Source: a virus (lineage: Duplodnaviria > Heunggongvirae > Uroviricota > Caudoviricetes). From it: a stretch of DNA of 31,179 bases. Below are positions 1 through 31,179 of this stretch, piece by piece. Every line of letters starts with the position of its first letter. Position 1 is the stretch's first letter. The stretch lies in the IMG/VR virus record IMGVR_UViG_2579779052_000007, one strand, 5' to 3'. The notes beneath the pieces are model-generated. The model saw only the letters and a program-made list of their open reading frames with translations. It was not told the DNA's origin and made no database searches. The position numbers and the translations under genes were made by a program.

Positions 1-260
1 GCATCCAACGCCATTCATGGCCATATCAATGATTTTCTGGTGCGTACCGGGTTGAGAAGCGGTGTAAGTGAACTGCAGTTGCCATGTTTTACGGCAGTGA
101 GAGCAGAGATAGCGCTGATGTCCGGCAGTGCTTTTGCCGTTACGCACCACCCCGTCAGTAGCTGAACAGGAGGGACAGCTGATAGAAACAGAAGCCACTG
201 GAGCACCTCAAAAACACCATCATACACTAAATCAGTAAGTTGGCAGCATCACCTGGTGAG

Positions 261-680
261 CTATGATGCGTTTTGTGCTTTCTTTTTACGGATTTCTTCG
301 TAGATCATATTGTAATACTGTTTTTTCTCTTCAAGAGTTTTTAATAATTTATCCGCTTCACTTTCTGGCAGTTCGTCTAAGAGATCTAAAAAAATACGTT
401 GTCGTGGCGTTAGAACCCTTGTTTCATAACTGGAGGCTGTGTTCGTTGATGATGAAACGATACCATCCATCCATCCCCGGGGTAACCCAAAGGACTCTTC
501 GATAATCTCCACCATATCATCAGCGATCCGTTTTTTTCCCTTTTTCCCCTCTGGGTACAACATTCTTGATACATAAGAAGGCTCGCGCCCGATCTTTCTG
601 GCCACGTTAACCGCTTTACCATCGCATTTCTCATCACGAATTTTGATGAGTTGCTGTCGTCTAAATTCATATTTGTCCAT
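261..680 (-). CDS. Phage repressor-like HTH DNA-binding protein (CI/RacR/DicA-like)
   Basis: 139-aa ORF with an N-terminal HTH-like segment (KAVNVARKIGREPSYVSRM); divergent from a Cro-like gene across an operator-bearing intergenic region. Confidence 0.6.
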   Translation of the reverse strand: MDKYEFRRQQLIKIRDEKCDGKAVNVARKIGREPSYVSRMLYPEGKKGKKRIADDMVEIIEESFGLPRGWMDGIVSSSTNTASSYETRVLTPRQRIFLDLLDELPESEADKLLKTLEEKKQYYNMIYEEIRKKKAQNAS

Positions 681-716
681 AGGTAAATAATAGATGCGAT
701 TACCGCAAGGTAAACA

Positions 717-756
717 ACCTGTGGGTATTGACTTTTGTTTACCTGTGGGTATTCTT
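717..756 (+). promoter_or_regulatory. Operator/promoter region between repressor and cro-like gene
   Basis: Two direct copies of ACCTGTGGGTAT (717-728 and 741-752); -35-like TTGACT at 728-733 and -10-like TATTCT at 750-755 with a 16-nt spacer; AAGGAG RBS precedes the ATG at 781. Confidence 0.4.
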
Positions 757-780
757 TGCTGTGTTTACTAAGGAGTAGCT

Positions 781-1062
781 ATGGAAGAATTAAGAATATT
801 TCTCAATTCTCTTTCGTCAGATGAACAGCGTATGTTTGCATGCGAGTGTGGTACCAGCATCGGTTATCTAAGAAAGGCATTGAGTAAAGGTCAAGTGTTA
901 GGGGCATCGTTATGTGTCCTTATTGAGCGAGCCAGTAATGGTGAAGTTACACGTCAGCAACTAAGGCCTTTTGATTGGATGAATATTTGGCCCGAGCTGG
1001 AAGATACCAAAACGTTAACACAACCACTTTCTAGGAGCTTGATTCATGAAAATCAAGCATGA
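781..1062 (+). CDS. Cro-like / YdaS-family HTH regulator
   Basis: 93-aa ORF divergent from the repressor gene, with an AAGGAG RBS; position and size match the Cro/YdaS slot of Rac-type immunity regions. Confidence 0.6.
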   Translation: MEELRIFLNSLSSDEQRMFACECGTSIGYLRKALSKGQVLGASLCVLIERASNGEVTRQQLRPFDWMNIWPELEDTKTLTQPLSRSLIHENQA

Positions 1063-1471
1063 ACACATCCGCATGGCGATGAATGCCTGGGCGCGTCCTG
1101 ATGGCGAAAAAGTTCCAGCAGCTGGAATAACCCAGGCTTATTTTGAGTTGGGTATGACGTTCCCGGAACTGTATGACGACAGCCATCCGGAAGCCCTGGC
1201 TCGCAATACCCAGAAAATTTTCCGCTGGGTAGAGAAAGACACCCCTGATGCTGTTGAAAAAATGCAGGCTCTGTTACCGGCGATCGAAAAGGCGATGCCG
1301 CCTTTGCTGGTGGCCCGTATGCGCAGCCACAGTTCTGAATATTACCGTGAGATCGTCGAACGGAGGGATCGGCTGGTGAAGGATGTCGATGATTTTGTTG
1401 CGTCAGCGGTTGTTTTGTATGACCAGATGAATCGCGGCGGCCCGGCAGGGAATGCTGTGGTGATGCACTAA
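1046..1471 (+). CDS. YdaT-like protein (CII functional analogue family)
   Basis: 141-aa ORF immediately downstream of and overlapping the Cro-like gene; AGGAG RBS; synteny with racR-ydaS-ydaT. Confidence 0.5.
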   Translation: MKIKHEHIRMAMNAWARPDGEKVPAAGITQAYFELGMTFPELYDDSHPEALARNTQKIFRWVEKDTPDAVEKMQALLPAIEKAMPPLLVARMRSHSSEYYREIVERRDRLVKDVDDFVASAVVLYDQMNRGGPAGNAVVMH

Positions 1472-1493
1472 AAGCACGGTGTTCGGGGGTTTT

Positions 1494-2456
1494 ATGAGCA
1501 GCAAGCTTCATGGTCTTGTCTGGGAAGGGTGCGCCTTCACCGGCATGATCTTATCCAGGGTGGCGGTTATGGCCCGTCTTGCAGACTACAGCAATGACGA
1601 GGGCGTGTCATGGCCTGCCATTGAAACTATCCGGCGTCAGATCGGTGCAAGAAGTGAATCCACAGTGAAATCGGCTATTGCAGAACTGGCGAAAGAGGGC
1701 TGGCTGACGAAGGAAGAGCGTAAGGTCGGTGGGCGTAATGTAAGCAATATCTATCGGCTTAATGTGGAAAAACTCGAAGCAGCTGCGGCGGCGGCGCGTG
1801 AGTCATATAAACCGAAAAGAAAAATTAGCCCGGCAAAAAATGACCCGTTAACAGTTGACCCGTCAAATATTGACCCCTCAACGGTTGACCCGTCAAATTT
1901 TGATGGATCAACTGTTGATAAAAAACTGCCGATTAGGGGGGCGATGATTGACCCCGATCCGTCAGTATTAAAACCTGATCCGTCAGATAAAAGATCTTCT
2001 TGTCCGGACGCTTCGCAACCGGACCCGCAGACGGCTGAACAGGATTTTTTAACCCGACACCCTGACGCGGTTGTGTTCAGTGCGAAAAAACGCCAGTGGG
2101 GAAGTCAGGAAGATTTGGTGTGCGCACAGTGGATCTGGGGACGAATCGTGAGTCTTTACGAGCAGGCGGCCAGCTATGATGGCGAGATCACTAGACCGAA
2201 AGAACCCAACTGGACAGCATGGGCCAATGACGTTCGCACAATGCGGATGCTGGATGGCAGAACTCACAGACAAATTTGTGAAATGTTTGGGCGTCTCCAG
2301 CGGGATTCGTTCTGGGTAAAAAACATCATGAGTCCGGCAAAACTCCGGGAAAAATGGGATGAACTGGTTATCCGCCTGGGGCGTTCGCCTGCGCAGCGTT
2401 GCGTGAATCACATTTCTGAACCGGACACTGAAATACCGCCGGGATTCAGGGGGTGA
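1494..2456 (+). CDS. Replication initiator, lambda O-like (HTH N-terminus, iterons inside the gene)
   Basis: ATG at 1494 preferred over the in-frame GTG at 1479; N-terminal winged-helix-like region; tandem iterons embedded at 1840-1915; followed by a DnaC-like gene. Confidence 0.7.
   Translation: MSSKLHGLVWEGCAFTGMILSRVAVMARLADYSNDEGVSWPAIETIRRQIGARSESTVKSAIAELAKEGWLTKEERKVGGRNVSNIYRLNVEKLEAAAAAARESYKPKRKISPAKNDPLTVDPSNIDPSTVDPSNFDGSTVDKKLPIRGAMIDPDPSVLKPDPSDKRSSCPDASQPDPQTAEQDFLTRHPDAVVFSAKKRQWGSQEDLVCAQWIWGRIVSLYEQAASYDGEITRPKEPNWTAWANDVRTMRMLDGRTHRQICEMFGRLQRDSFWVKNIMSPAKLREKWDELVIRLGRSPAQRCVNHISEPDTEIPPGFRG
1840..1915 (+). repeat. Origin iterons: about five tandem 15-bp repeats built on palindromic TTGACCCGTCAA
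   Basis: TGACCCGTTAACAG / TTGACCCGTCAAATA / TTGACCCCTCAACGG / TTGACCCGTCAAATT / TTGATGGATCAACTG in register; further TGATCCGTCAG repeats and an A-rich stretch follow to about 1995. Confidence 0.6.
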
Positions 2457-2462
2457 CGTGTC

Positions 2463-3209
2463 ATGAAAAACATTGCGGCAGTTGGGGTTCTTGAACGTAT
2501 TCGCAGACTTGCACCACAGGGGTCGGTTCCACCGTACCGGACGGTGGAGGAGTGGCGGGAATGGCAACTTGCTGAAGGACGAAAACGCAGCGAGGAGATT
2601 AACCGCCAGAATCGCCAGTTGCGGGTGGAAAAAATCCTGAATCGTTCGGGCATCCAGCCTCTGCACAGCAAATGCTCGTTTGCAAATTATCAGGTGCAGA
2701 ACGACGGGCAAAAATACGCGCTGAGCCAGGCCAAATCCATAGCTGACGAACTGATGACCGGGTGCACGAATTTTGTGTTCAGCGGTAAAACCGGCACCGG
2801 GAAAAATCACCTTGCAGCGGCGATGGGCAACCGGCTGATGGTGAAGGGGCGCAGCGTGATTATCGTCACCGTGTCTGACGTCATGAGCGTGTTGCATGAC
2901 AGCTACGACAACGGCAAATCCGGGGAAAAATTTTTACAGGAGCTTTGCGGGGTTGATTTGCTGGTCCTGGATGAAATAGGCGTTCAGCGGGAGACGAAAA
3001 ACGAGCAGGTGGTATTGCACCAGATAATTGATCGCCGGACAGCATCACTGTGCAGTGTCGGGATGTTAACAAACCTGAATCATGCCGCAATGAGTACGCT
3101 TCTTGGTGAGAGGATTATGGACCGCATGACCATGAACGGTGGTCGATGGGTGACGTTTAACTGGGATAGCTGGCGTCCAAATGTCAGCAATATGAGGGTT
3201 GTGAAGTAA
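2463..3209 (+). CDS. DnaC-like replicative helicase loader (IstB-like AAA+ ATPase; lambda P analogue)
   Basis: Walker A GKTGTGKNHLAAA and Walker B LLVLDEIG motifs; start codon 7 nt after the O-like stop; GGGGGTGA RBS. Confidence 0.8.
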   Translation: MKNIAAVGVLERIRRLAPQGSVPPYRTVEEWREWQLAEGRKRSEEINRQNRQLRVEKILNRSGIQPLHSKCSFANYQVQNDGQKYALSQAKSIADELMTGCTNFVFSGKTGTGKNHLAAAMGNRLMVKGRSVIIVTVSDVMSVLHDSYDNGKSGEKFLQELCGVDLLVLDEIGVQRETKNEQVVLHQIIDRRTASLCSVGMLTNLNHAAMSTLLGERIMDRMTMNGGRWVTFNWDSWRPNVSNMRVVK

Positions 3210-3230
3210 TTTTGTCCGGAGGAAATTTTA

Positions 3231-4001
3231 ATGGAAACCGTATCTGACGCACTGAAAGCACTGAAAAAAGCCTCTTCACATGTGGTGGCAGCTCGCCTTG
3301 GAATCAGTCGTGAAGAGGCTGTCAACGAGCTGTGGGAACTCAAAAGAAAAGGCGTCGTTGATAAAACTGGTCACACCTGGTTTCTGGCTGGCGAAGGTGA
3401 ATCCCGGGTAACCGAAGAGCGGCCAGTAAAATCTGAAGCACAGGATATGCTGACCGGGGAGGTCGAACAAAAAGTTACCGCAGACATGATGATTGAGTTT
3501 ATCGGTCAGGATGGGGCTAAAACGTGTGAGGAACTGGCGGGGAAGTTCGGTGTCAGTACTCGCAAGGTTGCTTCCACGCTGGCGGTGGTAACCGCAACGG
3601 GGCGGCTGGCACGCGTTAATCAGAACGGTAAATTTCGTTACTGCATGCCGGGCGATAATTTACCAGCAGAGCCGAAAGCCGCGCTGGTAACGGAAAGTGA
3701 TGGTAAGGCCTTTCCTCAGCCAGCAGGTGCTGCGTTACCAGTCCGGGAAGCCGCAACACAGGAAGAAATTAAAACAGAAACTGTGGCGGACATTGTGCAG
3801 CCGTTGCCATCGTTTACCGAAACGCAAGCAGATGAGCTGATTTTTCCGTCCCTTCGCAGGGCAAACCTGGCGCTGCGCAGGGCGAAAAGTGATGTTCAGA
3901 AGTGGGAGCGAGTCTGCGCCGCGCTGCGGGAGCTGAACAAGCACCGGGATATTGTTCGACAGATTACTGATTCTTCCCGCCGTGTTGTATCGGAAAAGTG
4001 A
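3231..4001 (+). CDS. Hypothetical phage protein
   Basis: 256-aa ORF with a GGAGG RBS in the early operon; no motif recognised. Confidence 0.4.
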   Translation: METVSDALKALKKASSHVVAARLGISREEAVNELWELKRKGVVDKTGHTWFLAGEGESRVTEERPVKSEAQDMLTGEVEQKVTADMMIEFIGQDGAKTCEELAGKFGVSTRKVASTLAVVTATGRLARVNQNGKFRYCMPGDNLPAEPKAALVTESDGKAFPQPAGAALPVREAATQEEIKTETVADIVQPLPSFTETQADELIFPSLRRANLALRRAKSDVQKWERVCAALRELNKHRDIVRQITDSSRRVVSEK

Positions 4002-4016
4002 TTGCCGGAGGCGCTT

Positions 4017-4442
4017 ATGGCAAAAGTATTTACACAAGAAGAGCGGGAAAAAATTAAAGGGCAGGTTGTTGAACTTGTACGTCTGAGCGGTCGCGAGACG
4101 TTGCGGCAACTGGAAGCCAGGACAGGTGCGACAAGATATCTGATGAGTGTTCTCGCCAGAGAGCTGGTTGCCAGTGGCGATGTATACAACTCTGGTTACG
4201 GGTTATTCCCGTCTGAACAGGCGCGTAAGGACTGGCAAAATGCTCGCAAAAAACTCTCAAGGGCAAAGGTGAAGAAACCTGCAGTGGTTGATCCGGACCT
4301 TATCTGGTCGTTACCAGACGGCGAAATACGCCGCTACGACAGGCGCCTGAATATAATCTGTCGCGAGTGCCGGAAGAGCGAAGCTATGCAGCGTGTACTG
4401 GCATTTTATCAAGGAAATGTTAGGTATTTTAGACGTTACTAG
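4017..4442 (+). CDS. Hypothetical phage protein
   Basis: GGAGG RBS before the ATG at 4017 (the track ORF begins at an upstream TTG at 4002); basic C-terminus. Confidence 0.4.
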   Translation: MAKVFTQEEREKIKGQVVELVRLSGRETLRQLEARTGATRYLMSVLARELVASGDVYNSGYGLFPSEQARKDWQNARKKLSRAKVKKPAVVDPDLIWSLPDGEIRRYDRRLNIICRECRKSEAMQRVLAFYQGNVRYFRRY

Positions 4443-4595
4443 ATTAAAGAGCATTAGTTCAGATGTGAATTGACATTTTCATGGCGCAGGGTAGAGCCAG
4501 CGTGGTTGTCCGCTTTGCGTCAAAACCAGATATTACCAGATTTAGACATATATTCCCGATAGACCTGCTCTGATGCTACACTCTGTGCTATTTTC

Positions 4596-5282
4596 ATGAC
4601 CCCAATAAAAATATTTATGACTATTGCTGATTTCAAACGGCCTAAATTGGAGCTCCCAAACGGGGCAAACAAACTACTACTGCACTCTTGCTGTGCTCCA
4701 TGTTCCGGTGAAGTGATGGAGGCGCTTCAGGCCTCGGGAATCGACTACACCATCTTTTTCTACAACCCGAACATTCATCCTCAGAAAGAGTATTTAATTC
4801 GTAAGGATGAAAATATTCGCTTTGCTGAACAACACGGCGTGCCGTTTATCGATGCTGATTACGACACCGACAACTGGTTTGAACGTGCCAAAGGAATGGA
4901 ATGGGAGCCTGAGAGGGGGATCCGTTGTACCATGTGTTTTGACATGCGTTTTGAGCGGACAGCGTTGTACGCTGCTGAAAATGGTTTCAGTGTGATCAGC
5001 AGTTCACTGGGCATTTCACGCTGGAAAAATATGCAGCAGGTTAACGAGTGTGGGCGGCGAGCTGTTGCGCATTATCCGGGTATGGTGTACTGGGATTATA
5101 ACTGGCGCAAGCAGGGCGGCTCGTCCCGTATGATTGAAATCAGCAAGCGCGAAAAATTCTATCAGCAGGAATATTGTGGCTGTGTGTATTCTCTGCGCGA
5201 TACCAATCTACACCGCAAATCTCAGGGACGCCCTCTTATCAAAATTGGCCAACTCCACTACGGAAAAGAAGAGAAGGAGTGA
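4596..5282 (+). CDS. queH: Epoxyqueuosine reductase QueH-like protein (DUF208 family)
   Basis: N-terminal [11 protein letters not shown] and C-terminal EYCGCVYS cysteine motifs as remembered for QueH; about 228 aa; stand-alone gene with its own upstream intergenic region. Confidence 0.6.
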
Positions 5283-5519
5283 TTTTATGGATCACCTTTC
5301 TGATTGATTTCATATTGGCGAGGTGACGTGAGTTAAGTAGAATGGCTGCGGGTGCTTGAGGCTATCTGTCTCAGGCATGAACACTGAAAGGCAGATAGAG
5401 AAAAGCCCCAGTTAACATTTCGCGTCCTGCAAGACGCTTAACATTAATCTGAGGCCCAATCTATGTCTCACAAATGTAGGTTAGCCTCTTACGTGCCGAA
5501 AGGCAAGGGGAAGCAGGCT

Positions 5520-5675
5520 ATGAAGCAGCAAAAGGCGATGTTAATCGCCCTGATCGTCATCTGTTTAACCGTCATAGTGACGGCACTGGTAACGAGGAAA
5601 GACCTCTGCGAGGTACGACTCCGAACCGGCCAGACGGAGGTCGCTGTCTTCACAGCTTACGAACCTGAGGAGTAA
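5520..5675 (+). CDS. hokD: Hok/Gef-family type I toxin (HokD/RelF-like)
   Basis: 51-aa translation MKQQKAMLIALIVICLTVIVTALVTRKDLCEVRLRTGQTEVAVFTAYEPEE matches the Hok/Gef signature; an in-frame upstream start at 5463 gives a mok-like leader ORF. Confidence 0.75.
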   Translation: MKQQKAMLIALIVICLTVIVTALVTRKDLCEVRLRTGQTEVAVFTAYEPEE

Positions 5676-5743
5676 GAGACCTGGCGGGGGAGAAATCCCT
5701 CGCCACCTCTGATGTGTCAGGCATCCTCAACGCACCCGCACTT

Positions 5744-5771
5744 AACCCGCTTCGGCGGGTTTTGTTTTTTT
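5744..5771 (+). terminator. Rho-independent terminator after the hok gene
   Basis: AACCCGC-TTCG-GCGGGTT hairpin followed by a T-rich run. Confidence 0.6.
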
Positions 5772-5842
5772 CTGGCATTCTGGTTTACAATTCGCACGTC
5801 AGCCTGAACACCTGACACCTGCTGCGCCAGCAGAGAAAACAG

Positions 5843-6115
5843 ATGGCGCACAAAACCAAATTTCACAATTCTGATACCGACCTTGCCATCCGGCATGGGC
5901 GGCGTTCACACGCATTTAAAACCGACTGGTACCAACACCCACCATGTACTGAAGAACAGGCCGAATGGCTAATTCATAACTACCGCAGACGCGGATACGA
6001 GATTAAGAAAGCCCTCAGCCTCGATTATCGTCACTGGATAATCTCCGTCAGGCTTCCTTACTCTGAACGCCCACCGCGTCCGTCCCGCACATTCCAGCAA
6101 CGCATCTGGAGGTAA
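5843..6115 (+). CDS. Hypothetical small protein (in the position of rem in Qin)
   Basis: 90-aa ORF whose stop is 1 nt before the next gene's GTG; its 3' end supplies a GGAGG RBS. Confidence 0.35.
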   Translation: MAHKTKFHNSDTDLAIRHGRRSHAFKTDWYQHPPCTEEQAEWLIHNYRRRGYEIKKALSLDYRHWIISVRLPYSERPPRPSRTFQQRIWR

Positions 6116-6116
6116 C

Positions 6117-7172
6117 GTGCGGGTATTACTTCGACCTGTTCTGGTACCGGAACTCGGGCTGGTGATCGTTAAGCCGGGCCGTGAATCCATGCCGGTATTC
6201 CACAATACCCGGGTACTGGTGGAGCCGGAACCGAAAAGCATGCGTAATCTGCCGTCCGGGGTCGTTCCTGCCGTTCGCCAGCCGCTGGCGGAGGATAAAT
6301 CATTACTGCCATTTTTCAGCGACGAACGAGTGATTCGTGCTGCTGGTGGCGCTGGCGCATTGTCTGACTGGTTACTGCGCCATGTTAAATCCTGCCAGTG
6401 GCCACACGGCGATTATCACCACAGTGAAACCGTCATTCACCGTTATGGTACCGGCGCAATGGTGTTGTGCTGGCACTGCGACAACCAGCTGCGCGACCAG
6501 ACCTCCGAATCACTCGGGCAACTTGCTCACCAAAACCTGTCTGCATGGATGATTGACGTCATACGCCATGCAATGAATGGCTCGCAGGAACGGGAATTAT
6601 CGCTGGCTGAATTATCCTGGTGGGCGGTCCGCAATCAGGTGGCGGACGCGCTACCGGAAGCGGTATTACGTCGTTCGCTGGGGTTGCGTGCGGAAAAAAT
6701 CCGCTCAATGTACCGTGAAAGCGACATCGTACCGGGAGAGCAGACCGCCACCAGCATACTGAAGCAGCGCACAAAAAATCTTGCGCCGCTGCCTCACGCC
6801 CACCAGCAAACCCCGCCACAGGAAAAGACGGTGGTCAGCATTGCCGTTGATCCGGAGTCACCGGCTCAGTATCTCCAGCGCCAGAAATCACAACGGGAAG
6901 AGATGCCTGTATACACGCGTTGGGTAAAAACGCAGAAATGCATGACGTGTGGCAATCAGGCAGATGATCCGCATCACATCATTGGTCATGGACTGGGAGG
7001 GATGGGAACAAAGGCTGATGATTTGTTTGTTATTCCGCTGTGCCGTAAATGCCATAGCGAACTACACGCCGGGGTAAAAGATTTTGAAGAAAAACACGGC
7101 AGCCAGCTGTTGTTGCTGATTCGTTTTTTAATGCACGCGAGAAATTCGGGTGTTCTGAAGTGGAAAGCATAA
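6117..7172 (+). CDS. DUF968 (YdfU-like) nin-region protein with a C-terminal Cys/His cluster
   Basis: 351-aa ORF with GTG start; C-terminal CMTCGN...HHIIGH...CRKCHSELH; synteny hok-rem-ydfU-rusA-Q as in Qin. Confidence 0.5.
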   Translation: MRVLLRPVLVPELGLVIVKPGRESMPVFHNTRVLVEPEPKSMRNLPSGVVPAVRQPLAEDKSLLPFFSDERVIRAAGGAGALSDWLLRHVKSCQWPHGDYHHSETVIHRYGTGAMVLCWHCDNQLRDQTSESLGQLAHQNLSAWMIDVIRHAMNGSQERELSLAELSWWAVRNQVADALPEAVLRRSLGLRAEKIRSMYRESDIVPGEQTATSILKQRTKNLAPLPHAHQQTPPQEKTVVSIAVDPESPAQYLQRQKSQREEMPVYTRWVKTQKCMTCGNQADDPHHIIGHGLGGMGTKADDLFVIPLCRKCHSELHAGVKDFEEKHGSQLLLLIRFLMHARNSGVLKWKA

Positions 7173-7538
7173 ATGACTGAACGCATAGAATTTGTTTTGC
7201 CTTACCCGCCAACGGTGAACACTTACTGGCGACGTCGTGGCAGCACATATTTTGTATCAAAAGTCGGTGAGCGTTATCGCCGTGATGTGGCGCTTATTGT
7301 TCGCCAGCAGCAACTGAAATTAAACCTGTCCGGAAGGCCGGCAATAGAAATTATTGCAGAGCCACCGGATAAGCGTCGTCGTGACCTGGACAATATCCTG
7401 AAGGCACCACTGGATGTACTGACGCATGCGGGGCTGCTCATAGACGACGAGCAGTTTGATGAAATTAATATTGTGCGCGGTCAGCTTGTTCCTGGTGGGC
7501 GGTTGGGGATAAAAATCACAGAACTGGAGTACGCATGA
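7173..7538 (+). CDS. rusA: Holliday junction resolvase RusA
   Basis: 121 aa with RusA-like motifs (RRRDLDN, catalytic Asp region, GGRL); positioned just before the Q-like gene. Confidence 0.8.
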   Translation: MTERIEFVLPYPPTVNTYWRRRGSTYFVSKVGERYRRDVALIVRQQQLKLNLSGRPAIEIIAEPPDKRRRDLDNILKAPLDVLTHAGLLIDDEQFDEINIVRGQLVPGGRLGIKITELEYA

Positions 7539-8224
7539 ATAACCAGTATTTACAGTTTGTTCGTGAGCAACTCATGATTGCCACCGCCGATTTGAGTGGA
7601 TCAACAAAAGGGCAGCTTGAGGCCTGGCAGGAGAATGCCATGTTTGATACAGGGCGTTACAGGCGTAAAAAAATCCGGTACCGCGATGAAGTGACTGGAA
7701 AAATGATAACGCGGGATAATCCACCAATCCCGGGAAAGCAATCGCTGGCGAAGGGGGTGTCAATTCCTCTCGTCAGTCCGGTTGAGTTTTCGACATCATC
7801 GTGGCGGCGGGCTGTTCTGTCTCTTGAAGAACATCATAAAGCCTGGTTGTTGTGGTGTTACAGCGGGAGTATTTGTTGGGAATATCAGATCGCGATAACG
7901 CAGTGGGTGTGGAATGAATTTAAAACCCGGTACGGCACCAGAAAAATTGCAGGGAAAACGCAGGAGCGCGTGAAGAAGTTGATCTGGCTGGCGGCACAGG
8001 ATGTCAGAGGATGGATTACCGGGTGTGAGGTCTACCAGAGACAGGAGCTTGCCAGACTGTGTGGAGTTAAGCCTGATAACTGGAGCCATAATTATGCGAA
8101 CTACTGGCGTGAGATGTGCGATATTTTTAAGAGTCTCGATAGAGAATCTGTGATTTGCACCGTGAAAATAAGAGCGCAACAAAAAGCGACTTTTTCACGA
8201 CGAGATATTGCAAAAGTCAATTAA
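7535..8224 (+). CDS. Putative late antiterminator Q-like protein
   Basis: 229-aa ORF overlapping the rusA stop (ATGA); position after rusA and before a short terminated leader; not lambda-Q-like by eye, so family unconfirmed. Confidence 0.45.
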   Translation: MNNQYLQFVREQLMIATADLSGSTKGQLEAWQENAMFDTGRYRRKKIRYRDEVTGKMITRDNPPIPGKQSLAKGVSIPLVSPVEFSTSSWRRAVLSLEEHHKAWLLWCYSGSICWEYQIAITQWVWNEFKTRYGTRKIAGKTQERVKKLIWLAAQDVRGWITGCEVYQRQELARLCGVKPDNWSHNYANYWREMCDIFKSLDRESVICTVKIRAQQKATFSRRDIAKVN

Positions 8225-8292
8225 ATAGCGTACGTTTCGTATAAATCTGATATTTTGCCGATTTTGTACGCGATGGCAAAGTAAGAAAAAAA

Positions 8293-8315
8293 CTGCCGTC
8301 AGGCGGTTTTTTTTT
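8293..8315 (+). terminator. Rho-independent terminator about 70 nt after Q (tR'-like)
   Basis: CTGCC-GTCA-GGCGG hairpin followed by T9. Confidence 0.45.
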
Positions 8316-8437
8316 ATGCCCAAAATCGCGTCAGTACAGTAAACACGCTGGTGGTTGCGAATACGGGTCTTTCAGCTTGCTGGCTTTTTCGACAAGAGTT
8401 ATTGGTATGTCACGTTAACCGGAAAAAGGAAAAAGAC

Positions 8438-8635
8438 ATGCTAAAACAGCAGGATATGACAGAAACCGCCAGAGTGGTGTTTAATGAATTAAGCGTTACC
8501 GAACCGGCGACAGTCGGGGAGATAGCGCAGAATACTTACCTTTCACGCGAACGCTGCCAGTTAATACTGACCCAGCTGGTTATGGCGGGTCTGGCAGACT
8601 ATCAGTTCGGTTGTTACAGACGCCTTCAGTCCTGA
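8438..8635 (+). CDS. Hypothetical small protein
   Basis: 65-aa ORF from an internal ATG of the track ORF 8351-8635; followed by a hairpin plus T-run at about 8620-8648. Confidence 0.3.
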   Translation: MLKQQDMTETARVVFNELSVTEPATVGEIAQNTYLSRERCQLILTQLVMAGLADYQFGCYRRLQS

Positions 8636-8785
8636 AGGCTTTTTTATTTGTGGTAAATGGGCGGCTGGTGGGTGTTAGGGGCACCCACCAGCCATCTGCT
8701 CATGCGTTGGGTTCACAAGCAAACCTCAGGCCCACTGCTTTGCGCAAAAGCAGAATGAGCCTATCAGAGACAGGCTTAATGATCC

Positions 8786-9835
8786 ATGCTTAATACTGTA
8801 AAAATATCCAGTTGTGAGTTAATCAACGCCGACTGCCTGGAATTTATCCGGTCGTTACCCGAAAATTCTGTTGACCTGATAGTCACGGACCCGCCGTACT
8901 TTAAAGTGAAGCCTGAGGGCTGGGATAACCAGTGGAAGGGCGACGATGATTACCTGAAGTGGCTGGACCAGTGTCTGGCGCAGTTCTGGCGGGTGCTGAA
9001 ACCTGTCGGAAGTCTTTACCTGTTCTGTGGTCATCGCCTGGCATCTGATATCGAAATCATGATGCGTGAACGCTTCAGTGTGCTGAACCATATTATCTGG
9101 GCGAAGCCGTCCGGACGCTGGAACGGATGCAACAAGGAAAGCCTGCGGGCGTATTTCCCCGCCACAGAGCGCATTCTGTTCGCGGAACATTATCAGGGGC
9201 CGTATCGTCCGAAAGATGCCGGGTATGCGGCGAAGGGCAGTGCACTGAAACAGCATGTGATGGCCCCGCTGATTTCTTACTTTCGTGATGCGCGCGCTGC
9301 CCTGGGGATAACGGCAAAACAGATTGCAGATGCCACAGGAAAGAAAAACATGGTGTCGCACTGGTTCAGTGCCAGTCAGTGGCAGCTACCGAACGAAAGC
9401 GATTATCTGAAATTACAGTCGCTGTTTGCCCGGGTGGCAGAAGAGAAACATCAGCGCGGTGAACTGGAAAAGCCCCACCACCAGCTGGTGGATACGTATA
9501 CGTCACTGAACCGGCAGTATGTGGAGCTGCAGAGTGAATATAAGCATCTGCGGCGGTATTTTGGTGTGACGGCGCAGGTGCCGTACACGGATGTGTGGAC
9601 ACATAAACCGGTGCAGTTCTATCCCGGGAAACATCCGTGCGAAAAACCGGCAGAAATGCTGCAGCAGATAATCAGCGCAAGCAGTCGTCCGGGTGACCTG
9701 GTTGCAGATTTTTTTATGGGCTCAGGTTCAACGGTAAAAGCGGCACTGGCGCTTGGGCGTCGTGCGATTGGCGTTGAACTGGAGACCGGACGTTTTGAGC
9801 AGACAGTCAGGGAAGTTCAGGATTTAATCGTTTGA
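8786..9835 (+). CDS. Orphan DNA methyltransferase (N6-adenine/N4-cytosine family, DPPY motif)
   Basis: DPPY catalytic motif near the N-terminus (VTDPPYF) and a C-terminal AdoMet-binding-like FFMGSGST; no adjacent restriction endonuclease. Confidence 0.8.
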   Translation: MLNTVKISSCELINADCLEFIRSLPENSVDLIVTDPPYFKVKPEGWDNQWKGDDDYLKWLDQCLAQFWRVLKPVGSLYLFCGHRLASDIEIMMRERFSVLNHIIWAKPSGRWNGCNKESLRAYFPATERILFAEHYQGPYRPKDAGYAAKGSALKQHVMAPLISYFRDARAALGITAKQIADATGKKNMVSHWFSASQWQLPNESDYLKLQSLFARVAEEKHQRGELEKPHHQLVDTYTSLNRQYVELQSEYKHLRRYFGVTAQVPYTDVWTHKPVQFYPGKHPCEKPAEMLQQIISASSRPGDLVADFFMGSGSTVKAALALGRRAIGVELETGRFEQTVREVQDLIV

Positions 9836-9884
9836 AACGGATGAGATTGCAGAATTAATTACGCACCATTATTATTCTGCTCCC

Positions 9885-9960
9885 GGCCCTTTAGCTCAGT
9901 GGTGAGAGCGAGCGACTCATAATCGCCAGGTCGCTGGTTCAAATCCAGCAAGGGCCACCA
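9885..9960 (+). tRNA. ileZ: tRNA-Ile2 (anticodon CAU, lysidine type)
   Basis: 76 nt ending in CCA; anticodon loop CTCATAA; near-identical by eye to the remembered E. coli tRNA-Ile2. Confidence 0.8.
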
Positions 9961-9967
9961 TCACATA

Positions 9968-10044
9968 CCGCCATTAGCTCATCAGGAAAGAGCGCCAGCT
10001 TTCGAAGCTGGTTGCGCGGAGTTCGGGTCCCCGAAGGCGGTCCA
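9968..10044 (+). tRNA. argN: tRNA-Arg (anticodon UCG)
   Basis: 77 nt with CCA; D-arm AGCTCATCAGG...GAGC; anticodon loop TTTCGAA between a CCAGC/GCTGG stem. Confidence 0.65.
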
Positions 10045-10057
10045 TTATCTGTATCCT

Positions 10058-10134
10058 GCGTTGTTAGCTCAGCCGGACAGAGCAATTGCCTTCTAAGCAA
10101 TCGGTCACTGGTTCGAATCCAGTACAACGCGCCA
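10058..10134 (+). tRNA. argO: tRNA-Arg (anticodon UCU)
   Basis: 77 nt with CCA; anticodon loop CTTCTAA; T-loop GGTTCGAATCC; acceptor stem GCGTTGT/ACAACGC. Confidence 0.8.
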
Positions 10135-10149
10135 CACTTATTTTCCCTG

Positions 10150-10172
10150 GCTCGCTTTTGCGGGCTTTTTTT
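10150..10172 (+). terminator. Rho-independent terminator after the tRNA cluster
   Basis: GCTCGC-TTTT-GCGGGC hairpin followed by T7. Confidence 0.5.
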
Positions 10173-10178
10173 AAATGT

Positions 10179-10392
10179 CTCACAATTCAGGCGGTTGACT
10201 GTTGTCTGGTTTGCGGGGAGTTTGTTAAAAGAAACTGGCATGGTGAATCCCCCTGTGCGGAGGGGCAATCAGCGAGTAGGTATATGGGATAATCGCGGAT
10301 TCAGGTGCTGGTACTGAATTCACCGGGAGGCACCCAGCACCATGCAATGGCACATAGCGCCACTCTCCAGCCCCTCTCCGGAGGGGCTTTTC
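10179..10392 (+). ncRNA. Candidate small RNA / late-promoter-terminator unit, copy 1
   Basis: Conserved CTCACAATTCAG box, TTGACT at 10195-10200, flanking inverted repeat GCATGGTG (10238-10245) / CACCATGC (10338-10345), terminator CCCCTC-TCCG-GAGGGG plus T-run at 10371-10392; no convincing ORF. Confidence 0.35.
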
Positions 10393-10646
10393 TGTGCCGG
10401 ATACATCACAGTTTCTGGAACCTTAGGTACTACAGTATCAGTCAGGGTGCTATATTTTCAGATGTGATGAAAGCCTGTCAGCAGGCAGGGCGTATCGGAA
10501 ATGACCCAGTAGAGAAAACGTTGACTCAGATACCGGTGCTGAGTTACCGGGAAACCGGCATCACATGACCGCTATCCTTCCAGGCCCATCCGCTCCGGTG
10601 GGCCTTTTTACTGCAGAAAACAGGTTCCCCGTTAAATGCTATGTTG

Positions 10647-10880
10647 CTCACAATTCAGTAAGTTGACAGTTGCCTGTCAGACTGGGCATTTGTTAAAAAA
10701 ATTTCGCATGGTGAATCCCCCTGAGCGGAGGGGCGACTGGTGACGGTATAATCTCTGATTATCAAAACGAGAATGACGCGGGTTTAGTGGCACCGGGCTG
10801 AACTCACCGGGAGGCACCCGGCACCATGTGCATGATGATACAGATACGCGGCTTTAGCCCCTCTCCGGAGGGGTTTTCTT
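10647..10880 (+). ncRNA. Candidate small RNA / late-promoter-terminator unit, copy 2 (paralogue of 10179-10392)
   Basis: Same architecture: CTCACAATTCAG, TTGACA at 10663-10668, GCATGGTG (10706-10713) / CACCATG (10822-10828), TATAAT at 10747-10752, terminator at 10858-10880. Confidence 0.35.
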
Positions 10881-11108
10881 GTGGGCAAAAAAAGCCCGCG
10901 CTGGGAGACGCGGGCGGCAAGGAATAAACAATAAAACGTGAAGTAATATTTCAGCTGGCGAATAATATCCGACAGTAATCACTCTGCGCAATAGCGCGGC
11001 CTTTTTCGTATTGCGGGCTGTTGTCTCTCTTCTGCCATTGTCCTGTAACTTCCGGACTTCAGCCCGCTCCTCATTTTACTCACAATATTATCCCGGCCGG
11101 GAGGATTC

Positions 11109-12962
11109 ATGGCATTTAAACACTATGATGTTGTCAGGGCGGCGTCGCCGTCAGATCTTGCGGAAAAGCTGACACATAAACTGAAAGAGGGCTGGCAGCC
11201 GTTTGGTAGTCCGGTGGCCATAACCCCTTATACCCTGATGCAGGCGATTGCAGCAGAAGGTGATGTGGTCGTCAGTGGTGCAACTGAGCCGGAGTGGTAC
11301 TACGTCATCGTACTGGCCGGGCAGTCCAATGCCATGGCTTACGGTGAAGGGCTTCCGCTTCCGGATTCATACGATGCGCCCCATCCGCGCATTAAGCAAC
11401 TGGCCCGTCGTAACACAGTGACTCCCGGTGGTGAAGTATGCGTATTTAACGACATCATTCCTGCTGACCATTGTCTGCATGATGTTCAGGATATGAGTAC
11501 GATTAACCATCCCCGGGCTGACCTGAGCAAAGGGCAGTACGGCTGTGTCGGACAGGGCTTACATATTGCCAAAAAACTGCTTCCGTATATCCCTAATAAT
11601 GCGGGGATCCTGCTGGTACCATGCTGTCGTGGTGGTTCGGCATTCACCCAGGGCGCGGAGGGGACATTCAGTGCGGACACGGGGGCCAGCCAGGATTCGG
11701 CACGCTGGGGTGTGGGTAAACCGTTATATCAGGATCTGCTTTTCCGCACGAAGGCAGCATTGCAGAAAAACCCGAAAAACGTTTTGCTGGCGATATGCTG
11801 GATGCAGGGGGAATTCGATATGACGAATGCCAGTTACGCCCAGCAGCCAGCAGCATTTCTTGCAATGGTACAGCAGTTCCGTGCTGACCTTACCGGGCTG
11901 GCGGCGCAGTGCCATGGCGGCAGTGCTGCAGTTGTACCGTGGATTTGTGGCGACACGACGTATTACTGGCAAAACACATACGGCACACAGTATGACTCCG
12001 TCTACGGCGCGTACAAAAACAGGGAGAGCGACAACGTTTTCTTTGTGCCGTTCATGACCGACGGTAACGGCAACAACACGCCCACCAACTTACCGGCAGA
12101 AGACCCGGATATTGCTGATGCAGGTTATTACGGCGCGCAATCCCGTAGTAATGGTAATTGGGTATCGTCAAATCGTCCGACACATTTCAGTTCATGGGCG
12201 CGCAGGGGCATTATTTCGGATCGCCTGGCAACCGCTATTCTGAACGCAGTTGGTCGAACCAGCGCCTTCATCAGCGGTACCGCACCGGAGATTAAACCCT
12301 CGCCCGGCGGCGACACTCCATCGGGGCCGTCTGATGGTGACACATCCGTTCGTACAGTCTCCCTGCTGCCGACAGCCGGAGAGGCTGCTGCGCAGGGCTG
12401 GACCATCACCGGCGGCAGTGTTGCGCTGGAAGATGGTGTGTTTAAGGTTACCAAGCAGAGCAATAAAACCTGGTCCCTGATGCATCCGGTGGATGACGCA
12501 GTCTCCCTGCTGACACGGGGTGGCAGACTGAGCTGTAAGTTTCGACTGTCAGGCGCACTGACCAACAACCAGTTCGGTCTGGGAATTTATCTGTATACCG
12601 ATGTAGCGTTACCTGACGTCGTGGCGATGACCGGGACTGGTAACCCGTTCCTGATGTCGTTCTTCACCCAGACCACAGACGGCAAACTGAATCTGATGCA
12701 TCACAAGAAAGCAGGAAACACAAAGTTGGGCGAGTTCGGGAATTACAGTAACGACTGGCAGACGCTGGAGCTGGTGTTCACCGCCAGCAGTGCCACGGTT
12801 ACTCCGAAACTGAATGGAGTGGCTGGCCCGGCATTCCAGGTCATAAAAGACAGTCTGACACTGGGGCTGAATGCACTGACGCTGACGGATATTACCAAAA
12901 ATGCAACGTATGGCGTTGAGATAGAAAGTCTGGTGCTGGAAATAAATAGTCCTGCAGCGTAA
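11109..12962 (+). CDS. nanS-p: NanS-p-type sialate O-acetylesterase (SGNH/SASA domain with C-terminal carbohydrate-binding-like region)
   Basis: 617 aa; GGAGG RBS; VIVLAGQSNAMAY motif of the SGNH/SASA esterase family; sits downstream of the phage tRNA cluster as the esterase gene does in Stx phages. Confidence 0.75.
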   Translation: MAFKHYDVVRAASPSDLAEKLTHKLKEGWQPFGSPVAITPYTLMQAIAAEGDVVVSGATEPEWYYVIVLAGQSNAMAYGEGLPLPDSYDAPHPRIKQLARRNTVTPGGEVCVFNDIIPADHCLHDVQDMSTINHPRADLSKGQYGCVGQGLHIAKKLLPYIPNNAGILLVPCCRGGSAFTQGAEGTFSADTGASQDSARWGVGKPLYQDLLFRTKAALQKNPKNVLLAICWMQGEFDMTNASYAQQPAAFLAMVQQFRADLTGLAAQCHGGSAAVVPWICGDTTYYWQNTYGTQYDSVYGAYKNRESDNVFFVPFMTDGNGNNTPTNLPAEDPDIADAGYYGAQSRSNGNWVSSNRPTHFSSWARRGIISDRLATAILNAVGRTSAFISGTAPEIKPSPGGDTPSGPSDGDTSVRTVSLLPTAGEAAAQGWTITGGSVALEDGVFKVTKQSNKTWSLMHPVDDAVSLLTRGGRLSCKFRLSGALTNNQFGLGIYLYTDVALPDVVAMTGTGNPFLMSFFTQTTDGKLNLMHHKKAGNTKLGEFGNYSNDWQTLELVFTASSATVTPKLNGVAGPAFQVIKDSLTLGLNALTLTDITKNATYGVEIESLVLEINSPAA

Positions 12963-12985
12963 GGAAGAACAGGAGAGCAAAACAG

Positions 12986-13453
12986 ATGCTTAAGACAAAC
13001 AGCCTCCGGAAGGGCATGATTCATGGGTGTCGCTGGTGTCAGGCCAACCCGGAAAAATTCACCATTTTCGTGGAGAGCGGCAACATTGAAACGACCGGAG
13101 AAACGCCCTCGTTTGTTTACCGCTATCAGATGGTGATGTTTGTCATGGATTACGCCGGGGAGCTGGACGACCTCACGCTGCCGCTACTGGCGTGGTTATC
13201 CGAAAATCAGCCGCAATTGTTGCTTAATCCGGAGCGTAATCAGGACATCAAATTCTCCGCCGTTATCAATGACGATGACAGCGCCGATCTCCTGTTTACG
13301 CTCCCTCTGCGGGAACGCGTTCGCATCACGCGCAGCAGTCAGGGGGCACCGCAGGCAGAACACCTGCAGGAGCCAAAACCCCGTCTGCCATCTTCCGAAG
13401 GCGACTGGTCGCATGTATTCCAGGATGTGACGTGGGGTGAAAGCGATGGATAA
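12986..13453 (+). CDS. R: P2 gpR-like tail completion protein
   Basis: 155 aa, the same length as P2 R, with recognisable similarity (LLAWL.ENQP segment); precedes an S-like gene. Confidence 0.65.
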   Translation: MLKTNSLRKGMIHGCRWCQANPEKFTIFVESGNIETTGETPSFVYRYQMVMFVMDYAGELDDLTLPLLAWLSENQPQLLLNPERNQDIKFSAVINDDDSADLLFTLPLRERVRITRSSQGAPQAEHLQEPKPRLPSSEGDWSHVFQDVTWGESDG

Positions 13454-14081
13454 GGCATTCACCCGCGTGGATGAAACCTTTGAGGCTATCCGCGACAGCC
13501 TGAATCAGCAGGCCATCAATAACATCGCCAGAAAGCTGGCACAGGATTTACGCCGCGCCCAGCAGGCGCGTATCCGGTCACAGAAAGCGCCGGACGGGAC
13601 CGCGTGGACACCACGCAGACGCCGCGTAACCCGGATACAGGAGCGCATTCGCTTTATCTGGAATAACGAAGCACGCACGCTGAAAAACTGGCATCACGAC
13701 ACGGGGAAATACGGGCGAACCATTACCGGGTGGGATGAGGATAAAAACAATATCCGCACGTTTTACCGGGATGACATCGACCGCTTTCTGGAAATACGCA
13801 CCCGGCGCATCAACCAGGACAGCACAAAGCGCGTCCCCATGTTCGTAAAACTGCGCACCGCCCGCTACCTGAAAGCCCGTGCAGATGCTTCCGGTGTGAC
13901 GGTGGGTTACAGCGGCGTGGCCGCACGTATTGCCCGCGTTCATCAGTTCGGTGAGCGCGATCAGGTTGCGCCGGGCATTTTCACCGATTACCCGGTACGT
14001 GAGCTGTTGGGCATCAGTCAGGCAGATGAACGCCTGATTTATAACACGGTGCTGGGCCGGATTGCGGAGGCTGTACGGTGA
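13446..14081 (+). CDS. S: P2 gpS-like tail completion / virion morphogenesis protein
   Basis: Overlaps the R stop and the V start (GTGA); start is either ATG 13446 or GTG 13437. Confidence 0.65.
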   Translation: MDKAFTRVDETFEAIRDSLNQQAINNIARKLAQDLRRAQQARIRSQKAPDGTAWTPRRRRVTRIQERIRFIWNNEARTLKNWHHDTGKYGRTITGWDEDKNNIRTFYRDDIDRFLEIRTRRINQDSTKRVPMFVKLRTARYLKARADASGVTVGYSGVAARIARVHQFGERDQVAPGIFTDYPVRELLGISQADERLIYNTVLGRIAEAVR

Positions 14082-14659
14082 GCGCAGAACTCATGCGACT
14101 GCTGAGCAACATCATCCGCACTGGGATCATCTCTGAAGTTGATGAGAAGTCCTGGTGCGTGCGCGTTCGCAGCGGCGAACTGGAAACAGGCTGGTTGCGC
14201 TGGAACACCACGCGCGCGGGAGCCTTCAATGTGTGGCTGCCGCCATCACCCGGCGAACAGGTGGTAATTGCCTGCATTGGCGGCAACCCGGAAACCGCCA
14301 TGATAATTGGCAGCCTGTGGAGTGATGCCAATCCGGCCCCCGGCAAAAGCCTGAAAGAAATCGTGGTCAGCGCGCCGGATGGCGCGGTGTTCCGCTACGA
14401 CGCGGACGCAGGCGCACTGAGCGCCAGCGGCATGAAAACGGCCACCCTGCAGGCATCCGTCAGTGTGACACTGGACACGCCCGTCGTGGAATGCACAGAC
14501 CTTCTGAGAACGGCGACGCTTGACGTCACAAAAGGGGGAAAGATGAGCGGCAATATCACGCACAGCGGCGGCAATTTCACCTCAAACGGCATCACAGTGC
14601 ATACGCATAAACACGGTGGCGTGAAAGGTGGCAGCGATTCGACAGGAGGCCCGCAGTGA
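14078..14659 (+). CDS. V: Baseplate spike protein, P2 gpV-like
   Basis: GTG start overlapping the S stop; GGAGG RBS; glycine-rich C-terminus typical of gpV spikes. Confidence 0.8.
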   Translation: MSAELMRLLSNIIRTGIISEVDEKSWCVRVRSGELETGWLRWNTTRAGAFNVWLPPSPGEQVVIACIGGNPETAMIIGSLWSDANPAPGKSLKEIVVSAPDGAVFRYDADAGALSASGMKTATLQASVSVTLDTPVVECTDLLRTATLDVTKGGKMSGNITHSGGNFTSNGITVHTHKHGGVKGGSDSTGGPQ

Positions 14660-15006
14660 CAACCCGCTACACAGGAATGAACCCGGACGGAACGGGAAAC
14701 CTGAACGATATGGAGCATCTGAAACAGTCAGTCAGGGACATCCTGACCACCCCGCTGGCAAGCCGGGTTATGCGACGGGAATATGGCAGCCTTGTGCCCG
14801 ATTTAATTGACGAACCCATGAATAACACCACTCGTCTGCAATGCATGAGTGCTGCCGTGATTGCGCTGACACGATGGGAACCCCGCATTGCCCTGGACGC
14901 CATCGACGTTGTCTGGAAGGCAGGAGGCCGCGCCGGGGTGACGCTGTCGGGCACTGTCATGCAGACCATGCAGAATGTTGAATTAACCATCACGCTGAGG
15001 GAGTAA
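14656..15006 (+). CDS. W: Baseplate protein, P2 gpW-like (gp25 family)
   Basis: 116 aa; GTG start overlapping the V stop; AGGAGG RBS; P2 gene order. Confidence 0.8.
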   Translation: MTTRYTGMNPDGTGNLNDMEHLKQSVRDILTTPLASRVMRREYGSLVPDLIDEPMNNTTRLQCMSAAVIALTRWEPRIALDAIDVVWKAGGRAGVTLSGTVMQTMQNVELTITLRE

Positions 15007-15009
15007 ATC

Positions 15010-15906
15010 ATGCCTGCCGTTGACCTTTCCCAGTTACCGGAACCCGCCATCATCGCGGAGCCTGACTTTGAGGCAATTCTGGCTGACACAAAGGCCATGA
15101 TGATTGCGTCCTATCCTGTCGAACAGCGTGAAGCCGTCTCCGCCGCGCTGGAGCTGGAATCGGAACCCCTGAACGTTATCGCCCAGACAACAGCGTTTCG
15201 TGAAATGCTGTTACGCCAGCGGGTCAATGAGGGGGCACGCGCCTGCATGTTAAGCCACAGCGCCGGGACAGACCTGGACAACCTCGCGGGCAATATGAAC
15301 ACAAAGCGCCTGACCATCACTCCGGCAACGGATACCACCGACGCAGTGATGGAAAGTGACACCTCGCTGAGACTGCGGGCGCAGCGGGCGTACGATGGCC
15401 TGAGTGTTGCTGGCCCGTCAGGTGCATACGAGTATTTTGCCCGCAGCGCCAGCGGTCTGGTGCGTGATGCGCGGGCTATCAGTCCGTCTCCGGCAAATGT
15501 GACGGTTTCCATCCTGTCCACTGAAGGCGACGGCACAGCAACGGAGGCGTTGCTTAATACCGTTCGCGCCGTTCTGAATGCAGAGGATACCCGCCCGGTG
15601 GCCGACCGCCTGACGGTACAGAGCGCCAGAATCGTGACATGGCGGCTGAATGCAAAACTGTACTTTTACCCCGGCCCGGAATCCGAACCTATTCTGGCGG
15701 CGGCTGAATCGTCGTTCAGGAAGTGGCTGGCTGAGCAGGGGCTTATCGGTCAGGACGTGGCGTTGTCCGCCATTGCTGCCGCACTGCATGTGCACGGTGT
15801 GCAACGCGTGGAGATAATCGAACCCACACAGAATATGGCCATCAGCGACATACAGGCGGCGCGCTGTGAGTCGTTCACCATCAGCGAAGGTGGGCGCAAT
15901 GAGTAA
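15010..15906 (+). CDS. J: Baseplate assembly protein, P2 gpJ-like
   Basis: 298 aa; RBS GAGGGAG; P2 size and order. Confidence 0.85.
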   Translation: MPAVDLSQLPEPAIIAEPDFEAILADTKAMMIASYPVEQREAVSAALELESEPLNVIAQTTAFREMLLRQRVNEGARACMLSHSAGTDLDNLAGNMNTKRLTITPATDTTDAVMESDTSLRLRAQRAYDGLSVAGPSGAYEYFARSASGLVRDARAISPSPANVTVSILSTEGDGTATEALLNTVRAVLNAEDTRPVADRLTVQSARIVTWRLNAKLYFYPGPESEPILAAAESSFRKWLAEQGLIGQDVALSAIAAALHVHGVQRVEIIEPTQNMAISDIQAARCESFTISEGGRNE

Positions 15907-16429
15907 TTCACTGTTACCACCATCAGCCAGCAGTTTCATGCGTTGTGCCGAAGCTGTCGGAACGCGCATTACAGACATCCCGGTAGACCTCAACACGCTG
16001 TGGTCGCCGGACACCTGCCCGGTGCACCTGCTGCCTTATCTCGCCTGGGCATTTTCCGTTGACCGCTGGGATCGCAACTGGCCGGAAGAGACAAAACGAC
16101 AGGTGATTCGTGATGCATGGCTGATACACCGACACAAAGGGACCATCAGCGCACTGCGCAGGGCCATTGAGCCGCTGGGATACCTCATTCGCGTGTCTGA
16201 GTGGTGGGAGTTCGGCGGAGAACCGGGAACATTTACCGTTGAAGTCGGCACACTGGACAGTGGCGTGACGGAGGAAATGTATCTGGAAATGGAGCGGTTG
16301 ATTGCTGATGCCCGTCCGGTCAGCCGCCACATGACAGGGCTGAATATCATTCAGGAAATTCCGGGGGATATTTTTGCAGCGGCGGCAACTCATGACGGTG
16401 AAGTTATTACCATTTATCCGGACGATTAA
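15899..16429 (+). CDS. I: Baseplate/tail protein, P2 gpI-like
   Basis: 176 aa, the same length as P2 I; start overlaps the J stop (ATGAGTAA). Confidence 0.8.
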
Positions 16430-16431
16430 GC

Positions 16432-18564
16432 ATGAGTACCACAACACGAAAATTTAAAACCGTTATCACCGATACAGGTGCAAAAAAATTAGCTCAGGCA
16501 GCCGCGCCAGATGGTAAGCCTGTCCGCCTGACTCATATGGCCGTGGGCGACGGTGGCGGCGCGTTGCCCACACCAGACAGTAAGCAGACCCGTCTGGTGC
16601 ATGAGGTGTGGCGACACACTGTTAATCGCGTCATCCTGGACGCAACACATCAGAACCGCATTATTGCGGAGCTGGTTATTCCTCCAGAAACGGGCGGATT
16701 CTGGATCCGGGAAATTGGTGTGTTTGATGAGCACGGCGATTTAATCGCGGTGGGCAATACTGCCGAAAGTTACAAGCCAGCCGTTGCCGAAGGGTCCGGA
16801 CGTGCACAAACATTTCGCACCATTCTGACCGTATCCAGCACTGCCACTGTGGCGCTTACCGTGGATAACACCATGGTGATGGCCACAGTGGATTACGTGG
16901 ATAACAAACTGAAAGAGCATGAACAGTCACGATGTCACCCGGATGCCTCGCTGACCGCAAAAGGCTTTGTTCAACTCAGTAGCGCCACTAACAGCGATTC
17001 TGAAACGCTGGCTGCAACGCCGAAAGCGGTTAAGGTCGCGTATGATCTTGCTAACGGAAAATATACAGCGCAGGATGCCACAACAGCGCGAAAAGGCCTT
17101 GTCCAGCTTAGTAGTGCAACCAACAGTACATCTGAAACGCTGGCGGCAACATCAAATGCAGTAAAAGCTGCCTATGACAATGCTGAAAAACGTCTGCAGA
17201 AAGCTAAGAATGGTGAGGATATCTCTGATAAAGACACCTTTACGAAAAATATCGGTGCCTGCCGTGCATATAGTGCAGAGCTGAATATTGGTGGAGATAG
17301 TGAAGCATGGACAACTGCGCAGTTGATTTTTTGGCTAGAGAGTCAGGGGGCATTTAACCATCCTTACTGGATGTGCAAAGGCTCATGGGCTTATGCAAAT
17401 AATAAGGTCATTACAGATACAGGTTGCGGAAGTATTTGTCTTGCAGGTGCTGTTGTGGAAGTTATTGGCACCCGCGGCGCAATGACCATACGCATTACCA
17501 CACCGAGTACATCCAGCGGTGAAGGCATCCCTAATGCTCAATTTACTTATATTAATCATGGTGATGCTTATGCTCCTGGCTGGCGAAGGGACTATAACTC
17601 CAGGAATAAGCCAACAGCATCAGAGATCGGGGCGTTACCGTCAGATGGGACAGCAGTATCGTCAGTTAATCTGGCTTCAAAAGGTCGGCTGACCGCCCTG
17701 ACAGATAATATGCAGGGGGCCACAGGTCTGGAGTTATACGAGGCGTATAACAACGGATATCCAACAACGTATGGAAATATCATTCACCTGAAAGGGATGA
17801 CAGCCGTTGGCGAAGGCGAATTACTCATCGGCTGGAGTGGTATAAGCGGTGCTCATGCTCCGGCATTTATTCGTTCACGACGGGATACGACCGACGCAAA
17901 CTGGTCGCCGTGGGCGCAGCTTTACACCTCGGCTCATCCTCCTGAAGAGTTTTATCCAGTCGGTGCACCGATTCCGTGGCCATCAGATACCGTTCCGTCT
18001 GGTTATGCCCTGATGCAGGGGCAGACTTTTGACAAATCTGCATACCCGAAACTTGCAGTCGCTTATCCGTCAGGCGTTATTCCTGATATGCGTGGCTGGA
18101 CGATTAAGGGCAAGCCCGGCAGTGGTCGTGCCGTATTGTCTCAGGAACAGGACGGCATTAAATCGCACACCCACAGCGCCAGCGCATCCAGTACGGATTT
18201 GGGGACGAAAACCACATCGTCGTTTGATTACGGTACTAAAACGACCAGTTCATTTGATTACGGCACAAAAACTACGAATAGCGCTGGAAATCATTCACAC
18301 AATATACCTGTTGGTCACACTGGCGCGGGGAATGGTGTATCAGCCGGTTATAACGCTGCGTTAGGTACTGGTACCACGTCGAGCGCAGGCGAGCATGCTC
18401 ACAATGTATATATCGGTGCCCATAACCACACTATCGGCATTGGTGCTCATGCCCATTCTGTCATTATTGGTCCCCACGGACACACCATCACCGTTAACGC
18501 TACGGGTAACGAAGAAAACACCGTAAAAAACATCGCATTTAACTATATTGTGAGGCTTGCATAA
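16432..18564 (+). CDS. H: Tail fibre protein, P2 gpH-like
   Basis: 710 aa; conserved gpH-type N-terminus; repeat-rich, histidine-rich C-terminal receptor-binding region. Confidence 0.8.
18201..18282 (+). repeat. Tandem 30-nt coding repeats within the tail fibre gene ([10 protein letters not shown], about 2.7 copies)
   Basis: GGGGACGAAAACCACATCGTCGTTTGATTAC / GGTACTAAAACGACCAGTTCATTTGATTAC / GGCACAAAAACTACGAATAGC. Confidence 0.55.
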
Positions 18565-19142
18565 TGACATTCAGAATGAGTGAACACTCACGGACCATAA
18601 AAATTTATAATCTACTGACCGGAACCAATGAGTTTATTGGTGAAGGTGATGCATACATTCCACCTCATACAGGTCTGCCTGCAAACAGTACCGATATTGC
18701 CCCGCCAGATATTCCGGCTGGCTTCGTGGCCGTTTTCAACAGTGATGAGGCATCGTGGCATCTCGTTGAAGACCATCGGGGTAAAACGGTTTATGACGTG
18801 GCATCAGGGGACTCGTTATTTATTTCTGAACTCGGTCCATTACCGGAAAATGTTACCTGGTTGTCGCCGTATGGAGAGTATCAGAAGTGGAACGGCACAT
18901 CCTGGGTGAAAGATGCAGAAGCAGAAAAACTGTTTCGGATAAGGGAGGCGGAAGAAACAAAAAACAGCCTGATGCAGGTAGCCAGCGAGCATATTGCGCC
19001 ACTTCAGGATGCCGTAGATTTGGATATTGCAACGGAGGAAGAGGCATCGTTACTGGCTGCATGGAAGACATACCGGGTATTGTTGAATCGTGTTAATACA
19101 GCGGTAGCAGCGGATGTTGAGTGGCCAGTCGCCCCACAATAA
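18564..19142 (+). CDS. G: Tail fibre assembly protein, P2 gpG-like
   Basis: 192 aa; start overlaps the H stop (ATAATG); position immediately after the fibre gene. Confidence 0.8.
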
Positions 19143-19185
19143 AGAGAAAAAGCCATCGATTGAAATATAGATGGCTTTATGTACT

Positions 19186-19758
19186 CTATTTATACAATAC
19201 AACACCGCTCTTTTTAGTTATATATGTGCAGTTCGATGGTATATCTTTATTTATAAAAGACATTGCACCTATTTTTACATTATCCCCAATTTTACGTGAT
19301 AATCCAATGATGCAACAATTAGCTCCGATATCAACGTTACTACCAATTTTTACTCTTGAACCAGGCATGTCACCATCTATCTGTCCAATGGTAGTATTCT
19401 GTCGTAACACCAGATTTTCACCAGCATCAACAGCAAAATGAACAACAATTCCAGCATGATGGGGAATTGTTAACCCTTTTCCAATATTTGCGCCCAATCC
19501 AATTTCACAACCAAATTTGTTAATTATTTTACTGTTTAACTTTTTGGCTGCTTTCTTATGTAATTTATTACCATTAATATACATTTCGTTAGCCAACCGC
19601 CACCAGAAAAGGAAATTCCGGTTACGCTGTTTTTTCTCTCTTAAAAGCCTCCAGATATCCATACGTTTCCGCCGAATTACTTCATATTTCCAGAAGTTTT
19701 TTAAATTAGTAGAGTCCCCAAATAAAACAAAGTGAATTGCCATTAAGTAAGACAGCAC
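19186..19758 (-). CDS. Hexapeptide-repeat (left-handed beta-helix) acetyltransferase moron
   Basis: AT-rich gene on the opposite strand; repeated G.N..IG hexapeptide pattern; GTG start at 19758 with AAGGAG RBS preferred over the upstream track ATG. Confidence 0.7.
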   Translation of the reverse strand: MLSYLMAIHFVLFGDSTNLKNFWKYEVIRRKRMDIWRLLREKKQRNRNFLFWWRLANEMYINGNKLHKKAAKKLNSKIINKFGCEIGLGANIGKGLTIPHHAGIVVHFAVDAGENLVLRQNTTIGQIDGDMPGSRVKIGSNVDIGANCCIIGLSRKIGDNVKIGAMSFINKDIPSNCTYITKKSGVVLYK

Positions 19759-19914
19759 GATAATCTCCTTAATTATTATTTCAGACCACACATATTATAA
19801 GGTTAAGAGATTATAAAATCCTGTTGTTTGTTATTCAAAAACAATTTTCTGAGAAGGACATACAACAGCAAGTCGCCAGTCACCTTCATCAGGAAATTGG
19901 CGACATACGTTAAA

Positions 19915-20409
19915 TCAGAGCAGCCCCTTAACTGAGCTGGTCGCGCTATTAAGGGATGATGTCACCTTATCTTTGAAGCCGGACAACATATCGCTGAACG
20001 ATGAGGATTGCAGGCGCTCCCGCAAATCCTCATCACAGCGTTCAAGAGTCAGTGAAAATTCTATCTTTTTCGCCTTACCGTAGCGATCAAACTCGGAGCG
20101 GGTCGTATTCGTTTCGGTCAGGACATACATGCCGTAAATCTGCCCGACGCCATCAATCAGAGGCCAGGGCCGTCCTGTATACGCCTGCGTGGTCAGCAGA
20201 GACAGCGACACTTCGCCACCTGTAATTTCAGGATAAAGCACACCAGAAAGAACGATGCGATCATCACCTGCACCGATATACTGCCAGCTTGCTGAACGGT
20301 TAACGCGTTCATTTTTCACATGCCGCCAGCTTTTGTTTTGCTGTAACTGCTGATGCGGCAGCGTGCGCAGCTCAAAAACAAACATGCCATAGATCATCAT
20401 CATGGCCAT
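19915..20409 (-). CDS. U: Tail protein, P2 gpU-like
   Basis: 164 aa; immediately downstream of the tape-measure gene on the minus strand. Confidence 0.75.
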   Translation of the reverse strand: MAMMMIYGMFVFELRTLPHQQLQQNKSWRHVKNERVNRSASWQYIGAGDDRIVLSGVLYPEITGGEVSLSLLTTQAYTGRPWPLIDGVGQIYGMYVLTETNTTRSEFDRYGKAKKIEFSLTLERCDEDLRERLQSSSFSDMLSGFKDKVTSSLNSATSSVKGLL

Positions 20410-20415
20410 GACTCC

Positions 20416-23259
20416 TCAATCTTTATCGTAAAAACTGCCACGCCCGGCACGGGCGCGCCGTTCCATTTCTGCCCTGACCATTTCACCGACCAGTTTCGCC
20501 AGTTCGCGGGGATTCTGCGTAACAACGTTATGCAGATGAACATGAATTTCACCGCCAAATCTGGAGACAGCAGGCTCCCGATTACGGGAAGCTGCAGGAA
20601 CTGATGCCACTGGCGATCGTATGGCCTCCGCCACCGGGCGGGAGCTGGCCGCAACAACAGGGACCAGCGCCGGAGGCAGCGGAGCCGGGACTACGGGTGT
20701 GATATTAATTGCGGGGGCAGGCTTACTGACCTGCGCAATCTTCCGCTCCTGCCACTCCCCACGAACAGCAAGTGCGCGGGGCAGGTTCTTAAAGACAATA
20801 TCGCCAGGGCCAATGCGTTTTTTCGTCTCATCAACCAGCTTACCTGTGTTATCAGCAATTTTGCTGAGTCTGCGTAGCGTCCCGGTATTGCTGTCTGTGA
20901 GCGGTTTGTTGTCTTTGGGTTTATCACCTCCGGTGCCATTGCCATTTTCCACAGGCTTCGGCGGATTGATTTTCGCCAGGTCCCCCTGAAGTAAGGCAAC
21001 CTTATCCTGAAGAATGGCCGCACGCTGTGCGTCTTCGATTTTCTTGCGCGCCCTTTCCGCTTCATCCGGAAGGACGCCAAGTTTTTCAAGTATCCACGCC
21101 AGCGTATCCAGTAGCATTTTTGCAGGTGTCAGAACAAGTTGTAACGCACCGCCAAGAACGTTACCGAATATCTCGCCAGCACTGGTACATTTATCCAGCG
21201 TTTCCTTGCTGGACTCCATCGGTGACAGCAGCGATTTAAACCAGTTAAACACCTGGCTGATCCCGCTTCCGATTGCGTCAAAAACAGGGCCAAACCGTTC
21301 AAAGGTTTCACGCAACGGGTTCAGCCTTTCCATAATCCCGCTGAACACCCCGGCAAAAAATGCCCTGATGGGATCCCAGTATTTCCAGATAAGGACGGCA
21401 GCTCCGGCAAGCGCAGCCACGATAAGACCAACCGGACTGAACAGCGCCCCGATAGCGCCTCCCAGTAAAGAAACGGAACCCGTCACCATTCCCCATAGTG
21501 CTGGCAGGACCCTGACAGCATTCATTGATCCGGTCAGGAGAGAAAAACCAAGACGCAGTTTTGCCAGCGGACCAGCAAGCACACCAATAGCCAGCGACAA
21601 CGAGCCAACCGTTGCAGTCATTGCCAGCAACGCACCGCCTGCTATCAGTAGCTGGCGCGTCAGTGCCGGATGGGCCTGCGCCAGCGCCGTCACCCTTGAT
21701 ACCACCCGCGTGAGCCACTGCGTGACAGAACGCAGCGGACCGTCAATCAGATCTGCAATGCGGATGCGCAACCCTTCCCATGCACTGCCGAGTGATTTCA
21801 GATCGCCGTCAAGGTTGTTGGCCATAACCTTTGCTGTGCGTTCAGCCTCACCGCGCGCGCCTTCAAGTTCTTTTCTCAGTTTGGGTAAGGAACCGTCACC
21901 CACTGCATCAACGAGCGCCATAAACGATGTGAAAGCCTCTTCTCCGGCAATGTCCTTAAAGAACGATACCCGGTCAACTTCCCCGTATTTGCGGGTGGCT
22001 TTATAAAGGTCGGCCAGCACATCCTCCATCGGGCGCATTTTACCCCCGGCATCCGAGACGGACACGCCCAGCTCTTTCAGAGCTTCTGCCGCCGCCTTTG
22101 GCGGTGATGCCAGACGAGCCAGGCTGGCACGCATTGCCGTCCCGGCATCACTCCCTCTGATGCCCATATTCGCCAGCACACCAGCCATCGCTGCGGCCTG
22201 CTCCAGCGATATTCCCAGCTTACCCGCCACCGGACCTGCATATTTCATGGTTTCGCCCAGTGCGCGAAGGTCAGTGTTGGTACGGGTAAACGCTGCGGTG
22301 AGTGTGTCACCGACCCGGTCCATCTGGTCAGCAGAAAGGCCGAACTGCGTCAGGATATTTGAGCCAATATCTGCCGTCTCGCCGAGATCCATACCGCCAG
22401 CCGTTGCCATGCTCAGCACTCCGGGAAGCGCAGCCTGAATGGCCTGCGGTGTGAAGCCTGCCATTGCAAGAAATGCCTGCCCACTGGCGGCATCGCCTGC
22501 GGTGAACTGCGTTTCAGAGCCAAGTTTTAACGCCTGCTCACGCAGCGCCTTAAACTGCGGGCTGTTCTGGTCGATTCGCGTCAGCGCCTGAACGCGGGAC
22601 ATCTCTTTGCCGAACCCGATCGCGGGCTGCAAAAAACGCCCGGCAGCATAGCCGCCCGCCGCTGCCGCACCAATTGCCAGCGCACCACCTGTTTTCAGTT
22701 TTCCCGCGGTTTCCTGCGCGCGCGAATACCACTCACGCGCCCGCGTTACACGCGCAAGCGCCTGCCGTTCGCGTTCAAGCTGGTTGTTGTACTGTTCGGT
22801 GCGTCTGATGGCCTGCTGGATGGTGTTATCGCTGCCTGTCAGGGAAATGCCGTGGCGTTTCAGCTCTCCGCCAAGCTCCCGCATTTTCTGAATTTCCCGT
22901 GTGCGCGATTCATTCAGGCGTTCAAGCCGGGTGCTTAACTGCTGCATCAGCTTTTGTTGTTTTTCGCTGAGCACTGTACCCGTGCGTTGTAACTGATTAA
23001 GGGCGTTAAGCTGGCGTCGTGCTTTCACGATACCCGCATCCGCTTTACTGACAGCGTCGCGGGCGCGCTCAAATGAACGAGCCTGACGCTCGAGATTTTT
23101 AATCGCCCCCTGCGTTCGCTGGATGGAGTCACCAAACTGCCCCATCAGGCGGCGGGCGTTTTCGGCAGGCCGGGTCAGCCTGTCAACGGCGCTGAAAGCG
23201 ACCCGGATATCAAGAGTCTTCATTGTCTGCATTCCCGCTGCGAAGTGCCGCCCGCTCAC
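20416..23259 (-). CDS. T: Tail tape measure protein, P2 gpT-like
   Basis: Long alpha-helical, Gly/Ala-rich protein; true start probably at one of the internal ATGs at 23232 or 23223. Confidence 0.8.
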   Translation of the reverse strand: MSGRHFAAGMQTMKTLDIRVAFSAVDRLTRPAENARRLMGQFGDSIQRTQGAIKNLERQARSFERARDAVSKADAGIVKARRQLNALNQLQRTGTVLSEKQQKLMQQLSTRLERLNESRTREIQKMRELGGELKRHGISLTGSDNTIQQAIRRTEQYNNQLERERQALARVTRAREWYSRAQETAGKLKTGGALAIGAAAAGGYAAGRFLQPAIGFGKEMSRVQALTRIDQNSPQFKALREQALKLGSETQFTAGDAASGQAFLAMAGFTPQAIQAALPGVLSMATAGGMDLGETADIGSNILTQFGLSADQMDRVGDTLTAAFTRTNTDLRALGETMKYAGPVAGKLGISLEQAAAMAGVLANMGIRGSDAGTAMRASLARLASPPKAAAEALKELGVSVSDAGGKMRPMEDVLADLYKATRKYGEVDRVSFFKDIAGEEAFTSFMALVDAVGDGSLPKLRKELEGARGEAERTAKVMANNLDGDLKSLGSAWEGLRIRIADLIDGPLRSVTQWLTRVVSRVTALAQAHPALTRQLLIAGGALLAMTATVGSLSLAIGVLAGPLAKLRLGFSLLTGSMNAVRVLPALWGMVTGSVSLLGGAIGALFSPVGLIVAALAGAAVLIWKYWDPIRAFFAGVFSGIMERLNPLRETFERFGPVFDAIGSGISQVFNWFKSLLSPMESSKETLDKCTSAGEIFGNVLGGALQLVLTPAKMLLDTLAWILEKLGVLPDEAERARKKIEDAQRAAILQDKVALLQGDLAKINPPKPVENGNGTGGDKPKDNKPLTDSNTGTLRRLSKIADNTGKLVDETKKRIGPGDIVFKNLPRALAVRGEWQERKIAQVSKPAPAINITPVVPAPLPPALVPVVAASSRPVAEAIRSPVASVPAASRNREPAVSRFGGEIHVHLHNVVTQNPRELAKLVGEMVRAEMERRARAGRGSFYDKD

Positions 23260-23424
23260 GCCAGCTAACCACTTCGCCGGGCGTCATCATGAAGATTTCG
23301 GCGGGCGACCAGTTAAAAATAACGGCAATATCTGCCACAAAGTCTTCTATGTGCTCAAAGCACACAACCGTGATCAGGCTTCCGTCGCCTGTTCGTTCTT
23401 CCCGCCAGAGTCCGCACCGCTCAA
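23210..23424 (-). CDS. E': E' extension reached by programmed -1 frameshift (gives the E+E' fusion)
   Basis: The -1 frame opens directly after the minus-strand heptamer and continues ERCGLWREERTGDG...WSPAEIFMMTPGEVVSWRERAAL to a stop at 23210-23212. Confidence 0.6.
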
Positions 23425-23739
23425 AAAATTTACGGCAACCACACATAACTGAATAAAGTCACGGGATGCCATTTTTTTGATCGTCACTTCATCCAGTCGC
23501 GGTGATGTCACGCGTGACAGCAACGTAAACATGGATTCCGCTTTCAGATTCAGCACATCAGACAGCGACAAATCTCGCAGAGATCCAGCCTGCTCAATAG
23601 CCCCGGTGATCTCCACATACGTGATTTTTTCGCCGCCTCGCTCAATTGGTTGGGTAAGTTTTACACCACGCTCACTGGTTTCTTTCACAGTGTCAGCAAC
23701 TACCGTGTTTTCGGTATCGATGTTTTTCGTCTCTTTCAT
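23374..23739 (-). CDS. E: Tail assembly chaperone, P2 gpE-like
   Basis: 121-aa ORF between the tube and tape-measure genes; contains the T TTT TTG slippery heptamer near its 3' end. Confidence 0.7.
   Translation of the reverse strand: MKETKNIDTENTVVADTVKETSERGVKLTQPIERGGEKITYVEITGAIEQAGSLRDLSLSDVLNLKAESMFTLLSRVTSPRLDEVTIKKMASRDFIQLCVVAVNFLSGADSGGKNEQATEA
23422..23428 (-). other. Slippery heptamer T TTT TTG for the E/E' -1 frameshift
   Basis: Plus-strand CAAAAAA at 23422-23428; in the E frame the minus strand reads AAT TTT TTG. Confidence 0.6.
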
Positions 23740-23793
23740 CAGGAAACTCCTTTCAGTCAGAGGCGACGCACTGCGCCGCCTGCATATTACTTA

Positions 23794-24306
23794 TCAGCCA
23801 AGCCCGAGCGCGGAACGGATGCGATCGGGCACAATGTCCTTGCCGTCCTTCCGGTAAATGAAGTTCAGCAGGTCAATCTCCCACAACGGGCGATCGTTAA
23901 CACTCAGCTTGTAGTAGGTGTTTTTAATGGCGTAAGTGTGTGATGTGGCTTCGCCCTGTTTGGCTTCCCCCATATCAATTTCCGTCACACGTCCGCGCAT
24001 TTCGACTTCATACAGGTCGCTTTCTGCATCGGTGTAATATTCACCCGCAAAACGCAGCAGCGTGCCGTCAATCGTGCCGCCATACTTAAGGAACAGCTCA
24101 CGAACTGCGCCCCCCATGACAAAGCTCGCATCAAGCGCGGAGTCGTCCAGACCGAGATCAATACTTACCGCACCCATCATGCCACCACCCCGGTAGCTGT
24201 CGGTTTTGCGCGTCAGCTTAGGCAGAGTGACGGACGTCACCTTACCCACTTCGTTTTCACCATCCACAAACAGCGTAAAAAAGCGAAGATGTTTTGGTAC
24301 AGCCAT
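23794..24306 (-). CDS. FII: Tail tube protein, P2 gpFII-like
   Basis: 170 aa; directly follows the sheath gene with overlapping start and stop. Confidence 0.85.
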   Translation of the reverse strand: MAVPKHLRFFTLFVDGENEVGKVTSVTLPKLTRKTDSYRGGGMMGAVSIDLGLDDSALDASFVMGGAVRELFLKYGGTIDGTLLRFAGEYYTDAESDLYEVEMRGRVTEIDMGEAKQGEATSHTYAIKNTYYKLSVNDRPLWEIDLLNFIYRKDGKDIVPDRIRSALGLG

Positions 24307-25490
24307 CAGGCACCTCCCAGCACCGCAAATGCGGGTTCAAAGTATTCATCAGTAAACGTCTGGTAAAGCTCCATGTCTTCCAGTGGCGGAACGGGCGTAT
24401 ATTTGTAGCGAATACGCACACGCCCCTGACGTAAATCCGTGGTGCTGTTATCCACCACGTCATACCAGCACTCCGCGCCAATCAGTTTCCCGGCAGTAAC
24501 CAGCGAATCCAGTTTTGCCCTGATGGCACTGATAACATCCTTCACGTTCGCAGGCGTCAGTGGACTGTCGATGGTTTCAAACTGCGCTTCCGCAATTGAA
24601 TCAGCCAGCACCTGTGCGGTTCGGGTATACACCTCAAAGATGTAGGCGTTCGTTTCCGGTGTGCGGTTGCCCCAGAAGCGGAACCCGTTGCGACGAATAA
24701 TGGTCGTGATTTCTTTGTTGTTGAGGCTGTTGGCATCACTGTCTTCGGCCTGCAACGACCAGAAAACATGCCTGGACATCCCCAGCACATTTTTAACAGG
24801 AACGTTGGACAGCGATTTGTGCCAGCCCTGCTCATGGTCAATGTACGCACGAAGGCCGCACGCATAGGCAGGCGCGGGGAACGTTTCGTTTTTGCCACTT
24901 TTCGGGTTGTAGGCGATGAAGTCCGGCCATAAGAGCATCACCTCACGTTCGTTGAATTTCTGGCGGTAGGTAATTGCCTCAGCCATCGTGTTACAGTCAT
25001 GACATGAGGCATACACAAACGCGCGCAGTTTACCCGCAATCACGCACAGGGATTTTGTCACCGCCTCCGTGTCCAGCTCCGGCGCGGCCAGAATACGCGG
25101 ACGGTATCCGATGCTTTCATCCTGCTCTGCAACAAGCAGCGCATACATCCCCGTATAGCTGCCGTCAGATTCAGAACCACCGATAACCAGTTGATCCTGC
25201 GTCTTACCGCCTTCTTCTTTGTGTTCAGCCACGCGAACGACGATCACTTTTGTGCTCACCTGGTCTGCAATAGCCTTAAGCGCACGATAAAGCGTCCCCG
25301 TAGTCCCGCATTTTCCCAGCACGTCATTGACGCGGGTCAGCAGTGTGGGCTTGTTCAGCGGGAACAGCTCCGCGTCCGCATCATCCGCCGTTGCCACGAT
25401 ACCGATAACACTGGAATCAACATCATTAATCGCTGTTACCAGGTCGGTACTTTCCGTAACACGGGCACCATGAAAACGAGTTTCACTCAT
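24306..25490 (-). CDS. FI: Contractile tail sheath protein, P2 gpFI-like
   Basis: 394 aa (P2 FI is about 396); conserved sheath-like C-terminus. Confidence 0.85.
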   Translation of the reverse strand: MSETRFHGARVTESTDLVTAINDVDSSVIGIVATADDADAELFPLNKPTLLTRVNDVLGKCGTTGTLYRALKAIADQVSTKVIVVRVAEHKEEGGKTQDQLVIGGSESDGSYTGMYALLVAEQDESIGYRPRILAAPELDTEAVTKSLCVIAGKLRAFVYASCHDCNTMAEAITYRQKFNEREVMLLWPDFIAYNPKSGKNETFPAPAYACGLRAYIDHEQGWHKSLSNVPVKNVLGMSRHVFWSLQAEDSDANSLNNKEITTIIRRNGFRFWGNRTPETNAYIFEVYTRTAQVLADSIAEAQFETIDSPLTPANVKDVISAIRAKLDSLVTAGKLIGAECWYDVVDNSTTDLRQGRVRIRYKYTPVPPLEDMELYQTFTDEYFEPAFAVLGGA

Positions 25491-25647
25491 AGCTTCAGCC
25501 CCTTGTATCCGTTAAATGATTCGGCAACAATCATCACCCACCACGCGCGTAATCTCACCCCTGCGCCGTTCTCCCGCCACGGCGACAACAAAAAGCAGTA
25601 ACCCCCTATGCACGCACATGCGACCATGCCGCACAGGGAGGGAACAG

Positions 25648-26748
25648 ATGACCGATACCACCATGCAATTGCTCAGTCAGAGCACAGACCCCGTGAAAAT
25701 GCCGGATTTTGATATTCTCGCGGAGGGGGAAACACTGTCCGGCGTGGCAGAGCGCCTGATGAGCCTGTCACTGACCGACAACCGGGGATTTGAAGCGGAC
25801 CTGCTCACCATCACGCTGGATGATGCGGATGGTCAGTTGCAGCTACCGCCACGGGGCGCGCGCCTGACGGTTCTCATTGGCTGGAAAGGAGAACCGCTGA
25901 CAGAAAAAGGCACTTACATTGTTGATGAAATCGCTCACGAAGGACCGCCGGACAGGCTGACTGTTTCAGCCAGAAGCGCAGATTTTCGGGATGAATTTAA
26001 CGTTAAACGTGAGGTGTCCTGGCATGATGTGACCGTTGAGCGCGTGGTATCCGCCATCGCTCATCGGTACGGTCTGAAACCACAAATCAGCGAAATGCTG
26101 ATGGATATTGAAATCGACCACGCCGACCAGACCGAAGAAAGCGACATGTCCTTCCTTACGCGCATGGCGGAAATGCTGGGCGCAATCACTACGGTAAAAA
26201 GCAGTAATCTGTTATTCATCATGCCAGGCGGTGGCGTGAACGCACAGGGCCAGCCGTTGCCATCGTTCGCCATCACGCGCAGCAGTGGCGATCGCCATCA
26301 GTTCCGCATTGCTGACCGCGAAGCGTATACGGGGGTACGTGCTTACTGGCTTGATCTTAATTACGGGAAAAAGAAAAAAGTCAGCGTGAAACGCCGCAAA
26401 CCGAAAAAGGAGAAAAGCAGCAGCCGTGAAGGTGACTATATGGAAGGTGCGGAAGGCAACGTGTTTGTGTTACGCAAGACTTATCAGAACGAGCAGGCAG
26501 CAAGACGTGCAGCGGCGGCAAAGTGGCAGCAGCTACAACGCGGAGCCGCATCATTCTCCATCACGCTGGCGCGTGGACGCGCAGAACTCTATCCCGAAAT
26601 GCATGGCACGGTGACAGGCTTCAAAAGTGACATCGATAATCAGGACTGGATTATTGCAAAAGCCGAGCACACCATTGATAACAGCGGCTTTACCACACAG
26701 CTTGAGCTTGAAGCAAAAATCCCGGAATGGATAGCAGAAACAGAATGA
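25648..26748 (+). CDS. D: Tail protein, P2 gpD-like
   Basis: GGGAGGG RBS before the ATG at 25648 (the track ORF extends to 25516); about 366 aa; lies upstream of ogr. Confidence 0.75.
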   Translation: MTDTTMQLLSQSTDPVKMPDFDILAEGETLSGVAERLMSLSLTDNRGFEADLLTITLDDADGQLQLPPRGARLTVLIGWKGEPLTEKGTYIVDEIAHEGPPDRLTVSARSADFRDEFNVKREVSWHDVTVERVVSAIAHRYGLKPQISEMLMDIEIDHADQTEESDMSFLTRMAEMLGAITTVKSSNLLFIMPGGGVNAQGQPLPSFAITRSSGDRHQFRIADREAYTGVRAYWLDLNYGKKKKVSVKRRKPKKEKSSSREGDYMEGAEGNVFVLRKTYQNEQAARRAAAAKWQQLQRGAASFSITLARGRAELYPEMHGTVTGFKSDIDNQDWIIAKAEHTIDNSGFTTQLELEAKIPEWIAETE

Positions 26749-27162
26749 GCAAATTAGATGTATTGACTCAAACCAGAACTGACACACTCACAGCACAGTG
26801 CCAGACCCAATCTGGCAGCCCGCTTTGTGCCTAGAGCAGGTGTTGCTTATGTAACAGTTAATCCACGGATAGTGGTCATGAATGCTGGTTGAAGTTGTAT
26901 TGCCATGAGTGGTCAATTAGGGACTCACTTATTATCGCGTGCTCACCATTGATGGGTAAGATCATGCATTTCGGCTACTGTACTTCGCGAATCCTCCGCA
27001 CACAGGCAACACCTGATTTAAGAACAGAGGGAGATGATGACGCAAGGAAGATTTATTATCGTGCATGTGGCAGATGATCTTTTAGCTGCCGGAGTGATAA
27101 ATTACACCTATTTTCGATAAGTGTTTTTGTTATAGAACATTAATTTCGTGGGAAACAATAAA

Positions 27163-28287
27163 GTGAAATTAGGAAGAAATGATAAGTGCTGGTGTAATTC
27201 AGGACTTAAGTATAAAAAGTGCCATCTTGGTCGAGATCGTGAAACTCCGGTATCCAAAGCCGAGGCACTGAAATTTTCAAAGTCTCTCTCGCAGAGAAAG
27301 GCATGTTATGCGCCAGCATCCATGCACGAAGATTGTGATAAACGCATCGTTCAGGCGCATACGATATCTAAGAGCAGTAGCCTTAAGGCGATCGCCGACT
27401 CCAGCAATCACGTCATGGGGGTGATAATGAACTTAGCAAGCCTGATGAGAAACAACGGAAAATGGCTTCCCGAGAAGATCGGTATCAATCAGGCATCCAC
27501 TTTTACAGGATTTTGTGCAGTTCATGACAGAATCTTATTTTCATGCCTAGAGAACGAAAAATTTACAGGCACGGACGAGCAGTGCTTTGCCTTAATGTTT
27601 CGTTCATTGTCTAAAGAAATTTATGCCAAAGAAGGGGGAGTGCTATCTTCTGATTTTGCTAAAAATGCCGATAAAGGAAAGCTACAAGTTGAACAGTATT
27701 ATATTCAGAAATTAATCGACCAGCACCAAAGTGGCTTAAATGCAGCAATAATTGAATTAAATAATCTTAAAACTAGCCTCGACCGCATCCTACTTAGCAG
27801 GCAATTTTCAGAAATTGAAAGTGTTATCTTCACTTTTGCAGAGCCTTTACCAATTGTAGTTTCGTCAATTCTTTCACCGGAGAGGGATTTCGATGGGACC
27901 AAAATTCAGGATTTGAGCGATCTTACAGTGTCGGCGGAACAAGTATGTTTCAATGCTTTTTCCTGCGGAGGTAAGGGATATGTAGTGTTCAGTTGGCTGA
28001 GAACTTCAACAATTATCAGACGTTTTATACGGACACTAATTAAGATCCCAGCTAACAGGATGTTCAATACCCTTCTGTATTTTTTCTTCACAAAGGCCGA
28101 AAATACATATTCATCCCCTGAGTGGTGGGACAGGCTCAGTGATAAACAGCGAGAGAATATCGGCAACATGATTATGTCAGGGGTTGAATTTTTTGGCATA
28201 CCTACATCACAGGTTGATCATTCCGTTGATTATAACGCCGCTGCACTTGAAGAGATAACATGCAGCAACAACGAAATTTGCAGCTGA
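27163..28287 (+). CDS. SEC-C-motif protein of unknown function (AT-rich moron between D and ogr)
   Basis: N-terminal KLGRNDKCWCNSGLKYKKCH resembles the SecA C-terminal zinc motif; start must be a GTG (27163, or 27148 as in the track) because the first in-frame ATG lies after the motif. Confidence 0.5.
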   Translation: MKLGRNDKCWCNSGLKYKKCHLGRDRETPVSKAEALKFSKSLSQRKACYAPASMHEDCDKRIVQAHTISKSSSLKAIADSSNHVMGVIMNLASLMRNNGKWLPEKIGINQASTFTGFCAVHDRILFSCLENEKFTGTDEQCFALMFRSLSKEIYAKEGGVLSSDFAKNADKGKLQVEQYYIQKLIDQHQSGLNAAIIELNNLKTSLDRILLSRQFSEIESVIFTFAEPLPIVVSSILSPERDFDGTKIQDLSDLTVSAEQVCFNAFSCGGKGYVVFSWLRTSTIIRRFIRTLIKIPANRMFNTLLYFFFTKAENTYSSPEWWDRLSDKQRENIGNMIMSGVEFFGIPTSQVDHSVDYNAAALEEITCSNNEICS

Positions 28288-28576
28288 ATGTTTACATGCT
28301 GTTAGAAAAAGCGGGCTGAACAATCATTTCGGGATTGTAACAGATAAGATGGCACTGCCCGCTTGCTTCCCGATATGCACCTCAGCCAATAAACTTATGT
28401 AAGCAACCGATTTCCATTTATGCGGAGGTTATCAAAGTTGTTGGAGTTGCGAACTTCCGCTCTTCGCACAAAGCGTACCGCTAGGTTTGATTGTATTCTG
28501 GCTGCGCAAACTGTCAGTTGGAGTCTGAGCTATTACAACTTAGAATAGCGGCAGCACCACGTTAAGGGAGGTCGCT

Positions 28577-28837
28577 ATGTTCCGTTGTCCGCTTTGTGGC
28601 GCATCTGCCCGAATCCGCACCAGTCGTCCGGAAAACGATTCAAACACTGTGCGGCAAAAGTATTACCAGTGTAACAACCTGGAATGCGGCGTATGCTTCT
28701 CAACACTGGAAGCTTTCCATAAATTCACATCAAAACACGCCTCCGGCGTTCACTCTTCGGAAGGTATCCCGTGGCATGAGCTGCCAGCTTCACACAGGGG
28801 AAACAATCAGATGAGTTTGCCTTTACCTCAGAATTAA
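28577..28837 (+). CDS. ogr: Ogr/Delta-family zinc-finger late transcription activator
   Basis: MFRCPLCGASARIRTSR...YYQCNNLECG: four-Cys zinc finger and overall similarity to P2 Ogr; AAGGGAGG RBS. Confidence 0.8.
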   Translation: MFRCPLCGASARIRTSRPENDSNTVRQKYYQCNNLECGVCFSTLEAFHKFTSKHASGVHSSEGIPWHELPASHRGNNQMSLPLPQN

Positions 28838-29026
28838 CAGGCAGAATTGCCGGAGTAACAAAAAAACGATAGATTACCCGCGGGTGCCTTTCGGCTGATG
28901 GTCGGAGGAATACCCGAAGGCCGGATGTGGAAAGGCCCCGGAAAACATTTCTGTTTAACCGAGGCCCTAACATATCTACCTTAAGCAAGTGATAGGTTAG
29001 CGCCTCTCCAACAAAGGAGCAAGCGC

Positions 29027-29167
29027 TATGTCGCAAAAATCGCTTACAGCCATCACGTTCTGCGTGACGGTAATCCTCATCATCTGGATGCTACACGGTT
29101 CGCTGTGTGAAATACGGATGAGCTTCTGGGGAGCGGAGTTTGCGGCGTTCTTACAGTGTAAGCAGTA
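29027..29167 (+). CDS. Hok-family type I toxin (HokA-like); below the ORF-track size cutoff
   Basis: 46-aa translation MSQKSLTAITFCVTVILIIWMLHGSLCEIRMSFWGAEFAAFLQCKQ has a single transmembrane helix and the SLCE...AAFL signature; AGGAG RBS 8 nt upstream. Confidence 0.6.
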
Positions 29168-29256
29168 AGGAAACCGCGACGGGGGAGCAATCCCCCGTCA
29201 ATCGGTTGCTAAGGTTGGCTGAAGTGGCACCCTATCTCACAGACATGAACAACAAA

Positions 29257-29288
29257 CCCGCAGCGTAAGAACTGCGGGTTTTCTTTTT
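29257..29288 (+). terminator. Rho-independent terminator downstream of the hokA-like gene, possibly bidirectional
   Basis: CCCGCAG-loop-CTGCGGG hairpin followed by TTTTCTTTTT; an A-rich run precedes it. Confidence 0.5.
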
Positions 29289-29356
29289 GGAACAATCACT
29301 AGCTAGTGTACCGTTAACGGCACATAATGCTCGCACAACAAACCTGTTAAAAGAGA

Positions 29357-29638
29357 TTACTCAGCATTCTCCTGCTTCCATTGCCGGATCATTTCATCGG
29401 TAACATCACCCTCATAACATACCACGTCATACCCTCCATTACGGCTATATGCACTGCGTCCACCACATCTACTACCATTCCTTGCATGATTATAAGGACA
29501 CGCACAATTGCCTGGATAAGATTCAATGGATTCTTTAATTATTTCTTTTTTGATCTGAGCATCAGACTTTCCTGTTGCTGCATATCCACTAAAAGATACT
29601 AAACAAAGGCAGATTGCCATTAATAAACCACATCGCAT
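29357..29638 (-). CDS. Small Cys-containing protein with predicted signal peptide, hypothetical
   Basis: AT-rich ORF; from the internal ATG at 29638 the product begins MRCGLLMAICLCLVSFSGYAA (signal-peptide-like); weak RBS. Confidence 0.3.
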   Translation of the reverse strand: MRCGLLMAICLCLVSFSGYAATGKSDAQIKKEIIKESIESYPGNCACPYNHARNGSRCGGRSAYSRNGGYDVVCYEGDVTDEMIRQWKQENAE

Positions 29639-30110
29639 ACCGATACACTCTATTACTAACCAATCATAGCCCACATCATAAAATCGAGATGAGGAGTACA
29701 ATACCTTTAACAAGAAGGTGTCATAACGATAATATGTCGTGCAATTCATCAAAAAAAAGATCTATATCAAAGAGATAGAAGTCTTATCAGCGCTTCAGAC
29801 ATCGGCATTCGAGGCAGCAGAAAAACAGTAAATCTGACGAATTTGCCTTTTCCCAAGATGTTGTCAGATTAAAAAGATAGATTAGCGCAGGTACCTGTTG
29901 GTGGATTGCAGGAGGAAAAATGAAGTCGAGTGAAAAAATCCCAGAAAAATTTTTGTTTAACAGAGGTCCTGGTTCACTATGCGAAATACGGAGGAGCTGC
30001 AGAAGAATTCTGCTTCATCCTTAGAGTTTAAACAGCACGTGCACTACCATTGTTTCTGCATATCGCCACACCATCGCCACTCTACCGCCATTGCACAAAA
30101 TACAAATAAC

Positions 30111-30134
30111 AAAAAACCCCCCCGAAGGTGGTTT
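30111..30134 (-). terminator. Probable terminator of the glyW-cysT-leuZ tRNA operon
   Basis: On the minus strand a C/G hairpin (CCACCTTCGGGGGGG) is followed by a T-run, immediately downstream of the leuZ 3' end. Confidence 0.4.
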
Positions 30135-30177
30135 CACGACACTGCTTATTGCTTTGATTTTATTCTTATCTTTCCCA

Positions 30178-30264
30178 TGGTACCCGGAGCGGGACTTGAA
30201 CCCGCACAGCGCGAACGCCGAGGGATTTTAAATCCCTTGTGTCTACCGATTCCACCATCCGGGC
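30178..30264 (-). tRNA. leuZ: tRNA-Leu (anticodon UAA)
   Basis: 87-nt class II tRNA; reverse complement GCCCGGATGGTGGAATCGGTAGACACAAGGGATTTAAAATCCC...GGTACCA. Confidence 0.85.
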
Positions 30265-30276
30265 TCGGGAAGAAAG

Positions 30277-30350
30277 TGGAGGCGCGTTCCGGAGTCGAAC
30301 CGGACTAGACGGATTTGCAATCCGCTACATAACCGCTTTGTTAACGCGCC
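30277..30350 (-). tRNA. cysT: tRNA-Cys (anticodon GCA)
   Basis: 74 nt; reverse complement GGCGCGTTAACAAAGCGGTTATGTAGCGGATTGCAAATCCGTC...CTCCA. Confidence 0.85.
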
Positions 30351-30403
30351 AAATTCTTCAGGCCTTTCAGCCAGACATCCGCTGACGCCGATGCCTTTTA
30401 AAC

Positions 30404-30479
<76 letters not shown>

Positions 30480-30630
30480 ATTCATCAAGCAATCAGTTAA
30501 TCACTTGATTTTATTATCGTCTGGCAATCAGTGCCGCCGTTCGATGCGTTGCATTCTACTTACCTGGCGCGATGAGTCAACGATATTTTTCACCACTTTT
30601 GATCGTTTGCTGAAAATTGCGCCGAAACGA

Positions 30631-31179
30631 TCACTGATCAAGCAAATCTGCACGCGCAGCGCTCAAATATTGCAACATTGACCACAGAGTCAGTACCGCA
30701 GCCACAAAGAAAAGTGCAATACCGGCGTACTCAACCCAAATGTTCGGACGCCACAGCAGCCAGGCCAACGCCACCATCTGGGCAGTGGTTTTCACTTTCC
30801 CAATCCAGGAGACAGCCACGCTACTGCGTTTACCCAACTCCGCCATCCATTCGCGTAGCGCAGAAATAATAATTTCACGGGCGATCATCGTTGCCGCCGG
30901 TAAGGTCACCCACCAGCTGTGGTAATGCTCGGTTACCAGCACCATGGCGATAGCCACGAGAACTTTATCTGCTACAGGGTCAAGGAAAGCACCAAACCGG
31001 GTACTCTGGTTCCAGCGGCGTGCCAGAAAACCATCGAACCAGTCAGTCACCGCCGCGACGCAGAAAATGAGCGCGGCGGCAAACGGCGACCAGGTGACAG
31101 GCAGATAAAAGACCAATACAAAGAATGGGATAAGGATGACACGGAACAGTGTAAGCAACGTAGGGATATTAAATTGCAT
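30631..31179 (-). CDS. pgsA: CDP-diacylglycerol--glycerol-3-phosphate 3-phosphatidyltransferase
   Basis: 182-aa membrane protein with the CDP-alcohol phosphatidyltransferase motif (DGFLAR...G...D...AD); start codon at the window edge; pgsA-glyW-cysT-leuZ synteny as in E. coli. Confidence 0.9.

Follow-up and report, generated by a model that had tools for sequence, protein, structure and literature searches.

The question

Does the small open reading frame (ORF) between the tail tube gene and the tape-measure gene of an Escherichia coli prophage give rise to one protein, or to two proteins that are made by a programmed -1 frameshift as in phage P2? The question is raised by a locus on the minus strand of a viral DNA of 31,179 nucleotides (IMGVR_UViG_2579779052_000007), which is called the window in the following. 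The window is a Xuanwuvirus (P88-like, Peduoviridae) prophage of E. coli. The region that includes the locus shares 98.9% identity with P88, and the range for P88 and 500465-2, both of them inducible phages, is 98.9 to 99.5%. Among 5426 complete E. coli genomes, about 1370, or roughly one quarter, carry the region with the frameshift site retained. P88 and PhiSM are active phages, and a frameshift is mentioned neither in the P88 paper nor in the PhiSM paper.

Organization of the tail genes and of the slip site

The genes are read in the order tube (FII), E, E′ and tape measure (T), and E occupies the place of the small ORF that a P2-type pair has between FII and T. FII (23794..24306, minus strand; PF04985, 7.5e-47) lies directly upstream of E, and T (20416..23223, minus strand) is annotated to encode 935 amino acids from an ATG at 23223 (PF10145 PhageMin_Tail, 3.6e-58). 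The E-like ORF encodes 121 amino acids (23374..23739, minus strand), begins with ATG and is preceded at a distance of 7 nt by the ribosome-binding site AAGGAG (23747..23752, minus strand). An earlier note on this DNA had described the tail module as intact. This holds for all ORFs, and sheath, tube, E′, T, U and D score above the Pfam cut-offs, while E alone stays below (PF10109 Phage_TAC_7, 17.2 bits, cut-off 25). Terminator-like matches in 23100..23900 were discounted, because all of them lie within coding sequence.

Near the 3′ end of E a slippery decamer, A AAT TTT TTG (23422..23431, minus strand), was located by computing its phase, and it aligns with the slip codons of P2, 186 and Wphi. 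It holds two heptamers that overlap and are both in phase, A AAT TTT (23431..23425) and T TTT TTG (23428..23422), which are read in the E frame of the minus strand as ...GCC GTA AAT TTT TTG AGC GGT... The downstream heptamer had been put forward in the earlier note, and it is indeed in phase within the 121-aa ORF, with TTT and TTG as the underlying zero-frame codons of an X XXY YYZ motif. The upstream heptamer was missing from that note.

The -1 frame runs to a TGA at 23212..23210, as had been claimed, and overlaps the start of T by 14 nt, the ATG of T being situated at 23223..23221 and the E′ stop 11 nt beyond this start codon. The claim that the -1 frame opens immediately after the heptamer had to be corrected: it is open from 23458 already, 30 nt upstream. 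Zero and -1 frames are thus both open over 82 nt (23377..23458, minus strand), and a -1 shift anywhere in this stretch would lead into E′. The E′ extension starts by a second reading of G23422 and comprises 70 codons and the TGA (23210..23422, minus strand), so that the computed fusion after a -1 slip has 176 amino acids (23210..23739, minus strand).

The motif is not informative on its own. TTTTTTG occurs 17 times in the window versus 9.5 +/- 3 expected copies, and the decamer (AAATTTTTTG) occurs once versus 0.26 expected copies, with at least one copy in 18 of 100 shuffles. By itself the T TTT TTG heptamer is not beyond chance and carries no weight; the significance of the site stems from its phase, its position and its homology.

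Homology of E and E′

Profile searches revealed that E matches phrog_103 ("tail protein") with 3.2e-35. The search of the -1 extension with the Phage_P2_GpE profile, which had been suggested as a check of gpE′ homology, gave a clear match to PF06528 (47.4 bits, cut-off 23, E 1.3e-12) that spans positions 1–36 of the 37 profile positions. The extension also matched phrog_1756 with 6.2e-39, and residues 1–68 of the extension were covered. In a BLASTP comparison the fusion aligned with P2 gpE+E′ across the junction (9e-26, 31% identity), and its residues 23–106 paired with residues 4–85 of P2 gpE, whereas tblastn of the fusion in relatives gave matches that were split over two frames. The slip codons fall at the homologous F-L position of P2 gpE+E′, and the slip residue F105 hardly varies in an alignment of 14 phages. 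The P2 E/E′ mechanism that had been assigned to the locus is therefore well borne out by these matches. An NCBIfam scan found no model for E, E′ or even P2 E+E′, and a profile search of the PDB yielded no relative or solved structure (E-value of the best match, 0.76).

Conservation of the slip site and search for stimulatory elements

The conservation of the site was analysed in an HMM-anchored survey of 178 related loci. At 171 of the 178 loci, E′ is in the -1 frame relative to E and the overlap of the two contains one or more X XXY YYZ heptamers in phase; an E/E′ overlap devoid of an in-phase heptamer was not found among the 178. The sequence NNT TTT TTR is present at the homologous F-L codons of nearly all of about 140 distinct loci, including P2, Wphi, 186 and Milagro. 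In these four phages a frameshift at the homologous site has been annotated or proven; the records read "gpE+E', -1 translational frameshift" for Wphi, "probably produced by a translational frameshift" for 186 and "frameshift product" for Milagro. The last base of the codon before TTT is always T, irrespective of the encoded amino acid. In 15 window-type loci the context is identical and both heptamers are perfectly conserved. The conservation of the heptamer in homologues, against which the earlier claim was to be judged, was thus verified, with the exception of the nearest sister lineage (P884B11, 503458, 520873 and PhiSM; about 85% nucleotide identity). This lineage has AAT TTT ATG, i.e. 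T TTT TTG has vanished by a change of TTG to ATG, and the overlapping A AAT TTT has been kept.

A downstream stimulatory structure, which had also been suggested, was searched for in the 62 nt and the 122 nt that follow the site and in 134 unique homologous loci, and nothing convincing was found. The 62 nt fold no better than shuffled sequences (z +1.64), and the z of -2.75 for 122 nt is owed to distant pairs and a hairpin. This hairpin (GUGUGCUUUGAGCACAU) was rejected as a classical stimulator, because it is about 55 nt away from the site and thus too distant. The mean z of the 134 loci was -0.25. Neither a hairpin or pseudoknot 5–9 nt past the heptamer nor a Shine-Dalgarno (SD)-like sequence 6–17 nt upstream of it, as in dnaX and IS3-type systems, could be detected in the window. 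The upstream anti-SD duplex energy was -2.7 kcal/mol for the window type, -8.6 kcal/mol for P2 and -6.9 kcal/mol for 186, compared with a control mean of -2.2 kcal/mol, and an SD-like upstream element is enriched in P2-type loci. The E/E′ frameshift here seems to proceed without an RNA stimulator.

Comparison with known systems

The gene order of the window is the same as that of P2 (gpE/gpE+E′ in the FETUD operon; Christie et al., 2002), Wphi and 186 (orf51/orf52). All of them share T TTT TTG at homologous Phe-Leu codons with slippage in the -1 direction, and an E′ that contains PF06528 and ends few nucleotides inside T. The differences concern dimensions and surroundings. E of the window has an N-terminal extension and 121 amino acids instead of the 91 of P2, the fusion has 176 instead of 142 and a linker between E and E′ that is 10 residues longer, and the overlap of the two frames is 82 nt instead of 34 nt. 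Unlike P2, the window has the additional overlapping heptamer A AAT TTT, and its FI-U block is inverted relative to D-ogr. The SD-like sequence upstream of the sites of P2 and 186 (AAGGTGG/GGTGAT) is absent. About 10% of the P2 product is made as the fusion, which is essential for tail assembly. A review that refers to Christie et al. (2002) gives P2-type frameshifting a 2–3 fold higher efficiency than that of lambda G-T.

In the lambda G/GT class, binding to the tape measure is the task of the short product, and recruitment of the tube protein that of the extension. As a functional class, lambda gpG/gpGT (Levin, 1993; Xu, Hendrix and Duda, 2004, 2013, 2014) resembles the window pair in that two overlapping ORFs are situated upstream of the tape-measure gene, with a putative -1 link in the window. 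Sequence similarity was neither detected nor expected, the lambda heptamer is G GGA AAG, and lambda is a siphovirus, whereas the tail encoded in the window is contractile. The frameshifts of dnaX and IS911/IS3 likewise rely on tandem slippage at an X XXY YYZ heptamer, but their signals include an SD ahead of the heptamer, a hairpin or pseudoknot behind it, or both; neither element is detectable in the window. The closest relatives are Xuanwuvirus P884B11/Citrobacter PhiSM (fusion identity 88%) and Klebsiella Reipivirus (about 53%). Their architecture and the position of the upstream heptamer are like those of the window, but T TTT TTG is missing (AAT TTT ATG and CCT TTC TTG, respectively). P884B11/PhiSM retain A AAT TTT alone and Reipivirus C CCT TTC alone, while the window has both heptamers.

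A probable programmed frameshift and its alternatives

Taken together, it is very probable that E and E+E′ are made by a programmed -1 ribosomal frameshift of the P2 type. A minority of the ribosomes translating E would step back by one nucleotide at A AAT TTT TTG (23431..23422, minus strand) and would read on in the -1 frame as far as 23210, so that the 176-aa E+E′ would be formed next to a more abundant 121-aa E. Jointly, the two would serve as a tape-measure chaperone pair in tail assembly, like P2 gpE/gpE+E′ and lambda gpG/gpGT. The viability of the phages P88 and PhiSM speaks indirectly in favor of a production of the fusion. We infer that the slippage is ribosomal, and likewise its efficiency, the heptamer used and the chaperone function.

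A production of E′ from its own start, without any recoding, would fit the current annotation: RefSeq/PGAP lists a "GpE family phage tail protein" of 51 aa with a GTG start (23210..23365, minus strand), phage records do the same, and GTG 23365 lies in the -1 frame only 9 nt past the E stop. However, no clear SD precedes this GTG, the phrog_1756 alignment begins at the first residue of the extension, 19 codons further upstream, and the annotated starts vary among relatives (51, 39 and 29 aa) while the heptamer is universal. The pattern of substitutions speaks against it as well. Mismatch rates at codon positions 1/2/3, which were derived from pairwise counts that are not phylogenetically independent, were.33/.24/.46 upstream of the slip site,.25/.39/.26 by zero-frame numbering in the overlap, corresponding to positions 2/3/1 of the -1 frame, and.29/.22/.51 in the E′ frame past the E stop. 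By this measure the slip codons are where the codon-position variability passes over to the -1 frame, which has coding periodicity from there on; this argues against an independent initiation of E′. Together with the phrog_1756 alignment from the first extension residue, this switch indicates that E′ is probably read as a continuation of E. Reportedly, E′ of P2 is also made as an extension of E. The 51-aa ORF is thus most likely no independent gene, and such a gene is a very improbable explanation of the locus.

The insertion of one U by RNA polymerase at the T6 run is equally improbable. The homopolymer is present, and runs of T7 and T8 in two close relatives (L107 and L125) demonstrate that its length is unstable, but six T are short for efficient polymerase slippage. 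Furthermore, judged indirectly from relatives, a phased heptamer and not a long homopolymer has been maintained: the run is shortened to T4 in AAATTTTATG and to T3 in CCCTTTCTTG, and both still have a perfect in-phase X XXY YYZ heptamer. Such a phased heptamer is required by tandem tRNA slippage and unneeded by polymerase slippage. It is extremely unlikely that the site is the silent relic of a defective prophage, from which no product is made. The window is a chromosomal prophage, but every tail ORF is intact and has a family match, and the close identity to inducible phages and the preservation in about one quarter of the complete E. coli genomes are also at odds with decay.

Under the preferred ribosomal frameshift, it has to be considered which heptamer is used. 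The products of the two heptamers would differ only at residue 106, which would be Leu or Phe, and the predicted tryptic junction peptides are DFIQLCVVAVNFLER for a slip on T TTT TTG and DFIQLCVVAVNFFER for a slip on A AAT TTT. It is well conceivable, with somewhat less than an even chance, that the main slip occurs at the upstream A AAT TTT (23431..23425) and that T TTT TTG is ancestral and redundant in this lineage. The sister Xuanwuvirus lineage, with the active PhiSM, manages with A AAT TTT alone, and the SD-like element found next to T TTT TTG in P2 and 186 is missing from the window. In addition, H_HH.U_UU.Y motifs, including A_AAU_UUU, are among the most efficient in E. coli, and U_UUU_UUG is not listed among the most efficient ones (Sharma, 2014). 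On the other hand, the proven or annotated P2-type phages have T TTT TTG as their site at the corresponding codons, and the window-type loci have conserved both heptamers without any change. As the sites are consecutive, both may contribute, and we infer that either heptamer or both could be used.

Possible turnover of the slip site and implications

These observations can tentatively be joined in a single reading, which might well be true but is not favored over its negation: the window would capture the intermediate, double-heptamer state of a slip-site turnover. The ancestral P2-type site would be T TTT TTR, usually with an SD-like element ahead of it. An overlapping heptamer would then have been gained one codon upstream, twice independently, as A AAT TTT TTG in P88-type Xuanwuvirus and as C CCT TTT TTG in a Klebsiella/Enterobacter clade. 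Later, sister lineages would have dropped the original site (AAT TTT ATG and CCT TTC TTG) and would now depend solely on the upstream H_HHU_UUY, a motif of higher intrinsic efficiency in E. coli that would come without an SD-like stimulator. If this is true, the ratio of E to E+E′ would be held steady by a trade-off between the strength of the motif and that of the stimulator, and the frameshift product of this prophage would comprise both Leu106 and Phe106 isoforms.

The site is an ordinary further case of a known mechanism, and the knowledge about the mechanism is unchanged. Its main value lies in the annotation of a very common family of E. coli prophages: RefSeq and GenBank have a free-standing 51-aa "GpE family" ORF, and the proper form would be a ribosomal-slippage join that encodes 176 aa. 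The integrity of the tail module is also confirmed, down to its recoding signal. Moreover, the near-universal NNT TTT TTR, the two putative independent shifts of the heptamer by one codon, and the inverse association with the SD-like element make the comparison a small natural experiment on how frameshift signals may evolve while their output is preserved.

Anatomy of the probable frameshift site

The E gene, encoding the putative zero-frame tail chaperone, is located on the minus strand at 23739..23374 (121 aa), with AAGGAG ahead of its ATG start codon. In the E frame the minus strand reads ...TGT GTG GTT GCC GTA AAT TTT TTG AGC GGT GCG.... An earlier note had described a slippery heptamer T TTT TTG in this gene, and direct reading verified its position (23428..23422, minus strand) and phase (X XXY YYZ, zero-frame codons TTT and TTG). 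That description of a single heptamer was correct, but it missed a second, overlapping heptamer, A AAT TTT at 23431..23425 of the same strand, which is also in phase by computation. The -1 frame encoding the extension E' had been said to open immediately after the heptamer; however, computation revealed that it is open already from 23458, 30 nt before the heptamer. As proposed, it runs to 23210 (TGA at 23212..23210) and overlaps the start of the tape-measure gene T, the ATG of which lies at 23223, by 14 nt. The predicted product of a -1 slip at the heptamer is a protein of 176 aa. The TTTTTTG motif alone is without significance; the window contains 17 copies versus 9.5 expected.

Homology and conservation of E and E'

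The suggested profile search verified that the -1 extension has gpE' homology (Pfam Phage_P2_GpE, 47.4 bits, curated cut-off 23, E-value 1.3e-12), and it also matched phrog_1756 (6e-39) from its first residue onwards. The zero-frame product matched phrog_103 (3e-35), while its score against Pfam Phage_TAC_7 was below the cut-off (17.2 versus 25 bits). The conceptual fusion aligned with P2 gpE+E' through the junction (31% identity, 9e-26), and the Phe at the slip site was almost invariant in an alignment of 14 phages. Together with the conservation of the heptamer, these results bear out the claimed match to the P2 E/E' system. The neighbors of the locus are homologues of sheath, tube, tape measure, gpU and gpD.

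Conservation was analyzed with 17 annotated phage loci and a further 160 taken from collections of genomes and viral contigs, in which E and E' were anchored with HMMs built from the alignment. With the window counted, 171 of 178 sequences had E' in the -1 frame of E and one or more X XXY YYZ heptamers in phase within the overlap, and an overlap devoid of a heptamer was not found among the 178. The seven exceptions were truncated contigs, indel-disrupted copies or in-frame fused copies. The homologous codons read NNT TTT TTR almost everywhere. The residue encoded just ahead of TTT varies (N, P, D, G, T, S, A, H, Y or L), yet the final base of this codon is always T, which indicates selection at the level of the nucleotide sequence. 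The homologous site corresponds to the frameshift site given in the annotations of Wphi, 186 and Milagro, and a slip at this site in P2 reproduces the 142-aa E+E'.

Several individual loci (L numbers) deviated. L107 (IMGVR_UViG_2565956773_000017), L125 and L124 are about 72% identical to the fusion of the window and differ only in the length of the T run: L124 has the normal T6, in L107 a T7 places E and E' in one frame (constitutive 184-aa-segment fusion), and in L125 a T8 leads to an E stop directly after the run, with E' at +1. The variants could be homopolymer sequencing errors or genuine run-length variants. In Symbiopectobacterium genomes an indel downstream of the heptamer fuses E and E' in frame (L020, L052) or E/E' is broken (L021), which would fit either decay of the prophages in these symbiont genomes or faulty assembly. 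In the distantly related Mannheimia phage vB_MhM_1127AP1 (L012) the slip site lies about 25 codons further downstream (G GGA AAG / A AAG GGC, close to where E ends), the homologous F-L position reads GAT TTA ATG without a T run, and the record's own note gives the slippery sequence as AGGGAAAG. L019, titled Vagococcus sp. WN89Y, is a 94%-identical copy of the present enterobacterial prophage segment on a 226-kb contig; contamination or mislabelling of this Firmicute-labelled assembly is likely.

Selection on the reading frames and alternative explanations

Pairwise mismatch rates per codon position were determined for about 140 distinct loci; as the pairs are phylogenetically non-independent, the result is qualitative. 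In the 60 nt before the slip codons the rates at positions 1/2/3 were.33/.24/.46 in zero-frame numbering, from the slip codons to the E stop they were.25/.39/.26 in the same numbering, and after the E stop they were.29/.22/.51 in E' numbering. The middle pattern is a -1-frame signature, because zero-frame position 2 corresponds to position 3 of the -1 frame. From the slip site on, 19 codons upstream of GTG 23365, selection thus follows the -1 frame. At this GTG, related records start E' as a separately annotated 51-aa ORF, a "GpE family phage tail protein" without a slippage join. The selection pattern argues for a fusion and against independent initiation of E' at the GTG, which is highly improbable. 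Transcriptional slippage on the T6 run is likewise disfavored, because relatives with T3 or T4 retain a phased heptamer, and there is very little reason to expect it. That the site is a dead relic is the least probable of all. The preferred explanation is ribosomal slippage at the heptamers.

Two heptamers and possible stimulators

As the heptamers overlap, the decamer A AAT TTT TTG gives two consecutive slip opportunities, and residue 106 alone (Phe or Leu) would distinguish their products. H_HH.U_UU.Y heptamers are among the most efficient in E. coli, while U_UU.U_UU.G is not so listed (Sharma et al., 2014). It is plausible, though somewhat less likely than not, that A AAT TTT dominates over T TTT TTG in the window. 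The nearest sister lineage (P884B11, 503458, 520873 and Citrobacter PhiSM, an active, plaque-forming phage; fusion about 88% identical) reads GTA AAT TTT ATG and has lost T TTT TTG, but kept A AAT TTT. The Klebsiella Reipivirus reads CCT TTC TTG, with C CCT TTC as its only slippery heptamer. The nearest relatives of both single-heptamer lineages have the double form, AAATTTTTTG (also the form of the window) in the first case and CCCTTTTTTG in the second. A minor finding of this comparison is the double heptamer, along with the one-codon "hop" that sister lineages show.

The search for a downstream stimulatory structure that had been suggested was negative: folding of the 62 nt past the site was not better than that of shuffled sequences (z +1.64), and the family-wide mean z is -0.25. 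A 122-nt fold had a z of -2.75, owed only to pairing over long distances and to a hairpin some 55 nt from the site. In the stretch 4-19 nt upstream, anti-SD pairing was -2.7 kcal/mol for the window type (within-gene control mean -2.2), in contrast to the stronger pairing of P2 (-8.6) and 186 (-6.9). An SD-like sequence (AAGGTGG, GGTGAT) is present at this distance from T TTT TTR in P2 (L015), 186 (L016) and about 55 other loci, but is absent from the window (23432-23447). It occurs in 56% of the loci with T TTT TTR only (mean -5.9 kcal/mol, 56% at or below -6) versus 0-5% of the loci also or only containing an upstream heptamer (means -1.7 to -2.9). This phylogenetically confounded pattern is suggestive, and there may be a trade-off between stimulator strength and motif strength.

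Gene layout around the locus

The gene order at 19915-26748 differs from the P2 FETUD operon, but is the same as in phage P88. FI-FII-E-E'-T-U (25490..19915, minus) is inverted relative to D (25516/25648..26748, plus), ogr and V-W-J-I-H-tfa (up to 19142, plus). Two apparent cargo genes are present within the tail region. A hexapeptide-repeat "serine O-acetyltransferase" directly follows gpU (19186-19791, minus), where P88 has a DNA invertase, and D is separated from ogr by a "YecA family protein" (27148-28287, plus), where in P88 D is followed by a hok/gef gene. The intergenic stretch from the FII stop to the E start contains an 8-bp hairpin (23761-23781, minus; AGGCGGCG-CAGTG-CGTCGCCT) without a T tract behind it. 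At the same position a partial terminator (tI) is annotated in phage 186 and a rho-independent terminator in the Mannheimia phage, and the hairpin may attenuate transcription into E-T-U.

Lineage and proposed mechanism

The DNA matches a prophage in E. coli SCU-105 at 100% identity and the inducible phages P88 and 500465-2 (genus Xuanwuvirus, family Peduoviridae) at 98.9-99.5%. Of 5426 complete E. coli genomes, about 1370 carry it. Both mechanism and family are already known, and the site is an unannotated but ordinary member within the Xuanwuvirus lineage. Precedents are P2 E/E+E' and lambda G/GT; the details of the P2 frameshift reportedly go back to work by Christie in 2002. Lambda G/GT is the analogue treated in a review, which also cites Christie 2002. 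Taken together, the comparative analysis makes it very probable that tandem tRNAs would slip by -1 on A AAT TTT TTG, and that this slippage would yield both E and E+E' at a constant ratio, serving the chaperoning of the tape measure.

Follow-up and report, generated by a model that had tools for sequence, protein, structure and literature searches.

What is a single AT-rich gene doing between D and ogr of a P2-type prophage, and how did it get there? The question is raised by a viral stretch of 31,179 nucleotides (IMGVR_UViG_2579779052_000007; the whole stretch is called the window below), for which a sequence-only reading had proposed that an insertion of about 1.8 kb separates two genes that otherwise follow each other directly. 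Our comparison with the phages P88, Chuche and P88_4B11, in which this site is empty, bears the proposal out. The limits of the inserted cassette (Table 1) were set by alignment against these three phages: similarity to them ends at 26758 and restarts at about 28536, and in Chuche and P88_4B11 the gap from D to ogr is 42 bp. The G+C content is about 0.40-0.42 within the insert and 0.50-0.60 in its flanks. The reading frame that had been singled out in this AT-rich DNA, 27148-28287, is the one conserved gene of the cassette. A small open reading frame upstream of it (26889-27077) was rejected as a gene because homologous cassettes have an 11-nt indel that breaks its frame.

Practically the same sequence as that of the whole window occurs in a P2-type prophage of strain RM8385 (E. 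coli O103) and in prophages of many Shiga-toxin-producing O111/O103 strains; the RM8385-type prophage adjoins tRNA-Leu/Cys/Gly and pgsA. The nearest sequenced phages are P88-like (Peduoviridae, Xuanwuvirus), and the window prophage itself is a rearranged hybrid of lambdoid and P2-like parts that lacks the P2 head genes. A hok/sok addiction module is found in the neighbourhood of the cassette. The gene is preceded by a conserved non-coding leader of about 330 nt which always accompanies it and may serve as a promoter or 5' UTR. An Rfam search of the leader matched no family, and its consensus fold had no covariation support, the three available sequences containing too little covariation. A promoter and terminator scan returned sites that did not exceed those in shuffled sequence, with none upstream of the SEC-C gene and no strong sigma-70 consensus. 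The hairpin that directly follows the stop codon could be a terminator, though it is without a T-run.

Table 1. Features of the D-ogr region, in window coordinates
Feature	Position	Strand	Details and basis
Left anchor gene D (tail baseplate hub / late control D)	25648..26748	+	Pfam PF05954; RefSeq annotation of identical locus
Left flanking direct repeat AATTAGA	26752..26758	.	Single ACTTAGA at empty sites
Inserted cassette	26759..28537	.	1,779 bp, 42% G+C; absent from empty-site phages P88, Chuche and P88_4B11
Left terminal inverted repeat	26759..26853	+	Starts 5'-TGTATTGACTCAAACCAGAACTGACAC; subterminal hairpin motif at 26809-26844
Conserved non-coding leader, co-travelling with the gene	26854..27147	+	About 83% identical in Salmonella, Pantoea and E. 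coli cassettes
Rugutis-like SEC-C protein CDS	27148..28287	+	379 aa, GTG start; ORF listing
SEC-C zinc-binding motif	27175..27228	+	aa 10-27, ligands C14, C16, C25, H26; Pfam PF02810
Most conserved body core	27304..27621	+	aa 53-158; broad alignments A4 and A5
Hairpin directly after stop codon, possible terminator	28309..28364	+	AAGCGGGC...GCCCGCTT; inverted pair; 78% conserved in cassette L009
Right terminal inverted repeat	28443..28537	-	Ends ...CAGTTGGAGTCTGAGCTATTACA-3'; inverted-pair search and end comparison
Right flanking direct repeat ACTTAGA	28538..28544	.	Comparison with empty sites
Right anchor ogr (Ogr/Delta zinc-finger late activator)	28577..28837	+	Pfam PF04606, E 5e-14; RefSeq annotation

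The SecA-like zinc motif which the earlier reading saw at the N-terminus of the product is recovered by the Pfam model PF02810 (E 2e-8; 34.4 bits, cutoff 20.4). It is present in 36/36 aligned homologues, with R10, N11, C14, C16, C25 and H26 invariant, and it matches the C-terminal zinc peptides of SecA in the PDB. The earliest in-frame ATG (M58) lies downstream of the motif; therefore a start codon other than ATG is required, as had been concluded from the sequence. Five independent cassette copies all keep the GTG at 27148. A further GTG, at position 27163, would give a protein of 374 aa with the family-typical N-terminus MKLGRN and is replaced by GAG in one copy. The start is one of these two codons, and the SEC-C motif is translated in both cases. 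Comparison of the window gene with three cassettes about 83% identical to it gave dN/dS values of 0.13-0.16, so that the gene is under purifying selection.

The remainder of the protein, in which no motif had been recognised, was equally silent in our scans. Pfam, PADLOC v2, NCBIfam and PHROGs matched the SEC-C motif alone, and the 36 homologues, each scanned against Pfam at E<=10, likewise gave nothing beyond it. PADLOC v2 gave no match over the protein body; its motif-level matches, to the E2, E1-E2 and PDC-S12 models, fall within aa 4-50. A search of the PDB with a profile of the body only returned nothing below E 0.4, and the AlphaFold (AF2) model is confident and without a significant PDB neighbour. 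These scans yielded neither an enzymatic motif nor an enzymatic fold. The idea of a DUF4238 protein, taken from an 'AHTxSKS...L..IA' motif and from the DUF4238 system of a P2 hotspot (Rousset et al. 2022), was dropped after a search of 36 family members gave no hit at E<=10.

Where the sequence-only reading could name no described defence family, homology searches could. In a tblastn search of PLSDB the window protein matches, over aa 5-284 and with E 5e-27, a SEC-C gene of the plasmid pUCCL633A and its sister plasmids; since the coding sequence on pUCCL633A is 359 aa long, we take it to be Rugutis (pUCCL633_059). Rugutis is a single-protein anti-phage system of a Lactococcus plasmid with a tested phenotype (Grafakou et al., NAR 2024, PMC11381338; Mosterd et al. 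2025). Direct comparison of the window protein with Rugutis by BLASTP gave 26% identity over 358 columns (aa 5-347, E 3e-37), and hhalign aligned the 36-sequence family profile with 345/359 residues of Rugutis at a probability of 100% and E 1.8e-39, so that the homology is full-length and reaches beyond the motif. These tblastn, BLASTP and profile matches, together with its architecture and fold, place the window ORF in the Rugutis family as an enterobacterial member. It is thus a prophage-borne proteobacterial newcomer to a known family and no new kind of system.

The likeness between the two proteins is considerable. Both are encoded by solitary genes on mobile elements, are of similar size (359 and 379 aa), carry the SEC-C motif at the N-terminus, align over nearly their whole length with common invariant C, H, D, E and R residues, and have confident AF2 models without PDB neighbours. 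They differ in that identity is 26%, that the host is Gram-negative and not Gram-positive, and that the gene sits in a cassette of a P2-type prophage and not on a plasmid. The fourth zinc ligand is H26 in the window protein where Rugutis has Cys, and H88 and N114 are invariant in the gammaproteobacterial clade but not conserved in Rugutis. Given 26% identity and hosts on the two sides of the Gram divide, function and trigger in E. coli may have diverged from those of Rugutis. The family is very large: a word-indexed search found 297 relatives of the window protein, an exhaustive profile search 1,489 clusters at 50% identity with E<=1e-30, and its members, about 370 aa long, are solitary proteins. 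PADLOC and DefenseFinder do not contain the family, as a 2026 paper states. Our literature search on the protein accession and on SEC-C together with terminase found nothing beyond the Rugutis papers.

Alignments broader than that of the 36 homologues (A4 and A5) take in Rugutis as well as proteins from E. hirae, Shinella, Bradyrhizobium and pKPN5, among them relatives without SEC-C, from a Bradyrhizobium plasmid and from Klebsiella pKPN5. Even in the relatives without the motif, C53, C63, A70-H71, G112, F122-C123, H126-D127, F131, E135, R152, E157 and D247 are invariant, while E318-N319 and P324 are nearly so; the core residues of the window protein are common to Rugutis. Such conservation suggests a second metal site in the core, as a candidate, and with it a centre of catalysis or switching.

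The gene was found in 92/5,426 complete E. coli genomes and lies on mobile elements in the sampled cases. In 80 of these genomes it is at least 99% identical and flanked by D and ogr, and in 12 it is about 87% identical; one E. coli genome has a copy matched over only 56% of the gene. Shiga-toxin-producing lineages (O103, O111, O157) are among the carriers. As to whether homologues recur at the same site in other prophages, copies do occupy D-ogr in other E. coli, yet these are near-identical, and the more distant homologues are found at other sites. The contexts of the latter are diverse. A Salmonella relative lies in an integrase/AlpA/DUF927-primase island alongside AAA_15 and DUF4435 (PARIS-type) genes, others in an E. 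coli AlpA/H-NS island, in a variable region of Pantoea beside DUF6602, at the edge of a siphovirus-type prophage of K. aerogenes, in an integrase/zeta-toxin island of Pseudomonas, and on the integrase side of a second P2-like prophage, in Providencia. Relatives also adjoin an OLD-type nuclease in Halomonas and an AbiH family gene on an E. hirae plasmid, and one lies near pifC and a P-loop NTPase on pKPN5. Some homologues, in Aeromonas and Psychrobacter, stand amid ordinary chromosomal genes. No conserved partner gene was found across the contexts examined; the neighbours of these solitary genes differ each time. Among sequenced phage genomes a relative is encoded only in two Listeria phage records and in none of the isolated coliphages.

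The site itself is not reserved for the SEC-C gene. We sampled evenly spaced E. coli prophages that match both flanks, and among the 38 with both flanks the D-ogr junction was empty in 22 and occupied in 16 (about 40%). The additional pieces in the 16 comprise GmrSD, PIN genes of two sizes, DUF2971, a ComF-like pair, SEC-C, membrane or hypothetical proteins and one IS481 element; the last was later placed between ogr and hok, which leaves 15/38 as D-ogr candidates. Four of the cargos (GmrSD, DUF2971, PIN and ComF-like) were verified to lie exactly between D and ogr. DUF2971 is also a domain of Aristaios, another lactococcal system. The D-ogr junction is therefore a cargo hotspot in related E. 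coli prophages. The defence hotspots known from P2 are old/tin, between A and Q, and Z/fun, between G and FI (Rousset et al. 2022; NAR 2026, PMC13586616), and in this literature the D-ogr junction is not singled out. As at the known hotspots, the cargo is AT-rich and fast-swapped, a single system of 1-2 kb between conserved phage genes, and the alternative cargos include recognised defence genes. What differs is the site, D-ogr of P88-like (Xuanwuvirus) prophages, and the cargo unit, which has inverted-repeat ends and direct repeats.

These ends deserve a closer description. When the left 100 nt of the cassette were compared with the reverse complement of the right 100 nt, 66 columns were identical, with z 8.3 against shuffles; the inverted repeats are imperfect and about 95 nt long, and other cassettes reach z 11.9 (L009) and 9.4 (L073) against shuffles. 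Five other D-ogr cargos that were examined carry the terminal motif TGYATTAGCTCAGAC-N5/6-CTGAC at both ends. This motif is common to seven cassettes, and its right-end version stands directly upstream of ogr in 17 IMG/VR contigs. Some 50 nt inward from each end there is a subterminal hairpin motif (AATCTGACAG-TCCGCTnTGTGCCAGAAGCGG), its two copies inverted relative to each other. The hairpin motif likewise frames cargo in a different P2-like prophage, at the classical Z/fun hotspot, and was found next to a type I restriction system in a YeeP/Ag43 island. Genomes contain few copies of the end motif (median 1).

A further case comes from outside the prophage. In the unrelated AlpA/H-NS island a SEC-C cassette has the same ends, agreeing in 22/26 terminal bases (z 11.9), and is enclosed by a perfect 6-bp GATAGC on each side. 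Another strain has, between these ends and with GATAGC again on both sides, a DUF6602 gene instead, and the predicted empty site, with one GATAGC, is uninterrupted in 14 genomes. SMODS+SLATT, NACHT and other cargos are held at this island site too. Because the same ends bound other cargo at D-ogr and at other hotspots, the simplest reading of them suggests a family of non-autonomous, cargo-carrying transposable cassettes. No transposase is present inside the cassettes examined, and our search for a cognate transposase or for an autonomous element with the same ends found none. The IS481-family element mentioned above (L074), the only IS seen nearby, was considered as the mobiliser and rejected, since it lies between ogr and hok and has different inverted repeats and a different duplication.

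Such units call to mind the mobile insertion cassettes (MICs), in which passengers are likewise carried between terminal inverted repeats and short target-site duplications without an internal transposase, and of which empty sites can likewise be recovered. Two things set them apart from MICs: none of the ISs examined matches the ends described here (TGYATTAGCTCAGAC..., about 95 nt long and including a subterminal hairpin), and what they carry in hotspots of phages and islands is defence-type genes. A literature search on inverted-repeat cassettes in defence hotspots found nothing beyond the Rugutis papers. We put forward, as a tentative proposal to which we give somewhat less than an even chance, that the Rugutis-like gene is a passenger of an undescribed family of non-autonomous cassettes with terminal inverted repeats of about 95 nt and duplications of 6-7 bp, whose defence genes would be delivered and exchanged, by an enzyme acting in trans, at the D-ogr and Z/fun hotspots of P2-type phages and at those of other E. 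coli islands. The alternative to transposition is one old insertion at each site followed by exchange of the cargo through the shared ends.

What, then, would the passenger do? The gene is probably an anti-phage gene which protects the lysogen against other phages. This reading, by which the single gene at a variable site is an accessory or defence moron as the sequence-only reading had suspected, is supported by the full-length homology to Rugutis, by the cargos of the D-ogr hotspot and by the defence-gene neighbours of the homologues. The homologues amid ordinary chromosomal genes, the hybrid make-up of the prophage and the promoter scan that found none upstream of the gene speak against it. 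Lactococcus Rugutis acts after DNA injection and behaves in lysis-in-broth assays like an abortive infection system (PMC11381338); its cultures survive at low multiplicity of infection and undergo growth arrest or death at high multiplicity (PMC11381338, PMC12184496). In phage c2, the mutations of Rugutis escape mutants fall in the part of the large terminase that forms its ATPase domain (PMC11381338, PMC12184496), and when the c2 terminase is co-expressed, viability drops in the presence of Rugutis but not in its absence (PMC12184496). The terminase of the escape mutants is still toxic in the presence of Rugutis, so that the link to terminase is incomplete even in Lactococcus (PMC12184496). 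The tests of Rugutis used a high-copy vector, and certain constructs proved unstable in some of the hosts (PMC11381338).

Building on these Lactococcus experiments, we propose that the E. coli protein may be sensor and effector in one component. Late in infection the large terminase, the packaging ATPase, of the invading phage would set it off, and the protein would then arrest or kill the cell before progeny phages are finished. A trigger role of terminase in E. coli as well is a doubtful point, a possibility carried over from the Lactococcus protein. C53, C63, C123 and H126 together with H71, D127, E135, R152 and E157 may form a metal-dependent catalytic or switch centre, to judge from their conservation. 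The SEC-C motif would tether or regulate the protein; tethering to ribosomes or to SecB, suggested by analogy with SecA-type metal-binding domains, is speculation.

Several other explanations of the gene were weighed, and all rank below the anti-phage reading. One could argue that the moron has nothing to do with defence and encodes a ribosome- or SecB-associated regulator or a stress or lysogenic-conversion factor, the relation to Rugutis being structural only. SEC-C motifs do occur in proteins of many functions (SecA, YecA, YchJ, methionyl aminopeptidase), and some homologues stand amid metabolic genes. Nevertheless, a protein whose anti-phage phenotype has been measured is homologous over the full length and not in the motif alone, GmrSD and PIN genes occupy the same insertion site in sister prophages, and relatives repeatedly adjoin PARIS-type, OLD-type, AbiH family and pifC-linked genes, all of which makes this explanation unlikely. 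The more specific suggestion of a YecA-family housekeeping protein comes from the RefSeq product name, 'YecA family protein'. YecA, YchJ and SecA C-terminal metal-binding proteins do have the CxC...C[HC] SEC-C zinc motif in common with the window protein, but in those proteins it lies at the C-terminus and is joined to unrelated domains (UPF0149, NTF2-like, SecA motor), which the body of the window protein does not resemble. With YecA the similarity is confined to the motif of about 20 residues: the NCBIfam model PRK10396 reaches 17.9 bits where its cutoff is 149, and what is matched is the C-terminus of the model, whereas the motif is N-terminal in the window protein. The low frequency of the gene among complete E. 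coli genomes and its place on mobile elements in the sampled cases likewise argue against a housekeeping role; the chance of it is next to negligible.

It is also conceivable that the cassette is a selfish stabilisation or toxin module, in which a latent toxin would be curbed by the leader, through an RNA or through autoregulation; cells that lose the cassette would pay a penalty, and any anti-phage effect would be a by-product. The constancy with which the conserved leader travels with the gene, the instability of Rugutis constructs in some hosts and the hok/sok module next door would all fit. Against this, the leader matches no known antitoxin RNA in Rfam and its fold, from three leaders, is without covariation support. 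Moreover, cassettes with quite different cargo use the same ends, and stabilisation is therefore not needed to account for the architecture; we regard a selfish module as improbable. A decaying remnant without function might be expected in a prophage that is a rearranged hybrid, and the copy matched over 56% of the gene points in the same direction. Yet the frame is intact, the gene is 99-100% identical in 80 genomes, and dN/dS between diverged cassettes is in the range given above, which renders decay very unlikely.

The anti-phage activity of Rugutis is validated, and the protein stands for a very large family. The member described here offers E. coli, a genetically tractable host with a phage collection, for the study of how proteins of the Rugutis family sense and act, and its placement corrects the misleading name under which it stands in RefSeq. 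The D-ogr junction is added to the defence hotspots of P2-type prophages. The cassette ends, for their part, provide a concrete and testable route by which defence genes may reach hotspots, and if the proposal of transposable cassettes is true, at least a part of the cargo swapping at phage hotspots would be transposition and not homologous or illegitimate recombination.

The insert between genes D and ogr shares imperfect terminal inverted repeats of approximately 95 nt, beginning with TGYATTAGCTCAGAC... and accompanied by a subterminal hairpin motif, with at least six other cargo cassettes. The insert and the other cassettes with the same ends are flanked by direct repeats of 6-7 bp. The cargos enclosed by these ends comprise GmrSD, PIN, DUF2971, ComF-like, DUF6602 and a membrane protein; the cassettes occupy at least two hotspots that are unrelated to each other, and empty sites can be recovered. 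No transposase was found for the window insert or the at least six other cassettes. These units look like non-autonomous transposable cassettes.

About 787 of 5,426 genomes carry a second cargo hotspot, which lies on a different integrative element, an E. coli island with H-NS and AlpA-type genes. Among the cargos at this second site are SMODS+SLATT (CBASS-like), a NACHT protein, DUF6602, DUF6404, a thioredoxin-domain protein and a Ser/Thr kinase.

Location of the features discussed (L handles are loci fetched from other genomes or plasmids, with local coordinates)
Feature	Location	Remarks
Insert terminal repeats	window 26759-26853 and 28443-28537	
Other cassettes with the same ends	L009 5798-7425; L073 1797-3771; L027-L030; L005; L076 4507/7729	
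Island gene order	L070-L073, L009	DUF4756 - H-NS - cargo - H-NS-like - ... - AlpA-type HTH - DUF6387
DUF2971 protein	L028 3082-3867	E. coli strain A1, D-ogr site
Lambdoid left-part genes	within window 1-12962	YdaT-like, O/P-type replication, DUF1627, DUF977
Further lambdoid left-part genes	within window 1-12962	QueH, DUF968, antiterminator Q, DNA methylase
tRNA-Met/Arg/Arg	window 9885-10134	after lambdoid genes
SASA/DUF6645 (NanS-p-like) esterase gene	window 11109-12962	
Hexapeptide-repeat acetyltransferase gene	window 19186-19791 (- strand)	RefSeq: serine O-acetyltransferase
sok-like RNA	window 28882-29038	Rfam 46.7 bits, under gathering score of 59
Hok/Gef ORF	window 29028-29168	Pfam E 3.7e-7
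131-aa AT-rich ORF	window 29357-29752 (- strand)	RefSeq: shorter hypothetical protein
Bradyrhizobium pBel61 relative of Rugutis body	L019 4908-5903	
Klebsiella pKPN5 relative of Rugutis body	L020 4992-6134	

Examination of window positions 1-12962 revealed that the leftmost 11 kb are lambdoid and not P2-like. The lambdoid part meets the P2-type tail module within a shared esterase gene, where identity to the O103 P2-like prophage begins at 11288 and lambdoid prophages match to at least 12800. The window prophage is hybrid or rearranged, without P2 head and replication genes. The acetyltransferase gene occupies the classical Z/fun cargo position, with the tail-fibre assembly gene on one side and the tail genes on the other, and is a possible lysogenic-conversion gene. 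Directly 3' of ogr there is a hok/sok-type addiction module (28882-29168) that is kept in P88-like phages. The 131-aa ORF, for which no family match was found, separates this module from the tRNA-Leu/Cys/Gly cluster where prophage and chromosome meet.

The relatives of the Rugutis body on pBel61 and pKPN5, the latter closely preceded by pifC and a P-loop NTPase, entirely lack the SEC-C motif and keep the invariant C/C/H...FCxxHD...E...R...E core. On this comparison, the zinc motif is an accessory module of the Rugutis family. In E. coli strain A1 the D-ogr site holds a DUF2971 protein instead. DUF2971 is the domain of Aristaios, which is, like Rugutis, an anti-phage system from lactococcal plasmids, so that this one E. 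coli prophage hotspot has counterparts to two of the seven 'dairy' systems.

What the first reader, a model, noticed from the sequence alone, without database searches (positions are those of the whole stretch)
28838..29300. Unannotated 46-codon Hok-family gene (HokA-like) at the prophage/chromosome boundary
It falls below the ORF-track size cutoff, but 29027-29167 has a good RBS and encodes a single-helix peptide with the Hok signature (SLCEIR...EFAAFLQCK). The upstream leader (about 28890-29026) contains a short ORF and GC-rich hairpins resembling mok/fold-back elements, and a terminator follows at 29257-29288. It could be a stabilising type I toxin-antitoxin module or prophage cargo next to the tRNA-Leu gene.
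Basis: partly seen in the sequence, partly recalled or inferred. Interest (0 to 1): 0.5.

Follow-up and report, generated by a model that had tools for sequence, protein, structure and literature searches.

The report
Known prophage Hok toxin gene cassette
This is a real, intact copy of a well-known small membrane-toxin gene (Hok) with its antisense-RNA antidote, carried as cargo by a P2-like prophage of E. coli; it is already annotated in public genomes, so it is ordinary apart from lacking the usual "mok" leader reading frame.

Summary
It has 46 codons, an AAGGAG site 8 nt upstream, and a Pfam Hok/Gef score of 30.1 bits (cut-off 22). The same DNA is 100% identical in many complete E. coli genomes, where PGAP calls it "Hok/Gef family protein" (WP_000078920.1). 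The peptide is identical in phage P88 gp52, so it is not unannotated in public records.

- its own promoter and a roughly 407-nt mRNA;
- a 5'-3' fold-back and a hairpin that sequesters the ribosome-binding site;
- a conserved antisense (Sok-like) promoter;
- a terminator.

Ten divergent homologues keep the structure through 17 compensatory pairs.

Two parts of the interpretation fail. No mok-like ORF is conserved or reaches hok. The gene also lies about 1 kb inside the prophage: attR is within tRNA-Leu, and the 820 bp between are phage DNA.

HokA is only the nearest named paralogue (43.5% identity, below NCBIfam's HokA cut-off). A one-residue variant sits on a 2026 preprint's tested list and is not among the three non-toxic exceptions named.

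Verdict: already known, low interest.

The parts
28847..28875 (+). Predicted hok promoter: -35 TTGCCG (28847-28852), 17-nt spacer, -10 TAGATT (28870-28875). It starts 10 nt after the ogr stop codon (28835-28837).
   Evidence: Read. The positions align with the promoters of the K-12 hokA, hokB, hokC and hokE loci and are kept in 9 of 10 homologues. TAGATT is present in 78 of 80 viral contigs. It matches 8 of 12 consensus positions, below the scan tool's threshold, so one search did not flag it.
28882..29288 (+). Predicted full-length hok mRNA of about 407 nt: 146-nt leader, hok ORF, 120-nt 3' UTR.
   Evidence: The 5' end is inferred from alignment with K-12 hok loci and the Rfam model start. 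MFE is -175 kcal/mol, z = -7.7. In 10 homologues the consensus structure is 95.1% paired with 17 compensatory pairs, reached by 0 of 500 shuffles.
28882..28897 (+). tac-like 5' element (GGGUGCCUUUCGGCUG), which pairs with the 3' fbi-like element.
   Evidence: Helices 1 and 2: 7 + 7 pairs, 98.6% and 91.2% paired, with 2 compensatory pairs. In S. diarizonae both sides changed.
29216..29232 (+). fbi-like fold-back element (UGGCUGAAGUGGCACCC).
   Evidence: GGCACCC is present in 58 of the 60 viral contigs that extend far enough.
28925..28986 (-). Predicted Sok-like antisense RNA of about 62 nt: a single-stranded 5' tail followed by a GC-rich hairpin and UUUCC. The ends are inferred, give or take a few nt.
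   Evidence: Aligned with the annotated K-12 sokC, sokB and sokE RNAs. The fold is -22.9 kcal/mol, and an extended 78-nt fold has z = -4.5. The lower stem is 93% paired in 12 distinct sequences but shows no covariation. Three of its 10 pairs are G-U on this strand and would be A-C mismatches on the sense strand.
28994..29022 (-). Predicted sok promoter: -35 TTGCTC (29022->29017, overlapping the hok ribosome-binding site), 17-nt spacer, -10 TAACCT (28999->28994).
   Evidence: This is the layout I recall for R1 (own knowledge, not checked here). TAACCT is invariant in 10 of 10 divergent homologues. Both hexamers are present in 80 of 80 viral contigs.
28998..29028 (+). Local hairpin that sequesters the hok ribosome-binding site (GGAG 29016-29019 pairs with CUCU 29004-29007) and the A of the start codon.
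   Evidence: Helices 8 and 9 (98.3% and 95.0% paired). It persists in the predicted 3'-truncated mRNA.
29028..29168 (+). hok ORF, 46 codons plus TAA. It has an N-terminal hydrophobic helix (about residues 6-22) and hard-coded C27 and C44.
   Evidence: dN/dS is 0.23-0.41 against five homologues. The ORF is intact in 80 of 80 viral contigs. All seven residues reported as >80% conserved in the family are present (M1, C12, T14, L26, C27, E28, E37; compared).
28978..28992 (+). Leader segment, overlapping the predicted Sok 5'-tail target, that pairs long-range with 29202-29215 in the full-length mRNA.
   Evidence: Helix 7: 12 pairs, 3 of them with compensatory changes (UA->CG x3, GC->AU x2, AU->GC x4).
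29178..29199 (+). Conserved hairpin 10 nt after the stop codon; a candidate 3' end of the processed, active mRNA.
   Evidence: Helix 14: 9 pairs, 4 with compensatory changes, 98.9% paired. Also seen.
29254..29288 (+). Intrinsic terminator (10-bp stem plus a T-run). It is bidirectional and shared with the convergent 93-aa gene. It marks the right edge of homology with phages P88 and Chuche.
   Evidence: Sequence immediately after the T-run falls into at least 10 different forms among viral contigs.

Best explanation
This is an intact hok/sok-type type I toxin-antitoxin cassette. It is carried as accessory cargo (a 'moron') just downstream of ogr, in the right arm of a P88-like (Xuanwuvirus, P2-family) prophage integrated into tRNA-Leu (leuZ).

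What the sequence shows:
- The 46-aa product is a Hok/Gef-family single-helix peptide.
- Its mRNA has the family's 5'-3' fold-back and a hairpin that hides the ribosome-binding site and start codon.
- A conserved promoter on the opposite strand should produce a Sok-like antisense RNA of about 60 nt, complementary to leader positions 44-105.

Inferred by analogy with R1 hok/sok and Sp5 hokW-sokW:
- The stable full-length mRNA is inert.
- Slow 3' trimming removes the fold-back and exposes the Sok target.
- While Sok is made, the duplex is destroyed.
- If Sok synthesis stops, Hok is translated and damages the inner membrane.

Unlike R1, this subfamily has no mok reading frame. Sok must therefore act by triggering cleavage or decay, or by a structural effect, rather than by blocking mok translation.

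The biological role is not shown. I favour stabilisation of the prophage (addiction), with help in lysis as the main alternative.
For: Family membership:
- Pfam HOK_GEF 30.1 bits, above the cut-off of 22.
- PHROG 251 'MokW-like host killing', E 2.5e-23.
- Sources name the identical peptide Hok/Gef or HokA.

Context:
- Identical DNA is annotated in complete genomes between ogr and leuZ.
- The peptide is 100% identical to phage P88 gp52.
- Phage Chuche has the order ogr-hok-com/methylase-integrase.

RNA anatomy:
- The Rfam sok model matches the leader at E 2e-9.
- The mRNA fold has z = -7.7 with the 5' end paired to 29216-29232.
- Across 10 homologues, 95.1% of cells are paired, with 17 compensatory pairs against 9.1 in shuffles (0 of 500 reach it) and 1-7 in slid controls.
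- The sok promoter hexamers are invariant.
- The antisense segment aligns with K-12 sokB, sokC and sokE.

Coding selection:
- dN/dS is 0.23-0.41.
- The ORF is intact in 80 of 80 viral contigs.

Toxicity: a preprint's list of tested homologues includes the V15A variant of this peptide (72_1621) and the Stx2a-phage copy (72_1589). Its text names only three other sequences as non-toxic.

Related evidence: hokW-sokW of prophage Sp5, a different paralogue, was shown to be a working type I system (PMC8621323).
Against: - No expression data exist for either RNA. The transcript ends are inferred by alignment only.
- The Rfam score is below the gathering threshold (46.7 against 59).
- No mok frame is present, although in R1 mok translation up to the hok ribosome-binding site is mandatory for Hok synthesis (PMC9841398).
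- In the predicted 3'-truncated mRNA the ribosome-binding-site hairpin stays closed, so how translation is activated is unexplained.
- The Sok hairpin shows conservation but no covariation.
- Some chromosomal hok loci were reported unable to mediate post-segregational killing (preprint introduction).
- Two homologues are visibly decayed: a frameshift in pBone8 and a deletion in an E. albertii plasmid.
Confidence: 0.85

Rival explanations
1. The cassette works as above, but its role is to help phage lysis and release. When the prophage enters lytic growth, Sok is lost or outrun, for example by read-through from ogr, which has no terminator before the hok promoter. Hok then weakens the inner membrane and advances or enhances lysis. 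This is what was reported for hokW-sokW in the Stx2 prophage Sp5.
For: - hokW-sokW deletion halved Sp5 release after mitomycin C (PMC8621323).
- Stx2a phages also carry a 46-aa copy of this very subfamily, 83% identical in DNA.
- The hok promoter starts 10 nt after the ogr stop, with no terminator-like site between them on the + strand.
Against: - The Sp5 experiments concern a different paralogue, the 51-aa HokC/D-like protein.
- P2-family prophages are classically not SOS-inducible (own knowledge).
- Nothing here tests timing or release.
Confidence: 0.25
2. The locus is structurally intact but functionally silent. It would be a hitch-hiking relic that is transcribed yet never yields Hok, because the mok coupling has been lost and the ribosome-binding site stays sequestered.
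For: - No mok is present.
- The ribosome-binding-site hairpin persists in the predicted truncated mRNA.
- Chromosomal hokA, hokB and hokC loci failed to mediate post-segregational killing.
- Decayed copies exist, including a relic 0.7 kb downstream in this same window.
Against: - The peptide is under purifying selection (dN/dS 0.23-0.41).
- The ORF is intact in 80 of 80 viral contigs.
- In the divergent pairs the leader is about as conserved as the coding sequence or more so.
- There are 17 compensatory pairs, including ones in the fold-back and around the start region. These are hard to explain for a dead locus.
- Absence of mok is shared by the whole subfamily rather than being a recent lesion.
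Confidence: 0.12
3. The cassette serves the lysogen as an abortive-infection or superinfection defence. An incoming lytic phage shuts off host transcription, the short-lived Sok decays, and Hok kills the cell before the invader completes its cycle.
For: - R1 hok/sok on a high-copy plasmid reduced T4 plating by 42% and reduced plaque size (cited in PMC8621323).
- P2-family prophages are known carriers of defence cargo at variable loci (own knowledge).
Against: [quoted passage not shown]
- I ran no PADLOC scan and no defence test.
- The R1 effect was modest.
Confidence: 0.15

Closest known systems
Escherichia phage P88 gp52 (YP_009113095.1, 'MokW-like host killing', hok/gef family); same protein as WP_000078920.1 in E. 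coli genomes
   Same: - The peptide is 100% identical.
- DNA is 97.5% identical over window 28537-29288 and 98.0% over the finding's 28838-29288.
- The position is the same, in the ogr-proximal right arm of a P2-family genome just before the att/integrase module.
   Different: The sequence after the terminator T-run differs completely (different att/integrase module). The window's leader has a 1-nt deletion relative to all other homologues.
Hok 'cluster 72' of Escalera-Maurer et al. (bioRxiv 10.1101/2025.08.07.668861), representatives 72_1621 and 72_1589
   Same: 72_1621 differs from the window peptide by one residue (V15A). 72_1589 equals the Stx2a-phage copy. Both are listed among the tested homologues, and the text names only three other sequences as non-toxic. 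The preprint also reports enrichment of hok in prophages.
   Different: The exact V15 peptide is not in the tested list. The preprint did not analyse mok, Sok or mRNA structure for these clusters.
hok/sok (parB) of plasmid R1
   Same: - The promoter, tac/fbi fold-back and leader hairpins are arranged alike.
- The sok promoter has its -35 box overlapping the hok ribosome-binding site.
- The toxin is about 50 aa with a conserved L-C-E core.
   Different: - There is no mok frame, whereas R1 has a 70-codon mok whose translation is required.
- The toxin is 46 rather than 52 aa.
- The Rfam score is below the gathering threshold.
- The fbi element is followed by a separate intrinsic terminator.
HokA of E. 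coli K-12 (b4455)
   Same: It is the nearest named paralogue: 43.5% identity, shared WM..SLCE and AAFL.CK motifs, and both cysteines hard-coded.
   Different: The score is below NCBIfam's HokA equivalog cut-off (35.8 against 89 bits). The published cluster differs (72 against 93). The genomic site differs too: hokA lies next to cspA and is broken by IS150 in K-12.
hokW-sokW of Stx2 prophage Sp5 (PMC8621323)
   Same: It is a prophage-borne hok/sok-type cassette with experimentally shown toxin and antitoxin activity.
   Different: HokW is a 51-aa HokC/D-like protein starting MKQQKAM. The window's own HokW/D-like copy is a separate locus at 5350-5675, which has a mok frame and a full Rfam score.

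Membership tests
Hok/Gef toxin family (Pfam PF01848) | Profile score at or above the curated gathering score | tested here: met
   30.1 bits against 22, E 3.7e-07, residues 7-44 on profile positions 5-42 of 42.
Hok/Gef toxin family (Pfam PF01848) | Peptide of about 45-55 aa with an N-terminal hydrophobic helix and the family's conserved residues (M1, C16, T18, L30, C31, E32, E41 in the published logo) | tested here: met
   46 aa; residues 6-22 are uncharged and hydrophobic. M1, C12, T14, L26, C27, E28 and E37 correspond to all seven positions with a 4-residue offset (sequence; logo).
Hok/Gef toxin family (Pfam PF01848) | Toxic to the cell when expressed | not testable with these tools
   The V15A variant (72_1621) is in a preprint's tested set and is not among its three named non-toxic exceptions. 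The exact peptide has not been tested.
[quoted passage not shown] | 5' tac element pairs with a 3' fbi element in the full-length mRNA | tested here: met
   28882-28897 pairs with 29216-29232 in the MFE fold. In 10 homologues there are 14 pairs, 91-99% paired, 2 of them compensatory.
[quoted passage not shown] | Cis-encoded antisense Sok RNA with its own promoter, complementary to the leader | tested here: inconclusive
   A conserved TTGCTC-17-TAACCT promoter and an alignment with K-12 sokB, sokC and sokE support it. There is no transcript evidence, and the hairpin shows no covariation.
[quoted passage not shown] | mok reading frame that starts in the leader, is translated through the hok ribosome-binding site, and is the direct target of Sok | tested here: not met
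   In the window no ATG/GTG/TTG ORF from the leader ends closer than 28 nt before the hok ATG. Leader ORFs differ in frame, length and presence among 10 homologues, and an in-frame TAG at 28998-29000 closes the hok frame.
[quoted passage not shown] | Rfam RF01794 (sok / hok leader) at or above the gathering score | tested here: not met
   46.7 bits against 59 (E 2e-9) at 28882-29038. The window's other hok locus scores 120.5 bits.
[quoted passage not shown] | Slow 3' processing to an active mRNA; RNase III cleavage of the Sok duplex; a short-lived Sok | not testable with these tools
   There is only a candidate processing stop, the conserved hairpin at 29178-29199.
HokA equivalog (NCBIfam NF007290) | Score at or above the curated cut-off of 89 bits | tested here: not met
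   35.8 bits; 43.5% identity to K-12 HokA.
Accessory cargo of P88-like (Xuanwuvirus) P2-family phages | Located in the phage genome between ogr and the attP/integrase module | tested here: met
   The window has D - YecA-family gene - ogr - hok. Phage P88 has hok followed by the att/integrase module, and Chuche has ogr - hok - cargo - integrase. attL/attR duplication of the leuZ 3' half places the cassette inside the prophage.

The most novel reading that the evidence does not exclude
The 46-aa Hok subfamily (published cluster 72, found in P88-like and Stx2a phages and some plasmids) is a naturally mok-less branch of hok/sok. It would control toxin synthesis without leader-peptide coupling. Sok pairs 27 nt or more upstream of the hok ribosome-binding site. 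It would act through duplex cleavage or decay, or through a structural or standby-site effect resembling tisB/istR-1, rather than by blocking mok translation.
Probability: 0.5. Interest if true: 0.35.

Novelty: already known. Interest (0 to 1): 0.15.

Why it matters
It matters little for discovery. The gene, its family, its presence in prophages and the toxicity of a one-residue variant are already on record.

Two modest points remain.

First, RNA-family pipelines would miss the regulatory RNA of this subfamily, because the Rfam score is below threshold. Type I antitoxins in P2-like prophages are therefore probably under-annotated.

Second, the whole subfamily lacks the mok frame that is mandatory in the R1 paradigm. 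That makes it a convenient natural system for asking how a hok mRNA can be controlled without translational coupling.

Tried and rejected
Rerunning with a 7-sequence alignment worked. The genome scan then gave only 6 loci, and the 80 viral loci were nearly identical, so they added counts but little diversity.
- The promoter scan tool flagged neither the hok nor the sok promoter, since each matches 8 of 12 positions and the threshold is 9. The promoter calls therefore rest on conservation and on alignment with known loci.
- The covariation test on the Sok hairpin was uninformative: conserved, with no double changes.
- I looked for an att core shared with phage P88 downstream of hok and found none beyond 29288. 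The real att duplication came from comparing the attL side of strain SCU-124.
- I considered the 28-aa ORF 28898-28984 as mok, along with ATA/ATC/GTG starts after the conserved GAGG (28961-28964). I rejected all of them because none is conserved and none reaches the hok ribosome-binding site (and a hand reading).
- I considered hokW identity because of the 'MokW-like' label. I rejected it because HokW is a 51-aa HokC/D-like protein.
- A full-text search for reports of mok-less hok loci returned nothing relevant.
- Folding the 3'-truncated mRNA did not reveal how the ribosome-binding site would be freed.

Full report
**Observation**

It runs 29028-29168 on the + strand and encodes 46 codons, MSQKSLTAITFCVTVILIIWMLHGSLCEIRMSFWGAEFAAFLQCKQ. 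AAAGGAG lies at 29013-29019, 8 nt before the ATG.

The family assignment is well supported:
- Pfam's Hok/Gef model scores 30.1 bits against a gathering score of 22.
- PHROG 251, 'MokW-like host killing', matches end to end at E 2.5e-23.
- All seven residues that a recent catalogue reports as conserved in more than 80% of Hok peptides are present, with a 4-residue offset.

The terminator is real: stem 29254-29281 followed by a T-run to 29288.

**Is it unannotated or new?**

No.
- The 463-bp region is 100% identical in many complete E. coli genomes. It has a match in 1549 of 5426 genomes.
- In those genomes PGAP annotates 'Hok/Gef family protein' WP_000078920.1.
- The exact peptide occurs on more than 1000 contigs and is named Hok/Gef or HokA by its sources.
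- It is identical to gp52 of phage P88, a Peduoviridae phage of genus Xuanwuvirus.
- A 2026 preprint catalogues 32,532 hok loci and reports enrichment in prophages.
- Its list of homologues tested for toxicity includes 72_1621, which differs from this peptide by V15A, and 72_1589, the Stx2a-phage copy. The text names only three other sequences as non-toxic.
- That V15A variant is also the second commonest form among 80 viral contigs: 17 against 63 with the exact peptide.

**RNA anatomy**

The locus aligns with the K-12 hokA, hokB, hokC and hokE loci from the -10 box onward.

The predicted promoter is TTGCCG-17-TAGATT (28847-28875), which places the 5' end at G28882. Rfam's sok model (RF01794) describes the sense-strand leader. 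It matches 28882-29038 at E 2e-9, but its 46.7 bits fall below the gathering score of 59.

The 407-nt transcript 28882-29288 folds at -175 kcal/mol (z = -7.7). Its first 15 nt pair with the 29216-29232 segment, which is the classical tac/fbi fold-back.

I aligned ten homologues at 67-99% coding identity. They come from P88, Chuche, an Stx2a phage, four plasmid records, one large replicon filed as a plasmid in PLSDB, and two Salmonella. The consensus structure has 102 pairs:
- 95.1% of cells are paired.
- 17 pairs carry compensatory changes, against 9.1 ± 1.7 in shuffles (0 of 500 reach the observed value) and 1-7 when partners are slid.

The supported helices are:
- the fold-back;
- a long-range helix, 28978-28992 with 29202-29215, that covers part of the predicted Sok target;
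- a local hairpin that pairs GGAG of the ribosome-binding site and the A of the start codon (28998-29007 with 29016-29028);
- a hairpin just after the stop codon (29178-29199; 4 compensatory pairs).

**Antisense RNA**

On the minus strand, TTGCTC (29022->29017) and TAACCT (28999->28994) are 17 nt apart, and the -35 box overlaps the hok ribosome-binding site. This is the layout I recall for R1 (own knowledge, not checked here). TAACCT is invariant in all ten homologues. Both hexamers are present in 80 of 80 viral contigs.

Alignment with the annotated K-12 sokC, sokB and sokE puts the RNA at about 28986 to about 28925, roughly 62 nt. It has a single-stranded 5' tail, a GC-rich hairpin and UUUCC.

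The hairpin is conserved (93% paired) but shows no covariation, so that test says nothing either way. Three of its ten pairs are G-U on the antisense strand and would be A-C mismatches on the sense strand. No transcript evidence is available.

**What does not fit: mok**

In R1, translation of mok up to the hok ribosome-binding site is mandatory, and Sok acts on mok (PMC9841398).

Here no ATG/GTG/TTG ORF that starts in the leader ends closer than 28 nt before the hok ATG. The hok frame itself is closed by TAG at 28998-29000.

It has 28, 31, 6, 24 and 4 codons in different homologues, its ATG is absent in one, and the window itself has a 1-nt deletion inside it.

The same window holds a canonical locus at 5350-5675. 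It has a 70-codon Mok frame, a 51-aa HokD/W-like toxin and a full Rfam score of 120.5 bits. The contrast is therefore internal to this window.

The 46-aa subfamily thus appears to be mok-less as a group. How translation is activated is unclear, because the ribosome-binding-site hairpin stays closed in the predicted truncated mRNA.

**Is it under selection?**

Yes.
- dN/dS is 0.23-0.41 against five homologues.
- In the divergent pairs the untranslated leader is about as conserved as the coding sequence or more so (78-84% against 67-84%).
- The ORF is intact in 80 of 80 viral contigs.
- Two plasmid copies are decayed.

**Context and the 'boundary'**

From about 11288 onward the window is a P2-like prophage. 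Its order is tail genes, D, a 379-aa YecA-family gene, ogr (28577-28837; Pfam Ogr_Delta) and then hok.

Homology with phages P88 and Chuche stops exactly at the terminator T-run (29288). Homology with prophage-free K-12 starts at 30109.

The 820 bp between these points is not chromosomal. It carries a gene of a phage family (phrog_27544) and a decayed second hok locus.

In strain SCU-124 the same prophage is flanked on the integrase side by yecA and a second copy of window 30109-30232, which comprises the 3'ETS and the 3' half of leuZ (97.6% identical). The phage therefore integrates into leuZ and supplies a replacement 3' half. The crossover lies at about 30146-30232, roughly 1 kb beyond hok.

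Among viral contigs, the sequence right after the hok terminator falls into at least ten forms. The cassette therefore sits at a recombination joint, between the conserved late/ogr region and exchangeable att/integrase modules.

**Relation to named Hoks**

HokA is the closest K-12 paralogue (43.5%; the others are 24-30%). The peptide nevertheless fails NCBIfam's HokA equivalog cut-off (35.8 against 89 bits). It also belongs to a different published cluster (72 against 93). Both cysteines are hard-coded, as in HokA.

HokW of prophage Sp5, shown experimentally to be a type I system that aids phage release, is a different, HokC/D-like paralogue. Stx2a phages also carry a copy of the present subfamily, 83% identical in DNA.

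**Verdict**

This is a genuine, intact hok/sok-type type I toxin-antitoxin cassette carried as cargo by a P88-like prophage. It is already annotated and catalogued.

The only mildly unusual feature is the subfamily-wide absence of mok. The biological role (prophage retention, help in lysis or defence) is not determined.

Noticed in passing
window 5350-5675 (+): A second, canonical hok locus sits in the lambdoid part of the window. The Rfam sok model scores 120.5 bits at 5350-5525 (gathering score 59). A 70-aa Mok frame (5463-5675) contains a 51-aa HokD/HokW-like toxin (MKQQKAMLIALIV...). It makes an internal contrast with the mok-less 46-aa locus.
   Followed up: partly
window 29861-30040 (+): A decayed third hok locus lies 0.7 kb downstream of the intact one. 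The promoter (TTGTCA ... TAGATT) and leader are 70-93% alike. A 128-bp deletion then removes the sok promoter, the ribosome-binding site, the start codon and about 23 codons. A frameshifted tail follows (...GSLCEIRRSCRRILLHP*).
   Followed up: yes
window 30109-30232 (attR); L014 9569-9692 (attL in strain SCU-124): The prophage integrates into tRNA-Leu (leuZ) and supplies its own copy of the 3' half of leuZ plus the 3'ETS-leuZ region. This copy differs at 3 positions from the chromosomal copy kept at attL. In K-12, 3'ETS-leuZ is annotated as a small regulatory RNA, so lysogens express a variant of it.
   Followed up: partly
window 27148-28287 (+): A 379-aa 'YecA family / SEC-C domain' gene sits as cargo between gpD and ogr, while the chromosomal gene flanking the other end of the attachment site is yecA itself. 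It has only weak N-terminal SEC-C-like matches in NCBIfam and no PHROG match.
   Followed up: no
window 1-11288 versus 11289-29288; junction inside ORF 11109-12962: The window is a composite. A lambdoid region, with tRNA Met-Arg-Arg at 9885-10134 and two STnc100 copies, joins the P2-like prophage inside a shared SASA/DUF6645 esterase gene. No complete E. coli genome in the collection carries 8000-31179 contiguously (best coverage 86%). This could reflect a recombinant prophage, an inversion between prophages or an assembly artefact.
   Followed up: partly
window 29357-29638 (-): A 93-aa cysteine-rich ORF with a lipoprotein-like signal sequence (annotated as hypothetical protein WP_001303543.1; phrog_27544) converges on hok and shares its bidirectional terminator. 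It persists in O157:H7, where IS1203 and IS30 have replaced ogr and hok.
   Followed up: partly
window 18907-19105, 10209-10399, 10677-10886: Rfam hits above the gathering score: IS009 RNA (192 bits) inside the tail-fibre region, and two copies of STnc100 downstream of the phage tRNAs.
   Followed up: no
L021 (Planococcaceae MAG) and L022 (Vagococcus sp.), 1501-1638: Loci encoding a peptide 100% identical to the window's Hok appear in assemblies labelled as Gram-positive taxa. These are most likely E. coli or phage contamination of those assemblies.
   Followed up: no
L020 (pBone8_2) 491-; L018 (E. albertii pEA5_1) 474-575: Two plasmid copies of this hok subfamily are inactivated, one by a 1-nt frameshift and the other by an internal deletion plus loss of the post-stop hairpin. 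Decay of the cassette does occur.
   Followed up: partly

Follow-up and report, generated by a model that had tools for sequence, protein, structure and literature searches.

Phage integrases of the 186/HP1 type tend toward tRNA genes, where long core sequences keep the tRNA intact, and have an arm-site consensus of the GCCAC type, tgccGCCActt (PMC3448106). HP1 integrates into a tRNA-Leu gene (PMC3448106, citing Hauser & Scocca 1992), and phage 186, at tRNA-Ile, has a long identity block that restores the tRNA gene on insertion, whereas P2 itself integrates outside tRNA genes, with a short core and arm repeats of the TGTGGACA type (PMC3448106). In E. coli, leuZ is listed as a site of prophages or integrative elements in STEC O121:H19 and O145:H28 (PMC8767318, PMC7067040). 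In experiments, Sp13, the sole prophage of P2-like type in O157 Sakai, excised and formed circles (PMC2669165).

The locus that we compared with these systems lies at the right end of the window, by which we mean the whole stretch of 31,179 nt analysed; coordinates refer to it unless another sequence is named. The gene order at this end is that of the E. coli leuZ–cysT–glyW–pgsA locus, and from ogr rightward the genes and gene remnants are as follows:

28577-28837, plus strand: ogr/Delta-type zinc-finger late activator (PF04606 Ogr_Delta, 52.4 bits, cut-off 26.3)
28882-29038, plus strand: hok mRNA leader or sok-like region (RF01794, sok, 46.7 bits, E 9.6e-9, gathering score 59)
29028-29168, plus strand: intact Hok/Gef toxin gene, 46 aa (PF01848, 30.1 bits, cut-off 22)
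29254-29281, plus strand: terminator-like hairpin closing the hok module (terminator scan)
29357-29638, minus strand: 93-aa ORF, cysteine-rich and with a signal-peptide-like N terminus (phrog_27544, function unknown, 193.7 bits)
29871-29998, plus strand: decayed, internally deleted second hok locus (73% identity over 106 nt to 28863-28968, E 7e-9)
30178-30264, minus strand: tRNA-Leu(taa), that is leuZ, tRNA-Leu(UAA) (ARAGORN; Rfam tRNA, 57.7 bits)
30277-30479, minus strand: cysT and glyW, tRNA-Cys and tRNA-Gly, host context (ARAGORN)
30631-31179, minus strand: pgsA, host context (ORF list and annotation of matching genomes)

The leuZ gene is intact and aligns to that of K-12 without a difference. 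The ogr ORF also matches phrog_603 and is annotated as ogr/Delta-like in strain SMN152SH1; it is the last conserved P2-type gene before attP and, with the SMN152SH1 annotation taken into account, stands downstream of the P2-type tail genes FI, FII, E, T, U and D. For the 379-aa ORF at 27148-28287, Pfam, NCBIfam and PADLOC yielded a SEC-C motif only. The original prediction had placed ogr about 1.3 kb from the 3' end of leuZ and had described the interval as hok-like, AT-rich and lacking housekeeping genes. This description holds: the distance from the ogr stop to the leuZ 3' end is 1341 bp, the interval carries the Hok/Gef gene, and its GC content is 0.43-0.44 as against at least 0.51 in the flanking core. 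The uninterrupted locus also agreed with it. In K-12, where the site is empty, yecA is followed by a spacer of 195 bp and then by leuZ–cysT–glyW–pgsA, and none of the window sequence 28838-30108 is found at this yecA–leuZ site. The part from the tRNA genes to pgsA was matched by all 5426 complete E. coli genomes searched, and most of them, K-12 included, match from position 30109 onward only.

Position 30109 is the left limit of a 124-bp block, set by BLAST and by alignment of the window with SMN152SH1, that consists of 69 bp from downstream of leuZ, including the terminator hairpin, and the 3' 55 nt of leuZ. Coordinates prefixed L001 are those of the SMN152SH1 sequence. The features of the att region are:

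30064-30092, plus strand: three YCGCCA repeats at 11-bp spacing, putative arm-type Int sites of the attP left arm
30109-30232, no strand assigned: att identity block, attR copy (124 bp; 98.4% identical to the attL copy, L001 6984-7107)
30226-30232, no strand assigned: anticodon loop (7 nt) at the edge of the block, candidate region of strand exchange (divergence of attL and attR)

The attL sequence parts from attR directly past ...GAGGGATTTTAAA, at the edge of the anticodon loop. In the alignment of attB, attL and attR, the phage-borne copy of the leuZ downstream region (30109-30177, minus strand) shows a variant terminator hairpin, CCCCCCC versus CCACCC, and this variant was not detected by the terminator scan. 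The RNA fold computed for 30100-30270 contained a long-range structure and no tRNA cloverleaf and was left unused.

The number of block copies follows the state of the site. K-12 has one copy, SMN152SH1 and two further genomes (L006 and L014) have two each, bracketing the inserted DNA, and a contig in the excised or circular form has one, in the attP arrangement. The window likewise holds one copy: its 55-nt leuZ part occurs a single time, with none expected in shuffled sequences, and a second block is absent throughout the 31,179 nt. Across 5425 complete E. coli genomes we counted ~1680 block copies above one per genome, showing that the leuZ site is heavily used, and single genomes hold up to four copies, such that tandem occupancy exists.

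The occupied form of the site is represented by SMN152SH1, which is collinear with window positions 11288-31179 at 98% identity and carries a complete P2-like prophage between yecA and leuZ, with int beside yecA and with ogr and hok beside leuZ. On its yecA side, the K-12 spacer and the leuZ 3' part run up to ...GAGGGATTTTAAA and are followed by phage sequence and int. For the excised form, we scanned a viral contig collection with a gapped pattern requiring phage-specific sequence on both sides of the block. The scan returned one contig, IMG/VR UViG_2548876853_000002 (34,888 bp), matching window 17889-26758, window 28536-30232 and L001 6984-10904, in which the tail genes, D, ogr, hok and the arm, a single block, int and the early genes follow one another contiguously. 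This excised attP arrangement identifies 28838-30232 as phage DNA and sets the right boundary of the prophage at 30232, inside leuZ. An exact-pattern scan of species-representative genomes for the attL/attP junction gave no matches. The record NC_049344 ("Escherichia phage 520873"), considered as a source of free-phage attP, begins inside yecA and ends in hok; it is thus a prophage cut-out and was rejected as attP evidence. The vB_EcoM-...R records probably share this defect, as their block lies 793 bp from the record start, the distance that separates it from the yecA start in SMN152SH1.

With these sequences at hand, the att repeat that was suspected of overlapping the tRNA end can be recognized in the 124-bp direct repeat that takes in the 3' 55 nt of leuZ, and its partner copy, found in related genomes, adjoins yecA beside int. 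Integration at leuZ is likewise retained from the original prediction, but the notion that the prophage merely abuts the tRNA gene is not: the prophage extends 55 nt into leuZ, to position 30232.

The integrase gene lies outside the window and was studied in the SMN152SH1 prophage. Its product of 333 aa matches phrog_1 integrase at 259 bits, and over residues 165-331 it aligns to 1AIH, the structure of the catalytic domain of HP1 integrase, with an E value of 1.7e-74. The likeness to HP1 extends to the attachment site. In the annotated HP1 attP (NC_001697, 251-694), a whole tRNA-Lys gene is accompanied by a 3' fragment of tRNA-Leu(UAA), which terminates toward int with the identical GAGGGATTTTAAA, and attP is again located beside int. 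The strand-exchange points of HP1 have reportedly been mapped and lie in the anticodon loop. In HP1 attP the YCGCCA motif occurs six times, in several cases as pairs spaced 11 bp apart, and in the present phage it is found at window positions 30064, 30075 and 30086 and once on the int-side arm (L001 7204). These four occurrences in the attP arms compare with 0.32 expected (fraction at or above the observed count, 0.0005), and the repeats in the window are putative arm-type Int binding sites, judged by their sequence. Both phages belong to the Peduoviridae. They differ in host and target context, in the block, which comprises the whole tRNA-Lys gene in HP1 and the 69-bp leuZ terminator region here, and in the late genes, which in the present phage are of P2/Xuanwuvirus type with ogr and the hok cargo. 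With P2, the present phage shares the order D–ogr–attP–int in the excised form; it differs in having an HP1/186-type int/att module and, between ogr and the core, ~1.3 kb occupied by cargo and arm.

Blocks of the same kind are found in phages of unrelated types. The lambdoid phages mEp390 and Fostie and the Pectobacterium phage ZF40 carry the leuZ block in attP, in mEp390 annotated as putative attP, and in each it is a tRNA-Leu 3' block reaching to the anticodon loop. The 27 nt next to the loop are invariant among them, whereas elsewhere their blocks differ from the host, including paired changes in the T-stem; unlike in the present phage, int is located across on the other side of the block. 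The parallel with HP1 and the 27 nt that stay invariant in unrelated phages suggest a strand exchange at or near the anticodon loop. Polymorphisms exclude a crossover within the leftmost ~15 bp of the block, and this is the resolution that they allow.

On this evidence we are highly confident that 28838-30232 forms the right end of a prophage of P2-like type (Peduoviridae, Xuanwuvirus-like), which entered leuZ through site-specific recombination by a tyrosine integrase of the HP1 type. Directly observed were the repeat, the number of its copies in the empty, occupied and excised forms, the unbroken attP and the integrase homology: repeats bracket the element in the relatives, the empty and excised forms have a single copy, and an intact tRNA gene is regenerated. 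The attP carries a 124-bp copy of host sequence, namely the leuZ 3' 55 nt from the anticodon loop and 69 bp with the terminator, and its strand exchange with attB, modelled on HP1, would take place most probably within the 7-nt anticodon loop. At the resulting attR, the 5' 32 nt of the host leuZ would be joined to the phage-borne 3' half and terminator, leaving the tRNA gene intact, while at attL, to judge from related genomes, the displaced host 3' fragment would remain by yecA beside int. The DNA between ogr and the block, with the hok locus, the small secreted ORF, the decayed hok and the attP arm, is that of the phage. If the crossover took place at the anticodon loop, the 3' 55 nt of leuZ are phage-derived and the 5' 32 nt are those of the host.

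The cargo of the interval resembles a hok/sok type I toxin–antitoxin locus in its Hok/Gef ORF, in a putative leader that resembles the sok and hok mRNA region, and in the terminator behind. The Hok/Gef gene also matches phrog_251 (MokW-like) at 82.8 bits. The cargo departs from hok/sok in that the Rfam score for sok is below the gathering score and in that the second copy is internally deleted. This second copy, which also shows 86% identity over 28 nt to the hok coding region and retains a remnant ORF (29920-30024) bearing SLCEIR, cannot encode Hok. The 93-aa ORF on the opposite strand is annotated as hypothetical (WP_001303543.1), and searches of Pfam, NCBIfam and PADLOC gave nothing usable for it. 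In strain PSS-08-2, hok is followed by different cargo, a zinc-ribbon gene and a TagO-like gene, up to the final ~340 bp of the arm, indicating that the slot between hok and the arm end is variable. Sp13 (CP-933T) of O157:H7 agrees with the present prophage in locus, in integrase and in the right arm, which from 29306 on is 99.2% identical; O157:H7 genomes contain this int at 99.4%, and their leuZ site holds the remnant of a P2-like prophage. An IS30-associated deletion has removed D', ogr and hok from the O157 copy, whereas the copy in the window retains ogr and hok and has its left half replaced by lambdoid DNA.

Some features of the interval could be read as placing the prophage end elsewhere. 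The ogr and hok module (28537-29288) is common to the Xuanwuvirus phages P88 and Chuche at 96-97% identity, and the similarity to these and other P2-like phages stops at ~29288, at the hok terminator. The prophage might then end just past this terminator, at ~29290, and 29290-30108 be an independent island of greater age or what is left of a previous insertion; the decayed hok copy looks like debris, and IS-mediated deletions in O157:H7 and L006 have spared part of the segment. We regard this as extremely improbable, as the excised contig has the segment contiguous between hok and the single block, followed by int, K-12, with its empty site, lacks the segment, no repeat of host sequence is found at ~29290, and the arm segment 29289-30108 is about as frequent as the integrase (618 of the 5426 genomes, versus 599 for the int region L001 7108-8300). 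The stop at 29288 fits the pattern that exchange of att–int modules between P2-like phages would produce. A different assignment of the block, to a lambdoid phage of the mEp390 type residing in tandem with the P2-like prophage and providing the left part of the window, draws on the leuZ block in the attP of mEp390 and Fostie and on the genomes with up to four copies. It too is very unlikely: the mEp390 and Fostie blocks, besides having int on the opposite side, are 88% identical to the window copy (~12% different), which agrees at 98-100% with the P2-like copies; the lambdoid part has its closest full-length relative at serU, with a different integrase; and no second block occurs in the window.

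The left ~12.5 kb of the window are lambdoid and join the P2-like late genes within an esterase gene that both prophage types have. Window positions 1-12947 match lambdoid prophages, with Q, a DNA methylase, three tRNAs and a SASA/DUF6645 esterase, and the P2-like match covers 11288-31179; identity with the lambdoid copy is complete over 11163-11827 and with the P2-like copy from ~12528 onward, and the switch falls within the 3' part of the esterase gene. The source contig has Pfam matches to P2 GpR, S, V, W, J, I and U and to the tape-measure protein, but a complete P2-type genome with int, the C/cox switch, replication and head genes, as present in relatives such as SMN152SH1, is absent from the window, whose left part is lambdoid. 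The window starts 2 bases from the beginning of a draft contig (GCA_000627435.1 JJLU01000069.1, 98,662 bp), making the partner attL and int unreadable in the source record. Recombination in the esterase gene between a lambdoid prophage and the P2-like prophage at leuZ may have split attR from attL and int and left an element incapable of excision, and we give this orphaning of attR a chance that is close to even. As we read its orientation, the serU relative is placed such that an inversion with the leuZ prophage would yield the exact order observed, and inversions between prophages have been reported in STEC (PMC8767318); the join could have originated in an inversion of ~55 kb. On the other side, the source is a draft assembly, the switch lies in ~400 bp that are nearly identical in the two prophage types, where short reads may be misjoined, the lambdoid/P2 junction is spanned in none of the 5426 complete E. 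coli genomes, and the hybrid esterase protein (11109-12962) is on record from one draft contig only. An inversion between prophages at serU and leuZ and a misjoin in the draft assembly are equally possible, and we lean somewhat against the join being a real recombination of a serU-type lambdoid prophage with the P2-like prophage at leuZ through their shared nanS-p-like esterase gene. In the source strain, the partner att copy, which the original prediction had put beyond the left edge of the window, may not simply be located upstream, and the element may be a rearranged remnant that is unable to excise.

As an integration site leuZ is already known, and so is the mechanism; with a known kind of integrase and the standard restoration of the tRNA gene, the finding is correct but ordinary and leaves the current understanding unchanged. 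What it improves is chiefly annotation. [quoted passage not shown] Prophages of the O157 Sp13 type use an HP1-type integrase, which targets the same tRNA-Leu anticodon stem-loop sequence as HP1. If the lambdoid–P2 join is real, attR would be stranded from attL and int, and the element would be a fixed hybrid prophage with the tRNA 3' half and terminator permanently phage-derived. In lysogens at this site, the working 3' half of leuZ and its terminator would come from the phage.

The P2-like part of the window carries several open reading frames of accessory character, and those nearest to attP lie in a stretch whose content differs between prophages. The features concerned, in window coordinates, are as follows.

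Features of the window
1 to about 12.5 kb: lambdoid genes (YdaT, replication genes, QueH, hok gene, RusA, Q, DNA methylase, three tRNAs, esterase)
about 5463-5675: Hok/Gef gene of the lambdoid part
9885-10134: tRNA-Met, tRNA-Arg(tcg) and tRNA-Arg(tct) genes of the lambdoid part
19186-19791 (-): low-GC (about 0.38) ORF flanked by the tail-fibre assembly gene and gpU
27148-28287 (+): 379-aa ORF of low GC (about 0.41) between gene D and ogr
29357-29638 (-): cysteine-rich 93-aa ORF with a signal-peptide-like start (phrog_27544)
29871-29998 (+): second hok locus, internally deleted and decayed, bordering the attP arm repeats on their left

The 93-aa ORF is kept across leuZ prophages, but in the P2-like prophage of one comparison E. 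coli genome (NZ_AP027679.1, 2614-3844) its place between hok and the final ~340 bp of the arm is taken by two others, one coding for a zinc-ribbon protein and one, "TagO", associated with type VI secretion. The stretch is thus a variable cargo slot adjoining attP. As the second hok locus is decayed and internally deleted, the phage arm also holds the remains of an earlier hok cargo. The lambdoid part adds a Hok/Gef gene of its own (PF01848 match on the source contig), so that the hok-type loci in the window number three.

Cargo is found elsewhere in the P2-like part. The 379-aa ORF is missing from the excised-form IMG/VR contig carrying attP and is therefore a cargo insertion; its sole recognisable feature is an N-terminal SEC-C motif, NCBI labels it "YecA family" and PADLOC gave no convincing match for it. 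The ORF beside gpU, whose annotation in E. coli SMN152SH1 is a serine acetyltransferase with a frameshift, is cargo too, in the slot occupied by Z/fun in P2.

In strain NDM2 (NZ_CP083886.1, 1805-17753), identical 124-bp att repeats flank a 16-kb island where ogr, hok and the arm are all that remains of the prophage. The island also contains a type I restriction subunit, a DUF262 protein, PD-(D/E)XK nucleases, a TIR-domain protein, a group II intron and IS elements, and no integrase is annotated between the two repeats. This arm variant occurs in about 213 genomes at 90-95% identity.

Window positions 1-12947 match lambdoid sequence, the junction falling at about 12528-12947, and Q and the methylase lie upstream of the three tRNA genes. 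The fusion point is within a SASA/DUF6645 esterase gene common to both phage types, after which P2-like tail genes follow. The left edge of the window lies at one end of a draft contig (JJLU01000069.1), and the fusion reflects either true prophage–prophage recombination or misassembly.

The unrelated temperate phages mEp390, Fostie and ZF40 also have this leuZ 3' block in attP, and their int lies on the opposite side of the block from that of the P2-like leuZ prophage. The copies of mEp390 and Fostie carry paired G-to-T and G-to-A changes that preserve the T stem, a pattern suggesting that the tRNA is under selection to stay functional once the phage has integrated.
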